From an uncultured Gemmatimonadota bacterium (GTDB lineage Bacteria; Gemmatimonadota; Gemmatimonadetes; Palauibacterales; Palauibacteraceae), in NCBI GenBank assembly GCA_964518305.1, contig CAZFDK010000002.1, forward strand, positions 44,392-108,391: 64,000 bases of DNA, given 5' to 3'. A model generated the notes under the pieces. The model had not been told where the DNA came from. It saw only the letters and a list, made by a program, of their open reading frames with translations, and ran no database searches. This document shows positions 1-64,000 of this stretch, piece after piece. How positions within the stretch are numbered: the first letter of the stretch is position 1; every line of letters starts with the position of its first letter. The translations under genes and the position numbers were made by a program.

Positions 1-1464
1 CCGATCACCAGGGACAGCTCGCTGGTCTGGGAGAGCAGCAGGCCCGCGTCGAGCGCCTCCCGCGCCGAGAGGCCGGCTCGCTCCGCCACGGCCGTCACCA
101 GGGGCGGGGTGACGACGACCACCAGGGCGGCCAGCAGCCTGGCCTGCCACAGCTCGGTGGCCGACGGCACCCGGACCAGGGCGCCCAGGCCCGTGAAGAA
201 GAGGGCCGAGAAGAACTCGCCGATGGGCGCGGCCTCGGACCGGACGATCCGGTTCACCGGGAACCGCGCCAGCGCGACGCCCGCCAGGAAGGCGCCCACG
301 ACCATGGGGATCCCCAGCAGCTCCGCCCCCCAGGCGAAGAGAAAGAGCAGTGAGAGGGAGGAGAGGATCAGCATCTCGTTGTCGGCGCGGGCCAGTAGCG
401 GCGCTCCCCACGCCCGGACCCCGGCGCACGCCCCGCCGAGCAGGACCAGGGCGCCGAGCGTCTCGGCCACCGCGCCGCCGGCCGGCCCCAATCGGGTGAC
501 CAGAGGGATAGCCAGGAGCACCAGGACGTCCCGCAGGAGCACCAGGACGTCCTGCAGGAGCAGGACCCCCACATCACCCGGCCGCAGGGCTCGAACACCT
601 CCCGCCGGCGCTCGAGGATCCTCACTCCCACCAGGGTGGAGATGGCGGTGATGGCCAGGGCCAGGTAGCCGGCCTCGACGGGGCTGAATCCGAGGGGCAG
701 GCAGACGCCGAAGCCCAGCCCCGCCAGGGCCAGCGCCTGGACCAGGCCCACGAGGACCGCCGCCCGCCCCCGGTCTCCGATCCGTCCGGGCTCGAGCTCC
801 AGGCCGGCCACGAAGAGGAGGACCGAGACGCCGAGCACGAGCCCGTCCTCCAGCAGGCCCCCGGGAACGGGATGGGGGGCCGACAGCGCCACCCCGGCGG
901 CCAGGCCCAGCAGGGAGATCCCCAGCTGCCGCCCCGGCGACGCCGACTCGCCCCCGGCGCCCATTCCCGCCACCACGGTCAGGGCCAGCGCCACGCCCAC
1001 GTCCTGCACCAGGAGCACGCCGACGGAGAGGCGGCCGTACCGGGTGGCGATGTTCCCGGCCTCCTCCAGCAGCTTCACCACGACGACGGTGCTGCTGAAC
1101 GTCACCGCCAGCCCGACGAAGAGGGACTCCACGGGCGAAAAGCCGAGCCCGAGGGCCAGTCCGCCGCCCAGGAGGAAGGTGGCCGCCATCTGCGCGGAGC
1201 CCACGACCGCGGCGGTTCTCCCCACCTCGCGGATGCAGTCGACGCTCAGCTCCAGGCCCACCAGGAAGAGGAGGAGGGCCACGCCCAGGTGGGCCAGTCC
1301 AGCGACTCCGTGACGGCCAGCAGGCCCGTCACGGGCCCCGAGAGGAGGCCAGCCACCAGGTAGCCCAGGAGTGGAGGCAGCCTGAGCGCGCGGGCGACCG
1401 TGATCGCTCCGGACGGCCCCCAGACCGCGGTTCCCAGGTCGCGGAGCACGCCGAAGTCGAACAT
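1..1464 (-). pseudogene. CPA2-type cation:proton antiporter (Kef/NapA-like). The reading frame is broken twice and the gene runs off the left edge.
   Basis: The N-terminus MFDFGVLRDLG..LLGYLVAGLLSGP starts at the ATG at 1464, in the frame of ORF 1246..1533. It continues as GLAHLGVALLLFLVGLELS only in the frame of ORF 368..1870, with the shift near 1305-1312. It shifts again at the C5 run (566-570) into a third frame (GVLLLQDVLVLL..MVVGAFLAGVALARFP) that stays open to position 1. Confidence 0.6.
513..566. repeat. About 2.5 tandem copies of a 21-bp unit, CAGGAGCACCAGGACGTCC(C/T)G
   Basis: Read directly: 513-533 and 534-554 differ at one base, and 555-566 is a partial third copy. On the minus strand this encodes the duplicated heptapeptide QDVLVLL/RDVLVLL inside the antiporter. 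Confidence 0.85.
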
Positions 1465-1518
1465 GGAGAATGAATATACAGACGGGCCGTCCGGGACACC
1501 GCCGGAGTGGCCTTGCAC

Positions 1519-1560
1519 TATATAGGCTGTCATATATATTGATAATAATTGAAATATATG
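1519..1560. promoter_or_regulatory. AT-rich divergent promoter/operator region between the antiporter and arsR
   Basis: CTATATAGGCTGTCATATATATTGATAATAATTGAAATATATG stands out against the GC-rich background. It has ATATATT/AATATAT inverted arms and ATTGA half-sites related to the palindromes at 9304 and 9714. Confidence 0.4.
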
Positions 1561-1607
1561 GTCGCCACATCCGCGGGGTGTTTCGTGAACGACATGGGAG
1601 AGGAAGC

Positions 1608-1982
1608 GTGAGCGCAGTCGACGCGGTCAGCCGGCAGGACGGGACGCCGGGCCCGGGGAGCGACAGAACCGCGGGCGTGGATGCGGTCTCCGCCCTGAAA
1701 GCACTCGCGCACCCGGCCCGCTGGACCGTCATGGAGCTGCTCCACCGGGGTGGCGGCGAGATCTGCGTGTGCGAGTTCCAAGAGCACCTGGACCTCTCCC
1801 AGCCCACCATCTCCCACCACCTGAAGACGCTCCGGGAGGCGGGACTCATCGAGAGCCAGCGGAAGGGCACTTCGGTCTACCACACGATCCGGCGGGAGGC
1901 CGCCGGGGCGCTGGCCGCCTCGATGGAACGGTGGGCACGCCCCGCCGGGGAGGACGTCCCCGGGGGCGTTCCCCGCGACTGA
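1608..1982 (+). CDS. arsR: ArsR/SmtB-family metalloregulator
   Basis: Motifs ELLHRGGGEICVCEFQEHLDLSQPTISHHLKTLREAGLI (CVC metal site plus winged HTH). GTG start at 1608 in the frame of ORF 1470..1982, preceded by GGGAGAGGAAG. Confidence 0.8.
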   Translation: MSAVDAVSRQDGTPGPGSDRTAGVDAVSALKALAHPARWTVMELLHRGGGEICVCEFQEHLDLSQPTISHHLKTLREAGLIESQRKGTSVYHTIRREAAGALAASMERWARPAGEDVPGGVPRD

Positions 1983-2019
1983 TCGCCACGAGAGTACATA
2001 TCGAAACAGGAACGATACC

Positions 2020-2259
2020 ATGGAGATCGAGATCCTGGGCACCGGCTGTTCGAACTGCCGATCCCTGGAGCAGAGGACCCGTGAGGTCCTGGAGCGGACG
2101 GAAGCGGACGCCACCGTGGAGAAGGTGCAGGAGATGGCCGACATCATGAGCTACGGCGTCATGGGGCTGCCGGCCCTGGTGGTGGACGGCGAGGTGGTGA
2201 TCAGCGGACGCGTGCCCGACGCCTCCGAGCTCAAGACGCTCCTGTCCGCCTCCGGCTGA
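2020..2259 (+). CDS. Small thioredoxin-fold protein (redox-active disulfide protein 2 / TM0996-MTH895 type)
   Basis: 79 aa, MEIEILGTGCSNCRSL with a CxxC motif. It shows the typical pairing with the downstream permease. Confidence 0.7.
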   Translation: MEIEILGTGCSNCRSLEQRTREVLERTEADATVEKVQEMADIMSYGVMGLPALVVDGEVVISGRVPDASELKTLLSASG

Positions 2260-2275
2260 GCGGGGGAGGACGACC

Positions 2276-3244
2276 ATGTGGGAATCGCTGGCCGACCTCT
2301 TCGTCCACGGCCTTTTGGGGCTTGAGGCGGGAGCGCGCTCCACCCAGGCGCTCCACTTCTTCGTCCACGAGGTCCTGAAGATCGGCTTCCTGCTGATCGT
2401 AGTGACTCACTTCATGGGCCTCGTGAACACCCTCCTCCCCGTGGAGCGGGTGCGGGAGATCATCGCCTCGGGGCGACTCCGGGGCGGGGAGCACCTGGCG
2501 GCCTCGGGGTTCGGGGCGGTGACGCCCTTCTGCAGCTGCTCCTCCATCCCCCTGTTCATCGGCTTCCTGCAGGGCGGCATCCCCCTGGGGGTGACCTTCT
2601 CCTTTCTCATCACTTCGCCCCTGGTGAACGAGGTGGCCCTGGCCATCTTCCTGGGCAGCTTCGGCTGGAAGGTTACTCTTCTATACGCCGCCTCCGGCAT
2701 CCTGCTGGGGACCGTGCTCGGGGCGATGCTGGGACGGCTCGATCTGGAGCCCTACGTGGAGGAGTGGGTCCGGGAGGCGGCGGACCCGTCCGGGGCGGAG
2801 GAGGCGGCATCGGACGGCGAGCGGCCGGCGTGGCCGGTCCTCCTCCGCCGAATCTCCCGCGATGCCATGGAGATTACCACCGGCGTGGCGCCCTACGTGG
2901 TGGCCGGGGTGGCGGTGGGCGCGGCGGTCCACGGATGGGTCCCGGCGGGCATGTTCGACGCCTGGCTGGGCGACGGAAATCCGCTGGCGGTCCCGGTCGC
3001 CGTGGCCGCCGCCGTCCCCATGTACGCCGGCGCCTCCGGCGTCATTCCCATCATCGAGGCCCTGGTGGCCAAGGGCATCCCGCTGGGCACCGCCCTGGCC
3101 TTCATGATGGCGGTGGTAGGGCTCTCCCTCCCCGAGGCCATGATGCTCAAGAAGGTGATGCGGCCCCGGCTGCTGGCCACCTTCTTTGGGAGCGTCGCCA
3201 TCTGCATCGTTCTCGTGGGATACGGGTTCAACCTCGTGTTCTGA
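2276..3244 (+). CDS. arsP: ArsP-like permease (DUF318-type putative organoarsenical efflux permease)
   Basis: 322-aa polytopic membrane protein with the TPFCSCSSIPLF vicinal-Cys motif. It lies downstream of arsR and the thioredoxin-like gene. Confidence 0.6.
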   Translation: MWESLADLFVHGLLGLEAGARSTQALHFFVHEVLKIGFLLIVVTHFMGLVNTLLPVERVREIIASGRLRGGEHLAASGFGAVTPFCSCSSIPLFIGFLQGGIPLGVTFSFLITSPLVNEVALAIFLGSFGWKVTLLYAASGILLGTVLGAMLGRLDLEPYVEEWVREAADPSGAEEAASDGERPAWPVLLRRISRDAMEITTGVAPYVVAGVAVGAAVHGWVPAGMFDAWLGDGNPLAVPVAVAAAVPMYAGASGVIPIIEALVAKGIPLGTALAFMMAVVGLSLPEAMMLKKVMRPRLLATFFGSVAICIVLVGYGFNLVF

Positions 3245-3276
3245 GGCGTCGGCGGCGCGCTGCGCCGGGGCTCCGG

Positions 3277-3708
3277 CTACTGGATCGACGCCATCTTTAC
3301 CAGCTCGCCCTCCAGCTCGCAGGCTTCGGCCAGCGTGTTGGTGATCGTCCCGTATTTTCGGATGTTCTTGTGCAGCAACTCGACGCGCTCGTCGGGCTCC
3401 TCGGAGACGATCTCGATGCGATACCGGATGTGGGTGAACTTCGGCGGCCTGTCCTGCCGTTCTCCCGCCACCTCGATCCTCGCTTCCTCGTACTCGAAGG
3501 GGAGCATCTCGGAGTAGCGCTCGACGTTCTTGAGCGCGCAGGCCGCGAAGGCCGTCAGCAGCAGCTCCGCTGGGCCGGGCAGGGCCTCGTTCATTCCGAA
3601 CGAGGCGTCGAACGGAATCTCCTCTTGCCTGGGGTGCGCGGTGGCCTCACCGCCCCTCGCCGATCGGGCGGTCAGCGTGTAGGTCGTCGGGGCGTCGCTC
3701 ATGGGCAC
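3277..3708 (-). CDS. OsmC/Ohr-family peroxiredoxin-like protein
   Basis: 143 aa with AELLLTAFAACALKNV and a C-terminal ..NTLAEACELEG.. Cys pair typical of OsmC. Confidence 0.6.
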   Translation of the reverse strand: MPMSDAPTTYTLTARSARGGEATAHPRQEEIPFDASFGMNEALPGPAELLLTAFAACALKNVERYSEMLPFEYEEARIEVAGERQDRPPKFTHIRYRIEIVSEEPDERVELLHKNIRKYGTITNTLAEACELEGELVKMASIQ

Positions 3709-3711
3709 TCC

Positions 3712-4605
3712 TCAGGGTTCGGACTTCTCGTCGGCCACCACCGGCTTCTCACTCCCCCCTGTAGGGGCGGCGCCCCCCGGCACCATGAGCACGGACCGCT
3801 CGCCGTGCTTGGCGAGGTTCCCCGCGGTGCTGCCGATCAGTTTCTCCTCGAGGTAGCCGCGGCCGTGCTTGCCCACGATCAGCAGGGTGCTTTCCTCTTC
3901 TTCGGCCACCCGGACGATGGCCGACGACGCCCGCTCGCTCTGCTCGACCCGGACGGTGACCGGGCAGGCCGCTTTCTCGGACAGCGTCTCCAGGTTGGAA
4001 CGGGCGTGCTCGGCCGTGATCGCGCTCTCCCCCGTGTCCCGCACCGTCATGAAGACGGCCGATTCGGCGTGCTCGGACAGGGACGCGGCGGCCTCCTCGG
4101 CCCCGTTCGCCGAGGCCGAGAAGTCGGTGGCCAGGAGCGGGCGCGCGAACTTGTCCGTACAGACCGTGGCGCAGCGGGCCGGGCCGTCGTCGGAGGGCTC
4201 GATGCGGTCCAGCAGAACCGGCGTGGACGTGGTGCGCAGCACCTCGGCGGCGGTCGAACCGACGAGCAGTCGCTCCAGCAGGTTGTGCCCGCGGGAGGCC
4301 AGCAGGATCAGGTCGGCCTCCTCGCTCCGTGCGCAGCGGACGATCTCGTCGGGCGGACGACCGGCCTCGATCCGGGTGTCGACGGTGAACCCCTGGATCC
4401 GCAGCTCCTCCGCGTGCTCGACCAGCATCGTCTCGTACATCTCCCGGTGCTCGACGGGCGGGCGGCGGTCGTACCGCACCTCCAGCACGTGGAGGAGCGT
4501 GACGCTCTCCATACCCACCGTCCGGAAATCCTCCAGACATTCGAGCAACGGAGCGGTGGCAGGGGAGAAGTCAACGGCGGTCAGGACCTTCTTCAACTCG
4601 AGCAT
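3712..4605 (-). CDS. Tandem universal stress protein (two UspA domains)
   Basis: Two repeats each end in GS(T/A)A motifs (LLVGSTAAEVLRTTSTPVLL and KLIGSTAGNLAKHGERSVLMVP). Confidence 0.75.
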   Translation of the reverse strand: MLELKKVLTAVDFSPATAPLLECLEDFRTVGMESVTLLHVLEVRYDRRPPVEHREMYETMLVEHAEELRIQGFTVDTRIEAGRPPDEIVRCARSEEADLILLASRGHNLLERLLVGSTAAEVLRTTSTPVLLDRIEPSDDGPARCATVCTDKFARPLLATDFSASANGAEEAAASLSEHAESAVFMTVRDTGESAITAEHARSNLETLSEKAACPVTVRVEQSERASSAIVRVAEEEESTLLIVGKHGRGYLEEKLIGSTAGNLAKHGERSVLMVPGGAAPTGGSEKPVVADEKSEP

Positions 4606-4639
4606 GTCGACAGTCCCGGTGAAGTCGAAGAGGAAACGA

Positions 4640-4948
4640 TCACATGCGGGAGGGAGCGCCCTCGACGTAGAGGGATCGCCAGGTCAGCAGCCGGTCGAGA
4701 CCCACGCGCATCGGTGCGGCACCCGGTCCTGCGAACTCGCGGGCCACGAACACGGTGACGCCCTGTCGCTCCACCTCCAGGAAGTCCGCCGGGTTCGCCG
4801 GGGGGGCGGTGTCGACCACGGCCATGTCGACGGTCCCGCCGCAGCAGCCGTGGCGAGGGCTCGTCCGAATCGTGATCACGCCGCCCTCGCGGCGGGCATG
4901 GGCGGCGGCCTCGTCGTCGAGGATGACCGTCGGCCGGGCGTCGCTCAT
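4640..4948 (-). CDS. Small conserved protein with a vicinal-Cys HGCCGG motif (possibly the CC/Se-motif (seleno)protein family; HesB-like size)
   Basis: 102 aa, VITIRTSPRHGCCGGTVDMAVVD. It lies between acr3 and USP in the ars operon. Confidence 0.45.
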   Translation of the reverse strand: MSDARPTVILDDEAAAHARREGGVITIRTSPRHGCCGGTVDMAVVDTAPPANPADFLEVERQGVTVFVAREFAGPGAAPMRVGLDRLLTWRSLYVEGAPSRM

Positions 4949-4979
4949 GCTCGTGTCCCCGCTTCGAGTCCAGGGTCCG

Positions 4980-6137
4980 TCACGCCGTGGCCGTCCGCGC
5001 TTCGAACCGCGGCCGCGTGGCGTTGGCGATCCGCACGAGCGTCAGCATCAGCGGCACCTCCACGAGCACGCCCACCACGGTGGCCAGCGCCGCGCCCGAG
5101 GTCACGCCGAACATGGCGATGGCCGCCGCCACGGCGAGCTCGAAGAAGTTGCTGGCCCCGATCATGCCGGCCGGCGCCGCCACGTCGTGCGGCACCCGCC
5201 AGGCGTAGGCCCAGCCGTACGCCAGCCCGAAGATGAAGAAGGTCTGGATCACCAGCGGCACCGCGATGAGCACGATGTGGAACGGGTTGCTCAGGATCAC
5301 CTCGCCCTGAAAGGAGAACAGGAGCACCAGCGTGGCCAGGAGCGCCACGATGGTGACCGGGCCCAGGCGCGGCAGGAACACGTTGTCGAACCACGCCGCC
5401 CCTTTCCTCCGGATGAGGACGGTCCGTGTCAGGTAGCCGGCGACCAGGGGAATGACGATGTAGAGGCCCACCGACAGCAGCAGCGTGTTCCACGGCACGA
5501 CCACGTCGCTGATGCCCAGCAGCAAGGCGACGATGGGCGCGAAGGCCACCAGCAGTACGAGGTCGTTGATCGAGACCTGCACGAGCGTGTAGGCCGGATC
5601 GCCGTCGGTCAGGTAGCTCCACACGAAGACCATCGCCGTGCACGGCGCCGCCCCGAGAAGGATGGCGCCGGCCACGTACTCGCTGGCGAGCCCCGGCTCG
5701 ATGAACGGCGCGAAGATCACCTTCAGGAAGAGCCAAGCGAAGGCGAACATCGTGAACGGCTTGACGAGCCAGTTGGCCACCAGGGTCACCGTGATCCCCT
5801 TCGGGTGACGACGCACGCCCAGCACGCTCTCGAAGTCGACCTGCACCATCATCGGGTAGATCATGGCCCAGATGAGCACGGCGATGGGCAGGTTGACCTG
5901 CGCGATCTCCATCTCGCCCAGCACGTTCGGTACGACCGGGATGATCTGTCCGAGCGCGACGCCGGCAGCGATGCAGAGGGCCACCCACAGGCTCAGGTAC
6001 CGCTCGAAGAAGCCGAGTCCCTCCTGGCTCTTCTCACCGGCCGCCTCGAGGGCGGCGGCGTCCTCCGGGCGAGCCTCGCTGGATCGGGACTCCCCGGCCG
6101 TGGCGGCCTGTTCTCGCTGGGGTGAAGGATCGGACAT
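4980..6137 (-). CDS. acr3: ACR3-family arsenite efflux transporter
   Basis: FFERYLSLWVALCIAAGVALG..VNLPIAVLIWAMIYPMM..AAPCTAMVFVWS are typical ACR3 motifs. About 40 aa of acidic N-terminal extension. Confidence 0.85.
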   Translation of the reverse strand: MSDPSPQREQAATAGESRSSEARPEDAAALEAAGEKSQEGLGFFERYLSLWVALCIAAGVALGQIIPVVPNVLGEMEIAQVNLPIAVLIWAMIYPMMVQVDFESVLGVRRHPKGITVTLVANWLVKPFTMFAFAWLFLKVIFAPFIEPGLASEYVAGAILLGAAPCTAMVFVWSYLTDGDPAYTLVQVSINDLVLLVAFAPIVALLLGISDVVVPWNTLLLSVGLYIVIPLVAGYLTRTVLIRRKGAAWFDNVFLPRLGPVTIVALLATLVLLFSFQGEVILSNPFHIVLIAVPLVIQTFFIFGLAYGWAYAWRVPHDVAAPAGMIGASNFFELAVAAAIAMFGVTSGAALATVVGVLVEVPLMLTLVRIANATRPRFEARTATA

Positions 6138-6221
6138 GGGCTGGGACTCCTGACGTCGCTGTTCGCGGTCGTGAGATTCGTGTTCTGGAGATGTGGGAGC
6201 CGGTCGCGGCCCGACGAGTCC

Positions 6222-7586
6222 TCAGGCGTGGACGGGCCCGGCGCGGCTCCTTCCGGCAGCGAACGCACGGAGACGCTCCGGCCCCACCGGCTCCTTCGGC
6301 ATCCAGGGGGCGAGCGCGACCCGCTCGGCGTGCTCCCCGCGCACGGCCTCGATCTCCGGCACCTCGCGGTGGGCGCGCTCCACCAGCAGCGGATCCGACG
6401 GTCCCGCCGCGGCGAGGCTCTGGTTGACGACCCACGCGTAGGGCGTGATGCCGGCCCGCCCCACGGCGTCCGTGACGTGGGCCGCCGGGTCGGTGGTGCT
6501 GAGCAGCACGTCCTCTCCCCGCGAGGCCAGCTCGACCGCCACGGAGGCGGCCACCGTCGTCTTGCCCACGCCTCCCTTCCCCATCACTGTGATCAGCCCG
6601 CGGCCCTCGTCCGCGAAGCCGTCGACCAGGTCGCGGAGGCTCGGAAGGTCGATCCCGGGCGGCCCCTCCGGGCGCCTCGCCGCGGTGGACTCCGGCTCCC
6701 GCTCCTCCGAGAGCAGGCTCCGGAGCGCGTCGAGTCCCACGAGGTCGTATCCCTTCAGGGGGACCGTCTCGCGTGGAAGGTCGGCCAGGACGTCCGGCAT
6801 CGCGTCAAGGGCCTCCTCCCCCCGCCGATCCATCGCCCGGGCCAGAGGGTCGGCGGGGTCCCGCGACCGGAAGACGCCGTTGACGACGAGCCGCTGATTC
6901 GTAATGTCCAGGTCGCTCAGCGCGCGGCTCGACCGCGCCGCCTCTTCCAGCGCCGCCCCCTCCGGACGACTGACCAGCACGAGGGTCGTCCGCCCCCCGT
7001 CCCGCAGCGCCTCCACGGCGGCCGTGTACCGCTCCCTGTGGGCCTCGAGGCCCGACGCCGGGCCGAGGCAGGACACTCCCTCCGGGTTCTCCTCGATGTA
7101 GTCGCTCCAGGCCGCGGGCAGCTCCAGAAGACGGAGCGTGTGGCCCGTCGGGGCGGTGTCGAACACGACGTGGTCGAACGCCGCGGCGGAGCCCGCGTCG
7201 GCCAGGAACCGGGTGAACTTGTCGAAGGACGCCACCTCGGTCGTGCAGGCCCCGGAGAGCTGCTCCTCCACCTGCTCCACCGCGTCGTCGGGGAGAACAC
7301 CCATCATCGGATCGAGCACGCGCTCGCGGTACTCGTCCGCCGCCTCCTCGGGGTCGATGTTGACGGCCGAGAGGTTCGGCACGCTCTCCACGGGCGCCGC
7401 CTCGCTCCCCACGGGCGCCTCGAGCACCTGCTCGAGGTTGGAGGCCGGATCGGTGCTCACGAGCAGCACCGGGCGGCCCGCGTCGGCCAGGTGCACGGCC
7501 GAGGCGCAGGCCAGCGACGTCTTCCCGACGCCGCCCTTCCCGGTGAAGAAGAGGTACCGTGTCGGCTCGTTCAAAAAGGAGAGCAT
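6222..7586 (-). CDS. arsA: ArsA arsenite-stimulated ATPase with an internally truncated second half
   Basis: MLSFLNEPTRYLFFTGKGGVGKTS..DTAPTGHTLRLLELP (A1 complete). The A2 P-loop VMGKGGVGKTTVAASVA..STTDPAAHV joins directly to RAGITPYAWVVNQSL. The protein is 454 aa, against about 580 expected. ATG at 7586. Confidence 0.8.
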   Translation of the reverse strand: MLSFLNEPTRYLFFTGKGGVGKTSLACASAVHLADAGRPVLLVSTDPASNLEQVLEAPVGSEAAPVESVPNLSAVNIDPEEAADEYRERVLDPMMGVLPDDAVEQVEEQLSGACTTEVASFDKFTRFLADAGSAAAFDHVVFDTAPTGHTLRLLELPAAWSDYIEENPEGVSCLGPASGLEAHRERYTAAVEALRDGGRTTLVLVSRPEGAALEEAARSSRALSDLDITNQRLVVNGVFRSRDPADPLARAMDRRGEEALDAMPDVLADLPRETVPLKGYDLVGLDALRSLLSEEREPESTAARRPEGPPGIDLPSLRDLVDGFADEGRGLITVMGKGGVGKTTVAASVAVELASRGEDVLLSTTDPAAHVTDAVGRAGITPYAWVVNQSLAAAGPSDPLLVERAHREVPEIEAVRGEHAERVALAPWMPKEPVGPERLRAFAAGRSRAGPVHA

Positions 7587-7618
7587 GGGCTCTTCCTCCT
7601 CATCGTCGACGGACACGC

Positions 7619-8428
7619 TCACGCTCCGCCCTTCCTGAGCTGGTCGGCGAAGGCGTCGGGGAGATCGCTCTCCTCGATCCCGCGGGCCGCCCGCTCCACG
7701 TCGTACTCCACGCGGACGTGCTCCACGCCCCAGCCGTTTGCGTTCCCCGCCCCGGTCTCCTTTTGGGTGCCGGGCGCCTCCAGCAGCACGTAGCACGCGC
7801 GGGGATCCCCGTCCTTCGGGCGCCCCACGGACCCGGCGTTCACGAAGCGCATACCGTCGACCACCCGCGACCACGGAACGTGGGTGTGCCCGAAGAGGAT
7901 CGCGTCCCCCTCGGTCAGGCCCGCCCGCTCCGCCATATCGCGACAGAAGTCGTCCGACCGGTCCTCCGTCCAGTACAGCGTGTTGCGGGTGGGAGCCCCG
8001 TGCACCAGCGCCAGCCGGGGACCGGCGGTGTGTCCGCCGAAGGGCTTCAGATCGATCCGGAACGGGAGCCCCGCCAGCCGGCGGCGCGTCTCCGCGGAGA
8101 CGTGTTCCCGGGTCCAACCGTAGCTCTCACCCGAGAGGGCCTGCTGCTCGGGGTCGTCGTAGCGGCAGCCGCAGTGGTCGTGGCCCGTGGCCACCGTGGA
8201 GTCGTAGTTTCCGGCGATGCCGGGGACGCCCCGCTCCTCCAGCAGCGCCACGACCCGGTCCGGCCACGGCGCGTAGCCCACCAGGTCGCCCAGGTGGTAG
8301 GCGGCCGTCACCCCGCGCTCCTCCACATCGGCCAGCACCGCCTCCAGCGCCGGCAGGTTCGCGTGGACGTCCGAGATCAGCGCGTAGCGGACGGGCCCTC
8401 CCCCGTCGCGATCGTGGGAAGCCGCCAT
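7619..8428 (-). CDS. Metallophosphoesterase (YfcE/MJ0936-like)
   Basis: ALISDVHANL..HLGDLVGY..GNYD..LFGHTHVP motifs. The ATG at 8428 overlaps the arsM stop (ATGA). Confidence 0.7.
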   Translation of the reverse strand: MAASHDRDGGGPVRYALISDVHANLPALEAVLADVEERGVTAAYHLGDLVGYAPWPDRVVALLEERGVPGIAGNYDSTVATGHDHCGCRYDDPEQQALSGESYGWTREHVSAETRRRLAGLPFRIDLKPFGGHTAGPRLALVHGAPTRNTLYWTEDRSDDFCRDMAERAGLTEGDAILFGHTHVPWSRVVDGMRFVNAGSVGRPKDGDPRACYVLLEAPGTQKETGAGNANGWGVEHVRVEYDVERAARGIEESDLPDAFADQLRKGGA

Positions 8429-9315
8429 CACGCCCCCGGCTTGCGGGCCCGGACGAAGGCGGCCATCAGCCGCCCGTCGATCTCCTCCGCCACCTCGTCC
8501 GGATCGAGCCCGGCGTCCTCGATGAAGGACGCGGCGTCCCCGGCGGAGTAGACGCGGGTCGGCTCCACCTCGATCTCGCCGAAGCCCGCCTCCGCCAGCA
8601 GGCGGCGGTACTCGTCCTCCTCCAGGGCCCCCGCGACGCAGCCGGCCCACAGCTCCATGTTCCGGCGGATGGCCTCCGGGACCGGGCCGCGGACCACCAC
8701 GTCGGACACCGCGAATCGGCCGCCGGGCCGCAGGACGCGGAAGGCCTCGGAGAGGACCTGCTCCTTGTCGGCCGAGAGGTTGATGACGCAGTTGGAGATG
8801 ATCACGTCGACGGAGGCGTCCGGGAGCGGGAGGTCCTCGATCTCCCCCTTGCGGAACTCCACGTTCCCGGCCCCCGCCTCCCGGGCGTTCTGCCGCGCCT
8901 CCTCCAGCATCTCGTCGGTCATGTCGACGCCGTAGACCCGGCCCTCGGGCCCCACCCGGCGGGCCGAGAGCAGGACGTCGACGCCGGCCCCGGAGCCCAG
9001 GTCCAGCACCGTCTCGCCCTCCCGCAGCTTCGCCAGCGCCGTCGGATTGCCGCACCCGAGGGAGGCCTCCAGCGCAGCCGTCGGAAGGTCCTCGCGGTCG
9101 TCGTCGCCGTAGAGGCCCGAGGTGATTGGATCCCCGTCCTCCCCGGCACAGGAGCTTCCGGCATCGCAGCAGCCGCCTTCCGCCACCTGCCGCGCCGCAT
9201 CGCCGTACTTCTCCCGGAGCTGCTCCCGGAGCTGCTCGGACGTCTCGATCGCCTCGTCGCTCGACCTCCGCGGGGAGGAGGCGGCTCCGTCGTCGTCCGT
9301 CATATCAATCACCAT
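8428..9315 (-). CDS. arsM: Arsenite S-adenosylmethionine methyltransferase
   Basis: The SAM motif [12 protein letters not shown] plus conserved Cys residues ([24 protein letters not shown]) match ArsM. An alternative start lies at 9303. Confidence 0.8.
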
Positions 9316-9319
9316 TGAT
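9304..9319. promoter_or_regulatory. Perfect palindrome ATCAAT-CACC-ATTGAT (candidate ArsR operator) overlapping the arsM start
   Basis: Read directly from the sequence. It has the same 6-4-6 architecture as the site at 9714-9729. Confidence 0.5.
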
Positions 9320-9372
9320 GGGTTCGTCCAAAAAAAGGGAGAAGGAGCCCCGGCTCGTCCCGGCCGGGCGTG

Positions 9373-9699
9373 TCAGCAGCAGCGCCCGGCCGATTCCCCG
9401 GACGACGCGGCGCGGGCGAGCGCGTCCAGCTCGTCGCGGAGCGCCTCCAGGCCCTCCCGGTCCAGCGAGTAGTAGACCCAGCGGCCGTCACGCCGGTCGT
9501 TCACCAGCCCCGCCTCCTTCAGCGACTTCAGGTGGAAGGAGAGAAGGGACTGCCCCACGTCCAGAGCGTCCGTCAGGTCGCACACACATTGCTCGCCGTC
9601 GCACAGCATCTCGAGGATCCGGAGACGCTTGTCGTCCGACAGCGCCTGGAAGCGCGCGGACACGTCTCGGTCGGGGGCCGTAGGCGTCTTCGTGGTCAT
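9373..9699 (-). CDS. arsR: ArsR/SmtB-family metalloregulator
   Basis: LRILEMLCDGEQCVCDLTDALDVGQSLLSFHLKSLKEAGLV, with a C-terminal GRCC. Confidence 0.85.
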   Translation of the reverse strand: MTTKTPTAPDRDVSARFQALSDDKRLRILEMLCDGEQCVCDLTDALDVGQSLLSFHLKSLKEAGLVNDRRDGRWVYYSLDREGLEALRDELDALARAASSGESAGRCC

Positions 9700-9713
9700 G
9701 ACCCCCTCAATAT

Positions 9714-9729
9714 ATCAATCATAATTGAT
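9714..9729. promoter_or_regulatory. Perfect palindrome ATCAAT-CATA-ATTGAT (candidate ArsR operator) just upstream of arsR
   Basis: Read directly. It sits in an AT-rich patch 15 nt upstream of the arsR ATG (9699, minus strand). Confidence 0.55.
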
Positions 9730-9861
9730 CAGTCAACCCGACGGGCGCCCGGGCCCGGAGAGGTCCGCGCGAGGAGAGTTTCCCTGGCGGCAGTCGCCCC
9801 CCAGGTTTCGAAGACGTGGAGCCGCCCTTCCCTCACCCCGTACGCCGGATGGTCATCGCCC

Positions 9862-10203
9862 GTGGCTGACGTCCGCGTGGTCTACGACGGCGACTGCCCC
9901 TTCTGCTCGGCCTATGCCCGCCTGACCCGCCTGCGCCAGCGACACGACATGGAGCTGGTGAACGCCCGGGAGGCACCGGAGCTCGTGCGGCGCCTGCGGG
10001 ACCGGGGGTACGACGTGGACGAGGGGATGGTCGTCCTGGCGGACGGCGACATCCATCACGGCGAGGACGCCGCGGCGTTCCTGGAGGTGGCGAGCCGGCT
10101 CCCCCTGCTCCCCTCCGCCGGGTGGATCCGGCGCCTCTATCCCTGGGTGTACCGACTCAGGAGCCTCGCCCTCCGGCTGCTGGGGCGTGACCCCCACATC
10201 TGA
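9862..10203 (+). CDS. DCC-family thiol-disulfide oxidoreductase (DUF393)
   Basis: VVYDGDCPFCSAYARL motif. The GTG start at 9862 is a guess within ORF 9370..10203. Confidence 0.6.
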   Translation: MADVRVVYDGDCPFCSAYARLTRLRQRHDMELVNAREAPELVRRLRDRGYDVDEGMVVLADGDIHHGEDAAAFLEVASRLPLLPSAGWIRRLYPWVYRLRSLALRLLGRDPHI

Positions 10204-10226
10204 GGAGAAACGGGAGGAGGACCGCC

Positions 10227-11042
10227 TCACTCCCCGCCGGCGGCGTACATCCGCAGGTGCATCTGGAGGGGCCCGACCCGGGTCATGCTCTCCACCCGGA
10301 CGACGAGCCGGCGCTCGTCGTCGCTGACCCAGATCCGCGCGTCGCGGTCCTCGCCGAAGACGTCCAGGGCCGGGATCACCGGCTCCACCGCGACCGTTCG
10401 AAAACGGCCGGCCGGCACGCGAATCTGCTCGCGGCCGAGCACACGGAAGACCACGGGGTTGTTCTCCGGCTGGAAGTGCCGGTCGAGTCGGACCGTTCCG
10501 CCCGGCTCGAGCGGGAGGGAGCGGAGCAGGTAGAGCAGACCCATCCCGTCCAGGGCCGCCTCCGGCATCGGAGACCGTGAGCCGCCGGGGGGCCTCGACA
10601 CGGACACGCCCGCCTCGTGGTCCAGCGTCCACCGGCCGCCCTTCTCCTCGCCGAGCTCCCGGTAACGCTTCCTGAGTCGGAGCGTCCGGAGCGGGTCGGT
10701 GGCGATCCAGGCCACGTGACGATCGTGGATCTCGGCGAAGGCGGCGCCCACGTCGATGGTCAGCGAGACCCGGTGGGCGTCGGCGACTGCCGCGGACGTG
10801 TCCGGCCGGGACGTGATCTCGGCCCGGCCCAGCTGAAGACGCCCGAGCTGGACAGCGTACTCGAAGCGCTCCGTGTCCGGGAACGGCCAACCTTCGACGC
10901 GGGTCGCCGTGGTGTCGCCGGCGGAGGGCGCCTGCTGTCGAACGTGCGGCTGCTCCACCACCGGGGCCGGCAGCGCCGCGGCGGCCAGGAGGGCGAGCGC
11001 GGCCCCGCCCGCTCCCGATATTCCGAACCACACCCGACGCAT
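10227..11042 (-). CDS. DUF3108-like secreted protein
   Basis: Signal peptide MRRVWFGISGAGGAALALLAAAAL. The C-terminal ARIWVSDDERRLVVRVES..GPLQMHL pattern is typical of DUF3108. ATG at 11042. Confidence 0.5.
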   Translation of the reverse strand: MRRVWFGISGAGGAALALLAAAALPAPVVEQPHVRQQAPSAGDTTATRVEGWPFPDTERFEYAVQLGRLQLGRAEITSRPDTSAAVADAHRVSLTIDVGAAFAEIHDRHVAWIATDPLRTLRLRKRYRELGEEKGGRWTLDHEAGVSVSRPPGGSRSPMPEAALDGMGLLYLLRSLPLEPGGTVRLDRHFQPENNPVVFRVLGREQIRVPAGRFRTVAVEPVIPALDVFGEDRDARIWVSDDERRLVVRVESMTRVGPLQMHLRMYAAGGE

Positions 11043-11305
11043 CACGGGGCGCCCGATCCGGGTCGCTCGGCTACAGCTCTGCATCCAGGACATCCAGGCC
11101 TTCTCTGCAGGACGCATTCTGTCTCGGTTCCACCACCGTACGGATACCGTACGGATGTGGACGACCGGTAACGGGCCGGTCGCGGGGCCGTCGTGCAACG
11201 ATACCCGGGAACGAGGTAAGGGACGACGACGTTGGTTCGGTCGAGATAGGGGACGGGGACGTCGGACGCCCGGAACGCCGGCTCGCAACGACACCGAGGC
11301 CGCGG

Positions 11306-11950
11306 ATGACACAGCCGCTGGTGGAATACCTGCAGTCCTTCGGGTACCTGACCGTGCTGGCCGCCGGCTTCGCGGAGTACGCGGGTGTTCCGATCGCCAC
11401 CGTTCCGGTGCTCGTCACCGCCGGCGGGCTCTCCCAGGCGGCCGGGCTGAACCCCGTCCTGGTGGCGGCCAGCGCGGCCGGCGGCGGTCTCGCCGCCGAT
11501 CTCGGCTGGTTCGCCGTCGTCCGACGAAGGGGCGACGACGTCGTCGATGCGGCGTGCGGCCTCACTTCCAACCCGGACGCCTGCGTCATGGGCGTTCGGG
11601 ACCGGGTGGAGCGGCTCGGCCCGGCCTACGTCCTGCCGTCGAAGTTCATCCCCGGGGCGGGAAACCTCGTGGCCGCGGCCTCCGCTCTCTCCGGCATGCG
11701 GCCGTCGCGCTTCGCCGCATACGACGCCCTCGCCCTGCTCCTCTGGGCGGGAGCGTACACGCTGGCCGGGTTCCTCTTCGCGTCCCAGATCCAGGGAGTG
11801 ATCGACCTCGTGCTTCGCTACCAGCGCTGGGCCGTGACCGGCGCGGCGGCGCTCGTCGTGGGCGCCGGCGCCTGGCGGGTGATGCGGATCGTCCTCCACC
11901 GCACGGGACACGCCGCGGGGAGCAGCCAGGGCCAGGGCGGGGCGCCATGA
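11306..11950 (+). CDS. DedA-family membrane protein
   Basis: YLQSFGYLTVLAAGFAEYAGVPIATVPVLV..SKFIPGAGNLVAAASALSGM. Confidence 0.7.
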   Translation: MTQPLVEYLQSFGYLTVLAAGFAEYAGVPIATVPVLVTAGGLSQAAGLNPVLVAASAAGGGLAADLGWFAVVRRRGDDVVDAACGLTSNPDACVMGVRDRVERLGPAYVLPSKFIPGAGNLVAAASALSGMRPSRFAAYDALALLLWAGAYTLAGFLFASQIQGVIDLVLRYQRWAVTGAAALVVGAGAWRVMRIVLHRTGHAAGSSQGQGGAP

Positions 11951-12786
11951 GCGGGTCCGGACCTGGCGACGGCGGCCCGCTGGCTCTCGTGCTCAGCGGC
12001 GGGGGGAGCAAGGGGGCGCTCCAGGTCGGCATGTACCGCGCGCTGTGCCAGGTCGGGCTCGAGCCCGATTTCGTCGTCGGCTCCAGCGTCGGGGCCCTGA
12101 ACGGGGCCCTGATCGCCGCCGGCGTCGGCCCGCGCGCCCTGGCACGGGGGTGGAGCGAGCTGACGCGCTCCGATCTGTTCCGGTTCAACTGGTCCCTTCT
12201 CTGGCGGGGGCTCGCTTCCGAAGCTCTCTTCCGGCAGGGTGTCTTTCGACGGTTCCTCGAGGAGCGGCTCCCCGTGCACGCCTTCGAGGAGCTCGACGTG
12301 CCGCTCCACGTGGTGAGCACCCATCTGTCCATGGGCACGGCCTGCCACTGGAACGAGGAGGACCTCGTGGAGGCGGTGCTCGCCAGCTGCTCGGTGCCCG
12401 GGCTCCTGCCGCCGGTCTACGCCCACGGCGGGGTGCCCCACGTGGACGGCTCGCTGGGTGACAACCTGCCGGTGGCCCGGGCCCGGGAACTGGGAGCGGA
12501 GCGGATCGTGGCCATGACCGCCAGGACCTGCGACCGGTGCGAGCCGAAGCGGGTGGGCATCGGGGATGTCATCGGACGCGCGTTCAGCATCGCCGCCGAC
12601 TGCACCCTCCGCCGCATGGCCGACGACGTGCGGGAGGACCCGTCCCTGCTCCTGCTCCAGCCCGACCTGGGCGAGCAGGTCTACGCCCTGGACTTCAGCC
12701 AGTCGGCCCGACTGGTCGACGCCGGATACGACTTCGCCCTGCCGCGGATCCGGCGCTGGGCCGCCGGGTCGCCGGTCGAATCCTGA
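11947..12786 (+). CDS. Patatin-like phospholipase
   Basis: LVLSGGGSKGALQVG (oxyanion), GSSVGALNG (GxSxG) and HVDGSLGDNLP (DG) motifs. The ATG at 11947 overlaps the DedA stop. Confidence 0.8.
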   Translation: MSGSGPGDGGPLALVLSGGGSKGALQVGMYRALCQVGLEPDFVVGSSVGALNGALIAAGVGPRALARGWSELTRSDLFRFNWSLLWRGLASEALFRQGVFRRFLEERLPVHAFEELDVPLHVVSTHLSMGTACHWNEEDLVEAVLASCSVPGLLPPVYAHGGVPHVDGSLGDNLPVARARELGAERIVAMTARTCDRCEPKRVGIGDVIGRAFSIAADCTLRRMADDVREDPSLLLLQPDLGEQVYALDFSQSARLVDAGYDFALPRIRRWAAGSPVES

Positions 12787-12844
12787 GTCGAACCCCTGAT
12801 CGACGCCCCGCCGGCGCTCCCGCCGCGGGACCGCGCCGGCGGCC

Positions 12845-13591
12845 TCACCGATGCTCAGGGTTCGGGTGATCGAAGCGGCAGCCCGCGTCCCACTCCGAGC
12901 GCTGATTCCCGTGGGCGGGAATCCCGCCCCGGTCCTTCAGCGTCCGGGCCAGGTGCATCAGGTTCCAGGTCATGAACGTGGTGTTGCGCTGCGTGAACTC
13001 GTTCTGCGGCCCGCCCGACCCCTCGTCGAGGTACGACGGACCGGGTCCGGCCTCCCCGATCCATCCGGCATCGGCCTGCGGCGGCACCGTGTAGCCGATG
13101 TGCTGGAGGGCGTATAGGGTGTTCATCGCGCAGTGCTTGATGCCGTCCTCGTTGCCGGTGAGGATGCACCCGGCGACCCGGTCGTAGTAGGCGTACTGGC
13201 CGCGGTCGTTGAGCTCGCCGGAGTATCCGTACAGCCGCTCGATCACCTTGCTGCACTCCGACGAGCGCTCGCCGAGCCAGATGGGCGAGCCCAGGATCAG
13301 GATCTCGGCGGCCATCACCTTCTCCTGGATCGCGGGCCAGTCGTCGCTCTCCCACCCGTGTTCGGTCATGTCCTTGTAGACGCCCGGGGCGATATCGTGG
13401 TCCACCGGGCGCAGCACCTCGACGTCCACGTCGTTCTCCTCCATGATGGCAGCGGAGACGTCGATCAGCCCCCGGGTGTGGGACTGCTCCGGCGACGGCT
13501 TCAGTGTACAGTTGAAAAAAAGAGCGCTCAGGTCCGAGTAGTCCTCGTCGCTCTCCTCGCACATCTGCTTCTGTCGTTCGCTGAGCGTCAT
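12845..13591 (-). CDS. Flavodoxin-like NAD(P)H-dependent FMN reductase family protein
   Basis: ALFFNCTLKPSP..AEILILGSPIWLGERSS..ILTGNEDG pattern. ATG at 13591. Confidence 0.55.
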   Translation of the reverse strand: MTLSERQKQMCEESDEDYSDLSALFFNCTLKPSPEQSHTRGLIDVSAAIMEENDVDVEVLRPVDHDIAPGVYKDMTEHGWESDDWPAIQEKVMAAEILILGSPIWLGERSSECSKVIERLYGYSGELNDRGQYAYYDRVAGCILTGNEDGIKHCAMNTLYALQHIGYTVPPQADAGWIGEAGPGPSYLDEGSGGPQNEFTQRNTTFMTWNLMHLARTLKDRGGIPAHGNQRSEWDAGCRFDHPNPEHR

Positions 13592-13873
13592 TCGTGGTTT
13601 CCCCCTGTCGTGGGATCGTGAATCCAGTCTGCTCGCGGGTGCGGATCGCGCCCCGCCAACTGCGCTCGCCCCGTCGGTGTTCCCGGCGGCGGGCCGGAAG
13701 CCCCGCGGCGCGGGGCGGCCCGGAACAACGGTGGGGAGAGCACGGTTGACGCCTCCCGCGGGGACAGGGGGCCGAGCCCGGGGCGATGCGCCCTTCTCCG
13801 CGACCGCCGACGAGCGAGCGCGCCAGAGTCTGAATCGGAAGACGGTCTGAATCTGGAGAAGGAGGACTGGGTC

Positions 13874-14533
13874 GTGACTCGACTGGAGGAGAAGCTCCGA
13901 CGGACACGGGAGAAGGCCGCCGAGCGGATGCCCGAATCCGCCCTCGAGGTGCTGGGCGCGCACAGCCGACACCTGGAGGAAGCGGACCGCGCCGCCGAGG
14001 CCGTGGGCGTCGGAGAGGCCGCGCCCGACTTCCGGCTCGCCTCTGCCGGCGGAGGCGAGGTACAGCTCTCCGAGCTCCTCGCACGGGGGCCGGTGATCCT
14101 GAACTTCTACCGCGGACGCTGGTGACCGTACTGCAACCTGGAGCTGGCAGCTCTGGAAAGCCGACGGCACGACTTCGAGGAGAGAGACGCCTCCCTCGTG
14201 GCGATCTCCCCGCAGACGCCGGACGAGAGCCGGCGGGCGGCCGACGACTTCGGTGTCCACTTCCCGCTCCTGGCCGACCGGGCGAACGAGACGGCGCGGG
14301 ACTACGGCCTCGTGTATCGCTGTCCCGACCGCATGAAGGAGATCTTCCTGGAGGTGCTGGAGACGGACCTCGCGGAGTACAACGGCGACGACTCGTGGAC
14401 GCTCCCCATGCCCGCCCGGTACGTGGTGGACGGCGACGGCATCGTCCGGTGGGCCAGCGTGAGCCCCGACTACACCCGGCGCCCGGACCCGGAGGAGACG
14501 CTGCAGGCGCTGGAGGAGCCGGGGGAAAGCTGA
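13874..14533 (+). CDS. Peroxiredoxin-like (AhpC/TSA, PRX_like2-type) protein with in-frame UGA; predicted selenoprotein
   Basis: ORFs 13874..14125 and 14198..14533 are in the same frame. Read-through of the TGA at 14123-14125 gives VILNFYRGRW-U-PYCNLELAAL..SLVAISPQTPDES, the family redox motif WCPYC with Sec in place of Cys. GTG start preceded by GAAGGAGGA. Confidence 0.7.
14138..14156 (+). promoter_or_regulatory. Candidate bacterial SECIS hairpin
   Basis: CTGGAGCT-GGC-AGCTCTGG forms 8 bp (including 2 G-U pairs) with an apical loop that starts with G. It begins 12 nt after the UGA. Confidence 0.45.
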
Positions 14534-14541
14534 CGGCCCCC

Positions 14542-15840
14542 ATGCGCTGCGCCGGAAGGGCCGGGATCGGACGCCCGCTCCGGCTGGCGCTGGCCTCGCT
14601 GCTCCTCGTCGCGTGGGGGTGCGGGGGATCGCCGCAGATTCCCGAGATCCCCTGGACTCCGCCGGCCGACGTCGAGCGGGGGCCCTACCTGCAGGCCGTG
14701 ACCGACAGCTCCGCCGTCGTCCGGTGGCGGGGCACGGAGCCGCCCCCCCGGCCGTCCTTCCGGTATCGGATCGTCCGGGACCGGGCGGGCGAGGCGGACA
14801 CGAGCTGGACCGCGGCCCGGGTGGAGATGCGCCGGGACGCGGGCCGGGAGGCGCGGCTGAAGGGGCTCCCGGCCGGTACGTCCGTCGTCTACGAGGTCGT
14901 GGAGAACGGCCGGGTCCTCGGCCCGTACCGCTTCCGGACCGCGCCGCCGCCGGAGCGACCCGACAGCGTCGTCCGGGTCCTGGCCTTCGGCGACTCCGGA
15001 TGGGGGTCCCGGGAGCAGGTCACCCTGGCGCGGCGCATGACCGGGCGCGACCGGGACCTGGCGCTGCACGTCGGCGACCTGGCCTACCCGTCGGGCTCCG
15101 CGCGGTCCCTCACGCTGCGACACTTCGACGTCTACCGGAAACTGCTCGCGGAAGTCCCCCTCTTCCCGGTGCCGGGCAACCACGACCTGCGCACCGACGG
15201 AGGCCGGCCCTACGACGTCGCCTTCACCTGGCCCCGGGACGGTGACGGGAGCCGGAAACGCCGCTACTACCGGTTTCGCTGGGGACACGCCCTCTTCGTG
15301 GCCCTGGACACAAGCACGCCGGCCCAGCTGGATTCGCTGCAGCGCGGGGAGGGCGCCCAGTACCGCTGGCTGCGGACGCATCTCCGGCGGGCCGGGAGCG
15401 ACTCCTCGGTGCGCTGGACCGTGGTCTACATGCACCACCCCCTGTACAGCAGCGCAGGAGGACTGTCGGGCCACGGGTCGAACCGGGCGCTGCGCGACGC
15501 CCTGCGTCCCCTGTTCGAGCGGGAAGGGGTCGACCTCGTGCTGGCGGGCCACGACCACCACTACGAGCGCACCCGCCCGCTTCTGAACGGTGAGCCGGTG
15601 CCCCCGGGCTGCGGCCCGGTCTACGTCGTGACCGGCGGCGGGGGAGCCAGCCGGCACGCGCGCACCGTGCGGGAGAGCGGACGGACGGCCGCCTCCTCGC
15701 GCCGCTACCACTTTCTCGAGCTGAGTCTGCGGCGGAACGGGGCCCAGGGGCGGGCAGTGGGCCTCGACGGTCGCCCCCTGGACCGCTTCCGGCTGCGGAC
15801 GCACGAGTCCGCGGCCCGGCCGGGCAGCTGCGCGGGATGA
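14542..15840 (+). CDS. Purple-acid-phosphatase-like metallophosphoesterase lipoprotein
   Basis: Lipobox LLLVAWGCGG, plus GDSG, HVGDLAY, GNHD, MHHPLYSS and GHDHHYER motifs. ATG at 14542. Confidence 0.75.
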   Translation: MRCAGRAGIGRPLRLALASLLLVAWGCGGSPQIPEIPWTPPADVERGPYLQAVTDSSAVVRWRGTEPPPRPSFRYRIVRDRAGEADTSWTAARVEMRRDAGREARLKGLPAGTSVVYEVVENGRVLGPYRFRTAPPPERPDSVVRVLAFGDSGWGSREQVTLARRMTGRDRDLALHVGDLAYPSGSARSLTLRHFDVYRKLLAEVPLFPVPGNHDLRTDGGRPYDVAFTWPRDGDGSRKRRYYRFRWGHALFVALDTSTPAQLDSLQRGEGAQYRWLRTHLRRAGSDSSVRWTVVYMHHPLYSSAGGLSGHGSNRALRDALRPLFEREGVDLVLAGHDHHYERTRPLLNGEPVPPGCGPVYVVTGGGGASRHARTVRESGRTAASSRRYHFLELSLRRNGAQGRAVGLDGRPLDRFRLRTHESAARPGSCAG

Positions 15841-15882
15841 GCGGGAGGACAGGGCCGGGGGGCCTCCCCCGGCCGGGCCGGA

Positions 15883-18800
15883 TCAGGACGTGTCCGCCCG
15901 GCGCACTTCCCCCGCCAGGTGGTCGAGGACCGCCTCCACCACGCCGAACTCCTCCTCCAGGAGCCGAAAGAAGTCCTGCTGGCCGAGCACCAGGAGACGG
16001 GACGGCTCGACGCACACGGCGGTGTAGTGACGGGGCTTTTTGTCCAGGAGGCTGAGGCTCCCGATTGATTCACCCTCCTCGGCCACGAAGGCGAGGCGGT
16101 CCTCCTGGCGCGCCTCCACCGCTCCCGACGCCACCACGTACAGCTCGGCCGAGAGCTCGCCGGCCGCGAACACCTCCTGCCCCTCGGCGAAGCTTCGCTC
16201 CTCCATCAGGGCGGCCAGGCCCGCCAGGACCTCCGTCCGGAGGTCGGCGAAGAGCTCGGTCTGCCGCAGGATCTCGGCCCGCTCGGTGATCTCCACGAAC
16301 GTCTCCTCGTCAAGGTCAGCCAGGAATTCGGCGCGTCGGCCGCCGCCCGGGCCCAGCAGGGTGTCGCCGACGGCGGTGATCGCGCCCTCGCAGGCGCGCG
16401 CCGCGCTCGCCATCTCCCCGCGCCGCAGTCGGGCGAGCCCCCTCACCCAGGAATCCGTCGGGTGGGAGGCGAGCTCCTCCAGGGCCCCGTGGGCGGAGGG
16501 GCGCTCGATGCCGTACCGCTCGAGGGCGGCCCGCTCCCGGTCCGCCGGTCCCCTGTCCGGATCCACCAGGGGCGCCAGCCTCCGGCGCTGCTCGATCGGC
16601 AGCGCGTTCTCGAGCAGCTCCATGCCCCGCTGGCGGTCCAGCGCGTCGTCGGAGGTCAGCGCCGTGTACGCGACGTACAGGTCCTCCAGCGAGTGCCGCA
16701 GCCCCAGCACCCGCAGGGCCCGCTCCACGGCTTCCCGCTCCCGCTGGCGCAGCGTGCGATCCAGCAGGTCCTCGCCGTCCCCCGCCGATTCGGGCCCCGC
16801 CCCCGTGGAGACGTCCCGGAGCAGGGCCCACCGGAAACCGGAGCGGAGCTCGCGCCGGAGCTGGGGCGCGAGGTCGAGGTGCTCGAACTCCAGCTCCCCG
16901 CGGTCCCGGCGAATCTTGTCCAGGGTCCGCAGGATCTGGTACCGAACGCCGTGCGAGTCGACCGCGTCCAGGGCGTCCCACAGGCTCTCCACCGTGGACT
17001 GTTCGGCCTGCTCGTAGAGGACGCGGGCCAGCCTCTCCCTGGCCGCGGCGGACAGGTCCCCGTCGCCCAGGCGGGACGCCAGCTCGGAGTGGATCGCCGG
17101 ACAGAGGCTCCTCAGCCCTGTCCGGGCGGCGTCCCGCGTCTCGGGGTCCTCCAGCCCCCGGACCAGATCGGGCGCCAGCCCGCGGGCGTCCAGCGTTCCC
17201 GCCGCCCGCACGGACCGGCGGCGCACTCGGGCGTCCGGGTCCCGCACCAGGCTCTCCAGGACCTCCTCGCCGCCCGGCGGCAGGCGGCGCGCCTCCGACA
17301 GCAGCTCGGCCGCTTCCTCCCGGTCTGCCGGCCGCTCGGAACGGGCGAGACGCCGCACCCGGGCCATGCCCTCTTCCCGCTGCTCCTCGCGCCCGTACCG
17401 GAGGAGACAGCCCACCGCCGCCGTCCGCACCTCCCGGCGGTCGTCCTCCAGCAGGGCCTCCATTTCCCGGGCCGGGCCCCGCGGGCCGTGGTCGCATACG
17501 AAGTGGACGGCCTCCGTCCGGACTTCGTGGGAGGAGTCCCGGAGCAGGCGCCGGGCTTCCGGCAGGGCCTCCTCGGAGCCGATCTCGTAGAGCAGGGAGA
17601 GGGCTCGGGCGCGAACGCGTCCGGACGAGTGCCCCAGCAGGTCCCGGAGCTCCCCCTCCAGCTCCGCCGTGGGCGACTGCTCCAGCAGCGACAGCGCGTA
17701 CAGGACCTCGCGCTCGTCATCGCTCGCCAGCGCACCGCGCAGCTGCTCAAGCGTCGTCGCGTCGAGCTGCTCCACGATCAGCTCGTCCAGGTCCACGTCC
17801 CGGACCCCGATCAGCCGCTTCACCGAGTCCCGGAATTCGTCCCGCATCCGTACCGTGGCCGCGATCCACGCGACGAGCAGCAGGATCGAGAGCACCGCCA
17901 CCCCCCGGATCCCGAATCCGAGCCAGTTCGTGACGCCGAGCAGCAGGATCCCGGCCACCCCCGTTCCCCCGCGGTAGATCCCGAGATCGATGAGAGGCTT
18001 CGCCCGATACTTCACCTCCGACGGGACGGGCAGGAAGAGCAGCTCGCGCGTGGACTGGTCCAGCGAGTAGCGGAGCGCTCCGTCGGATCCCTTGGCCAGG
18101 GCGGCAGCCAGGAGTCCCGGTACCGCCAGCACTCCGCCGGTGGCGGCGAGCAGGGTCACCGGGAGAACGAGGAGCGCCACGCCGATCCCGAAGCTCCTGA
18201 GCACGAACGAGGTGAGGAACACCTGGATGGCAACGGACGCGACGTTCTGCACCGCGAAGAATCGTCCGAAGAACGCCGTCTTCGCGTCCTCGCCGGCCAC
18301 GTACATCTCCACGGCCCGGTTGAACTGCCAGTCGACGAGCGTGCTCACGACGATGGTCAGCCCGAGGATCAGGGCGACCGTCCTCAGGTGGGACGACTCC
18401 CGAACCAGGGTCAGTGCGTCGGCGGAGACGTCGTCCACGAGGCGAGCGTCCCCGCCCCCCCGGAGGCGGGGAAGAAGGAGGCTCACGATGAGCGCACAGG
18501 CCGAGAGGATCGCCGCAGCGACGAGGAGGAGAGCCTCGCTCCCCACCAGATCCGCCGCCAGGCCCGAGACGGCGCTCCCGGCCACGCCGCCGACCACGAG
18601 CCCGACGCCGATGGGTCCGAAGAGCCGCTTCGCCTGGCGGGTGGAGAAGAGCCTGTTGGCCACCAGCCAGAACTGGCTCATCAGGAAGAGCGGGTAGACC
18701 TTGCCGAACACGTAGAAGGCACCGGACGCCACGGTCCCCCCCACCCGGAGCCAGGCCCAGAACCCCACCAGCGACGCCCCCATGAGCCCGAAGGTGGTCA

Positions 18801-19071
18801 TCAGGAGCCGACCGGGCGCCGTGTCCTCCACGCGGCGCGAGTAGAGCATCACCGCGACGCTGACCACCACGGCCGTGAGGACGTAGACCCAGGGGAGATT
18901 CTCCGCGCCGACCCGGTCGATGAACACCGAGTTCCGGACCGGCTTGATGACGTAGTGGGAGCTGAGGGCCAGAAGGCCGTAGAGGAACATCAGCCCCGCC
19001 GGGACCAGCTCCTCCCGGCGCACGTCGGTGACGCTCCGCCACCACTCGGCCAGCGTGCCCCGAACGCTCAC
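15883..19071 (-). CDS. Fusion protein: Npt1/Npt2 (TLC ATP/ADP-translocase-like) MFS domain, HEAT repeats and a C-terminal cyclic-nucleotide-binding domain
   Basis: The N-terminal ~430 aa are polytopic (REELVPAGLMFLYGLLALSSHYVIKPVRNSVF). The middle has repeated ..D.VR..A...L.. HEAT units. The C-terminus is FAEGQEVFAAGELSAELYVVASGAVEA..GESIGSLSLLD (CAP-type cNMP fold). Confidence 0.65.
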   Translation of the reverse strand: MSVRGTLAEWWRSVTDVRREELVPAGLMFLYGLLALSSHYVIKPVRNSVFIDRVGAENLPWVYVLTAVVVSVAVMLYSRRVEDTAPGRLLMTTFGLMGASLVGFWAWLRVGGTVASGAFYVFGKVYPLFLMSQFWLVANRLFSTRQAKRLFGPIGVGLVVGGVAGSAVSGLAADLVGSEALLLVAAAILSACALIVSLLLPRLRGGGDARLVDDVSADALTLVRESSHLRTVALILGLTIVVSTLVDWQFNRAVEMYVAGEDAKTAFFGRFFAVQNVASVAIQVFLTSFVLRSFGIGVALLVLPVTLLAATGGVLAVPGLLAAALAKGSDGALRYSLDQSTRELLFLPVPSEVKYRAKPLIDLGIYRGGTGVAGILLLGVTNWLGFGIRGVAVLSILLLVAWIAATVRMRDEFRDSVKRLIGVRDVDLDELIVEQLDATTLEQLRGALASDDEREVLYALSLLEQSPTAELEGELRDLLGHSSGRVRARALSLLYEIGSEEALPEARRLLRDSSHEVRTEAVHFVCDHGPRGPAREMEALLEDDRREVRTAAVGCLLRYGREEQREEGMARVRRLARSERPADREEAAELLSEARRLPPGGEEVLESLVRDPDARVRRRSVRAAGTLDARGLAPDLVRGLEDPETRDAARTGLRSLCPAIHSELASRLGDGDLSAAARERLARVLYEQAEQSTVESLWDALDAVDSHGVRYQILRTLDKIRRDRGELEFEHLDLAPQLRRELRSGFRWALLRDVSTGAGPESAGDGEDLLDRTLRQREREAVERALRVLGLRHSLEDLYVAYTALTSDDALDRQRGMELLENALPIEQRRRLAPLVDPDRGPADRERAALERYGIERPSAHGALEELASHPTDSWVRGLARLRRGEMASAARACEGAITAVGDTLLGPGGGRRAEFLADLDEETFVEITERAEILRQTELFADLRTEVLAGLAALMEERSFAEGQEVFAAGELSAELYVVASGAVEARQEDRLAFVAEEGESIGSLSLLDKKPRHYTAVCVEPSRLLVLGQQDFFRLLEEEFGVVEAVLDHLAGEVRRADTS

Positions 19072-19131
19072 GGCTCGCTGCGCGCTCTCGTCACCGGCGC
19101 CTCGGAGACACCCTCGCCCGCCCGGACCGGC

Positions 19132-19980
19132 TCATCCGGACAGGCTGAGCGCCAGGACCAGAGCGCCCACAGCGGCGAACACTCCTCCGAGCACCTTCTC
19201 CATGAGATCCGCCGGAAGCCACTTGCCCACGCGGCTTCCGAGGGTGCTCCCGACGAGGACCCCGGGCACGCTCCATCCGACGACCCTCCAGGCGGGAGAG
19301 GCCGCCGTCGCGTGGATGCCGGCCGCTGCGACGGCGGTGATGGCCAGGACGAACACGCTCGTGGCCACGGCCACACGGGGCGGAACGCGACAGCGCACCA
19401 CCAGCTGGGTGGTCGAGATCTCCGGGAGCCCGGCGCTCACGAGACCCGTGAACGCTCCTCCGATCGCCGCCAGCAGGACCCCCGGGGGACGCCAGCACGT
19501 CGGGTACTCGAAGTGCTCGCCGTCCGCCGACTCGATCACCGTGGTCCCCTTGCCCCGCGACCTCTCGTCGATCACCTCACTGGCCTCCTCGCCGGGCTCG
19601 CACGCCTCCGGATTCTTCACGAAGAGCAGGAACCCCGCCAGCACCACGAGCGCGCCCCCGAAGACGCGCTTCATCACCACGTCCGGCACCTGGTGCGCCA
19701 CCAGGGCCCCCGCGACCGCGAACGGAACCGCGCCCAGCAGCAGCCACCGGGCCGTCGCGTAGTCCACCAGGTTCTGGGCCACGTAGGATCGGAGCCCGTT
19801 CCCCATCCCGAAGGCCTCCGTCAGGAGGCCCGCGCCCACGGCCTGCGCCGGGGTCAGGCCCAGCGCCAGCATGAAGAAGGGGCTGAAGAAGAGGGCCCCG
19901 GACACGCCGGAGCCCACCGCCACGGTGGCGAACGCGATCGAGGTGGGGAAGACCCACCAGAGGCTCAGGAGCTCCGACAT
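19132..19980 (-). CDS. TauE/SafE-family anion exporter
   Basis: Polytopic protein with GSGVSGALFFSPFFMLALGL..GGAFTGLVSAGLPEISTTQL. The ATG at 19980 overlaps the pgl stop. Confidence 0.65.
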   Translation of the reverse strand: MSELLSLWWVFPTSIAFATVAVGSGVSGALFFSPFFMLALGLTPAQAVGAGLLTEAFGMGNGLRSYVAQNLVDYATARWLLLGAVPFAVAGALVAHQVPDVVMKRVFGGALVVLAGFLLFVKNPEACEPGEEASEVIDERSRGKGTTVIESADGEHFEYPTCWRPPGVLLAAIGGAFTGLVSAGLPEISTTQLVVRCRVPPRVAVATSVFVLAITAVAAAGIHATAASPAWRVVGWSVPGVLVGSTLGSRVGKWLPADLMEKVLGGVFAAVGALVLALSLSG

Positions 19981-20738
19981 CACCCGCTCCCGTCCTCCCG
20001 GACCTCGCGGGCCCGGTCGGCCGCAGGCCCGTCCAGCATCCACGTGCCGCCGCGCGCCAGGCGCGACGGGCAGTCCCGAACCGGGTCCGGCTCGGCGAGC
20101 GCCCGTGCCACCGGCTCCGCCTTCTCGCGCCCGGTGGCCAGCACCACGATCCTGCGGGCGGCCCCGACCACGGGGGGCGTCACGGTGAGCCGCTGCACGG
20201 GCGGCTCGGGCGCCTCCACGGGGACCACCCGCCGGTCGCGCTCGGCCAGGGCCGGCGACCCGGGGAACAGGGAGGCGGTGTGGCCGTCCTCGCCGATCCC
20301 CAGGAGGAGGAGATCGAGCTCTCCGGGCAGCACGCCGGCGTACTCCTCGGCGGCCCTCCACCGGTCGGGCCGCTCGGCCTCCATGCGGTGCACCCGCGCC
20401 GCCGGGACGTCGACATGCTCCAGGAGCGTCTTCCGCGCCATCCGGTAGTTGCTCTCCGGGTGATCGGGAGGCACGCCGCGCTCGTCACCGAAGTAGACGT
20501 GCACCGACGACCAGTCGAGCGAGCCCCTCGCGCGAAGCTCACGGTAGGCGGGCCCGGGCGTGGAGCCGCCGGCCAGGGCCAGGGCGCACCTCCCCGCGCG
20601 ATCGACGGCCCGTCGCATCTCGCCGGCGATCAGGCTCGCCGCCGTCTCGGCCCACCTTTCCGGGGACCCGACCAGCACCTCGCCTCGCTCCCGGAGCGTG
20701 CCCCCGTCGCCGGCCGCCGCCATCAGATCGCCTTCCAC
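19980..20738 (-). CDS. pgl: 6-phosphogluconolactonase
   Basis: LALAGGSTPGPAYREL..VYFGDERGVPPDHPESNY..LLLGIGEDGHTASLFPG. An alternative ATG at 20723 abuts the zwf stop. Confidence 0.85.
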   Translation of the reverse strand: MEGDLMAAAGDGGTLRERGEVLVGSPERWAETAASLIAGEMRRAVDRAGRCALALAGGSTPGPAYRELRARGSLDWSSVHVYFGDERGVPPDHPESNYRMARKTLLEHVDVPAARVHRMEAERPDRWRAAEEYAGVLPGELDLLLLGIGEDGHTASLFPGSPALAERDRRVVPVEAPEPPVQRLTVTPPVVGAARRIVVLATGREKAEPVARALAEPDPVRDCPSRLARGGTWMLDGPAADRAREVREDGSG

Positions 20739-22315
20739 GACCGCCCGTCCCGCTCCAGCAGGGCCTCCGCTCCGTCCGGTCCCCAGCTGCCGGCGCGATA
20801 GTTCGGAAGATCAGCGTGAGGGGACGACTCCCAGCTGTCCACCAGCGGATCCACGATGGACCACGCGTGCTCCACCCAGTCCCTGCGGGCGAAGAGCGTC
20901 TGGTCGCCCTGCATGGCGTCCATGAGCAGCCAGGCGTAGGCGGACGGAGGCTCCTCGATGCCGAAGGCCCGGGCGTACTCGAACTCCATCCGCACGGGCT
21001 CCAGGGCCACCCTGGGGCCGGGGCGCTTGGCGGCGAACCGCTGGACGATGCCCTCCTCCGGCTGCAGCCGGAAGGCGAGCACGTTCCGCTCGACGTCGTC
21101 CTGTCCCGGAAACATGCTGTGGGGGGTGGGCCGGAAGTGGACCGCGACCTCGGTGAGCTTCCGAGGGAGTCGCTTCCCGGTGCGCAGGTAGAAGGGCACG
21201 CCGGACCACCGCCAGTTGTCCACGCGCAGCTCCAGGGCGGCGAAGGTCGGCGTCGTGGACTCCGGCTCCACGCCCTCCTCGCCCCGGTACCCCGGCACCT
21301 CCGTCCCGTCGATCCGGCCGGGGCCGTACTGACCCGCCACGAAGTCCCGCTCGGGTTCGACCGGCTCGACGGCCTGCAGCACCTTCGCCGTCTCGTCCCG
21401 GAGCGAGCTGCCGAGGCAGCGCACAGGGGGCTCGATGGCCGTGATGCAGAGCAGCTGCAGGAGATGGTTCTGGACCATGTCCCGGACCACGCCCGTCTCC
21501 TCGTAGAAGCCCGCGCGGTCCCCGATCCCGACGTCCTCGGCCGCCGTGATCTGGACGTGGTCGATGTAGTTCCGGTTCCAGATCGGCTCGTACCCGGGGT
21601 TGGCGAACCGGAAGACGAGCATGTTCTGGACGGTCTCCTTGCCGAGATAGTGGTCGATCCGGTAGATCTCGTCCTCCGCGAAGACGTCCTGCAGCTCCCG
21701 GTTCAGCCGGACGGCGGACGCCCGGTCCCGCCCGAAGGGCTTCTCGATCACCAGCCGGCGCCAGCCCTCCTCGCTCTGTGTCAGGCCCGCCCGCTCCAGC
21801 CGACCGGGAATCTCCGTGAAGAAGCTCGGAGGGACGGCCAGGTGGAAGAGGACGTTGTCCGGGATCCCGTGTCTCTCCCGGAGCCGCTCCACCTCCCGCG
21901 CCAGGTCCGCGTAGTCGCCCCCCGGCGGAGAGCGGACGTCGGCCGGGCAGTAATGGAGCCGCCGGGCGAACGACTCCCACCGGGAGCCGTCGACCTCGGA
22001 GCGGCCGAGCACGGCCTCGCGCATCCGGTCGCGAAACGTCGCGTCGTCCCACTCCGTCCGCGCCGTCCCCAGCACCGCGAACCGCCCGGGCAGGAGCTCC
22101 TGGCAGTGCAGCTCGTACAGGGAGGGGACGAGGTCCTTCGCGGTCAGGTCGCCGGAGGCGCCGAAGATCACCATCACGCAGGGGTCGGCCGCCTCCCCGG
22201 GCTCGAGGCCCGCCTCCCGGCAGCGGACTCCCACCCGCACGGCTTCCTCCCCGGTCCCGTCACGCGCATCCTCCGGGGACCGCCTGTCCTCGTCCAAATC
22301 GCCCGCCCCGCTCAC
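20723..22315 (-). CDS. zwf: Glucose-6-phosphate dehydrogenase
   Basis: VIFGASGDLTAKDL, EKPFGRD, RIDHYLGKE and NHLLQLL motifs. The GTG at 22315 overlaps the gnd stop (GTGA). Confidence 0.85.
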   Translation of the reverse strand: MSGAGDLDEDRRSPEDARDGTGEEAVRVGVRCREAGLEPGEAADPCVMVIFGASGDLTAKDLVPSLYELHCQELLPGRFAVLGTARTEWDDATFRDRMREAVLGRSEVDGSRWESFARRLHYCPADVRSPPGGDYADLAREVERLRERHGIPDNVLFHLAVPPSFFTEIPGRLERAGLTQSEEGWRRLVIEKPFGRDRASAVRLNRELQDVFAEDEIYRIDHYLGKETVQNMLVFRFANPGYEPIWNRNYIDHVQITAAEDVGIGDRAGFYEETGVVRDMVQNHLLQLLCITAIEPPVRCLGSSLRDETAKVLQAVEPVEPERDFVAGQYGPGRIDGTEVPGYRGEEGVEPESTTPTFAALELRVDNWRWSGVPFYLRTGKRLPRKLTEVAVHFRPTPHSMFPGQDDVERNVLAFRLQPEEGIVQRFAAKRPGPRVALEPVRMEFEYARAFGIEEPPSAYAWLLMDAMQGDQTLFARRDWVEHAWSIVDPLVDSWESSPHADLPNYRAGSWGPDGAEALLERDGRSWKAI

Positions 22316-23226
22316 GACCCGTCCTCCTCCTCTTCTCTGACCCCGTGGCCCCCGAACTGGTCGCGGAGGGCCGCGATCACCTTGGCCGAGAAGCGCTCCT
22401 CCATCCGGGAGTCGAAGCGCTCGTAGAGCGAGTTCGTCAGGCTGCCCACCGGGATGGCGTTCTCCACGGCGTACTGGACCGTCCAGCGGCCCATGCCGGA
22501 GTCGTCCACGTAGCCCGCGATGCGCTCGAGCTCGTTGCCCTCTTCGTCGAAGGCGTCGGACAGGAGCTCCAGGAGCCACGACCGGACCACGGCCCCGTGC
22601 TGCCACAGCTCAGCCACCTGCTGCAGGTCGACGTCGAACTCGGAGCGCTCCAGGCACTCGAAGCCCTCCCCCAGGGCCTGCAGCATGCCGTACTCGATGC
22701 CGTTGTGGATCATCTTCACGAAGTGGCCCGCGCCGTTCTCCCCCACATGCGCGTACCCGCCCTCGGGCGCCAGACTGCGGAACGCCGGCTCGAGGTCGCG
22801 AAACGCCTCCTCCGGGCCGCCGATCATCATGCAGTAGCCCTCCTCCAGCCCCCATACCCCGCCGCTCACCCCGGCGTCCAGGAACCGTATGTCCTCCTGC
22901 TCGCAGCGACCCGCCGCGGCCATCGAGTCGGTGAACCGGGAGTTGCCGCCGTCGACGATAGTGTCGCCGGGATCCATGAGCCCGATGAGCTCGTCGATGG
23001 TCTCGTCGGTGGGCTCCCCGTGGGGCACCATCACCCACACGGACCGCGGGGGCTCCAGCCGGCCGATCAGGTCGGGGACCGAATCGGCGGCGGCGCCCCC
23101 CGCCTCCTCCGCGTCGCGTCGCCGGTCCGCGTCCAGGTCGAATCCGACGACCTGGTGGCCGTCGCGCACGAGCCGCCGGAGCATGTTGCCGCCCATCTTC
23201 CCCAGGCCGACGATTCCGATCTCCAT
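22312..23226 (-). CDS. gnd: 6-phosphogluconate dehydrogenase, decarboxylating (short form)
   Basis: MEIGIVGLGKMGGNM..DGGNS..GAGHFVKMIHNGIEYG. ATG at 23226 preceded by AAAGGGAGGAT. Confidence 0.85.
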   Translation of the reverse strand: MEIGIVGLGKMGGNMLRRLVRDGHQVVGFDLDADRRRDAEEAGGAAADSVPDLIGRLEPPRSVWVMVPHGEPTDETIDELIGLMDPGDTIVDGGNSRFTDSMAAAGRCEQEDIRFLDAGVSGGVWGLEEGYCMMIGGPEEAFRDLEPAFRSLAPEGGYAHVGENGAGHFVKMIHNGIEYGMLQALGEGFECLERSEFDVDLQQVAELWQHGAVVRSWLLELLSDAFDEEGNELERIAGYVDDSGMGRWTVQYAVENAIPVGSLTNSLYERFDSRMEERFSAKVIAALRDQFGGHGVREEEEDGS

Positions 23227-23243
23227 GAGGATCCTCCCTTTCC

Positions 23244-23284
23244 GTGTGTATATTCGGTGTGTGTATTCGGTTGTGTGTATTCGG
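23244..23284. repeat. Three tandem copies of a ~13-14 nt unit, (T)TGTGTGTAT(AT)TCGG
   Basis: GTGTGTATATTCGG / TGTGTGTATTCGG / TTGTGTGTATTCGG, read directly, immediately upstream of the gnd RBS. Confidence 0.85.
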
Positions 23285-23596
23285 CCCGAACTGCTCCCGC
23301 CCGATCCGAGCCGGAGGACTTCACAGCCGTCGCGACGCCACCGCCCGACGCGCGTCTCACCAATCGACGGCGCCCGGCTCGGGTTCCGGCAGCGAGCCAC
23401 GCCCGGGCCTCCGCGCCTTCGGCTTCGGGCTCGTTCCCCGTCCCGGAACGCCTGCCCGCCTCCTGCCATTGTGGAAGCGAGCCCGGAGGAAATCGAACAG
23501 AAGCCCGCACTCGACAAAGGGAGACACGAACTTGATCGACACGGTCGTGGAGGCCTTCAGTGACGACGTCGTGCGTGCGCTCGGGGGAGAATCCTG

Positions 23597-24094
23597 ATGG
23601 CCAATCGCGGAACGGCAGGCCCCGACGAGGATCGACGGGGCGGGAACCGGGAGTTGGTCCGGGACGTCTGGGCACTGAACCAGCTCATCGAGGTCCCGGA
23701 CGACCGGGAGGAGTGTCTACGCCTCGCCCTGACCGGCTTCCCCTCCCTGGTCGACTGCTCCTGCTGCGGCCTGGCCCACAGGAGCGGGGAGGGATGGAGC
23801 TTCTCGGCCTACGCCGGCGGTCAGTCGGTCCCGGTGTCCCGGATCGATCAGCTCCACGGGGACCTCCTGCCGGTCCTCGCCCGCGCCACCGAGGAGGCCC
23901 GCTGCGTCCGTGAGGCCGGTACGGGAGCGTCCGGGCGGGCGATCCTGGCCGCTCCCCTCCGAACGATTCGGAGCCGCCACGGCTTCCTCTTCGTCGTCCG
24001 GCGCCAGGGCGAGCCCGGCTTCAGCCGGGAGGAGGAATACCACTTCACCCAGTTCGCGGAGAGAATAGCGGTCCGGCTCGACCGCATGACCTGA
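23597..24094 (+). CDS. Small GAF-domain-like protein
   Basis: 165 aa with ..ILAAPLRTIRSRHGFLFVVRRQGEPGFSREEEYHFTQFAERIAV.., a GAF C-terminal pattern. Confidence 0.4.
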   Translation: MANRGTAGPDEDRRGGNRELVRDVWALNQLIEVPDDREECLRLALTGFPSLVDCSCCGLAHRSGEGWSFSAYAGGQSVPVSRIDQLHGDLLPVLARATEEARCVREAGTGASGRAILAAPLRTIRSRHGFLFVVRRQGEPGFSREEEYHFTQFAERIAVRLDRMT

Positions 24095-24222
24095 GGGCGC
24101 TCGAAGGCGCACCTGCTCCTTCCGAGCGGCGGGAACAGTGCTGTCGTGCAGTCGGTTGGAGCCTCCCGAACGAAAGTCCACCGTCAGCGACGACCGCCTG
24201 AGAGCCGTCACCAGGAGGAATC

Positions 24223-25107
24223 ATGGCTTCCGACGACCTCTCCCGACCGGATTCCGGGGACTTTCCGGACACGGACGATCTGCCGCATTACGAGCTGGCC
24301 TACCGGGACGACGAGTTCCTGGCCCGGAAGGAGCTGGAGCCGGTCCGTCTCCAACTCGAGCTGCTCAAGCCGGAGCTGGTCATGCAGGAGCACGACGTCT
24401 CGTCGACCATCGTGGTCTTCGGGAGTTCCCGTGTCCCCGCTCCGGAGGAGGTCGAGGAGCACCTGGAGCAAGCGGAGCGCCGCGTCGAGGAGAACCCCGA
24501 CTCGGAGGAGGCGCGGGCGGAGCTGGAGCGTGCCCGTCGTCGGTGCCAGCGGAGCGATTACTACGAGGAGGCGCGACGCTTCGGCCGAATCGTCTCCGAC
24601 TACTGCCAGGTCTGCAGCCCGTACGAGCTCGTGATCACCACCGGCGGAGGGCCCGGCATCATGGAGGCCGCCAACAGGGGCGCCAGCGAGGTCGGTGCGA
24701 AGACCATCGGGCTGAACATCGAAATCGAGGGCGAGCAGGTACCGAACCCTTACGTGAGCCCGGAGCTGAATTTCATCTTCCAGTACTTCGCCCTGAGGAA
24801 GATGCACCTGCTCGAGCGCGCGAAGGCGCTGGCCATCTTCCCCGGCGGATTCGGAACGCTGGACGAGCTGTTCGAGACGCTCACGCTGATCCAGACCGGC
24901 GTCATGGACCCGATTCCGGTGGTGCTGGTCGGGCCCGACTACTGGAGCAGGGTCGTGAACCTCGACGCGCTGGTGGAGGAGGGGATGATCGACCCCGCCG
25001 ACCGCGAGCTCGTCACCGTCGCGGAGGACGCTGAGGAGGCGTGGGACGTGATTCTGGACCGGTACCCGGAGATACGAGGCATGCACCGGGCCGCCGTCTC
25101 CGAGTAG
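24223..25107 (+). CDS. LOG-family / TIGR00730 Rossmann-fold nucleotide-binding protein
   Basis: TTGGGPGIMEAANRGA and FPGGFGTLDELFE motifs. AGGAGG precedes the ATG. Confidence 0.75.
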   Translation: MASDDLSRPDSGDFPDTDDLPHYELAYRDDEFLARKELEPVRLQLELLKPELVMQEHDVSSTIVVFGSSRVPAPEEVEEHLEQAERRVEENPDSEEARAELERARRRCQRSDYYEEARRFGRIVSDYCQVCSPYELVITTGGGPGIMEAANRGASEVGAKTIGLNIEIEGEQVPNPYVSPELNFIFQYFALRKMHLLERAKALAIFPGGFGTLDELFETLTLIQTGVMDPIPVVLVGPDYWSRVVNLDALVEEGMIDPADRELVTVAEDAEEAWDVILDRYPEIRGMHRAAVSE

Positions 25108-25156
25108 AAAGCGAGCACGAAGCGAGCAGACACCGAGAGGACGCGGGCGTCCGGAG

Positions 25157-25585
25157 TCAGTCTCCCCCCTGTCCGGCTTCGCCCTCCCCGAACCAGCCGA
25201 GCACGTCCGACGCTCGATCGCGGGGCACCACGCGCTTCTCGATCACCGGCTCGCCGGAGGAGTCCTCTTGCAGCCGGCAGGACTGCACGAGCCTGACGGG
25301 CTCGCCGTCGGCCCTTCGGACGCTGACCTCGGCTCCCGACACTGCCCGCCGTCTCAGCAGCTCCCGGATCAGATCCTCCCGGTCGTCCATGTCCAGATAG
25401 AAATCGGTCGTGGACCGGCCCACGAGTTCACGTGCGCGCTCCATCCCGAGCAAGCGGGCCATGGCCTCGTTGGCCTCCAGAACCTCTCCCCCGAGTGAGA
25501 CCCGGCACGTGCCGATCTCCTCTGCTCCGGCCGCGTCGTCGTGCCCCCGTCCCCCGGTTCCGCCGTCTTCCCTGGACTCCGCCAT
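25157..25585 (-). CDS. PAS-domain protein
   Basis: 142 aa, ..LEANEAMARLLGMERARELVGRSTTDFY..EVSVRRADGEPVRLVQSCRL... ATG at 25585. Confidence 0.5.
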   Translation of the reverse strand: MAESREDGGTGGRGHDDAAGAEEIGTCRVSLGGEVLEANEAMARLLGMERARELVGRSTTDFYLDMDDREDLIRELLRRRAVSGAEVSVRRADGEPVRLVQSCRLQEDSSGEPVIEKRVVPRDRASDVLGWFGEGEAGQGGD

Positions 25586-25817
25586 GGCTCCGTCCTCCGT
25601 TGCTGCGTACCGCCCCCGGGACGGTCGGCTCCGGCGGCGAGGTCGATCCGCGTACTCGCCCGCCCCCAACACGGGGCGGCGGCACTTTGTTTCAGCCCTG
25701 GTCGAGGCACCCCCCCGCGGGACCTCTGGCCCGGAGCCGCGCATACAAATAGACTCCGAGAGACCACCCCTGACGATCGGGCGGGGTCGAGGTGCCGACG
25801 CCAGCGACGAGGAGCGG

Positions 25818-26474
25818 ATGCAGGTGGAGGAGACGACGGACGCGCAGGAAGCGGCCGGGTCCATCGAGATGGGCTTCGGCGATCTCGTGGTGGACGCCGG
25901 GGCACACGTGGGCCACTTCTACCAGACCGAATCCGAGCGGCTGGACCTCATCACCCCGTTCCTGGCACGCGGCGTGCGCCAGGGGGACCGCTGCGTATAC
26001 CTGGCGCAGCCCGAGGAGAGCCGGGAGGATCTCCTCTCGTCGCTGGCCGACACGGGGCTGGACGTCGAGCGGGCGGTCGACGAGGGCCGGCTCGAGGTCC
26101 GCGACGGCCTGGAAAACCCGTCCGAGCTCGAGCGCCTCCTCACCGACAACGCCGAGCTGGTTCCCTCCACCTACCCGATCCTCCGGTGGGGCGGCGATAT
26201 GATCTGGTCCCGCGAGAAGATGTCCGACAGCCGCTCCCTCATGCAGTGGGAGACGGCCTGCAACACGTTCCGGCACCGTGATCGGGCCGTCTTCTTCTGT
26301 CAGTATCAGCTGTCGGAGTTCTCCGGCGACGTGGTCATGGACGCCCTCCAGACCCATCCAGTCACCATCGTCGGACGATCCGTGCAGGAGAACTCGCTCT
26401 ATCGGGAGCCCGAACGATTCCTGGCCGAGCTGGAGAGCCGGGCGGGCGAATCCCCCGAGGAGCCCATCGCCTGA
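25818..26474 (+). CDS. MEDS-domain (DcmR-like sensory) protein
   Basis: AHVGHFYQTESERLDLITPFLARGVRQGDRCVYLA..AVFFCQYQLSEFSGDVVMDALQTHP. ATG at 25818. Confidence 0.6.
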   Translation: MQVEETTDAQEAAGSIEMGFGDLVVDAGAHVGHFYQTESERLDLITPFLARGVRQGDRCVYLAQPEESREDLLSSLADTGLDVERAVDEGRLEVRDGLENPSELERLLTDNAELVPSTYPILRWGGDMIWSREKMSDSRSLMQWETACNTFRHRDRAVFFCQYQLSEFSGDVVMDALQTHPVTIVGRSVQENSLYREPERFLAELESRAGESPEEPIA

Positions 26475-26485
26475 AGGGGGTTCTG

Positions 26486-28630
26486 ATGGTGCCTCCCCGG
26501 GACGCCGCGCACGGAAGCCCGACCGCCAGGCCGACCGGGCCGAAGTCCGCCTCCGGCGACGCCGGGGGCGCACGGTTCTGGATGCTGCTGACGGCGCTCT
26601 CCGGCGTGCAGCAGGAGGAGGAATGCGCCAGGCTGGTCGCCTCGGCGCTGCCGGCAGCGGTGTCCTGCGAGCTCGGCGGGCTCGCGCTGCGCGACGACGA
26701 CGGAGAGTGGCGCCTCGAGGTGCACCACGACTCCGAGCCGGTGGGCAGCCTGGACCCTGCCCTCGCGGAGAACCGGCTGGAGCGGTTCCTGGAGGCGCCG
26801 TCCGGGAGGAGCGGGAGCGAGCTGCCGACCACCGCCGGCCTCCCGGTGGAACGGCTCCGCGCTTATCCGCTCCGGACCCTCCGGGACCGATACGGCCTGC
26901 TCCTGGCCGGCGGCCCCGCCGGGGCCGAGTTCGGGGACCGTCAGCAGTACCGGCTGGAGCGGATCGCCGAACAGCTGGCGCTGGTGATCGAGAACCTCCG
27001 GCTCACCAGCTCCCTCCGCTCGTACAGCGAGGAGCTCGAGGGCCTCGTGGAGCGACGGACCGGCGAGCTGCGCCGGTCACGGAGCCGGCTCCGGACGCTG
27101 CTCAGGATCAACAACGCGCTGGTCACTCACCGTGACCGGGCCGACCTCTTCCGGTCGCTGGCCGCCCATCTCCGGGGCGAGCTCGGTCTGGACCGGGCGA
27201 GCATCGCCCTGCACGACCCGGACCGTGACACCGCGATGGTGTGGGCGCTGGAGGCCGCGGAGGAGTCGGGCACCGGCGGCGTCCTGACGACCGGCAAGAC
27301 GTTTCCCATCGAGGACAGCGGCATGGAGGATCTGCTGCGGGAGGGCGAGGCCGACCACGCCCGGGACCTCCGGGCGGAGAAGGAGCTCGGGGAGACGCGG
27401 CGGGAGCTCCGGGAGGCCGGAATCCGTTCGTACGTCAGCGTCCCGCTGCGCAGCCGCGGCGAGATCCTCGGCTCCCTGCACGTGGGAAGCAGGGAGCCGG
27501 ACCACTACGACGCCGACGACGCCGAGTTTCTGAGCCACGTGGCGGACCAGGTCGCTCTGGCCGTGGAGAACGTGCTCGCCTTCGAGCGCATGGAGGACAC
27601 CTCCGAGCGGCTCCGACAGGAGAACCGCTACCTGCGGAAAGAGGCGCTCGAGCAGCCAGCTTCGGAGGAGATGGTCGGCGAGAGTCCCGAGCTCGAGGCC
27701 GTTCGCCGAAAAGTCCGGCAGGTGTCCGCGACCGGCGCCACCGTGCTCGTCACCGGGGAATCCGGCACCGGCAAGGAGCTGGTGGCACACCGCATCCACC
27801 AGCTCAGCGATCGCAGCGACCGGCCCCTCGTGACGGTGAACTGCGCCTCCATACCTCGCGACCTGTACGAGAGCGAGTTCTTCGGGCACGCGGAGGGGGC
27901 CTTCACCGGCGCCGTGCAGGAGCGCGAAGGTCGCTTCGCCGCCGCCGACGGGGGGACGCTCTTCCTCGACGAGATCGCGGAGATTCCGCGCGACCTCCAG
28001 GCCAAGCTCCTCCGCGTCCTCCAGGAGGAGGAGTACGAGCGTGTGGGAGAGGAGCGGACGCGCACGGCGGACGTTCGGATCATCGCCGCCACGAACCGCG
28101 ACCTCCGTGCGGCCGTCCGGGAGGGGAGCTTCCGCAAGGACCTCTTCTTCCGGCTCAACGTGTTTCCCATCGAGGTCCCGCCGCTGCGCCAGCGGAAGGA
28201 GGACATAGGGCCTCTCGCCCGCCACTTCCTGCGGCAGGTGGCCGACGAGCTGGGGCGGCCTGCGCCGCCTCTCCCCGACCGGGAACTGGAGAAGCTCCGC
28301 GCCTACGAGTGGCCCGGAAACGTCAGGGAGCTGCGGAACGTGATCGAGCGGGCCGTCATCACCGCCTCTCCCGACGCTCCACTGGAGATCGCGCTGGCGG
28401 ACGACCACCGGGAGGGAGGCACCGACGAGGGCGCCGGCGCGGGTGTGCCCGGCGAGGGCGAGGTGCTCACCGAGGCCGAGATGGAGCGCCTGCGGAAGCG
28501 GAACACGAAAGCCGCGCTGGAGCGGGCGGGCGGCCAGATCTACGGCGAGGACGGGGCCGCGGAGCTGCTGGGGATCCCCCCGACCACCCTGGCGTCACGG
28601 GTCAAGAAGATGGGACTCCGGGAGGAGTAG
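26486..28630 (+). CDS. Sigma-54-dependent transcriptional activator (N-terminal GAF-type sensor region, AAA+ domain, Fis HTH)
   Basis: VLVTGESGTGKELVA (Walker A), ESEFFGHAEGAFTGA (GAFTGA), LFLDEI (Walker B), ELRNVIERA, and C-terminal AAELLGIPPTTLASRVKKMGL. Confidence 0.85.
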   Translation: MVPPRDAAHGSPTARPTGPKSASGDAGGARFWMLLTALSGVQQEEECARLVASALPAAVSCELGGLALRDDDGEWRLEVHHDSEPVGSLDPALAENRLERFLEAPSGRSGSELPTTAGLPVERLRAYPLRTLRDRYGLLLAGGPAGAEFGDRQQYRLERIAEQLALVIENLRLTSSLRSYSEELEGLVERRTGELRRSRSRLRTLLRINNALVTHRDRADLFRSLAAHLRGELGLDRASIALHDPDRDTAMVWALEAAEESGTGGVLTTGKTFPIEDSGMEDLLREGEADHARDLRAEKELGETRRELREAGIRSYVSVPLRSRGEILGSLHVGSREPDHYDADDAEFLSHVADQVALAVENVLAFERMEDTSERLRQENRYLRKEALEQPASEEMVGESPELEAVRRKVRQVSATGATVLVTGESGTGKELVAHRIHQLSDRSDRPLVTVNCASIPRDLYESEFFGHAEGAFTGAVQEREGRFAAADGGTLFLDEIAEIPRDLQAKLLRVLQEEEYERVGEERTRTADVRIIAATNRDLRAAVREGSFRKDLFFRLNVFPIEVPPLRQRKEDIGPLARHFLRQVADELGRPAPPLPDRELEKLRAYEWPGNVRELRNVIERAVITASPDAPLEIALADDHREGGTDEGAGAGVPGEGEVLTEAEMERLRKRNTKAALERAGGQIYGEDGAAELLGIPPTTLASRVKKMGLREE

Positions 28631-28662
28631 AAGAGACGCCGGGGCCCCTACCGGCGGCCCGA

Positions 28663-29367
28663 CTAGCGGACGTATCCCATGTCCCGGGCGTAGTCGGTGA
28701 GCTCCTCCCGCAGCCGCCGACGCGCCCTGTACAGCCTCGACTTCACCGTGCCGACGGGAATGCCGAGCGCCTCCGCCACCTCCTCGTAGCTCTGGCCGTC
28801 CAGGTCCACGAGCACCAGGGTCACCCGGAACTCGTCCCGGAGGCCCTCGACGGCTTCGACCACCTCGCCATCGATCATCTCGTCGAAGAAGGCCGCGTCC
28901 GGCCGCTCGAAGGGACCTTCGGCGTCCGGGAGGTCCGAGTCTCCATCGTAGCTGGATACGCCCTCGAGATCCTCGTAGGCCGCGGACTCGGGCCGGCGGC
29001 TGTCGCGCCGAAACCGGTTCACGAAGCAGTTCCGGAGGATGGTTCGGAGCCACGCGCCGCAGTTGGTGCCGAGCTCGTAGGTGTCCCAGGCCCGGAAGGC
29101 CCGAAGCATGGCCACCTGCACCAGGTCCTCGGCGTCGGCCTCCTCGCCGCCGGTCAGGCGGAGGGCGTAGCCGTAGAGGTCCTCCAGGTGGGGAATCGCC
29201 TCCCTGCGGAACTGATCCTTCTTGCGAGCCTCTCGGTCCGGTGCGTCGGCTCCTGCGGACACAACGTCGAGTGCGTGGCCGGAGCCGGCGGCTGGCGGAA
29301 TCGACTCGGCGGCGAGAGCTTCCATCGGCGTCCTCCCTCGTCTTGTCGGTGGTCCCATCGCTTCCAC
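28663..29367 (-). CDS. ECF-type sigma-70 family RNA polymerase sigma factor
   Basis: Region 2 DLVQVAMLRAFRAWDTY..GAWLRTILRNCFVNRFR and region 4 SYEEVAEALGIPVGTVKSRLYRARRRLRE. The start is uncertain (29367, 29358 or 29325). Confidence 0.8.
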   Translation of the reverse strand: MEAMGPPTRRGRTPMEALAAESIPPAAGSGHALDVVSAGADAPDREARKKDQFRREAIPHLEDLYGYALRLTGGEEADAEDLVQVAMLRAFRAWDTYELGTNCGAWLRTILRNCFVNRFRRDSRRPESAAYEDLEGVSSYDGDSDLPDAEGPFERPDAAFFDEMIDGEVVEAVEGLRDEFRVTLVLVDLDGQSYEEVAEALGIPVGTVKSRLYRARRRLREELTDYARDMGYVR

Positions 29368-29393
29368 CCGTACGTGGGAGCACGCCGCGTGCC

Positions 29394-29445
29394 GAAAGCT
29401 TATTTTCGTTTAACTCTATGTCGATCAACCTATTATAGAATAAGA
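29394..29445 (-). promoter_or_regulatory. AT-rich putative promoter of the ECF sigma gene
   Basis: An AT-rich island in GC-rich DNA. The minus strand reads TATAAT at 29437-29432. No convincing -35 element. Confidence 0.3.
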
Positions 29446-29507
29446 CGGCCCTCCGCGGACGGCACGAGAACTCGTGTACCACGACTAATCGTGACGAATA
29501 TTCGTGG

Positions 29508-31217
29508 TCAGTGGCGGAGGCCGGAGACCCGGTAACCGCGCTCCGGCCCCTGCCAGCTGAGCCAGACCACGGCGCGCCGTCCGCGTCCATCGGGCCGCTC
29601 GGCCCGCAGCTCCAGCCGGGCCAGCGCCTCCTCGTCGGACACCGCCTCGGCGTCCGCGAGCCCGGCGGTCGTGGAGAGCGGCACCGTGACGGACTGTCGC
29701 CGTCCCTCGCGGCCTCCCGTCTCGCCCGCCGCCTCGAGCCCCGCGGCCTCGTGGACGAGGCGCCACCGGTAGGTGGTCTCCTCCGCCCCCCAGGGTCCGT
29801 CGACGAGGCCCAGGTCCCGGAACGAGATCCGCAGCTCGTCCCCGGGGGCAGGCGAGGCCTCCACCTCGGGGTCCTCCACGGGGGTCACCGTCCCGTACCA
29901 GTACTCCACGACCCGGTCGCGCCGGTACTCCAGGATGTCGACCAGCGTGTCCGTGGCCGCCTCGGTGGGCAGACGCCCCGCCTCCACCGCGGCCTGGATC
30001 TGTTCGTCGGTGAAGGTGGCGACCAGCTTCGCCCCCCAGTAGCCGTCAGCGGGTGTCATCGCGTGATACGCCTCGTTGGGCCAGTTGGGCTTCCATTTCC
30101 CGGGGCGGAAGCTCTGCACCGGCAGCCACCCCACCGACGGGTAGATCGGAGCCCACTCCTCCCCCTCCCATCCCGCGCGGTAGAAGCCCAGCGTGACGAG
30201 ACGCTTCGTGGCGGCCCAGAAGTCTACCTGGTACTCGCGACCGTCGCGGGGAGAGTGAGGACGAATGCTCCCGCTGCCGAGCGAGGAGCCCATGTCGATC
30301 AGGTAGTGCCGGAGATACCCGGGGTCCACGTACGAGGCGAGCGTGTTCGCCCATCGGGTGTCCACGTTGTTCAGCCAGGCGGAGACCACGAACAGCCCCC
30401 GCAGTTCCCGCCGGTGCTGGTGGGTGTAGTAGTCGTTCGGATCGTCGCTCCGGGTGCCGCGGAAGTGCCACGGGCCCTTGGGGGTCCCCTCGACGAACCG
30501 GCTGCACACGGCCAGGTACCGACCGTTCGGGAGCTGGCCCGTGAGGTCCAGGAGCTCCCTCAGGTCCTCGCGCGTCATGGGCCGCTCGCCCCTCCGGGTC
30601 GTCACCCGCGCCTCCTCGGAGATCCGCAGGTTCTCCGGCCGGAACGAGACGAGAATGGTCTCGGGCACGTGGTACCCCGCCGCCCAGTAGAACCGGGAGG
30701 CGATCACCTCCGCCGAGGTGGCGAGATGGAAATGCTCCTCGGGGTCGAACTTGAGGATGTACCGCCTCCCCCGTGAGTCCTCCACCGTGAGTCCCGGCGT
30801 GACGCCCTGCGTCTTCGCGTCCAGCACCGTGATCCCCTCGCTCGGGTCCGGCCGGCTGGCGCCGGGCCCCCGGGCCACCTCCTCCGGGCTCATCCGCTCG
30901 CGGTCGTTTCGGTGCTCGAACCAGCTCGAGTTCACCACGTCGTCGAACCGCGTCAGATTCACAGCCGGGTGCTTCTCGCCGACCAGCTCGCGAAAGGAAG
31001 CGCCGTGGCCGATGCCCCGTGTGACGCGATCGAACTTGTCGTCGATCGACCCGCCACCCCGGGCGGCTGGCTCGGCCACGGCCGTCGTGTCCCCGTACGG
31101 GACAGGCTCGGGGCGCAGCGGCACCGGCTGCCTCCCGGCGCAGGCCGACGCGGCCAGGATCGTCCCGGTGGCCGCCAGCAGCGGCAGGAACCGCGCGACC
31201 GCCGGAAAGGCGGACAT
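29508..31217 (-). CDS. Secreted lipoprotein of unknown function with protein/lipid-kinase-like motifs
   Basis: Lipobox GTILAASACAG, plus RYILKFDP, LNNVDTRWANTL and YLIDMGSSLG motifs. ATG at 31217. Confidence 0.5.
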   Translation of the reverse strand: MSAFPAVARFLPLLAATGTILAASACAGRQPVPLRPEPVPYGDTTAVAEPAARGGGSIDDKFDRVTRGIGHGASFRELVGEKHPAVNLTRFDDVVNSSWFEHRNDRERMSPEEVARGPGASRPDPSEGITVLDAKTQGVTPGLTVEDSRGRRYILKFDPEEHFHLATSAEVIASRFYWAAGYHVPETILVSFRPENLRISEEARVTTRRGERPMTREDLRELLDLTGQLPNGRYLAVCSRFVEGTPKGPWHFRGTRSDDPNDYYTHQHRRELRGLFVVSAWLNNVDTRWANTLASYVDPGYLRHYLIDMGSSLGSGSIRPHSPRDGREYQVDFWAATKRLVTLGFYRAGWEGEEWAPIYPSVGWLPVQSFRPGKWKPNWPNEAYHAMTPADGYWGAKLVATFTDEQIQAAVEAGRLPTEAATDTLVDILEYRRDRVVEYWYGTVTPVEDPEVEASPAPGDELRISFRDLGLVDGPWGAEETTYRWRLVHEAAGLEAAGETGGREGRRQSVTVPLSTTAGLADAEAVSDEEALARLELRAERPDGRGRRAVVWLSWQGPERGYRVSGLRH

Positions 31218-31249
31218 CCACGCGCTGATCTCGGGACGGAATCGCCCGT

Positions 31250-32590
31250 TCACGGCTGGACCTCCACGCTCACCTGCACCCTCACTCCCTCGTCCCCGTC
31301 GGCGACGAACCAGCTGGCCAGCGGACCCGCCCGGCTGGCGACCCGCATGCCGAAGCCGTAGGAGGGTCGCCAGTCCGAGGAGGAGACCTCGGACAGCCGA
31401 CGGGCCACCATGCCTTCCTCGAGGAACAGGAAGGCGCCGAGACGGACGCTCTCGCGCGAATCGCGCCACAGCTCGTACCGGTATTCGGCGACGCCGGCGG
31501 CGAGATCGTGGCCCCGGAAGCGGTAGTCCGTATAGGCCCGGGCTCCGAGCTCGTCGCCCAGGCCCGCCAGGTGCGTGAAGGGCACGCCCCGTCCGCCGTC
31601 GGACCGGTTGAACTCGAGGCGTCCGCGGAGGACCAGGCTCTGCCGCATATCGATCGGAAGGTAGCCGTCCCCCCGCAGGCGGATGCGGTGGAAATCGGCC
31701 TCCGTCCCGGTCACCCCGCGGAACAGGGTCGACTCCGCCCCCAGCTCGACGCCCCGGGTCTGGAACAGACGCCTCCGGGTGAAGTCGAGCGCCAGCGAAC
31801 CGCCGGCGCGGACGAACTCCTTCGTGTCGCCGAGTCCGAACAGCTGTTCGGACGTGTACCGGGTCGTGATGTCCGGAACGGCCGGGTCGCCGCCGTCGGC
31901 CGCCTGGTTCTCCTCGTATCCACCCCGGACCCCCAGCCGGATCCAGGACCGCCGCAGCAGACCGAGCTCCGCGTCGCCCCCCCACTGGTCCCACTGGTAG
32001 TCCACGGCGTCCGAAGCGGGCGACGTGGGGCCGACCCCCCAGAACCGGGGCTGTGCCCACCGTCGGAACCAGCCCCGGACGACGAACCGCTCGCCGCTCT
32101 CCGGCAGCTGGAGCCATGCCTCGTGGCGCTGTGATCCGCTCGACGCGTACGCCGACCGGAGGTGAAGGGGCGCCCAGCGGTTCAGGTGGACCTTCGCAGC
32201 CGGCCCGCTCCGGGGCCCGACGGAGCCGACGCCGGGCGAGAGCCCCCAGGCCCGGAGATCGCGATAGGCCACCCTCACCGGCGAGGGAGGCCCCTCTCGC
32301 CCCACCAGGCTAAGGACACTCTGGGTACCCTCCCCCAGGAGCCGGAGGGGGAAGGTGGCCACGGTCCACGGGAAGGTCACCACGTCCACCCAGTCGGTGG
32401 GGGGTTCGGAGGGAGGACGGGCCGCAGTGTCTCGATCCACCGACTGCGCGCGAGCCAGCCCGGCCGGGACCGCGAGGGTCAGGACGGTCGCCAGGACGAG
32501 CGCTCCGCTGAGGCCCGGTTGGCTCCGGCAGCCGGGCCAGCGGGCCGCGCCGCCCGTCCCGGTCGTCTCCCCGTCACTCCCATCAGTCAT
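31250..32590 (-). CDS. Outer-membrane beta-barrel protein (Omp85/D15-like)
   Basis: Signal peptide ..ALVLATVLTLAVPAGLARA-QS, then alternating beta-strand-like segments rich in aromatic residues and Gly to the C-terminus. The ATG at 32590 overlaps the upstream MFS stop by 8 nt. Confidence 0.45.
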   Translation of the reverse strand: MTDGSDGETTGTGGAARWPGCRSQPGLSGALVLATVLTLAVPAGLARAQSVDRDTAARPPSEPPTDWVDVVTFPWTVATFPLRLLGEGTQSVLSLVGREGPPSPVRVAYRDLRAWGLSPGVGSVGPRSGPAAKVHLNRWAPLHLRSAYASSGSQRHEAWLQLPESGERFVVRGWFRRWAQPRFWGVGPTSPASDAVDYQWDQWGGDAELGLLRRSWIRLGVRGGYEENQAADGGDPAVPDITTRYTSEQLFGLGDTKEFVRAGGSLALDFTRRRLFQTRGVELGAESTLFRGVTGTEADFHRIRLRGDGYLPIDMRQSLVLRGRLEFNRSDGGRGVPFTHLAGLGDELGARAYTDYRFRGHDLAAGVAEYRYELWRDSRESVRLGAFLFLEEGMVARRLSEVSSSDWRPSYGFGMRVASRAGPLASWFVADGDEGVRVQVSVEVQP

Positions 32591-34031
32591 CGCTCGAATC
32601 CTGCTCCTCCTGCTCCGGATCCGCCGCTCCCGCCCCGGCTCCTTCTCCGACGTGGTCTTCGTTCGTCTCGGCGGTCATCCCGTCGCTCCGAGCCTCGAAC
32701 TCCTTCCCCAGGTAGCGGACGACCAGTATCCAGCTGCCGATGACCAGCAGCGAGGCGAGCGAGAACCAGCGGACGTGGATCACGGTCAGTGCGCTCAGGG
32801 CCAGATTCAGCCCCACGGCCACCACCTTCCCGAACCGCTGCACGAACATGTCGATGAACGCCTTGGCCTTGTATTTGGCGTCCCGGGAGGTGGGGGTGTA
32901 GAGGGCCTCCTTCGCGGACTGGTTGATCGAATAGTTGAGCGCGTTGTCGCCCACCCGCATGAAGGAGGCGAGGGCGAGCGACGGAACGACCAGGAACCCG
33001 ACGGAGCCCAGCATGGCCACGGCGGGCAGGAACAGGAGCCCGGCCCCGACGCCGAGGTTCCGAAGCACGTAGCTCGTGCCGAACAGCTGGACCCCGATCG
33101 AGACCAGCCCCGTGATCTGACCGATCCGGCCGAAGAACGCGTCCTTGGCCGCCCCCCCGGTGATCTGCTGCTCGACGATCACGCCGAGCTGGAAGTTCAT
33201 GATGTTCGAGACGAGTTCGTAGAGCCCGATCACCGCCGTGATGCCCAGCAGGTACTTCGACGCCAGCACCAGCTTCGCCCCCTCGATGGCGGCCCCGGCG
33301 CCCGGCTCCTCCGCCACCTTCGACTCGTCGTCGCAGTCCTCTTCCTCCTCCGGGCAGCAGGGCTCGTCCCGCTCTTCCTCCTCTCCGCGTCGCTCCCGGG
33401 CCCGCGCGTCGATCCAGTAGGCCAGGAGCACGATCACGGCCACCGGCACGAGCAATCCGACCAGCAGCCAGGCGCGCCCCACGTCCTGCACGAGGCTCGT
33501 GACGACAGTCGCGCCCACGAAGCCCCCGACCACGCCTCCCAGCCCCACGATCCCGTACAGCCTCTCGGCCTCCTCGGACGTCGTGATGTCGTTCGAAAAG
33601 GCCCAGAAGGTGGCCACCATGACCGTCGTCCAGATGTCGCCCGTCACGTACAGGGCCCACACCAGGGGCTCCGACGGAGCATGGATCCGGGTGGCGAACA
33701 GGAGGAACAGGGCCCCGAAGGCCAGGCTGAAGACGAGTATCACTCGCTGCCGCGGCAGCTTCCGGACCAGGACGGTGAACCCCACCACGACCGCGTAGGC
33801 CACGACCATGTTCAGGACCTTGGCGACCTCCTCGGCCTGCGCCCCGCTGAGCTGCCATCCGAAGAGCACCACCGGATGGTTGGCGAAGTAGTCCAGAAGC
33901 AGGCCCCGCTTCATCGGCTTCAGGACCCAGAAGACGGCGATCACCAGGAAGAAGAAGAGCGCCAGGCCCAGGGCGCGGGGCCACTCCCCTCTCCGGATGT
34001 CGAAAAAACGCTCTTTCAGTCGCTCGAGCAT
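32583..34031 (-). CDS. Npt1/Npt2 (TLC ATP/ADP-translocase-like) family MFS transporter
   Basis: MLERLKERFFDIRRGEWPRALGLALFFFLVIAVFWVLKPMKRGL. About 12 predicted TM segments. The central loop is EEEERDEPCCPEEEEDCDDE. Confidence 0.6.
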   Translation of the reverse strand: MLERLKERFFDIRRGEWPRALGLALFFFLVIAVFWVLKPMKRGLLLDYFANHPVVLFGWQLSGAQAEEVAKVLNMVVAYAVVVGFTVLVRKLPRQRVILVFSLAFGALFLLFATRIHAPSEPLVWALYVTGDIWTTVMVATFWAFSNDITTSEEAERLYGIVGLGGVVGGFVGATVVTSLVQDVGRAWLLVGLLVPVAVIVLLAYWIDARARERRGEEEERDEPCCPEEEEDCDDESKVAEEPGAGAAIEGAKLVLASKYLLGITAVIGLYELVSNIMNFQLGVIVEQQITGGAAKDAFFGRIGQITGLVSIGVQLFGTSYVLRNLGVGAGLLFLPAVAMLGSVGFLVVPSLALASFMRVGDNALNYSINQSAKEALYTPTSRDAKYKAKAFIDMFVQRFGKVVAVGLNLALSALTVIHVRWFSLASLLVIGSWILVVRYLGKEFEARSDGMTAETNEDHVGEGAGAGAADPEQEEQDSSDD

Positions 34032-34337
34032 GTGATCGCCGTCGGGCTTCGTTCGGCAGTCGTCGTCTCCGCCACGTTCCGCGGGTCACGCCCGCCGTCG
34101 CGTCGCGGGCGTCGCCGTCGGACCGCCCCCAGAACCCGGCCCCCTCGGCAATCGTTCCTGGTGCTCGCAAGAAGCCCGACCCGGCGTCGCCGAGCGCGCC
34201 GGAACGATGGCTCGACGTCTTCGATTGGTGGGACGCCACGGGCCCGCCCGCCGAAGAAGGAAGCGGCGCCCCCATCGGGCGACGGCCCCGGCGCCCCGGA
34301 GCTCACCGATTCAGATCGCCCGTGCCACCTCGCTGCC

Positions 34338-35777
34338 ATGAGAGCGAAGCTCGTCAACCGCTGGCGGAGAATCCGATCCAGCTACTGGCTCATCCCGGCC
34401 CTCCTGACCCTCTCGGCCGTGGCCATGGCAGCTCTGGCTCACCAGGTGGATCAGTCCATCGCCGCCGGGCGCCTGAGCCTCGGTCTCCTCGCCTACGGTG
34501 GAGGCGCCTCGGGGGCGCGTGCGATTCTCAGCACGCTGGCGGGGTCCATGATCACGGTCGCGGGCGTGGCCTTCTCGACCACGATGGTGGCGCTCGTCCT
34601 GGCCTCCTCGGAGTTCGGACCTCGCCTCCTGGAGCACTTCATCCGCGACCGGGGAAATCAGGTGGTGCTGGGGAGCTTCATCTGCACCTTCCTGTACTGC
34701 GTGCTCGGGCTGCTCGCCGTGCGCGGGACCGACGCCGCCTTCGTCCCCCGCTTCACGGTCAACCTCGGCATCCTGCTGAGCGTGGTGAGCGTGGGCCTCT
34801 TCATCTACTTCATCCATCACGTGATCCAGCTCATCCAGGCACCCAACGTCGTGAGCCGGGTGGGACAGCGCCTGGACGCCTGGGTCGACGGGCTCTTCCC
34901 CGACCTGCACGAGCACGAGCTCGGCGCGGCGGCGCGGGCACCGGTCGGAGAGGCCCGGACGGGGGTCGCCTCGCCGGCGCGTCCCTCCGACCACCTGCCG
35001 GAGTGGTGCGGAGCCGGACGGAACGGGTCGCCGGAAGCCCCGAGCTCCCGCTCCCTCGAGGCGGACCGGAGCGGCTACCTGCAGACTCTGGATCACGACC
35101 ACCTCGTACAGGTGGCCGAGGGGCGGCACCTGGTGGTCGAGCTCCGGGTCCGGCCGGGGGACTTCCTCCGGCCCGGCGACGAACTGGCACTCCTCCACTG
35201 CGTCCGGATGCCGGACGACGACCCGCGGGACGAACTCGACCAGGCCTTCGTGCTCGGCGACCAGCGGACGCCGGCCCAGGATCCGGAGTTCGTCGTGGAT
35301 CAGCTCGTGGAGCTGGCCGTTCGCGCCCTCTCGTCCGGCACCAACGACCCGTATACGGCCATCAACTGCATCGATCGCCTCGGAGCAGCGCTGGGGCGCG
35401 TGGCACGCAGGCCCCCTCCCCCGGAGCGCGTCCGTGGCCCCGGCGGACGCATCCGTCTCCTCCGGGATCCCATCGACTTCCCGGAACTCGCCTGCGCCGC
35501 CCTCGATCCCATCCGCGAGTACGGCCGTGGACACTCGGCCGTACTGATCCGGCTCCTGGACACCGTCGGCGCGCTCTCCGGCCAGGCGCGGCGGCCCCCG
35601 GCGCTGTCCGAGCTCCGGTGGCACGCGGAGAAGATCGTCCGCTCGGGCCAGGAGGGGATCCCGGAGGAAACGGGGGTCGCCTCGCTCGAGAGCCGCTTCA
35701 GGCGGGTCCGGCAGCGCATTCGGGAGCGGGAGGAAGGGATCGAGGTGTCGAGTACGGGACCCGAGGCCGGAAAATAA
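34338..35777 (+). CDS. DUF2254-like membrane protein
   Basis: The N-terminus RRIRSSYWLIPALLTLSAVAMA is followed by 4 TM segments and a soluble C-terminal domain. ATG at 34338. Confidence 0.5.
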   Translation: MRAKLVNRWRRIRSSYWLIPALLTLSAVAMAALAHQVDQSIAAGRLSLGLLAYGGGASGARAILSTLAGSMITVAGVAFSTTMVALVLASSEFGPRLLEHFIRDRGNQVVLGSFICTFLYCVLGLLAVRGTDAAFVPRFTVNLGILLSVVSVGLFIYFIHHVIQLIQAPNVVSRVGQRLDAWVDGLFPDLHEHELGAAARAPVGEARTGVASPARPSDHLPEWCGAGRNGSPEAPSSRSLEADRSGYLQTLDHDHLVQVAEGRHLVVELRVRPGDFLRPGDELALLHCVRMPDDDPRDELDQAFVLGDQRTPAQDPEFVVDQLVELAVRALSSGTNDPYTAINCIDRLGAALGRVARRPPPPERVRGPGGRIRLLRDPIDFPELACAALDPIREYGRGHSAVLIRLLDTVGALSGQARRPPALSELRWHAEKIVRSGQEGIPEETGVASLESRFRRVRQRIREREEGIEVSSTGPEAGK

Positions 35778-36014
35778 TTCGGCCTCGGGGAGCAGCCCTC
35801 GACCGGGACGCGACGCGCTCGACGGCTCAGAACGCCGATCTGACGGGGCATTTCGGCCTCGCCGGGAACGTACGTATGACGATTGCAATTATTGAGACGA
35901 CGGCGGGAAACCGCCACGGGGGGTCACCCTCGTACGACTCGAGCCGGAGGCACCGAATCTTGTGGGCGTATGGTTCGACCTCCATCAACGGCGTGTGCTG
36001 CAGGGAGGCACTCG

Positions 36015-36365
36015 ATGGGACTGTCCTTTACTGATCGACAGCTCGACCTGATGAACATCCTCTGGGACGATGGCTCGGCCACCGTCCGCGAGGCCAAGGA
36101 GGCCCTGGACGAGGAGCTCGCCTACACGAGCGTTCTCACGGTCTTCCAGACGCTGGAGAAGAACGGACACGTTCGACACGAGCCCGAGGGCAAGGCCTAC
36201 CGCTACTATGCCACCGTGAGCCGCGAAGAAGCCGGTCGCGAGGCCGTCTCCTATCTCAAGCGTCGACTCTTCCAGGGCTCGGCCGAGGCGCTGACCGAGA
36301 CCCTGCGGGAGGAAACCCGGGAGACGCAGGTCGACGAGGAGGAGCCGACCGAGCTGGAGGTCTGA
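36015..36365 (+). CDS. BlaI/MecI/CopY-family transcriptional repressor
   Basis: LSFTDRQLDLMNILWDDGSATVREAKEAL..LAYTSVLTVFQTLEKNGHVRHEPEGKAYRYY. ATG at 36015 preceded by GGGAGG. Confidence 0.75.
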   Translation: MGLSFTDRQLDLMNILWDDGSATVREAKEALDEELAYTSVLTVFQTLEKNGHVRHEPEGKAYRYYATVSREEAGREAVSYLKRRLFQGSAEALTETLREETRETQVDEEEPTELEV

Positions 36366-36406
36366 GCAGTCATCGACCTGGAGAACACGCCAGAGTCCCG
36401 GGACGG

Positions 36407-38302
36407 TCAGCGTGCCCTGAAGATCACGATCCGGGCCCGGGCGCTGGCGGAGAGCGCGTTGTCGGCCTGGTCGGTGAGCCGCACCTCGAGCTCTGGAGTC
36501 GAGCCGCTGGAGGAGAGCGTGAAGTGCTTCCCGGGGCCGGGACGGACCTCGAAGTCCGTGCCTCCGTCGGTGAAGCCGGTCTCCACGGGGTTCAGCGGGT
36601 ACTCCCCGAACCGCCAGCCGGATCTGTTCGCCGCCAGCTCGCGGTACATGTCCCGCAGGTCCCAGGTCGGGAGAATCCGTTGGCCATCGGCGGCGTCCAC
36701 GTCGTCATCCACCGCCAACATCACGGCGAAGTCGGCCAGCAGGTCGTCGAAGCTCGCCCCGGTGACCTCCTCCACGTTCTCGATCCCGGTGCTGAGCCCG
36801 CCGTCGGCCTGGGCCAGGTCCCGGATGAAGCCCTCCTCCCCCGTGCTCGGCACCGCGCCCTCGCCCACCGACGCGTACTGATCCGCCAGCCAGCGGGCGA
36901 AGAGCCACCCGAAGCCCCGCATCTCCAGCGACTGCAGCCCATCGGGGTCCGAGGTGGCCAGCGCCCTGGTCGTCGGCACGCTGTCCATGAACGCCCCTGC
37001 GTTGAAGAAGTCGTTGAAGAGATAGGTATCGAACGTCTGTGAGCCGGAGCCGGCCGTCGCCTCGTAGGTAAGGTTCGAGCGTACGGAGGCCCCGTACGCG
37101 GCCAGGCCCACGACCTCCTCGGCCAGGTGAGAGAGGGCCTCGCTGAGCCACGTCGTCTCGAAGGGGCCGAAGCCGGTCGTGTTCTGCTTGATCACCCGGT
37201 TCGCGGCGTTGAGCAGGTGCTGGAGCTCGTGCGACGAGACGGAGAAGGCGTTGCGCTTCGCCCTTTCCGCCGAGGTGGGGGTGCCGTAGTCGCCGTTCGG
37301 GTCCGGGGAACGCAGGTACAGGAGCTCCGACTCGTTGGAGGCGGCGCACACCCTCTCATCCGAACCCGTCCCCTCGTCGTCTCCCGATTCAGCGAGGTCG
37401 TTCGGGACGAAGAAGCCGCCCACCCGCGTCCGTCCGTCGGCCGGATCGAGCTCGTTCACCTTCGGCGTGAACAGGATGTAGACGTGGTCATTGCCATCGA
37501 TGTCGGTGGGAGAGCCGAAGTAGGCGCTGTCCACCGGGACCACGAGCGTGTCGAAGGTGGCGGCGATCTGCTGAAAATCCGTGCTCGAGAAACCGCCGAG
37601 GCCACCCACGCTCGGCTCCGGCGCCGCCGTGTCCTGCACGATGATCGCCCGCTCGCCCACTTCCTTCACCTCGGCCGTCACGGTCCGGGCGGAGGCGGTG
37701 TCGCACGGGGTGTCGAAATCCTGCTGGGCCGCGAACCAGAACTGAATCCGATCTCCAGCGTCCGGGACCGTGTTGGTGGGTACCCTGGAGCTCAGGCGGA
37801 TGTCGCCGCCCGAGCTCACATCGGAGTCCGCGTGTCGCGTCGGGCTGATCCCGCGGCGGACGAGGAGGTCGCGGGAGCTCTCCCGGATCTTCCGGCGGAT
37901 CATCAGGTCCCGCGCCCGGGGCGGCAGGTCGACACCGGCGCCGGCGGCCCGCCGGCTCGACGAGACTGATCCGGAGCCCGAGCTCCCGTCGCCCCGGGTG
38001 AGCCGCATGGGGATCAGGCCGGGGGATCCCGCGTCGGCCGACTGAACGGCCAGACGGTACTCGCGTCCGCTGGAGGCGGAGGGAAGCCGAAGGGCCAGCA
38101 CCTCGCCGTCGGCGGTGAAGGTGGTCGACTCGCCGACGTTCAGCCCCACGTCCTGTACGGTGACGCTGCCCCCGCCGTCGCCGGGTTCCATCGGGTCCTG
38201 CCCGTCCCCGCCGCAGGCGAGAACCAGCGAGACGGTCGCACCGAGGATCACCGCGCCGAGTTCGGAGGGTCGGACGTGTCCGGTGCATGCGTTGGACGTC
38301 AC
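36407..38302 (-). CDS. Lipoprotein with an HExxH zinc-metallopeptidase motif
   Basis: Lipobox VSLVLACGG, then FSVSSHELQHLLNAANR with a downstream LSEALSHLAEE. Confidence 0.45.
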   Translation of the reverse strand: MTSNACTGHVRPSELGAVILGATVSLVLACGGDGQDPMEPGDGGGSVTVQDVGLNVGESTTFTADGEVLALRLPSASSGREYRLAVQSADAGSPGLIPMRLTRGDGSSGSGSVSSSRRAAGAGVDLPPRARDLMIRRKIRESSRDLLVRRGISPTRHADSDVSSGGDIRLSSRVPTNTVPDAGDRIQFWFAAQQDFDTPCDTASARTVTAEVKEVGERAIIVQDTAAPEPSVGGLGGFSSTDFQQIAATFDTLVVPVDSAYFGSPTDIDGNDHVYILFTPKVNELDPADGRTRVGGFFVPNDLAESGDDEGTGSDERVCAASNESELLYLRSPDPNGDYGTPTSAERAKRNAFSVSSHELQHLLNAANRVIKQNTTGFGPFETTWLSEALSHLAEEVVGLAAYGASVRSNLTYEATAGSGSQTFDTYLFNDFFNAGAFMDSVPTTRALATSDPDGLQSLEMRGFGWLFARWLADQYASVGEGAVPSTGEEGFIRDLAQADGGLSTGIENVEEVTGASFDDLLADFAVMLAVDDDVDAADGQRILPTWDLRDMYRELAANRSGWRFGEYPLNPVETGFTDGGTDFEVRPGPGKHFTLSSSGSTPELEVRLTDQADNALSASARARIVIFRAR

Positions 38303-38521
38303 GGTGTCCCTCTTCGTTCCGTGTCGTGGAGATGTTCCAGCGTCGGCGGTCGTTCAGCCGTCGAGGCGGATGGCCGCTCCGGCGGGCCGGTCAAGAGACG
38401 ATCGGACCGCGACGAGCGACACATCGCGTCCGGTCAAGATACACGGGCGGTCCCGGGACGGGTCCCGCGATCCGCAGGGCAGCACCTGGCAGCACCTCCA
38501 GACGGGGCTCTCTCGGAGGCC

Positions 38522-39730
38522 TCAGCTCGCGGAGAGCCGTGCTTCCAGGGCCGTCGCCGGGAACGGATCGGCGAAGAAGTTCCCCTGTCCCAGGTCGCAC
38601 CCCAGCTCGCGGAGCGTCTCGTACTGCTCGTGGCTCTCCACCGCCTCGGCCGTGACCTGCAGCCCGAAACCCTCGCTCATCCTGACGATGGCCTCCACGG
38701 TAGCCCGGTCGGGCTCGCTCTTCTGCATCCTGGCCACGAAAGACCCGTCGATCTTGAGTCCCCCCAGCTTCAGGCGGGCGAGCTGCCCCAGCGACACGTA
38801 GCCGGTGCCGAAGTCGTCGATCACCACGTCCGCCCCGAGCCGCCGGACCTGGACCAGCTGCGTCCCGGCTTCGTCCAGCGTCTCCTCGCTCACCTCGACC
38901 TGCAGGTCCTCTCCGTCCATGTCGTGTTCGGCCAGAAGCGAACGGATCCGCTCCACGAAGCCGCGCTGGCGGCACTGGTCGGTGCTCAGGTTCACGGCCA
39001 CGAAGAAGTCGGAGCTGCCGGGGAACTGTTCCCGCCACCGGCCGAACTGCCGGAAGGCCTCCTCCATGGCCCAGTTGCTCACCGGCACCAGGAGGCCCGC
39101 GCTCTCGGCGAAGCTCACGAACTCCCCGGCATTCAGCAGCCCCCGTCGCGGGTGGTCCCACCGCACCAGGGCCTCCACCCCCACGGTCCGGCGTCCCTCC
39201 AGGGAGACGACCGGCTGGAAGTAGAGGACCAGCTGTCCCTCCTCGACCGCGCGCTGCAGGTCCCTGCGGCGGGCCTCCTCCAGCCCTCGACCTCCCGGCC
39301 CTCTGCCGGTGCGGTGGAACAGCTCCGCCATCATCCCGCTGCCCAGGCTGACGACGATGAGCACCGTCGTGGCGCCGCCGTAGACCCACCAGTCCACGCT
39401 CCCCTGGACGACGTTGCCGACGACCACCTCGGTGACCGTGAGGACGGCCATGCCCCCGGCCAGCGCCCTGACGGCTCCCGTCCAGCCGTGATAGTAGGAA
39501 AGCAGAAACGCCGGGATCAAGGCCAGGATCCAGAGGATTCCGGCGTACGTCGCCCCCGTCGGCGGGCGAAGAAGGGCCGCCACCACGGCGACGGCCAGGG
39601 CGAAGACGCTGATGGCGATCACTCGCGGGGGGATGTCCTGCGCCGGCCTCTCGCCGAGCTCGTCCAGGCTCGAGAGCAGCAGGGCCCGCACCGGGCCCGG
39701 GTCCTCTTCCGCTGCCTGCTCCGCCGTCAC
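38522..39730 (-). CDS. Membrane-anchored EAL-domain c-di-GMP phosphodiesterase
   Basis: N-terminal TM segments, then YFQPVVSL..VEALVRW, AVNLS, VIDDFGTGY, LKIDGSF, TAEAVES and GQGNFF. Confidence 0.8.
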   Translation of the reverse strand: MTAEQAAEEDPGPVRALLLSSLDELGERPAQDIPPRVIAISVFALAVAVVAALLRPPTGATYAGILWILALIPAFLLSYYHGWTGAVRALAGGMAVLTVTEVVVGNVVQGSVDWWVYGGATTVLIVVSLGSGMMAELFHRTGRGPGGRGLEEARRRDLQRAVEEGQLVLYFQPVVSLEGRRTVGVEALVRWDHPRRGLLNAGEFVSFAESAGLLVPVSNWAMEEAFRQFGRWREQFPGSSDFFVAVNLSTDQCRQRGFVERIRSLLAEHDMDGEDLQVEVSEETLDEAGTQLVQVRRLGADVVIDDFGTGYVSLGQLARLKLGGLKIDGSFVARMQKSEPDRATVEAIVRMSEGFGLQVTAEAVESHEQYETLRELGCDLGQGNFFADPFPATALEARLSAS

Positions 39731-39756
39731 GGCTCCCCCCCGGCGACGGCTACTCC

Positions 39757-39797
39757 CGTATAGATTAACATGGTCATAATAAAGAAAGGATAGATGC
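39757..39797. promoter_or_regulatory. AT-rich divergent promoter region (EAL gene / YaiO-like gene)
   Basis: GTATAGATTAACATGGTCATAATAAAGAAAGGATAGATG stands out in a GC-rich background. Confidence 0.3.
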
Positions 39798-39940
39798 GAC
39801 TTGCCGGACGGGACAGGCGCGGGGGCGCCGTCCCGTTGGTTCTACGGGGCGCTTTCCACAGATTGCGGCTGGCATTCGACACCGCGGGCGGGGACGCCGG
39901 CCGCGGGGATCCCGCCGACCGCGCGCCGGAGGAAGCCTCC

Positions 39941-40753
39941 ATGAGTCCGTCGGACCACCCACAGCGGTGGGTACGGAGGGGAGCGACGCCCCCCGGGCTC
40001 CACGCCGTGGCCGCCCTCCTCCTGCTCCTGCTGGCAGCGCCCGGGGCCCGAGCCCAGGACAGCCCGTGGACGGGACGGCTCTTCCTCCAGGCCCGGTCGG
40101 TGGAGGACCGCGAGGCGTGGCTGGTCCTCCGCCAGCAGGCGGCCAAAAGCTTCTCGGGCGGGGGAATGCTGCAGGTGGGCCTCACGCAGACGCGTCGATT
40201 CGGAGACTGGGACGCCAGCGTCGGGGCCAGCGGGACGCTCCGTCCCGGCGGCGGCGCGTACCTGTCGCTCGACGCCCGGATCACCCCCGAGGCCGACGTC
40301 ATCGACGACGCCCGGTTCGGCGCCCGGATGTCGCTGCCGCTGGGCGAGCTCGTTCCCTCCGTGGGCTACCGGATCAAGCTCTTCGGGGACGACCCCGTCC
40401 ACGCCGTGAGCCCCCGACTGAACTGGTACCGGGGGTCGTGGCTCCTCTCGGGCGAGGTCCGGCTGGTCCGGAGCGCCCTCGAGACCACCAGCATCGCCGC
40501 CATCGGGCGCGTCACCCGGCGCATCCCGGGGGGCTGGAGCGTCCGGATCGGGGTGGCCCGGGGCGAGGAGGACTTCCGTGTGGGGCGGCCGCCGGGCCAG
40601 AGCCTTCGCACTCTCACGTCCCGCTCCCTGTCGGCAGGGGTCGAGCGTCGCCTGACCGACGGCTGGACGGTACAGCTCGACCTCGCCGGCGTCGACACGG
40701 ACCAGGGCCTGGACCGCTTCGGGGCGTCCGTGACCCTCGCCCGGACGTTCTGA
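39941..40753 (+). CDS. YaiO-family-like outer-membrane beta-barrel protein
   Basis: Signal peptide AALLLLLLAAPGARA-QD. About 250 aa. The segment ARFGARMSLPLGELVPSVGYRIKLFGDDPVHAVSPRLNWYRG parallels E. coli YaiO as I recall it (..LLPKTLFTTGYRYTKYYDDVEVDAW..). Ends ..VTLARTF. Confidence 0.5.
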   Translation: MSPSDHPQRWVRRGATPPGLHAVAALLLLLLAAPGARAQDSPWTGRLFLQARSVEDREAWLVLRQQAAKSFSGGGMLQVGLTQTRRFGDWDASVGASGTLRPGGGAYLSLDARITPEADVIDDARFGARMSLPLGELVPSVGYRIKLFGDDPVHAVSPRLNWYRGSWLLSGEVRLVRSALETTSIAAIGRVTRRIPGGWSVRIGVARGEEDFRVGRPPGQSLRTLTSRSLSAGVERRLTDGWTVQLDLAGVDTDQGLDRFGASVTLARTF

Positions 40754-40759
40754 GCCGTC

Positions 40760-41827
40760 ATGGCCGATATTCTCCGTGCGCTCCTGCTGGTCGAGGCCGG
40801 GATCCTGGCCCTCCTCTTCGTGGTCCTGTTGGGGTGGCCGCTGGTGGTGCGCGCGGTCGAAAGCCGGCGCGCCCGGCAGCGACGGGGGCTTCTCTCCACC
40901 GTGTGGAATTATCGGAGGGCGGACGCGCCCGGGGACGTGCTCGGCGCCCTGGGGGATGCGAGCCCGAAGGCCCTCCTGTGGTCACTGGAAGCGATGCAGG
41001 ACGACCGCCTGGAGCCCGAACACCTGGACCTGGACCGCCTCGTACGTGGCACCCCCGCCTTCGGCCGCCTGGAGCGGGCGGCCCGTTCCTCGTTCTGGTG
41101 GCGGCGACAGACGGCGGCCCAGCTGCTGGCCCACGTGGGCCACCCGGAATCGGACCGATCCCTGCTGATCTCCCTCCTCCGTGATCCGCATCCCGGCGTG
41201 TCCTCGGCCGCCCTGCTCACCGCCCGGGAGCTCGGATGGCCCGGGCTCGTGGAGCCGCTCCTCGACCTGGCGGCCGGAGGCGGGCCCGCGACCCGCGGCA
41301 AGGAGAGCCTGCTCCGGGAGACGCTCTCGGCGCTCGAGGCCGACGTCGTGCCGCCGCTCCGGGACCGGCTCCGGGCGAGCGAGGACCGGTCCGAGGAACT
41401 CACGCTCCTGCGGATCGCGGGCCAGCTCGCCGACGAGGAGCTCCTGCCGTACCTGATCGATCGTCTCCGCCACGGCGGGCTCGAACTCCGGACCCGGGCG
41501 GCCAAGACGTTGCGAGAAGCCGGCCTGTCCGGGGCCGCCGACGCCCTGCGCGACGCGCTGGAGGACCCGGCCTGGCAGGTGCGCACCCAGGCCGCTCGAG
41601 CCCTCGGGGAGTTGGGGGCGGAGGAGGCCGCCGAAGACCTCGGCCGCTCCCTCACCGACCCCAGCTGGTGGGTCCGGCTGCGGGCCGCCCTGGCGCTGAG
41701 ACGGCTCGGGGAGCCGGGAACACGGATCCTCGGAAGCGTCGAGCCCGAGGAGGACCAGTACGCGGCCGACATGGCCCGGTACGTTCTGGGCCTCGAGGAC
41801 GCGGCGCTCCGGGAGTACGCCCGATGA
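40760..41827 (+). CDS. Membrane-anchored HEAT-repeat protein
   Basis: N-terminal TM LLLVEAGILALLFVVLLGWPLVV, then repeated D(P)..VR..AA.AL units (DPAWQVRTQAARALGELG, DPSWWVRLRAALALRRLG). Confidence 0.65.
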   Translation: MADILRALLLVEAGILALLFVVLLGWPLVVRAVESRRARQRRGLLSTVWNYRRADAPGDVLGALGDASPKALLWSLEAMQDDRLEPEHLDLDRLVRGTPAFGRLERAARSSFWWRRQTAAQLLAHVGHPESDRSLLISLLRDPHPGVSSAALLTARELGWPGLVEPLLDLAAGGGPATRGKESLLRETLSALEADVVPPLRDRLRASEDRSEELTLLRIAGQLADEELLPYLIDRLRHGGLELRTRAAKTLREAGLSGAADALRDALEDPAWQVRTQAARALGELGAEEAAEDLGRSLTDPSWWVRLRAALALRRLGEPGTRILGSVEPEEDQYAADMARYVLGLEDAALREYAR

Positions 41828-41888
41828 GACGGAGCGGCCCGGCGACGTCTCCGGGGACCCGGGTGGGAGGACCGGGAGCGCGAGGAGC

Positions 41889-43316
41889 GTGATCGACTTC
41901 CTCGTCCGGGCGGTGGGGTTCTGGAACCCGTTGCTCCTCTGGTACTTCGGGCTCCTGAACCTCTTCTACGGGGTCCTCTTCGGCTTCTCGGTCTTCGAGA
42001 CCTGGAAGCACTGGGTGCTCTCGTCCCGGCTCGACGCTACCGAGCGCCTCCCGGACGAGGCCTTCCCCCCCGTTTCGGTCCTGGTGCCTGCCTACGACGA
42101 GGAGCGGGTCATCGTCGACTCCGTGGAGGCCCTGCTCGACCTCGATTACCCCCAGCAGCAGGTCGTGGTGGTCAACGATGCGTCCACCGACGACACCCTG
42201 GGAAGGCTGAAGGACCGCTTCGACCTCTACTCGGTTCCGCCAGCCTTTCAAGCCGTCCTGGACACCGCCCCCGTTCGGGACTTCTACCGATCTCGGACGG
42301 ACCCGGAGCTGCTGGTCGTGGACAAGGACGACGGCGGCGGCAAGGCAGGCGCCCTCAACGTGGCGCTGAACGCGTGCCGGTACCCCTACTGCGTCACCGT
42401 GGACGCCGACACGGTGATCGAGCCCGCGGCCATCCGACGGATGGCGCGGGCCTTCCTGCTGAGCGAGAGGCGCGTGGTGGGCACGGGGGGAAGCATCCGG
42501 GTGGCGAACGGCGTCTATTTCGACGGCGGCACGCCGGTGCAGCCCACGGTGCCCGACAACTTGCTCGCCGGCCTCCAGGTGCCCGAGTACTTTCGGGCTT
42601 TCCTGTTCGGCCGGCTCGGCTGGAACCAGATGGGCGGCAACCTGCTGATCTCGGGCGCCTTCGGCCTGTACGAGAAGCAATTGCTGATCGAGGCCGGGGG
42701 CTTCGAGGAGGGCTCGGTCACCGAGGACCTCGAGCTCACGGTGAGCATTCACCGCCACATGCAGGAGAAGGGGGAGCCCTACGACCTCCCCTTCGTGCCC
42801 GATCCGGTGGCGTGGACCGAGGTGCCCGAGTCCCTCTCGGTGCTCGGCAACCAGCGGGAGCGCTGGCACAGGGGGCTGCTGTCCAGCGTCTTCCGTCACC
42901 TGCGCATGTTCGGAAACCCCCGGTACGGCCTGACCGGCCTGGTGGCCTTCCCCTACTACATGCTGGGCGAGATGCTGGCTCCGGTCATGGAAGTCGTGGG
43001 GATCGGGGTGGTCGCGGCGGGCCTGTGGCTCGACGTCCTCTCGGCGGAGTACGCTCTCCTGTTCTTCGGACTCGCGTACGGCTACCAGATGCTGCTCACC
43101 ATGGCCAGCGTGGTCCTGGAACAGCTCACCTTCCGGGTCTACAGCGACGTGCGCCAGTACCTGAAGCTGCTGCTGCTTGCCGTGATCGAGCCCTTCGGCT
43201 ACCGCCAGCTCACCACGTGGTGGCGGCTCAAGGCCTTCGGGACGTTCCTCCGCGACGTGGGAGGGTGGGGCGAGATGGAGCGAAGCGGCTTCGGGGGGAA
43301 CGCGAACAGCGAGTAA
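41889..43316 (+). CDS. Processive family-2 glycosyltransferase (PgaC/IcaA/cellulose-synthase-like)
   Basis: VSVLVPAYDEE, VVVNDASTDDT, TVDADT, SVTEDLELT and QRERWHRG (QxxRW), flanked by TM segments. GTG start at 41889. Confidence 0.8.
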   Translation: MIDFLVRAVGFWNPLLLWYFGLLNLFYGVLFGFSVFETWKHWVLSSRLDATERLPDEAFPPVSVLVPAYDEERVIVDSVEALLDLDYPQQQVVVVNDASTDDTLGRLKDRFDLYSVPPAFQAVLDTAPVRDFYRSRTDPELLVVDKDDGGGKAGALNVALNACRYPYCVTVDADTVIEPAAIRRMARAFLLSERRVVGTGGSIRVANGVYFDGGTPVQPTVPDNLLAGLQVPEYFRAFLFGRLGWNQMGGNLLISGAFGLYEKQLLIEAGGFEEGSVTEDLELTVSIHRHMQEKGEPYDLPFVPDPVAWTEVPESLSVLGNQRERWHRGLLSSVFRHLRMFGNPRYGLTGLVAFPYYMLGEMLAPVMEVVGIGVVAAGLWLDVLSAEYALLFFGLAYGYQMLLTMASVVLEQLTFRVYSDVRQYLKLLLLAVIEPFGYRQLTTWWRLKAFGTFLRDVGGWGEMERSGFGGNANSE

Positions 43317-43449
43317 TCCTCGCATCAGCACCCGGATAGAAGCAGCGGGTCGCGCTCAGAAGTAGATGGAGAGCCGCGTGTGGCCCAGGTCGCCGCAGGG
43401 GCCGTACTCGCTCCGGGGGCGGGACACGGGCCCGGCGGTCGATACCGGG

Positions 43450-44691
43450 TCACCCGTCTCCGCCGGAGCGGGTCGAGGACACTGGCACTTCGGGCGAACC
43501 GGAAAAAAGATGCGTCTCGGATGCGGCCCGCACGCCGTTCCGCCCCGCCTCCTTGGCCCGGTAGAGCGCCCGGTCCGCCATCTGAATGAGACCGTCGGCG
43601 GTCCCGGCGTGCTCCGGGTAGCCCGCCACGCCCAGGCTCACGGTGAGGCATCCACGGGGAAGTACATCGGCGCCCTCGAACACCGCCTCCTCCACGGCGC
43701 GCCGGAGACGCTCGGCCGCCTCGACCCCCTCCCGCCAGGAGGTGTCGGGCAGCACCAGCGTGAACTCCTCGCCGCCGTACCGGGCGACGACGTCGGCTTC
43801 GCGGGCCTCGTCGCGGCACACCCAAGCCAGCTTCTCCAGGACCGCGTCTCCGGCCACGTGGCCGTGGCTGTCGTTGTACTGCTTGAAGTAGTCGAGATCC
43901 AGCATGACCACCGAGCACACCCCGCCGTACCGCTCCAGGGCCTCCACCTCCGAGCGGAGCCTCTCCATGAGGAATCGGCGGTTGTAGAGGCCGGTCAGCG
44001 GGTCGGTCACCGCCTCCCGCTCGAGCTCTTTCCGCAGGGTCCTCTTTTCCTCGCGCGACCGGCGAAGGCGGCGAAAGACGAGGCCCGCGAACCCGTGCAC
44101 GCCGACGAGAGCTCCGATGCGGATGGCCTCCCTGGCGGGCTCGATGGCCAGTCCCTGGCGCGCGTGGAGGCCGATGGTCCCCACGTAAATCGCCGTCATC
44201 ACGGTTCCCAGATACATGACGCCCCGGAGGCCGAGCAAACCCGCCCCGAACAGGAGAGCCACGAACCAGGCCACGACCACGACGTCCCGGGCCTCGGGGA
44301 CCACGAGCAGGTAGCCCCCGAGCAGGAGGGCCGCCCCCACCAGGGGCACATAGATGAAGTCCGGGTCCCAGGAGACCGTCTCCTCCCAACCCGCGTGGAC
44401 CACCCACCACATGAGCCCTACTTCCAGGGCGGTGCCCCCGCCCAGCCCGGCGATCGCCCGCCAGGAGGCGTCCGTGACGGCGGCCGAGCGGTACACGACC
44501 AGCGCCGCCAGCAGCAGCGCGAACCCCAGCCCGCTGAGCAGCACCCCGCGCTCCTTGATCTTCCGCTTCTCGGCCGGCTGCAGCGATCGATCGGTGCCGG
44601 GGAAGCGCGACTCTTGGTGGTTCATGGGGGAGGACTTCGCTCCGAGGAATGGCGGCGGCCGGGAACGTCGCTCCCGTTCGCTTTCACGCAC
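43450..44691 (-). CDS. Membrane-anchored GGDEF diguanylate cyclase
   Basis: DPLTGLYNRR..VVMLDLDYFKQYND..READVVARYGGEEF (GGEEF preceded by an RxxD I-site). An alternative start lies at 44625. Confidence 0.85.
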   Translation of the reverse strand: MRESERERRSRPPPFLGAKSSPMNHQESRFPGTDRSLQPAEKRKIKERGVLLSGLGFALLLAALVVYRSAAVTDASWRAIAGLGGGTALEVGLMWWVVHAGWEETVSWDPDFIYVPLVGAALLLGGYLLVVPEARDVVVVAWFVALLFGAGLLGLRGVMYLGTVMTAIYVGTIGLHARQGLAIEPAREAIRIGALVGVHGFAGLVFRRLRRSREEKRTLRKELEREAVTDPLTGLYNRRFLMERLRSEVEALERYGGVCSVVMLDLDYFKQYNDSHGHVAGDAVLEKLAWVCRDEAREADVVARYGGEEFTLVLPDTSWREGVEAAERLRRAVEEAVFEGADVLPRGCLTVSLGVAGYPEHAGTADGLIQMADRALYRAKEAGRNGVRAASETHLFSGSPEVPVSSTRSGGDG

Positions 44692-45263
44692 CGCTACGAG
44701 CGTCCAGCCTACTGTTCTTCACGTCGCGTACCACGGACGCCGTGTCGATTACCCCGGTGATCAAGGAGGTTCCCGAGGATGACGTGTCGTCGCGCCGAAT
44801 CGGGTTGTCGCATTATTCACCGTCCGTTGCACCCTGCCACAGGGATCCGCGCGGTAAGGCGGTCGGCTTCCCGGCGACGGCCCCGGCGCAGGCCGGCGAC
44901 GAGGGCGTGGGACCCGGCGGCTCGGCCGGCGCACGGGGAAGCCGGATCGAGGCGACGGCCCGGTAACCCTCTCCCTGAGGGGAGACGTGAAGATGCCCGT
45001 GGCCGACGTCGACCAGGACGACCACGCTGTCCTTCCTGTCCTTCAGGGTCGGACTGGAACCGGCCTCGTCCACGGAAGCGACGCGCCCCTCGAACTCGGC
45101 CGCATCGGCCGAGTCGTCAGCGGCCTACCGTTGACGATGGGCGCGGACCGGGCCCACGGTCGACCTCTCGCATCCGACGAGCAGCACCGAAGCGCCGAGG
45201 AGAGGACGGGAAGAAGGGCGGAGCGGGGTGGACGGTCCCGCTCCCGACGATACCGCTCCCGTC

Positions 45264-45914
45264 TCAGGCCCGAAGGAGGTTGAGAACCTCGGCGTGCACC
45301 TCGGGCTCCACCGCGACGATATAGCGATCGCCCGGAGTCAGGACGGTCTCGCGTGTGGCCACCCGACTTCCTGCCCGATCCGAGACCACCAGGCTGCCGC
45401 GGGGGAGGCTCACCTCCTCGAGGCTCTTGCCGGCGGCCGGAGCGCCCTCGGCGACCTGGACCTCCACGATCTCGAGGGCGCCGGTCACCTCCTCGAGGGT
45501 CCGGACGACAGAGCCGTGGATGGCGTCCGCCGCCACCCGCGCACCGGCGTCCTCGGGGAAGACCAGCGTGTCGGCCAGGCCCCCGTAATCATCACCGGGC
45601 GCCTCTCCTACCCGCATCACGGTACGAATATGCTGGTTCATCCGCCGGGCGAGGAGGCAGACGGCCATGTTCGTACCGGCCTCGCCCGTGAGCGCGGCCA
45701 CGGCCTGCGCTTTCTCCGGCGCCGCCTGCCGCAGGATGTTCGGGCGTGAGGCGTCTCCATGGATCACGGTCGCCACCTGATCCTCGGTGATCTCCTCGCA
45801 GCGGTCCCCGTCGCGCTCCACGACGACCACGTCGTCGCCACGGTTCCTGAGGAGCCGCGCGGTCCGATACCCGACACGGCCACCACCGGCCACGATCACG
45901 CGCCTGGTGCTCAT
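45264..45914 (-). CDS. TrkA/RCK-family regulatory protein (TrkA-N plus TrkA-C)
   Basis: RRVIVAGGGRVGYRTARLL (Rossmann), with a C-terminal ..VAEGAPAAGKSLEEVSLPRGSLVVS.. The ATG at 45914 overlaps the APC stop (ATGA). Confidence 0.75.
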   Translation of the reverse strand: MSTRRVIVAGGGRVGYRTARLLRNRGDDVVVVERDGDRCEEITEDQVATVIHGDASRPNILRQAAPEKAQAVAALTGEAGTNMAVCLLARRMNQHIRTVMRVGEAPGDDYGGLADTLVFPEDAGARVAADAIHGSVVRTLEEVTGALEIVEVQVAEGAPAAGKSLEEVSLPRGSLVVSDRAGSRVATRETVLTPGDRYIVAVEPEVHAEVLNLLRA

Positions 45915-47296
45915 CCTTCCTCCTCTGTCGTTGCTTCGCTCGTTTCGATCGAGCCCGCTCGCCCTGCGGCCGACGACCCGGCCCGGGCCTTCCACACGTA
46001 GAACAGGATGCCGCCCAGTGCGACCCACGCGAGCCCCATGAGCCAGATCTCCCAGTCGATGAAAAAGCCGAGCAGCAGGTTCAGTCCGATCCCCAGCGCC
46101 GGCGGAACCGGATAGAGCGGCATCTCGAACGGCCGCTCCATGTTCGGTCGCTGACGCCGGAGCCGGATGGCGCTCACGTTCACCAGCACGAAGGAGAGCA
46201 GAAAGAAAAGGCTCGACAGGTTCCCGACCTGGCGTATGGGCACCACTGTCGTGGCCAGGACCATGACCGCCGCGCTGGTGAGGACCGCTACGAAGGGCGT
46301 GCCGTAACGGTGGTGGAGCTGCCCCAGGGGACGAGGAAGGTGACCCTCGCGCCCCATGGCGAAGGCCACGCGACTCGAGGCCAGGACCACCGCGTTGAGC
46401 GCGCTCAGAGTCGAGAAGACGGCCCCGAAGGCGATGAGGGCGGCCCCTGTGCCCAGCAGGGGAATCGCCGGCATGAAGCCCTCGGCGGCCCGCGCGATTC
46501 CGGTCTCACCGGCCTCGGCCAGCCCCTGCGCGCCCAGCGTGCCCACGGCCACATAGACCACGGCCAGATACACCAGAACAGTGAGACCCAGGCTCAGAAA
46601 GATCGCCAGCGGTATGTTGCGGCGCGGGTTCTCGACCTCCTCCGTCACGGTCGTGATCAGGTCGTAGCCCTCGAAGGCGATGAACGTGAGACCCATGGCC
46701 GAGAGCAAGGAGCCGCCGCCCACGCCGTCCGGAAACATGGGGTCGAATTGCCCCGTCTGAGCGACGCCGAACCCGAAGCCCACGAAGAGCACCAGGACCG
46801 CCACCTTGATCAGCGTCACCAACGTCTCTGCTCCTCCGCTGGCCTTCGTAGACAGGGCGTTGAGCCCGATGAAGCCGGCCACGGAGAGCAGAGCATAGAC
46901 CACCGGGAGCTCGGGAAGCCCCTCCCAGTACAGGTGCACGAACTCGATGAAGTTGGGGGCGAAGCCCAGCGCGTAGAGCGAGCCGGCGATCATGTAGGCG
47001 AACCACAGCATCCACCCCATGAGGAAGGCGGGGAGGTCGCTGAAGACCTCGTTGACGTAGGCGTACCCCCCGCCGCTGCGCGGCACCGCGCTGGCCAGCT
47101 CCGCGTAGCTGAGGCCGGTGAAGGTCGTGACCACGGCGTTCAGGAAGAAGACGAGGATCGCAGCGGGCCCGGCGATGTCCGCGGCCAGGCCGGTCAGGAC
47201 GAAGATCCCCGCCCCGATCATGGCCCCCACGCCGATCATGGTGGCGTCGAGGAGCCCCAGGGTCGCGGCTGGAGCGCGTTGCTCGGCCGGACTCAC
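45911..47296 (-). CDS. APC-superfamily amino-acid/polyamine permease
   Basis: LGLLDATMIGVGAMIGAGIFVLTG..LSYAELASAVPRSGGGYAYV. Confidence 0.8.
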   Translation of the reverse strand: MSPAEQRAPAATLGLLDATMIGVGAMIGAGIFVLTGLAADIAGPAAILVFFLNAVVTTFTGLSYAELASAVPRSGGGYAYVNEVFSDLPAFLMGWMLWFAYMIAGSLYALGFAPNFIEFVHLYWEGLPELPVVYALLSVAGFIGLNALSTKASGGAETLVTLIKVAVLVLFVGFGFGVAQTGQFDPMFPDGVGGGSLLSAMGLTFIAFEGYDLITTVTEEVENPRRNIPLAIFLSLGLTVLVYLAVVYVAVGTLGAQGLAEAGETGIARAAEGFMPAIPLLGTGAALIAFGAVFSTLSALNAVVLASSRVAFAMGREGHLPRPLGQLHHRYGTPFVAVLTSAAVMVLATTVVPIRQVGNLSSLFFLLSFVLVNVSAIRLRRQRPNMERPFEMPLYPVPPALGIGLNLLLGFFIDWEIWLMGLAWVALGGILFYVWKARAGSSAAGRAGSIETSEATTEEEG

Positions 47297-47448
47297 CCGG
47301 TACTACCTCCGTCGGGCCCTGGCATTACACTCTCCCCGGTCGACCTGATCGGATAGAACTGGACGCCACCAGCGACAACGTTGGGAGTACGCCCCGGAGA
47401 GATCACCCTACCGCGCCGCAGCTCACCCCCAGCCCGGAGGTCTCCAGG

Positions 47449-48345
47449 ATGAGAAAGCTCGCCGTGTCCGTCGTGCTCGCTCTCGCACCGTTCGCTCTGA
47501 CCGCCGACTACGGTCCCCGAACGACGTCGTTTTCGGCGGCAGCGGCAGCGCCTGCCGGGAACGGGGCGACGGACGCACCGGACCGCGGGTCCGCGACGCG
47601 GCCGGACACCGCTCCCGCGCGGGTGATGATCCTCGGCGTGTGGCATTTCTCGGAGGGCACGAACGTGATCGAGGTGAACCCCGCCCGGATCATGGAGCGC
47701 CGCCGGCAGGAGGAGCTCCGGGCCGCCCTGGACACCCTGGCCGCCTTCGGGCCGACGGTGGTCGCGGTCGAGCGCGTCGCCTCGGACCAGGCGATCGTGG
47801 ACAGCCTCTACCGAGCGTACCGGTCCGGACGCCGGGAGCTGGAGGCCAGCGAGGACCAGCAGGTGGGCTTTCGGATGGCCGAGCGCATGGGCCTCGAGCG
47901 CGTCCACGCCATCGACCACAAGCTCGAGTGGCCGTTCGACACCGTCGTCGCCTACGCGAAGGCTCACGACCCGGCTTTCCTCGAGTACCAGAAGGAGTAC
48001 CGAAAGCGGTTGCTCGCGCGGATGGACAGCCTGCGCGAGAACGCCACGGTCGCCGGCATCTTCCGCTGGTACAACGCCCCGGAGACCGAGCGCTTCCTGC
48101 ACGAGCCGTACATGAAAATGACCGAGGTGGGCGTCGACGCCGGGCACGTGGGCGTGAAGCCGGTGGCGAACTACTACCGCCGCAATCTCCGGATCTTCGC
48201 CAACCTGACGCGGGTCGTGGAGGCCGGTGACCGAGTGCTGGTGGTCTACGGCAGTGGCCACCAGCCTTTCCTGCAGGAATTCGTGCGGGGTCACGCGGAG
48301 ATGGAGCTCGTGAGCCCGCTGGAGTATCTGGGCGGCGAGCGGTGA
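47449..48345 (+). CDS. DUF5694-like (TraB/GumN-related) secreted protein
   Basis: Signal peptide, then VMILGVWHF..RRQEELRAALDTLAAFGPTVVAVE..EDQQVGFRMAERMGL..VVYGSGH. Confidence 0.5.
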   Translation: MRKLAVSVVLALAPFALTADYGPRTTSFSAAAAAPAGNGATDAPDRGSATRPDTAPARVMILGVWHFSEGTNVIEVNPARIMERRRQEELRAALDTLAAFGPTVVAVERVASDQAIVDSLYRAYRSGRRELEASEDQQVGFRMAERMGLERVHAIDHKLEWPFDTVVAYAKAHDPAFLEYQKEYRKRLLARMDSLRENATVAGIFRWYNAPETERFLHEPYMKMTEVGVDAGHVGVKPVANYYRRNLRIFANLTRVVEAGDRVLVVYGSGHQPFLQEFVRGHAEMELVSPLEYLGGER

Positions 48346-48369
48346 CCGACGAAGTGCCGGCGGCCGTCC

Positions 48370-49686
48370 TCAGGAGCCTTCGAACGCCTCCGCCGGGCAG
48401 CTCGTAGCGTCGTACGTGCTCGCCACGGTCTCCATCTGACGGGCCCGCTCCCTGAACGTCGCGGCCGCCGGCGAGCCCGGGTCTGGCTGTAGCGACATGC
48501 GCTCCAGCCAGAGGCGCTCGAAGAGCCGGTCGGCCCGGCGGCGTGTCTCGATCAGCGTGCCGCACCCGATCTCGCCAGCCCGGAAGCGCTCCGCCTGGAG
48601 TGTGAATTCACGGATACCCAGCGCCAGCGAATCCGCCACGGCTCGGAACTCCGGCGGCCCGCCCGATTCCGGGAGCGGCGGCACGGTCGAGTCGGAGCTG
48701 CCCGCCGGCTGCTCGCCGGAGAGCGGGCTCCCCTCCCCGCCTCCCCCCTCAGCCCCGGCCCCGACCGCCGGGCCCGAGGTATCCACTCCACCGCCGGGCA
48801 CCGCCGCCGTGTCACCTGTTCCCTCGCCCGCCGCTCCAGCGAATCCCGCCGTCCCCCTGGCCGTGTCGGACGACAGCGGCGGAGTACCGACCGGGGAGTC
48901 GGCCGGCGCCGCCTCCTGCTGACGGGCCTCGCCACGGGCGGCCGCGGCGGAGGCGTCGTCCGAGTCGGAGAAGAGATCCCTGAGGTCGGGGCCGCCCAGC
49001 AGGCTCGAGGCCACGAGGCCCAGGGCGACCACGACAGCGAGCGCGATCAGGGCCCTGCGGATCCGCCGCTTCCGCCGGTGCTCCGACCGCATCTCCGGGG
49101 GAAGCACCAGCCGGGGACCGCTCCGTGTCTCCGGCACCTGACCCCGCTCGCCGGGCCGCCGTGTGATTCGTCCCAGCTCCGGCACGCTCTCGTGCTGGTC
49201 GACGGCCTCGGCGTCGCCGACTCGGACGAATCCGTCGAGGTAGCCCGCGGAAGCCGCGGCCTCCGCGCCCCTCCGGTCGAGCACCACGACCAGGAGCCGC
49301 CCGCGCTCCCTCATCTTCTCGGCCAGCCGGGCCGCCGTCTCGGAGCCGGCCAGCTCCGACCCCGTCCCGGCGCCCCCCTCGGGAACGTAGACGGCCCGGT
49401 GCACGTCGCTCCTGTGCGAGATCTCCCACAGCTCGATTTCGCCGTCTACCATCTCCGCCAGGCCGGGTCCGGCCCCGGTCTCGAACCGGGAGGCGAGATC
49501 GGTATCCCCGGGGGACAGGTCGAGGACGACGCCGGGGCCGCCGCCCCGGTCCGCGGCCTCGATCAGCCCGAGGACCGCCCGCCCGGACCACCCCGGATCG
49601 GACCGGTCGGGCAGCACCCCGACGACGTAGCCCTCCCCGGCCCACTCGCCGGCGATGCTGCGGATCTGATCCTGGTAGTCGCTCAT
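48370..49686 (-). CDS. Single-pass membrane protein with an N-terminal degenerate MinD/BY-kinase-like domain and a low-complexity linker
   Basis: MSDYQDQ.. start at 49686. YVVGVLPDRSDPGWSGRAVLGL..VVLDLSPGDTDL..GLAEMV..LLVVVLD resembles a P-loop NTPase scaffold without GKS/T. TM segment ALIALAVVVALGLVASSLL. Confidence 0.4.
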   Translation of the reverse strand: MSDYQDQIRSIAGEWAGEGYVVGVLPDRSDPGWSGRAVLGLIEAADRGGGPGVVLDLSPGDTDLASRFETGAGPGLAEMVDGEIELWEISHRSDVHRAVYVPEGGAGTGSELAGSETAARLAEKMRERGRLLVVVLDRRGAEAAASAGYLDGFVRVGDAEAVDQHESVPELGRITRRPGERGQVPETRSGPRLVLPPEMRSEHRRKRRIRRALIALAVVVALGLVASSLLGGPDLRDLFSDSDDASAAAARGEARQQEAAPADSPVGTPPLSSDTARGTAGFAGAAGEGTGDTAAVPGGGVDTSGPAVGAGAEGGGGEGSPLSGEQPAGSSDSTVPPLPESGGPPEFRAVADSLALGIREFTLQAERFRAGEIGCGTLIETRRRADRLFERLWLERMSLQPDPGSPAAATFRERARQMETVASTYDATSCPAEAFEGS

Positions 49687-49887
49687 CTCCGTCGCTCTCG
49701 GCCTCGGCTGGTCCCTCCGACCACGCGGAAGTCCCGACGCGAGGCACTCCCGTTCCGTCGAGGGGCGCGGTACACGCGGTAGTACGTCGGGCACATCGCG
49801 TTCCGGGCTCCGCTGCTCATCGGTCCCGAGGCCGCGGGCCGATTTGCCGCCGTGCCAGCATCGACGAGCGGGGAGACGCCCCCTCGG

Positions 49888-52614
49888 CTACCGGGAACCG
49901 CCCAGCAGAACCGCGTTCACGAAGACGAGCCCGGAGGCCTCGGCGTAGGCCCGGTAGTTCGGGTCCTCGGCGAAGGCGACCAGCGAGCCGCGGCCCTCCG
50001 GCTGATGGATCAGCCACGCCTTGTGGGCCAGCTGGGGCCGGGCGTCCTCCCAGACGACGCCTCCCGCAACCAGCTCCTCCAGGCCGGCGTACCGGCCCAC
50101 GTTCCGTCCCTGGTCCAGGGTGATGGGCGTGAAGACCCGGTCGCTGTCCACCACGGCCCCGATGCGGCCGTCGGTCCCGGCGGCGAGCCAGTGCTCCTCG
50201 TCGAGCACCACGTTCAGGATCGCGCCCGGCACCGACGCCGGCGGCTCCACGTCGGGATCGATGGCCTCCAGGTAGTCGATGGGCTGATCGGGGGGACCGG
50301 CGTCCCGCCCGGCTCCCGAGTCCGCTTCCCCACCTCCCTGCCCGAATTCCGGCGCGCCGCCGCGGAGCTCCGTCGTCGTCTCCAGCAGTCCGACGCGGCT
50401 CGCCCACCGGGAGGCCTCGGCCATGGTGACCAGGGTCCCGCCGCTGCGCATCCAGTCCCGAAGCTCCGCGACGAAGTCGTCGGACCACGTCCCCGTGTAG
50501 CGGCCGTTCGGAAGGACCAGGACGTCGTACTCGGAGAGCAGGACGTCCGGCATCTCCGACGCCCGGACCGCCGTCACCGGCAAGCCGTAGCGCTTCTCCA
50601 GCGTGTAGCGGGCCCATCCGGCGGAGTACGCCCGGGCGGGCTCGTCCCAGGCCAGGGCCACGGACGGGGTCTCCGGTATCGCCTCCACCTCGCCGCTCCC
50701 CAGCGACATGCCCCGGTCCACGAAGCTCTCGTCCACGGGCACCACCCCGGCCCCGTTGCCGGCCACGGCCGCTCGGAGGCGGTCCCGCAGCTCGGGTCCG
50801 TTGTCGTCGTTTCGGACGATGACCGTGCCCACGCCGAACTCGCGGCCGTCGAGCGTGAACCTGGCGCCGGCGGTGCGGAGGAAGACCCCGTCGTCCAGCA
50901 GGTCGGCCGCGGCGGCCGCCCCGGCCGAGTTCCAGGGGATCAGATAGCCCACGCGGGCCGGCGGAACCTCCGGCGCAGGATCCGCTTCCGTGGCGTCAGC
51001 CCCCGGGGCGGGCGCCTCCACCGGCGTCGAGGCCACGTCCAGGGACCGGTCCAGCGTGATCGCCTCCACGTCCCACAGGAGGGGGAGGCTCCACGCCGTC
51101 ACGTCGTAGATCTCGTCCGGCAGCCGCTGGGCGCGTCGCTCCCGCTGCCGCTCCAGGAATTCCTCGTTCATGGGCGTGTGGTCGTCCAGGAGGTTCCGGG
51201 CCAGGCGGTGCGCCGGCTGGTCCATGGGCACGATCCACGTCTCGCCGGAGGGCAGCGTCCGCTCGCCGGCCTCCACAGGCTCGTCGGCGCGACTCACCCG
51301 GATACCGTTCCGGGCCAGCGTGCGGGCCAGTTTCGCTGCCATGGCCGGGTCGTGGGCCGAGTGGAGAAGGTAGGTGCGGGTCTGACCCGTCCGGCCCATC
51401 TCCACGGCGCCCCGCCGGAACTCCACGAAGTCGCGCATCAGGGCCTCGCGGTTGCGGGCCGCCGTGGCCGCCGTCTCCATGGCCGAGGTCCAGTGGTGGA
51501 GCACGCCGTCGCCGTAGGTGAGCAGGCTTCCGTCGTCCTTCCGGTAGAGGAGGCCGCGGGCCGAAGCCTGCTCGAAGGTCATCCCCAGCGACCCGTGGGC
51601 CGTGGGCCAGGAGACGCCGTACCCCGGGTAGAAGGATGTGAAGATCTCACGGGTGAAGTAGGAGAAGCCCCGCTCGTCGAAGCGGTCGCCGATGCTCCGG
51701 CCGAAGCGGGCGTACCACTCGTCCTGCGTCGCGGTCACGTAGGTGTTCACCGGGACGGCCGCCGGCGGGAAGTAGTAGGTGGCGTCGCCGCCCATCTCGT
51801 GCAGGTCCACGGTCACGTGCGGCTGGAAGGAGAGCAGCGCCTCCACCCGACCGCGGCTCTCCGGCTGGCTCTGTGTGAACCAGTCCCGGTTGAGGTCGAA
51901 CAGGTAGTGGTTGGTCCTCCCGCCGGGCCACGGCTGGTCGTGACCGGCGGCGTTGGGATCGGGATCCGGCGGCGTCGCCCGGTTCTGTGCGTACCGGCTG
52001 ACGAAGCGGTACCGGCCGTCGGGGTTCTGGTTCGGGTCGACCAGCACGAGCGACCGCCGGAGGATCGAGTCGGCGGTGGCGTCGTTCTCCGCGGCCAGAA
52101 GGTGATACGCCTCGGCCATGGCCGCGCCGGAGGAGGAGATCTCGTCGCCGTGGACGCCGTGGACGAGCGCCGTGACGACGGGGAGCTCCCCGATCAGCCG
52201 CTCGATCTCCCCGGCCTCCGCCCGGTCGGGGTTGGCCAGGGTCCGGAGCCCCTCCTTCACCTCGTCGAGCCGCGAGATCCGCTCGGCCGAGCCGATGACG
52301 AGCATCTGGAGCGGACGGCCCTCGTGGGTGGTCCCGTACTCGATGAGCCGGGTGCGCTCCGGAGCCGCCTTCGCCAGCGCGCGCATGTAGGCCGCGATCT
52401 CGTCCGGGGGCGTGATCTCCCGGTGAAAGTCGTGCCCGGCCACCTCCCGCAGCGTCGGCACCGACGGGTCGTACTCCGTGCCGGGGGAGAGCACCTCGAC
52501 GAAGGGCTCGTCCCAGCCCGGCTCCCCGGGCAGCGGCGTGCTCCGCTCCTGCGCGGTGAGCGGCGCCGCGACGAGGGCGGCGAGAATGAGAGGGAGAGGG
52601 AGAATCCGATGCAT
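49888..52614 (-). CDS. Secreted M14-family zinc carboxypeptidase-domain protein (908 aa)
   Basis: Signal peptide ILPLPLILAALVAAPLTA-QE. ALVHGVHGDEISSSG (HxxE), NPDGR and DLHEMG motifs. AAGGAG RBS. Confidence 0.7.
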   Translation of the reverse strand: MHRILPLPLILAALVAAPLTAQERSTPLPGEPGWDEPFVEVLSPGTEYDPSVPTLREVAGHDFHREITPPDEIAAYMRALAKAAPERTRLIEYGTTHEGRPLQMLVIGSAERISRLDEVKEGLRTLANPDRAEAGEIERLIGELPVVTALVHGVHGDEISSSGAAMAEAYHLLAAENDATADSILRRSLVLVDPNQNPDGRYRFVSRYAQNRATPPDPDPNAAGHDQPWPGGRTNHYLFDLNRDWFTQSQPESRGRVEALLSFQPHVTVDLHEMGGDATYYFPPAAVPVNTYVTATQDEWYARFGRSIGDRFDERGFSYFTREIFTSFYPGYGVSWPTAHGSLGMTFEQASARGLLYRKDDGSLLTYGDGVLHHWTSAMETAATAARNREALMRDFVEFRRGAVEMGRTGQTRTYLLHSAHDPAMAAKLARTLARNGIRVSRADEPVEAGERTLPSGETWIVPMDQPAHRLARNLLDDHTPMNEEFLERQRERRAQRLPDEIYDVTAWSLPLLWDVEAITLDRSLDVASTPVEAPAPGADATEADPAPEVPPARVGYLIPWNSAGAAAAADLLDDGVFLRTAGARFTLDGREFGVGTVIVRNDDNGPELRDRLRAAVAGNGAGVVPVDESFVDRGMSLGSGEVEAIPETPSVALAWDEPARAYSAGWARYTLEKRYGLPVTAVRASEMPDVLLSEYDVLVLPNGRYTGTWSDDFVAELRDWMRSGGTLVTMAEASRWASRVGLLETTTELRGGAPEFGQGGGEADSGAGRDAGPPDQPIDYLEAIDPDVEPPASVPGAILNVVLDEEHWLAAGTDGRIGAVVDSDRVFTPITLDQGRNVGRYAGLEELVAGGVVWEDARPQLAHKAWLIHQPEGRGSLVAFAEDPNYRAYAEASGLVFVNAVLLGGSR

Positions 52615-52993
52615 GGCGTGCTCCTTCGGGGAAATGGCTTTACGGGCGGAGCCCGCTCGCCAATCTATGTGGACGCCCCGCGGACGACAGTGCCGGCACC
52701 CTGCCGAGGCGCGACGAGCGGCCCGTGCGGTCCGACGGCCACGAATTTCGCGGCGGGTGCCGTGAGGGGAGAGTCGGGACGCAGCCGCGGGATGGTCGCG
52801 TGGGAGACCGGATCAGACGAATGGGTCGTGGAGGTGCTTCGCTGGTGCTTCCGCCGGGAGGCGAGAACAGGGGTTCCCCTGATGGTCCTATCAGCGGAAT
52901 GGAACTGGCAACAGCTCCCGCCACGCGAGCGGCACGGGAATCCCCGTGCCGCGGACGGCGTTCTCAGGCTCACGTTCTGCCCGAACGAGACCG

Positions 52994-53890
52994 ATGAGCT
53001 TCATCCCCAGTCGAGAAGGCCTGCTCGACCGGATCGAGCGCCTGGCCGAGTACCGGCCGTCCGCCGTCACCCGGCGCGTACTGGGCGTGACGGCTCTGCT
53101 CGTCTTCCTGGTGAGCCTGGGTGTGGCGTTCCGCCACCTCCCCACCCTTGACCTCAGCCCGGAGCTGCTCTTCGTCGTCGCCGCCGGATCCGTCGCGGTC
53201 TTCGGGGTCAACACGGCGGAGCTCCGGATCACGGGCCACCTCTCCCGACGCCGCCTCTCGTGGCCCGACGCGGCCGAGAAGACGCTCTGGGCCACGGCGG
53301 CGAACCTCCTGCCGGTGCCGGGAGGCTCGCTGATCCGACTGCAGGCGGTAGCGGACGGACCGGATGGCTGGTCGAGGGCCACCCGATGCACCCTGGTACC
53401 GAGCACGGGCTGGTTCGCGATCACCTTCCTGACCGCCGGTGCGGCGCTCGCTTACCTGGGAGGGCACGCGCTCGCCCTTGCGGCCGTCGCGCTGGGCCTC
53501 GCCGGTAGCCTGGTCACCTGGTTCCTGATGCCCACGGACCGCACGAATGCGGAGACGGTGATCTCACTCTCGGCCCTGGAATTCGGCTTCGTCGCCGCGA
53601 GCTCGCTGCGGCTGATCGCGCTCTTCGCGGCGCTCGGCCATCCCATCGATCCCCTGTCGGCAGTGGTCCTCACCACCGCCGCCGTGCTGGCGACGGCCGC
53701 CGGCGTCTTCCCGGGCGGACTGGGACTCCGGGAGCTCCTGGCCGCCACCATGGCGCCGCTCCTCGGGATTCCCCCTTCCCTGGCCATCCTGGTGAGTGCA
53801 CTGGACCGCGTCGTGGGACTCGGCACGGTCTCGCTCCTCACCGCCGTCCACCAGGTTCTCGCCCCGGAGATCGAGCCCGCCTCACGGTGA
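52994..53890 (+). CDS. UPF0104 / lysyl-PG-synthase-TM-like (flippase-like) membrane protein
   Basis: Polytopic protein with LLPVPGGSLIRLQ and VFPGGLGLRELL motifs. The start was taken at the internal ATG 52994. Confidence 0.45.
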   Translation: MSFIPSREGLLDRIERLAEYRPSAVTRRVLGVTALLVFLVSLGVAFRHLPTLDLSPELLFVVAAGSVAVFGVNTAELRITGHLSRRRLSWPDAAEKTLWATAANLLPVPGGSLIRLQAVADGPDGWSRATRCTLVPSTGWFAITFLTAGAALAYLGGHALALAAVALGLAGSLVTWFLMPTDRTNAETVISLSALEFGFVAASSLRLIALFAALGHPIDPLSAVVLTTAAVLATAAGVFPGGLGLRELLAATMAPLLGIPPSLAILVSALDRVVGLGTVSLLTAVHQVLAPEIEPASR

Positions 53891-54898
53891 GGACGGGGGC
53901 GCCCCGCCTCCCTCCCACTCGAGGATGGACGTGTCGGTGTCCTCCACCCGCCGTGCGGACCAGCGAGCACCGTCCGGGGTCCGCCCCTGGATCCGGTCGC
54001 CCGTGACGGTGCCCCCCAGGACGAGAGAGGCCCCGTCCGCGCCGAGCAGCGTGATACGCACCTCGGTTCCCTGGACCTGCACGGTGTCCGCCTCCGCGGC
54101 GCCTGCGGTCGAGTTGACCCGCACTTCCCGATAGCGCTGGTCGAGCCGCATCCGCGCGGTGCGACCCTCCGGAAGCGACACCGTCCACGTGCCGCCGACG
54201 TCCGCCGGGACCACCCACCGGTAGAGCTCGGCCGGGCCGCGGATGGGCTCCGTGCCAGGTATGTTCGAGTCCCCGTCCTCCGGGGAACGGAGCGCCGCCA
54301 CCACGGAGTCGAACACCGCCTCCTGCTCCCGCCCTTCCACCGGAGGCACGTCGTCCAGCGAGCGCGTCGATGCACCTTCCCTGCCGGGCACCCGTACCAC
54401 GCTGTCCGGCTGCCACTCCCCCATGTCGAAGTCGTGGGCCACGATCCGGTCGCCGGGCTCGAGCTGCCGCAGGAGCTTCGACCGGAGCTTCCGGTTCATC
54501 TCCGGAAACAGGTAGAGCGTCACGACGGTGGCGGAGCGCAGATCCGTCTCGAAGAGGTCACCCTGGATGAAGCGGACCAGGCTGTCCACCCTCGCCGCCG
54601 CGGCGTTCTTCCGCGCTCGGGAGACGAGATCCGGCTGGATCTCGACGCCCACCCCTTGCGCCCCGTACAGGCGGGCCGCCGTCACGGGGAGCCGGCCGTC
54701 TCCGGAGCCCAGGTCGTAGACGGTGTCCGACCGCGAGACGTCGGCGAGCTGCAGCATTTCCTCCACCGCGTTCATCGGCGTCGGTACGTAGGGGGCCCCC
54801 GGCGCGGTCTCCTGAGAGCAAGCCGCGGACGGCCGGACAAGGCCGACGAAAAAAGCTGCGAGGCACGCGAGCAGGAAGTGCGGGCGCGACGGACTCAT
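53882..54898 (-). CDS. Secreted class I SAM-dependent methyltransferase with a C-terminal beta-rich domain
   Basis: Signal peptide FLLACLAAFFVGLVRPSAA, then VYDLGSGDGRLPVTAA..GVEI (motif I). Confidence 0.6.
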   Translation of the reverse strand: MSPSRPHFLLACLAAFFVGLVRPSAACSQETAPGAPYVPTPMNAVEEMLQLADVSRSDTVYDLGSGDGRLPVTAARLYGAQGVGVEIQPDLVSRARKNAAAARVDSLVRFIQGDLFETDLRSATVVTLYLFPEMNRKLRSKLLRQLEPGDRIVAHDFDMGEWQPDSVVRVPGREGASTRSLDDVPPVEGREQEAVFDSVVAALRSPEDGDSNIPGTEPIRGPAELYRWVVPADVGGTWTVSLPEGRTARMRLDQRYREVRVNSTAGAAEADTVQVQGTEVRITLLGADGASLVLGGTVTGDRIQGRTPDGARWSARRVEDTDTSILEWEGGGAPPSSP

Positions 54899-55011
54899 CG
54901 AAGGGAATCCCCGAGCTGGAGCTGGCGGCCTGCGAACGACGGGGCACGGTACCCGCGAGCCGCGGCATCGTTGGATGGGGCTGGATGGGAGGGCGTCCGG
55001 CCAGCCCGTTC

Positions 55012-55500
55012 TCAGTTGCCGGACTCCTCTTCGGGCATCCGCACGGCGACCACGCGACCGGTGGCGGTGGGCTCCCCCTCGGCATACACGGTCTCACGGA
55101 CGATCACCTTCCGGTCGCTACGATCGACGATTCGTCCGCGCACCTCCAGCTCCGGACCGAGTGGCGTCGGACTCTCGAACTCGACCTGCAGGGAGGCCGT
55201 CACGAAGCGGGGGATCTTCCCCCGGGCGGTGTCGGGGCCGAGGTCGATCCCCTCCGCCCGGGCCGCGGCCAGGGCCGCAGATCCGGTCCCGTGGCAGTCG
55301 ATGAGCGAGGCGATCATTCCGCCATAGACGGTACCGGGCACGGCCGTGTGAAAGGGCTCCGGGGTGAACCGGGCCACGGTCTCCCCCCCGTCCCAGAAGC
55401 TGCGAATCCGGTGACCGTGCTCGTTCAACCGGCCGCAGCCGTAGCAGTGGGCCACGTCGCCCGGGTACAGATCCTGGATGGCCGTCCGCTCGTCGGTCAT
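55012..55500 (-). CDS. PaaI-family hotdog thioesterase
   Basis: CYGCG..N..G..HTAVPGTVYGGMIASLIDCHGTGSAA. Confidence 0.6.
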   Translation of the reverse strand: MTDERTAIQDLYPGDVAHCYGCGRLNEHGHRIRSFWDGGETVARFTPEPFHTAVPGTVYGGMIASLIDCHGTGSAALAAARAEGIDLGPDTARGKIPRFVTASLQVEFESPTPLGPELEVRGRIVDRSDRKVIVRETVYAEGEPTATGRVVAVRMPEEESGN

Positions 55501-55564
55501 GGGGGGAATCCGTGATCGCGGTGAGAATCTCGCGTGCGAGCACCGCCGAAGACGACGGCTCCGA

Positions 55565-56923
55565 TCACTGGCTCGTCATCTCCCGGTCGGCGTGCTCTCC
55601 GGGCTGCGCGCCGCCGAGCACGGCCCAGCCGAGAAGGCCCGAGAGCAGGGAGCCGGCCAGGATGCCCGTCTTCGCGCCGTCCAGGCGCACGCCCTCGAAT
55701 GCCAGGCCGCCGATGAAGATCGACATCGTGAACCCGATCCCGCACAGGCATGCCACCCCGTAGACGTGCCGCCAGGTGACGCGGTCGGGGAGCGTGGCCA
55801 GGCCGACCCGGACGGCGACCCAGGCGAACCCGGCGACCCCCAGCTGCTTGCCGGCGAGCAGGCCGATGAGCACGGCCAGCGTGACCGGAGCTGTGAGCGC
55901 GCCCATCGGGTCCGCTCCGAATCGGACGCCCGCGTTGGCCAGGGCGAAGAGCGGCATCACACCGTAGGTCACCCAGGGGAGCAGCCCGTGCTCCAGCCGC
56001 AGGAGGGGACTGTCGACGCGCTCGGTGCCCACTTCGAGCGAGTGGACGACCTCGTGCTCTTCCTGGGTGGGAACCCGTGCCCCGTGAGCGTCCGTCGCCG
56101 AGAGCCGGTCCAGGAGGGTTCGCGCGCGCTCTACGAAGTCCGTGAGGTCTATGCGCCGTCCCACCGGCACGGCCGCGGCGAGGAGCACGCCGGCCACGGT
56201 GGCGTGAACACCGGACTGGAGCACGGCGATCCACAGGAGCATCCCGGCCGCCCCGTACGCGGAGAGGGCCCGGATCCCGAGCCGGTTCATCCCGATCAGG
56301 ACGATGAAGATGCCCGCGGCCGCGAGGAGGGCCGGAGCCGAGACCTCCGCCGTGAAGAACAGCGCGATCACCAGCACCGCGCCCAGGTCGTCCACGATGG
56401 CCAGGGCGGCCAGGAACACCCGTAGCGCGGAGGGAAGGCCGCGGCCCAGGAGCGCCAGCACTCCGAGGGCGAACGCGATGTCGGTGGCCATCGGTATGGC
56501 CCACCCCGAGGCCGCCTCCCCGCCGCCCGCCACCGCGACGTAGAGGAAGGCGGGCACGACCATTCCGCCGGCCGCGGCGCTCAGCGGCAGGGCGGCCCGG
56601 CGGAGGGAGGCGAGCTCCCCCACCAGGACCTCCCGCTTGATCTCGAGACCGACGAGCAGGAAGAAGGCGGCCATCAGCCCGTCGTTGATCCACAGGAGCA
56701 GCGGCTTCCGGATCCCCACCGGTCCGAGCTCCACGGCCACCGGCGTCCGCCAGAGAGCGAAGTAGGAGGCCGACCAGGGGGAATTCGCCCAGACGAGGGC
56801 CACGACGGCGGCGACCAGCAGGAGAATGCCGCCCGCCGCCTCGAGACGGAAAAATCGCTCGAAGGGGCCGGCGATCAGCGAACGAACGCCCGGATACCGG
56901 GTCGACTGCTCAGTGGACGTCAC
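55565..56923 (-). CDS. nhaA: Na+/H+ antiporter NhaA
   Basis: LLWINDGLMAAFFLLVGLEIKRE..GWAIPMATDIAFALGVL..LAIVDDLGAV. Confidence 0.9.
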   Translation of the reverse strand: MTSTEQSTRYPGVRSLIAGPFERFFRLEAAGGILLLVAAVVALVWANSPWSASYFALWRTPVAVELGPVGIRKPLLLWINDGLMAAFFLLVGLEIKREVLVGELASLRRAALPLSAAAGGMVVPAFLYVAVAGGGEAASGWAIPMATDIAFALGVLALLGRGLPSALRVFLAALAIVDDLGAVLVIALFFTAEVSAPALLAAAGIFIVLIGMNRLGIRALSAYGAAGMLLWIAVLQSGVHATVAGVLLAAAVPVGRRIDLTDFVERARTLLDRLSATDAHGARVPTQEEHEVVHSLEVGTERVDSPLLRLEHGLLPWVTYGVMPLFALANAGVRFGADPMGALTAPVTLAVLIGLLAGKQLGVAGFAWVAVRVGLATLPDRVTWRHVYGVACLCGIGFTMSIFIGGLAFEGVRLDGAKTGILAGSLLSGLLGWAVLGGAQPGEHADREMTSQ

Positions 56924-57021
56924 TCCTTTTCCCCCTCCGTAAGAGCTGCCGGGCCGGGCACTGCCCGCCGTTCACAGCCACGGGGTCGATCCTCCCGGAC
57001 CCCGGCCCCGAAGGATGCGTC

Positions 57022-58059
57022 TCACATGGCGAGCGAGAGCACCAGGAAGCCACCCAGGTACAGGCTGATCATGAGCACGCCCTCCACTCCGATGCGCGCC
57101 GGGCCGACCTCCTGCCGGTGCAGCAGGCCACCGAGGAGCACAAGATTGAGGAGGATCGTCAGGGCCACCAGGAAGATCTCGTGGTCCCCCACGCCCGGAG
57201 CGTGGTAGAGCGACCCCCCGATGAACGCCACATCGGCGGCAGCCACGAAGAGGACGTCGAAGAAGTTGCCCCCGACGATGTCGCTCACCGCCAGCGTGAG
57301 CGCCTCCTCCCGAACCGCCGACACGCTGGTGACCAGCTCGGGCAGGGAGGTGGCGCCGGCCAGGAAGAGTCCTCCGACCACGGCCTCGGGTATGCCCGTG
57401 AGGAGCACCAGGTTCTCCGCCGACTCCTCGATGGCGGCGCCGGCCAGGGCCGTCACCAGGCCCGTCCCGACGACCCCGAGCGACAGCCGCACGATGCTGG
57501 ATGTCTCGTACTCGGGGTCCGGCTCGTCCCGGACGGTCAGCGTGGTCTCCCGCGGCCTCCACATCGGGCGCTCCCTGGTGAGGTAGACCAGCCAGAACGC
57601 GACCCCGGCGAAGCCGACGAGCAGGAACGTGCTCGGATGGATGTGGCCCAGGGTCGCCTCCGGGCCCGCGAACCCGGTCAGGGTCACCGTCAGCAGCAGC
57701 ACCAGGGCGAGGGTCTGGACCAGGTTCGGCGCGGACGCAGCGGCATGCTCCAGGTTGGCCTTCGGGTAGGCGAGGTCCGCCCCGGCCAGTGCCACGGTCT
57801 GAATGGCGATTCCTCCCAGGGCGTTGGAGATGGCCAGCGACGCCCGGCCGTCGAGCGCGGCCACGACGGACGCCGTCAGCCCCGGAAGAGCGGTGATCGC
57901 CCCGAGCATGATGGTGCCGGTGAGGGCTTCGCCCAGGCCCGTCCGGTCGGCCACCCGATCCGCGTATCGCGCGAGCCTGGTCCCGGCCAGCCCGATCGCT
58001 GCCGCGGTGGCGGCGAACACCAGCAACTCGGCCCACAGGGGTAGGGTCCATTCGATCAC
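57022..58059 (-). CDS. CaCA-family sodium/calcium exchanger membrane protein
   Basis: Two alpha-repeat-like segments, GTIMLGAITALPGL..SNALGGIAIQ and GLFLAGATSLPELVTS..SDIVGGNFFD. Confidence 0.65.
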   Translation of the reverse strand: MIEWTLPLWAELLVFAATAAAIGLAGTRLARYADRVADRTGLGEALTGTIMLGAITALPGLTASVVAALDGRASLAISNALGGIAIQTVALAGADLAYPKANLEHAAASAPNLVQTLALVLLLTVTLTGFAGPEATLGHIHPSTFLLVGFAGVAFWLVYLTRERPMWRPRETTLTVRDEPDPEYETSSIVRLSLGVVGTGLVTALAGAAIEESAENLVLLTGIPEAVVGGLFLAGATSLPELVTSVSAVREEALTLAVSDIVGGNFFDVLFVAAADVAFIGGSLYHAPGVGDHEIFLVALTILLNLVLLGGLLHRQEVGPARIGVEGVLMISLYLGGFLVLSLAM

Positions 58060-58196
58060 GACTGCTGCCGATCCCGCCCCCCGTCGATCGGAACGAAGTC
58101 CCGCCCACCGGCTTGTGGCCAGCGCGACGATGGCACAGTTGTCCTGCTTCGAACGGTGATCGACTCCTTCCTCATCCCGAAGCGAGCGCGGGCGGC

Positions 58197-59954
58197 ATGT
58201 CCACGTTCTTCAAATCGGTCGACGATTACCGGTGGAGCGACGCGCGGGGAGACCTGACGGCCGGGCTGACTGTCGGCGTCATGCTCATCCCGCAGGGGAT
58301 GGCGTACGCCGTCCTCGCCGGGGTGGCGCCAATCTACGGCCTGTTCGCGTCGCTCGTCCCTCTCGTCGCTTACCCCTTGCTGGGGACGTCGCGCCACCTG
58401 GCGGTCGGCGTGACCGCGATCTCGATGCTCATCGTCGGGGCCAGCGTCGGGGACCTCGCGCAGGCCGGCACCCCGGAATACGTCACCCTGGCGGTGCTGC
58501 TGGCCGCCATGGTGGGCGTACTCGAGATCGGCATGGGGCTCGCCCGCCTCGGCTTCCTCGCCAACCTGATCTCCCGTCCGGTGATCGCCGGGTTCTCCAC
58601 GGCCGCGGCCCTGATCATCGCCTCCAGCCAGCTCGGCAACCTGCTGGGCCTCGAGCTGGGCCGTTCCGCGCGGATCCACGTCGTGGTGGCCGAGGTCGTC
58701 TCGCACCTCGGCAGCACGCACGCGTCCTCCCTGGCTCTCGGTGCCGGCAGCATCGCCGGAATCGTGGGGATCCAGCGTTGGAGGCCCGGGCTCCCGGCGG
58801 AGCTGATCGTGGTGACGGTCGCCACCGCGCTGGCGTGGAGCCTGGGGCTCGGCGAAGCGGGGGTTCAGCTGGTCGGCGACATCCCCGCCGGCCTGCCCGA
58901 GTTCGCGGTCCCCGACCTGGACATGGACTCGCTGGGTCAGCTCGGATCGACGGCCGTGACCCTGGCGCTGATCCAGTTCATGAGCGTGATTTCCCTGGGG
59001 CGGGTGTTCGCCAACAGGCACCGGTACCTCATCGACCCGAACCGGGAGCTGATGGCCATCGGCGCCAGCAACTTCGTCGGCAGCTTCTTTCAGAGCCTTC
59101 CCGTGTCCGGGAGCTGGTCCCGAACCACGGTCAACGAGCAGGCCGGCGCTCGCAGCGCGCTCTCCAACGTTGCAGCCGCGGCCCTGATCGGCGTGACCCT
59201 CCTCTTCCTGACCCCGCTCTTCAGCTACGTGCCCATGCCGGCGCTGGCCGGTCTCATCGTGGTCGCGGCCGCGGGGCTCGTCGACGTCGCCGAGCTGCGG
59301 TACCTGTACACCGCTCGGGAGAGCGACGGGTACGTGGCGCTCGGCACCTTCGTGACGACGCTCACCTTCGGCATCCAGGAGGGGATCCTGGTCGGCATCG
59401 TGGCGGCGACGCTCGTCCTCCTCTACCGGACGACCAGGCCTCACGTCGCCGAGCTGGGCCACCTGCGCTCCACGCGCTCGTTCCGGAACCCCGAGCGATT
59501 CGGTGAGGCGGAGCTCGTGGAGGGGCTGCTGGTGCTCCGAGTGGAGGCCGGCTTCTCGTTCCTGAACGCCCGGACCCTCCGCAACGTCATCCTGGAGAAG
59601 ATCGAGGAGGAGGACCGCGACGTCCGGGCGGTGGTGATCGACGGCATGAGCATCAACTACCTGGACACGACGGCCGTGGAGGCGCTCCAGGACATCACGA
59701 ACACGCTGGACGGCCGGGGCGTGGACCTCCATTTCGCCGGTCTGACAGGACCGATCCGGGACGTGATCGACGACTCCGGGCTCGGGCTCTGGCTGGGCTC
59801 GGACCACTTCCATATCGACCCCTATCACGCCGTCCTCCACGTCCTGCAGCGATGGGATGCGGAGGAGGGCACGGACCGGGCCGAGGCCTACCGGGAGACG
59901 GTCGAGGAGGAGCGGGAGGACGTGGATCCCACCTCGGAGGCTCGCTACCTCTAG
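58197..59954 (+). CDS. SulP-family anion transporter with a C-terminal STAS domain
   Basis: GDLTAGLTVGVMLIPQGMAYAVLAG..NRELMAIGASNFVGSFFQSLPVSGSWSRT, with STAS VVIDGMSINYLDTTAVEAL. ATG at 58197. Confidence 0.85.
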   Translation: MSTFFKSVDDYRWSDARGDLTAGLTVGVMLIPQGMAYAVLAGVAPIYGLFASLVPLVAYPLLGTSRHLAVGVTAISMLIVGASVGDLAQAGTPEYVTLAVLLAAMVGVLEIGMGLARLGFLANLISRPVIAGFSTAAALIIASSQLGNLLGLELGRSARIHVVVAEVVSHLGSTHASSLALGAGSIAGIVGIQRWRPGLPAELIVVTVATALAWSLGLGEAGVQLVGDIPAGLPEFAVPDLDMDSLGQLGSTAVTLALIQFMSVISLGRVFANRHRYLIDPNRELMAIGASNFVGSFFQSLPVSGSWSRTTVNEQAGARSALSNVAAAALIGVTLLFLTPLFSYVPMPALAGLIVVAAAGLVDVAELRYLYTARESDGYVALGTFVTTLTFGIQEGILVGIVAATLVLLYRTTRPHVAELGHLRSTRSFRNPERFGEAELVEGLLVLRVEAGFSFLNARTLRNVILEKIEEEDRDVRAVVIDGMSINYLDTTAVEALQDITNTLDGRGVDLHFAGLTGPIRDVIDDSGLGLWLGSDHFHIDPYHAVLHVLQRWDAEEGTDRAEAYRETVEEEREDVDPTSEARYL

Positions 59955-60037
59955 CGACGCCCGACACCTTCGCGCCGTCGGATTCGGATCGGCTCAGCCC
60001 CCGTGCCCCGGAGCGGTCAGCCGCCCCGTGCGACCGC

Positions 60038-60490
60038 TCACAGCCACGACTCGATGCGGTCGAGCCGCTCCTGCGGCGAGGTCGCGCCCTCCGGGATCTC
60101 CACGTCCTTGCCGATGCGACGATAGAGGAACTCGGCCTTCTCCCAGCGGGAGCGGGCGACACTGTCGTCGCCGCGGTTCCGAGCGGCGAGCCCGTCGATG
60201 AAGAGAATCTCCGCCGCCGCCCAGAGACGGCCGCCCCCTCCCGGCCCGCCGGACAGGGCCCGCGAGAGAGTGGCCGAATCCATTCGGCGCGCGGTCGTCA
60301 GTTCCACACCGACTCGGGCCGCCGCCGAAGCCAGCTCCTCGTCGAACGCACTCTCCGCGTGCGACGGAGCCCGGTCCATCATTTCCTCCCTGGCGTCCTC
60401 CAGCTCGCCCCCGCCCGCCTCCACGCTCCGCTCCATCTGCTGCAGCCTCTCGGCGAGACGCTGCATTCGCTGGGCTGAAAGTATGACCAC
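60038..60490 (-). CDS. Hypothetical protein
   Basis: The ORF has plausible composition but no recognisable motif. Confidence 0.35.
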   Translation of the reverse strand: MVILSAQRMQRLAERLQQMERSVEAGGGELEDAREEMMDRAPSHAESAFDEELASAAARVGVELTTARRMDSATLSRALSGGPGGGGRLWAAAEILFIDGLAARNRGDDSVARSRWEKAEFLYRRIGKDVEIPEGATSPQERLDRIESWL

Positions 60491-60625
60491 GGTTTCATGG
60501 CGCGGGCGGATTCGAAGAGGCAGCTACACGATGGCGGCAGCGACGGAGTTACGGCAACTGCTGTGGACGGACGTCCTCCGCTCACCTGATCGTCTCGCCG
60601 CCGGCAGCGGCGGGCCAGCCCCCCG

Positions 60626-61006
60626 TCACCGTCCCCGCTCTGACTCCCGCTCCAGGAGGACCTCCACCTCCCGTCGCAGCGCCGAATTCGTTTCGGCGCG
60701 ATCCGCCCTCTCCCGAATGAAATCGAGGAACATCTGCTCCCAGTCGTACATCGGATAGCAGCGCCTGCACTGCTCCACGTGGCACCGGATCTCCTCTTCC
60801 ACCTCGGGATCGAGCTCACCGTCCAGGTATTCATAGGCTCGCTCGATCGCCTCCCGGCAGGAGATCTCGTCCGAACCCTCACAGCCCGAGGTCGCGCTGC
60901 CGGACCCGGTGATCCCCGTCGGCTCCGAAGCCGGCGTCGCGTCGCGTTCTCCGGCGACCCACTGCCGGAATCGATCGAACAGACCTGGCTCCTCTGCGTC
61001 AGTCAT
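60626..61006 (-). CDS. Zinc-binding anti-sigma factor (ZAS / RsrA-like, zf-HC2)
   Basis: CREAIERAYEYLDGELD..IRCHVEQCRRCYPMY (HxxxCxxC). ATG at 61006 preceded by GGGGAGGA. Confidence 0.65.
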   Translation of the reverse strand: MTDAEEPGLFDRFRQWVAGERDATPASEPTGITGSGSATSGCEGSDEISCREAIERAYEYLDGELDPEVEEEIRCHVEQCRRCYPMYDWEQMFLDFIRERADRAETNSALRREVEVLLERESERGR

Positions 61007-61115
61007 CGTCCTCCCCGCCGGGACAGCCCGTGGATCGGGCCATTGGTGTGGCTCGCTCTCGAGCAGTGAACCACCGGCGGCCGGGGCGAAGTTCCCGAGT
61101 CTCCCCTCCCATCGC

Positions 61116-61298
61116 TCAGGCGCCACCGGTCACGACCAGGTACGTGACGACCGCGAGGACGACGACACCGGCCGTCAGCCACAGGAGCAGGCCCTGTCGC
61201 TCGAGATACGCGCCGCACTCCGGGCACTGTCCGTGGTCGCCCGTGATCTCGCCTCCGCAGCCGGGACACTCCTCCTTGTCCGTCTTCCGTCGCTCCAT
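61116..61298 (-). CDS. Small zinc-ribbon membrane protein (60 aa)
   Basis: MERRKTDKEECPGCGGEITGDHGQCPECGAY followed by one TM segment (LLLWLTAGVVVLAVVTYLVV). AGGAGA RBS. Confidence 0.5.
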   Translation of the reverse strand: MERRKTDKEECPGCGGEITGDHGQCPECGAYLERQGLLLWLTAGVVVLAVVTYLVVTGGA

Positions 61299-61618
61299 GG
61301 CCGTTCTCCTGAGCGTGATTCGTCGAAGTCCTCCAGCGCGCTCGCCCCTGTAAGAAACGCGCGTCCGGCATCGTTCCCGGGCGCGGACACCGTTCGCGCT
61401 GCCGCTCCCCGGGCGCCGCCGGCAGCGGCGAGGACTGTTCACCCCGGGGCCCGAACGACTCGCCCCGCCGGGAGGACAGCTCGCGTCACTGCCCGAACGC
61501 CCCGCTCGGGCGTGTCCTTGTACCGGGTGGAGATCGAAGGGGAGGTCCCGACGGACGGGACCGACCCGAAACCACGCGACCACTCCACACGATATTCGAA
61601 TTCAACGAGGAGACGACA

Positions 61619-62185
61619 ATGAGAAACCGAGACAACCAGATGACTTCCAGCCGCACGTTGGGCGCCCTCACCGCCGTCGCCCTGGCCCTCTTCACAGTCG
61701 TCGGCACCGCCATGGCCCAGCCGCACGAAGCGTCCGGTACCGAGGCCGAGCTGCCGAACGAGGCCCCCGTCGAGGCGATGCCGATGACGGCGGCCGAGGT
61801 GCCGCTCTCGGACTGGGACGAGCTGGCCGATCGACGCTCCGAGGCGGCCGAGAAGCTCCGGCCCTGGGAGCACGCCAGCCGCGCCGATCACCTCTGGAAG
61901 GCCGCCCATCTCCACCTGCACGGGGGCGAGGAGCTGCAGGCCTACCGGAAGTTCCGGGGTGCCGCCGACGCGGCGCTGGACGCCGGGCGCGTCTTCCAGT
62001 CCGCGCAGGCCAACCTCCGCGCAGCGCGGCTGGCTGCGGAGCTGGCACGCACGGACGAGGCGGAGCAGCTCCTGGACCGCGTCCGCGAGCTCAGGGACGC
62101 CCCGGAGCTGAACCGGAGCCAGAGGCGCCTGCTCACCGTCGAGGTCGACCGCTACTTCGGGCTCGAGGGCCCGGTCGCAGGGTAG
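61619..62185 (+). CDS. Secreted hypothetical protein (alpha-helical)
   Basis: Signal peptide LGALTAVALALFTVVGTAMA-QP. An alternative start lies at 61640. Confidence 0.5.
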   Translation: MRNRDNQMTSSRTLGALTAVALALFTVVGTAMAQPHEASGTEAELPNEAPVEAMPMTAAEVPLSDWDELADRRSEAAEKLRPWEHASRADHLWKAAHLHLHGGEELQAYRKFRGAADAALDAGRVFQSAQANLRAARLAAELARTDEAEQLLDRVRELRDAPELNRSQRRLLTVEVDRYFGLEGPVAG

Positions 62186-62227
62186 GGCCGCTCTCAGACG
62201 AGGGGCGACCCGCCCCGGCCCGCGCCC

Positions 62228-62268
62228 GCACCGACTCCGGGCGCCGGGTCGGGGCGTTTTCCTTTTAT
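62228..62268 (+). terminator. Rho-independent terminator
   Basis: A GC-rich hairpin CCGACTCCGG-GCG-CCGGGTCGG followed by GGCGTTTTCCTTTTATC, 45 nt after the stop at 62185. Confidence 0.6.
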
Positions 62269-62386
62269 CTTTCGTTCACCTTCCGTTCACCCGCTCCGGT
62301 TCCCGTGTCCGCGGAAACATCGGCTCCCCATTCGCGGTTGATGGGCTGCGTGCGCGAGACCGAGCCCGACGAGCACGGAGGTCGCC

Positions 62387-63907
62387 GTGGAGGAGTCCAT
62401 ACCCTTCTTCGTCCACATGACGGGGCCGCACCGGGGCTCGGTGACGGTTCTCGAAGACGAGATGCTCCGTCTGGGTACCGGTGCCAGCGCGGAACTCCAC
62501 TTTCCGGAGGAACCCGACAGCCCCGTGGCGCGCCGCCACGCGCTCCTCGAGCGGCGGGACAGCGACCTGTGGATCGAACGCCGGTCCGACGGAGCGCTCT
62601 TCGTGAACGGCGACGCCGCCGAGCGCCGGCACCTGGAGCCCGGCGACGTGGTCGAGCTCGGACGCGGCGGCCCCATGCTGCGCTACCGGGAAGGCGAGAT
62701 CTCCGGCGACGAGTTCCACAAGACGCTCCGACAGGCCCTGGCGGACTGCGTCGATTGCGTCCGCTACGGATCGGATTCGCTCTCGACGAGGATCGGCACC
62801 TTCCTCCGGGCGATGCCCCGCGAGCTTCTCACCCAGACCTCCCCCTGGACCCGCGCCTCGCTGGTGCTCGGCCTCGGTTTGGTGCTCACGGCGACGGGCT
62901 ATCTGTTCGTCCAGAACCGCGAGATCGACCGGCGGCTGGACGTCGAGCGCGCCCGACTCCGCGCCGTCGCTGCCTCGCTCCGGGCCGAACGGAGCCGACC
63001 CGACGTCCGTCCAGACCTCCTGGACAGCCTGCGCTCGACCCTGTCCCGGCGTGCCGATACGGCTGCCGGCGACGGGGCATCGGCCCGCAGGGAAGTACGG
63101 GGTGCGATTCCAGCGGTGGTCTTCATCCAGGGCAGCTTCTTCCACGTGGATCCGGAGACCGGTCGACCCGTCCGCGTCCGTCCGGGGGGACGCCGCGCGG
63201 ATGGCGGGCAGGGAGGGGATCCGCCCGTCGGCCCCGATGTATCCGGCCCGGTGCTCGAACGGACCTACACGGGCACCGGCTTCGTCGCCACGAACGACGG
63301 GCTGGTGCTCACCAACCGGCACATCGTCCGACCCTGGCGGCAGGACCGAATCGGCCGCTCCCTCGCGGAGATGGGCTACGAGCCGAGGCTTCGCCGGCTC
63401 CGGGGCTATCTGCCGGGGCGGGAAGAGCCCTTCGAGCTGAAGATCGTCGCCTCCAGCGACTCCGCCGACCTGTCGCTGCTCCGGTGCAGCGGCGTGACGG
63501 CCGAGGTCCCGGCCCTGGAGCTGGCCGACGGTCCTCCCGAACCGGGGGACGAAATCTACGTGCTCGGCTATCCCACCGGGATCCGGGCCATGCTCGCCCG
63601 CAGCCAGCCGGACCTCGTGGGACGCCCCTCGTCGGATTCCGTGTCCTCCTGGGAGCTGGCACGGCGCCTGGCCCGCTCGGATCTGATCCGCCCGCTCGTG
63701 ACCCGGGGCATCGTCGGTCAGCGCACGGCCATCTCCGTGGTCTACGACGCCCAGACCACGCAGGGCGGGAGCGGCGGGCCGGTGCTCGACGCGGACGGGG
63801 AGGTGGTGGCCATCAACCGTGCCGTCATGAGGGAATTCACGGGCTCGAACATCGGCGTTCCCGTGCGCTTTGCCCGCAGGCTGATCCAGAGGGCCCGCCG
63901 CGACTGA
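62387..63907 (+). CDS. FHA domain, TM segment and trypsin-like (S1/S1C) serine protease fusion
   Basis: N-terminal FHA-like RLGTGASAELHF..ARRHALLERRDSDLWIERRSDGALFVNG. TM segment ASLVLGLGLVLTATGYLF. The protease has TNRHIV (His), SADLSLL (Asp) and TTQGGSGGPVL (Ser). GTG start. Confidence 0.7.
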   Translation: MEESIPFFVHMTGPHRGSVTVLEDEMLRLGTGASAELHFPEEPDSPVARRHALLERRDSDLWIERRSDGALFVNGDAAERRHLEPGDVVELGRGGPMLRYREGEISGDEFHKTLRQALADCVDCVRYGSDSLSTRIGTFLRAMPRELLTQTSPWTRASLVLGLGLVLTATGYLFVQNREIDRRLDVERARLRAVAASLRAERSRPDVRPDLLDSLRSTLSRRADTAAGDGASARREVRGAIPAVVFIQGSFFHVDPETGRPVRVRPGGRRADGGQGGDPPVGPDVSGPVLERTYTGTGFVATNDGLVLTNRHIVRPWRQDRIGRSLAEMGYEPRLRRLRGYLPGREEPFELKIVASSDSADLSLLRCSGVTAEVPALELADGPPEPGDEIYVLGYPTGIRAMLARSQPDLVGRPSSDSVSSWELARRLARSDLIRPLVTRGIVGQRTAISVVYDAQTTQGGSGGPVLDADGEVVAINRAVMREFTGSNIGVPVRFARRLIQRARRD

Positions 63908-63916
63908 CCCTCCGAC

Positions 63917-64000
63917 TCAGAGCTCTCCGCCGAGCCGACGCTCGAGCTCCTCCTCCCTCGACCGGCTCAACCGACGGCGGGTCCCGTCCTCCAGGACGAC
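63917..64000 (-). CDS. C-terminal fragment of an unidentified gene running off the right edge
   Basis: Open frame ..VVLEDGTRRRLSRSREEELERRLGGEL* ending at a TGA (complement of 63917-63919). Confidence 0.25.
   Translation of the reverse strand, partial: VVLEDGTRRRLSRSREEELERRLGGEL

Follow-up and report, generated by a model that had tools for sequence, protein, structure and literature searches.

Judged from sequence, the core of the locus described here, which lies in a 64,000-nucleotide stretch of DNA (the window) from an uncultured Gemmatimonadota bacterium, is a two-gene unit in which a gene for a single-pass HEAT-repeat protein is followed by a gene for a GT2 glycosyltransferase. We propose, with a probability of roughly 65%, that this pair forms the two-subunit inner-membrane synthase of a self-contained, synthase-dependent exopolysaccharide (EPS) secretion module whose c-di-GMP is tuned by EAL and GGDEF enzymes. 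The genes present and their conserved order, the motifs that they encode, and the folds and topology of their products are the observations on which the proposal builds, and both the sequences and the structural models support assigning the locus to the synthase type of EPS module. The features concerned are listed below.

38522-39730, minus strand: EAL gene, 402 aa
39731-39940, no strand: divergent intergenic region between the EAL and barrel genes, sequence read directly
39794-40753, plus strand: barrel ORF, likely start ATG 39941 (39941-40753), 270-aa precursor
40760-41827, plus strand: HEAT gene, 355 aa
41889-43316, plus strand: GT2 gene, 475 aa
43450-44691, minus strand: GGDEF gene, 413 aa

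When coordinates and motifs were rechecked, the five genes, the gaps between them and the motifs quoted in the original prediction were all found in place, and a third-codon-position GC content of 0.88-0.93 across the five supports their being real genes. The barrel and HEAT genes are separated by 6 nt (40754-40759) and the HEAT and GT2 genes by 61 nt (41828-41888); the EAL gene diverges from this operon and the GGDEF gene converges on it. The likely barrel start is preceded by a Shine-Dalgarno sequence, GGAGG (39928-39932), 8 nt ahead of the ATG at 39941. An AT-rich island (~39758-39796) lies in the EAL/barrel intergenic region of this 70% GC genome, and a scan of that region for the sigma-70 consensus gave no match, so AT-richness is the sole pointer to a promoter within 39731-39940. 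An Rfam search of 38000-45200 (E <= 1) identified no family, c-di-GMP riboswitches included, the sole match being to an lncRNA at chance level.

The GT2 matched PF13641 (78.6 bits) and PF00535 (64.9 bits), and its best NCBIfam match, PgaC_IcaA, scored 114.7 bits, well below the cutoff of 422.3. It carries D97, D172-A-D174, T278-E-D and Q322-RERW. A TM helix at the N terminus leads into a cytoplasmic GT-A domain, after which come the C-terminal TM and interface helices and a cytoplasmic tail that is conserved in a 40-sequence alignment (EPFGYRQ...WR...WG...R.GF); few of the TM helices are clear in either sequence or model. The top Foldseek matches of the GT2 AlphaFold model (pLDDT 85.7) were hyaluronan synthases from a Chlorella virus and from Xenopus, BcsA and chitin synthases; E-values ran from 1.5e-15 (8sne, a hyaluronan synthase) to 1.4e-12 (Chs1, 8k3r, rank 20). 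The D/DxD/TED/QxxRW set and these fold matches bear out the earlier assignment of the GT2 to the processive-synthase type. It is improbable, in our view, that the enzyme instead makes a membrane glycolipid, a polyprenyl-phosphate sugar, a periplasmic glucan or NodC-like chito-oligosaccharides, with the barrel unrelated to export. The scarcity of clear TM helices, the polyprenyl-phosphate mannosyltransferase PcManGT at rank 14 of the fold search and weak NCBIfam matches to NodC, HpnB/HpnI and MdoH would fit such a product, but the latter scores are all far under their cutoffs, and QxxRW, TED and the C-terminal TM and interface helices are the marks of processive synthases, which rank first. In addition, genes for barrels, TPR proteins, deacetylases and sulfatase-family proteins recur beside HEAT-GT2 pairs. 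For example, a CE4 deacetylase gene lies 3' of the GT2 gene in L062, members of the same CE4 cluster (C24) occur in varying positions and on either strand at five loci (L052, L060, L062, L069 and L070), and a membrane sulfatase-family gene lies 3' of GT2 in L073 and L075, neighbors that are consistent with a secreted polymer.

The HEAT protein (HEAT_2, 94 bits) comprises one TM helix and a HEAT solenoid, and its AlphaFold model (pLDDT 92.1) is entirely alpha-helical and opens with a long helix at residues 2-49. Among 42 family members, Lys/Arg counts of 0.5 before the TM helix and 5.6 within the 20 residues after it indicate that the solenoid is cytoplasmic in every member examined. The fold search returned solely designed alpha-Rep and importin-like solenoids, marking it as a generic alpha-solenoid, and the residues invariant in the family are mostly generic HEAT consensus. 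A profile HMM places the HEAT gene immediately 5' of GT2 at 81 of 87 loci, and Pfam adds two more (L080 and L083); with three loci at contig edges, the pairing holds at ~83 of 84 assessable loci. Conversely, each true HEAT-family member whose contig was looked up adjoins a GT2 gene. The pair occurs in Gemmatimonadota, Actinomycetota (Pseudarthrobacter, Streptomyces), Bacteroidota (Flavobacterium, Belliella), Proteobacteria, Elusimicrobia and Haloarchaea (Halobacteriales). This near-invariant adjacency strongly supports reading the HEAT protein as a synthase co-subunit, in line with the partner role first suggested for it, and the HEAT and GT2 proteins would be expected to form a physical complex. 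Our literature search found no paper on a HEAT-GT2-YaiO system, the HEAT partner being undescribed there despite its range across many phyla.

The barrel, predicted to be YaiO-like, is a true member of the YaiO family of outer-membrane beta-barrels, scoring 90.1 bits against TIGR04390 (cutoff 32; residues 58-271) and 25.3 bits against PF19413 (cutoff 23.9); its orthologues in L086, L087 and L088 also exceed the curated TIGR04390 cutoff, at 71-98 bits. It has a signal peptide ending ARA|QD, a C-terminal Phe and no TPR domain, and the mature protein is small (~230 residues). The barrel-HEAT-GT2 synteny is kept in close relatives and across phyla: a YaiO or TPR-YaiO gene lies beside HEAT-GT2 at 20 of 88 loci, 19 of them assigned to diderm phyla. 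These barrels are usually fused to TPRs, and genes of the TPR-YaiO type sit next to HEAT-GT2 in Bacteroidota, Rhodothermales, Neomarinimicrobiota and other diderm groups. Secretion of a polymer and its export through the YaiO barrel are what we infer from this arrangement; our literature search returned no paper demonstrating polysaccharide export by any YaiO protein.

The EAL protein combines a 4-TM N-terminal domain (~residues 36-138) with an EAL domain (156-389; PF00563, 226 bits) that has an intact catalytic set (E186-A-L, N247, D305-D-F-G, K326, E362 and Q382), confirming the divergent phosphodiesterase originally described as apparently intact in its catalytic residues. In all four relatives with the upstream region visible (L086, L087, L088 and L091), an orthologue with 49-92% identity occupies the same divergent position, its catalytic residues are invariant and its TM domain is also well conserved, with many invariant columns. 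The gene still diverges next to the barrel in L086 and L087 although the other flanking genes there are wholly different. In closer relatives the EAL gene is followed downstream by a conserved gene for an HExxH lipoprotein. The convergent GGDEF gene encodes a membrane diguanylate cyclase (PF00990, 145 bits; TIGR00254, 179 bits) with the expected RxxD I-site, READ(297-300)-VVARY-GGEEF(306-310). It is missing at the corresponding position in L086, L087, L091 and L092, even where the relatives' GT2 is 82-84% identical, and is, on these comparisons, a locus-specific neighbor, not a conserved module member. Of the EAL/GGDEF bracket, one half is therefore conserved and the other local, and of the evidence first offered for c-di-GMP control the divergent EAL gene stood and the convergent GGDEF gene did not. 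Pfam/NCBIfam-type searches of the five proteins identified no known c-di-GMP receptor domain (E <= 0.01 for the GT2 and HEAT proteins), in agreement with the earlier observation that the GT2 has no PilZ domain; none was found in the HEAT protein either.

Among 55 loci examined elsewhere, 30 have a gene for a REC protein upstream of HEAT; the protein encoded at that position carries Hpt in 13 and GGDEF in 9. Outside close relatives, the usual gene at this position is an Hpt-REC regulator, sometimes with an active or degenerate GGDEF domain. Since Hpt, REC and GGDEF are the sole domains that Pfam detects in these regulators, they presumably target proteins and not DNA. In the Gemmatimonadales loci L013 and L018 the regulator lacks GGDEF and in L024, L029 and L049 the GGDEF domain is degenerate; in L026 and L044 the gene immediately 5' of HEAT encodes a REC-GGDEF protein with an intact GGDEF/GGEEF motif, and in L076 the gene immediately 3' of GT2 encodes a GGDEF protein without a REC match. 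At least three distinct arrangements place c-di-GMP enzymes beside HEAT-GT2 in distant phyla. Most loci have no GGDEF or EAL gene adjoining the pair. The degenerate GGDEF domains suggest that c-di-GMP control may be lineage-specific or indirect. The c-di-GMP link appears real but not universal.

How the signal would reach the synthase admits two further readings. It seems unlikely that c-di-GMP is received by the HEAT protein itself, on its own or jointly with the GT2, in place of PilZ, PgaD or MshEN, with binding turning the synthase on. The lack of any other receptor domain in the locus, the cytoplasmic position of the HEAT domain beside the catalytic domain, the stable linkage of the EAL gene in this lineage and the intact GGDEF proteins adjoining the pair elsewhere all favor such a receptor, and there is a precedent for binding without a receptor domain, as Steiner and colleagues reportedly found that PgaC and PgaD bind c-di-GMP jointly with no recognisable one. 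However, the partner is equally invariant where the Hpt-REC regulator is GGDEF-free, where the GGDEF domain is degenerate, and in Bacteroidota and Haloarchaea, in which c-di-GMP signaling is, to our knowledge, rare or absent; its invariant residues and fold matches are generic, and we know of no HEAT or ARM receptor for c-di-GMP. This distribution points to a role broader than c-di-GMP sensing, and the conserved function of the HEAT protein must be the more general one. Unlikely, too, is a locus in which the c-di-GMP genes have no direct role at the synthase, control being transcriptional or through other inputs and the EAL protein serving the broader cellular pool. The GGDEF gene is not conserved, neither receptor domain nor riboswitch was found, the regulator that prevails in the family belongs to a phosphorelay and is not a c-di-GMP enzyme, and the EAL gene may share a transcription unit with the downstream lipoprotein gene; nevertheless, its persistence beside the barrel amid different flanks in L086 and L087, and the repeated association of c-di-GMP enzymes with HEAT-GT2 in distant phyla, argue against a bystander.

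In the secretion module that we favor, the GT2 would polymerise a nucleotide-sugar, probably of a hexosamine or hexose, at its cytoplasmic GT-A site and thread the chain through the membrane, as modeled on cellulose, hyaluronan, chitin and PNAG synthases. The lone TM helix of the HEAT protein would pack against the rather TM-poor synthase, placing the solenoid by the catalytic domain and conserved C-terminal tail as a docking or regulatory subunit, and the TPR-less barrel would take the polymer through the outer membrane. Our preferred reading of the HEAT protein is an obligate co-subunit on which regulators dock, in a role analogous to that of PgaD or IcaD but of separate ancestry. In the Palauibacterales lineage the dedicated divergent EAL phosphodiesterase would lower c-di-GMP and hold output down, and in the window genome the neighboring GGEEF cyclase would supply it. 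Control by c-di-GMP would be post-translational, and the candidate sensors are the interface between GT2 and HEAT, an EAL protein that doubles as a trigger enzyme, and a receptor unlinked to the locus. Accepted as such, the locus would add a HEAT-partnered variant to synthase-dependent EPS secretion.

Among known systems, the cryptic E. coli yaiO-yaiX-yaiP-yaiS cluster likewise encodes a YaiO barrel next to a membrane GT2, with sugar-modifying enzymes in the same cluster, an arrangement that supports a role for YaiO barrels in polysaccharide export. The predicted proximity of yaiO to yaiP was confirmed, with an IS2-disrupted yaiX between them. Nevertheless, YaiP is 26% identical to the window GT2 over 241 aa, the barrels are related at the HMM level only and the cluster has no HEAT gene, so that it is only a loose parallel. 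Of solved structures, those of class I hyaluronan synthases, BcsA and chitin synthases match the GT2 model best (TM-scores 0.5-0.66), and these enzymes have the catalytic motif set and synthase-translocase architecture in common with it, at 13-18% sequence identity; the window GT2 has fewer TM helices and, judged by synteny, relies on a separate HEAT subunit, and neither the PilZ domain nor the BcsB of BcsA is present. A functional parallel to the HEAT partner, not a homologue, is Chs4/Skt5, a membrane-anchored Sel1-repeat solenoid that activates yeast Chs3.

The NfrB-NfrA-YbcH system of E. coli, a c-di-GMP-activated ManNAc-polymer system (PMC8669469), resembles the locus in its minimal synthase and porin, in the DxD, TED and QxxRW motifs of its glycosyltransferase and in local c-di-GMP control by dedicated enzymes (PMC8669469), which we propose for the locus as well. 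Sequence similarity is negligible, however; the MshEN domain at the C terminus of NfrB, its c-di-GMP sensor (PMC8669469), is lacking in the window GT2, and NfrA, a TPR porin of 990 aa, gives no match to the YaiO model. PgaABCD of E. coli and IcaADBC of staphylococci, like the locus, pair a membrane GT2 of ~440-480 aa bearing D/DxD/TED/QxxRW with a membrane partner, which in Pga/Ica is small and required for activity. An outer-membrane porin is also part of Pga, and c-di-GMP controls that system although no receptor domain can be recognised in it, as would be the case at the locus. No PgaB-type deacetylase is encoded in the window, its GT2 shares only 23% identity with PgaC of E. coli across 290 aa, and its porin is a TPR-less YaiO barrel in place of PgaA. 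The partners also differ, PgaD and IcaD being small two-TM proteins and that of the locus a 355-aa HEAT solenoid with one TM helix.

Searches with Pfam and NCBIfam, together with third-position GC (0.88-0.93 in the five ORFs of 38522-44691, as in real genes), bore out the five genes of the original prediction and their domain content, in a window with a GC content of ~70% throughout and no compositional island at the locus. In order along 38522-44691, these genes are:

(-) EAL membrane protein (PF00563, 226 bits)
(+) YaiO-family barrel, start most likely ATG 39941 (TIGR04390, 90.1 bits, cutoff 32; PF19413, 25.3 bits, cutoff 23.9)
(+) HEAT-repeat protein, 355 aa (HEAT_2, 94 bits)
(+) GT2, 475 aa (PF13641 and PF00535 matches)
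(-) GGDEF membrane protein (145 bits)

The gaps of 6 and 61 nt reported within the barrel-HEAT-GT2 trio were correct, as were the quoted motifs (DAD172-174, TED278 and QRERW322 of the GT2, the EAL catalytic set, and READ-VVARY-GGEEF). The HEAT protein has its nearest named relative in Candidatus Palauibacterales (Gemmatimonadota), at 81% identity. Within the divergent EAL/barrel intergenic region of this 70% GC genome lies an AT-rich island (GTATAGATTAACATGGTCATAATAAAGAAAGGATAGATG, 39758-39796), which is likely a shared promoter or operator region, and a sigma-70 consensus scan made no call there. Riboswitch control was considered and dropped, Rfam giving no riboswitch match over 7.2 kb around the locus.

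Several genes lie at lower coordinates:

31250-32590 (-) Omp85-superfamily protein (33.6 bits)
32583-34031 (-) 482-aa membrane protein of the TLC ATP/ADP transporter family (PF03219, 86.6 bits; also MFS_1)
35883-36365 (+) BlaI/Penicillinase_R-type repressor (75 bits)
36407-38302 (-) 631-aa putative lipoprotein with an LVLAC lipobox-like N-terminus and HExxH (HELQH)

The lipoprotein gene, whose product has no Pfam match, follows the EAL gene in the same orientation and may be co-transcribed with it. Among related HEAT-GT2 loci in other genomes (denoted by L-numbers), a counterpart occupies the same position in L091 (61% identical) and L088 (same size) and is absent from L086 and L087. The TLC family is unusual in a free-living bacterium; a TLC-type gene is also found in L088. 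BlaI/Penicillinase_R-type genes occur twice each in L088 and L091, with an M56 peptidase gene nearby in L091, and neither the BlaI-type repressor nor the Omp85-superfamily gene has a link to the exopolysaccharide (EPS) module. Very long ORFs in this region (32355-35777 (+), 34311-35888 (-) and others, up to 1,140 aa) are largely high-GC artefacts, since they failed the GC3 filter and lie antisense to GC3-supported genes; unfiltered ORF lists of this window should therefore be read with caution.

As predicted, the GT2 carries the motif set of a processive synthase: D97, D172-A-D174, T278-E-D and Q322-RERW are invariant across a 40-sequence alignment, and the modeled protein adopts a synthase-translocase fold. 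In the AlphaFold model (40 homologues, pLDDT 85.7), a GT-A domain (~60-340) is preceded by one N-terminal TM helix and followed by long C-terminal helices (344-380, 386-414, 421-433 and 438-455), after which comes a flexible tail. The best structural matches of this model are membrane-integrated processive synthases; a Foldseek search of the PDB returned E values from 1.5e-15 (8sne) to 1.4e-12 (Chs1, 8k3r, rank 20), with Chlorella-virus and Xenopus hyaluronan synthases, E. coli and Rhodobacter BcsA, and fungal and oomycete chitin synthases at the top. The modeled stretch beyond the last helix is only ~20 residues long, and the family alignment shows no or almost no variation at the tail residues EPFGYRQ, WR, WG, R and GF. 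We take this tail to be cytoplasmic, perhaps corresponding to the gating loop of related synthases. The clade to which the GT2 belongs comprises >5,500 clusters at E <= 1e-30; identity to YaiP is 26% over 241 aa.

The most consistent feature of related loci was the HEAT partner. GT2 relatives were sought in one genome per species, and the best 80 loci were kept (87 with metagenomic loci). In 81 of these loci, a co-directional member of the HEAT profile ended where the GT2 began, and a more divergent HEAT protein lay directly upstream of the GT2 in the Bacteroidota loci L080 and L083; with three loci cut at a contig edge, ~83/84 assessable loci have a HEAT protein upstream of the GT2. Genes of the related loci were called by a simple ORF and GC3 heuristic, so neighbor counts are approximate, and related organisms do not contribute independent events. 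Hosts of the pair among the best 80 loci include Gemmatimonadota, Acidimicrobiia, Solirubrobacterales, Pseudarthrobacter, Streptomyces, Patulibacter, Acidobacteriota, Cloacimonadota, Neomarinimicrobiota, Elusimicrobia and Bacteroidota, together with proteobacterial MAGs (alpha, gamma and delta) and two MAGs of Halobacteriales. In the reverse direction, a GT2 was found downstream on every contig checked for true HEAT-family members. Weak HEAT matches in Pseudomonas and Paraburkholderia proved to be unrelated proteins in ABC-transporter operons, a context that places the family boundary between P0063, the weakest member checked (E 9e-17), and the rejected matches (E ~1e-7). No usable family count was obtained, because giant repetitive HEAT proteins overwhelmed the result when 1.84 billion representatives were searched with the HEAT profile. 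The HEAT partner is near-invariant with the GT2 clade, and it is named by no curated family.

In the model of the HEAT protein (pLDDT 92.1), a long N-terminal helix leads into an unbroken solenoid. Across 42 members, Lys and Arg average 0.5 ahead of the hydrophobic helix and 5.6 over the 20 residues that follow, so the solenoid faces the cytoplasm, where the catalytic domain and tail of the GT2 also lie. Sequence search of the PDB returned only designed alpha-Rep proteins, and the fold search only generic solenoids such as alpha-Rep and importins, with no functional lead; the modeled fold is a protein-binding scaffold and nothing more specific. The presence of the protein in monoderm Actinomycetota and in archaea ties its role to the synthase rather than to outer-membrane export. 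Four longer relatives (P0304, P0311, P0349 and P0359; ~1,060-1,230 aa) share the TM helix and a ~330-aa HEAT N-terminal region. Such long relatives (~1,210 aa) consist of HEAT repeats to the end and are not GT2 fusions, and no natural HEAT-GT2 fusion was seen among the HEAT-profile matches examined.

The assignment of the outer-membrane barrel to the YaiO type also held: it scores above both the TIGR04390 and PF19413 cutoffs, its gene is preceded by GGAGG 8 nt upstream, and the protein has a signal peptide ending at ARA before QD and a C-terminal aromatic residue, F. On TIGR04390, E. coli YaiO scores 182 bits and the orthologous barrels of L086, L087 and L088 score 71-98 bits; a sequence search of the PDB with the barrel gave no match. 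A YaiO profile built from the orthologous barrels and TPR-YaiO proteins was run over 88 loci and found an adjacent same-strand YaiO gene in 20, including seven Bacteroidota, two Rhodothermales, two Neomarinimicrobiota, the Gemmatimonadota locus L047, and one MAG each of Bdellovibrio-like, gammaproteobacterial, Rhodospirillales and Acidobacteriaceae affiliation. Most adjacent barrels elsewhere carry an N-terminal TPR fusion (L083 and L026, with PF19413 scores of 157-160 bits, and L069), whereas the window barrel, like E. coli YaiO, is TPR-less; the model match starts 17 residues past the signal peptide, and a candidate for a periplasmic TPR or scaffold component is likewise absent from the locus flanks. 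Other Gemmatimonadota loci have large TPR proteins instead (L001). NfrA, considered as a YaiO-domain protein, did not match the YaiO model. In one review, the only point made on YaiO is that its structure could not be modeled well, and the single literature co-occurrence of YaiO with a glycosyltransferase turned out to be a strain name.

Genes that might modify the polymer accompany the pair in some lineages. In L062, the one such locus scanned with Pfam, a CE4 polysaccharide deacetylase follows the GT2 (9379-11241 (+)); its ORF cluster spans five loci (L052, L060, L062, L069 and L070), with the L069 and L070 members lying upstream on the opposite strand. A membrane sulfatase-family gene (LtaS/BcsG-like) lies directly after the GT2 in two Bacteroidota loci (L073, 8919-10946; L075, 9253-11640). 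These neighbors suggest lineage-specific polymer modification. We lean towards a hexosamine-containing polymer, given the deacetylases in some loci and the affinities of the GT2 to hyaluronan synthases and to PgaC/IcaA, its best NCBIfam match.

The original prediction placed this trio under c-di-GMP control, bracketed by EAL and GGDEF genes, and the comparison of loci upheld half of this bracket. The block of a divergent EAL (-) gene and barrel-HEAT-GT2 (+) recurs in L088, L091, L086 and L087, whose HEAT proteins are 84%, ~58%, 56% and 46% identical to that of the window, respectively, and in L086 and L087 the genes around the block are wholly different. The EAL catalytic set (E(AL), R, N, E, DD, K, E, Q) is complete and invariant in the five EAL proteins, which are 49-92% identical and whose four-helix membrane domain is also rich in invariant columns, consistent with an active phosphodiesterase. 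The convergent GGDEF protein is likewise a predicted active diguanylate cyclase with an I-site (GGEEF at 306-310; READ at 297-300, the RxxD lying five residues upstream), but its gene has been replaced by others in L086, L087, L091 and L092. Thus, the conserved EAL protein with its catalytic residues supports c-di-GMP control, whereas the unconserved GGDEF neighbor does not. A sensor domain common to the two enzymes was considered and rejected, as their N-terminal membrane domains are unrelated. In agreement with the earlier observation that no PilZ domain is visible in the GT2 C-terminus, Pfam and NCBIfam searches of the GT2 and HEAT proteins (E <= 0.01) found no PilZ, no MshEN and no further domain known as a c-di-GMP receptor, although a composite site of the PgaCD type is not recognizable from sequence.

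Elsewhere, a different class of regulator is associated with the pair. Immediately upstream of HEAT, 30 of 55 loci carry a gene for a REC protein, with Hpt in 13 and GGDEF in 9 (for example, L001, L013, L018, L020, L024, L026, L029 and L044); this family is the most frequent neighbor of the pair. An Hpt-(REC)-GGDEF-REC architecture occurs in Actinomycetota, Cloacimonadota and Neomarinimicrobiota, and an Hpt-REC architecture in Gemmatimonadales, where GGDEF has been lost; L026, L044 and L076 retain an intact GGDEF motif, which is degenerate in L024, L029, L031, L049 and L053. Since the domains that Pfam detected in these regulators were confined to Hpt, REC and GGDEF, with no DNA-binding domain among them, they probably act on proteins, for which the neighboring HEAT-GT2 complex would be the obvious target, and the Hpt/REC protein looks like a dedicated phosphorelay regulator of the synthase. 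Counting these cases, c-di-GMP enzymes are attached to the HEAT-GT2 module in at least three arrangements and are not a constant feature of it. Bacteroidota and Haloarchaea are not known to use c-di-GMP signaling widely.

The motifs, the GT2 fold model, the YaiO barrel and the recurring synteny together support the reading of the locus as an EPS module. In the mechanism that we propose, the GT2 and HEAT proteins would form a two-subunit inner-membrane synthase, in which the GT2 would make and translocate the polysaccharide and the HEAT protein would supply a TM helix and a cytoplasmic platform that takes regulatory input, while the YaiO barrel would export the polymer. The input in this lineage would be c-di-GMP, which the conserved EAL enzyme would lower and which the neighboring cyclase would raise in this genome. 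It might be sensed at a composite GT2-HEAT site, as in PgaCD, through the EAL protein acting as a trigger enzyme, or by an unlinked receptor. The HEAT protein could itself be the receptor, as the original prediction suggested. PgaC and PgaD are reported to bind c-di-GMP jointly, and the yeast chitin synthase Chs3 is activated by Chs4. More broadly, the HEAT solenoid could be a novel type of subunit that regulates processive glycan synthases, obligate with its GT2 and signaling to the C-terminal tail, with the input differing by lineage between c-di-GMP set by the EAL enzyme and a phosphorylated Hpt-REC protein; this remains a tentative proposal, to which we assign a probability of roughly 0.3.

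Synthase-dependent systems (cellulose, PNAG, alginate, Pel and Nfr) are central to biofilm biology, and each has taught how membrane synthases are switched on. If this broader proposal is correct, it defines a widespread, unnamed EPS family in >10 phyla, including archaea, and gives a first function, as an EPS porin, to the orphan YaiO barrel family, which includes an uncharacterized outer-membrane protein of E. coli K-12. The HEAT partner would represent an unstudied class that accompanies a large GT2 clade almost invariably. Because the core is coupled to phosphorelay proteins in certain lineages but to c-di-GMP enzymes elsewhere, it offers a natural comparison of how different signals control one synthase, and the occurrence of the pair in culturable organisms (Flavobacterium, Belliella, Pseudarthrobacter, Streptomyces and Patulibacter) makes these ideas directly testable.

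The system is set apart from known ones because neither the GT2 nor the HEAT partner reaches a curated NCBIfam cutoff, source annotations are generic ('HEAT repeat domain-containing protein', 'glycosyltransferase family 2'), and we found no paper describing a HEAT-partnered synthase or assigning a function to YaiO; literature searches on Gemmatimonadota EPS and on HEAT with synthase, PNAG or c-di-GMP likewise returned nothing on the present system. It would work much like Pga, Ica, Nfr and Bcs, yet falls outside each of them. On the PgaC/IcaA model (TIGR03937) the GT2 scores 114.7 bits against a cutoff of 422.3, it shares 23% identity with E. coli PgaC over 290 aa, and the window contains no PgaD partner, PgaB deacetylase or PgaA TPR porin; unlike in PgaABCD, the partner here is a HEAT protein and the porin is of the YaiO type. 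NfrB has a C-terminal MshEN domain, whereas the GT2 has no MshEN match and only negligible similarity to NfrB, aligning with it by BLASTP in the N-terminal GT segment alone (E 0.001). The CelA model gives the GT2 45 bits against a cutoff of 699, and the GT2 locus lacks the C-terminal PilZ domain and BcsB partner that go with BcsA. Compared with synthase-dependent EPS systems in general, the locus has no periplasmic TPR or scaffold protein but does have the GT2 motifs, the predicted synthase-translocase fold and a barrel encoded in the operon with the synthase, through which the polymer would be exported.
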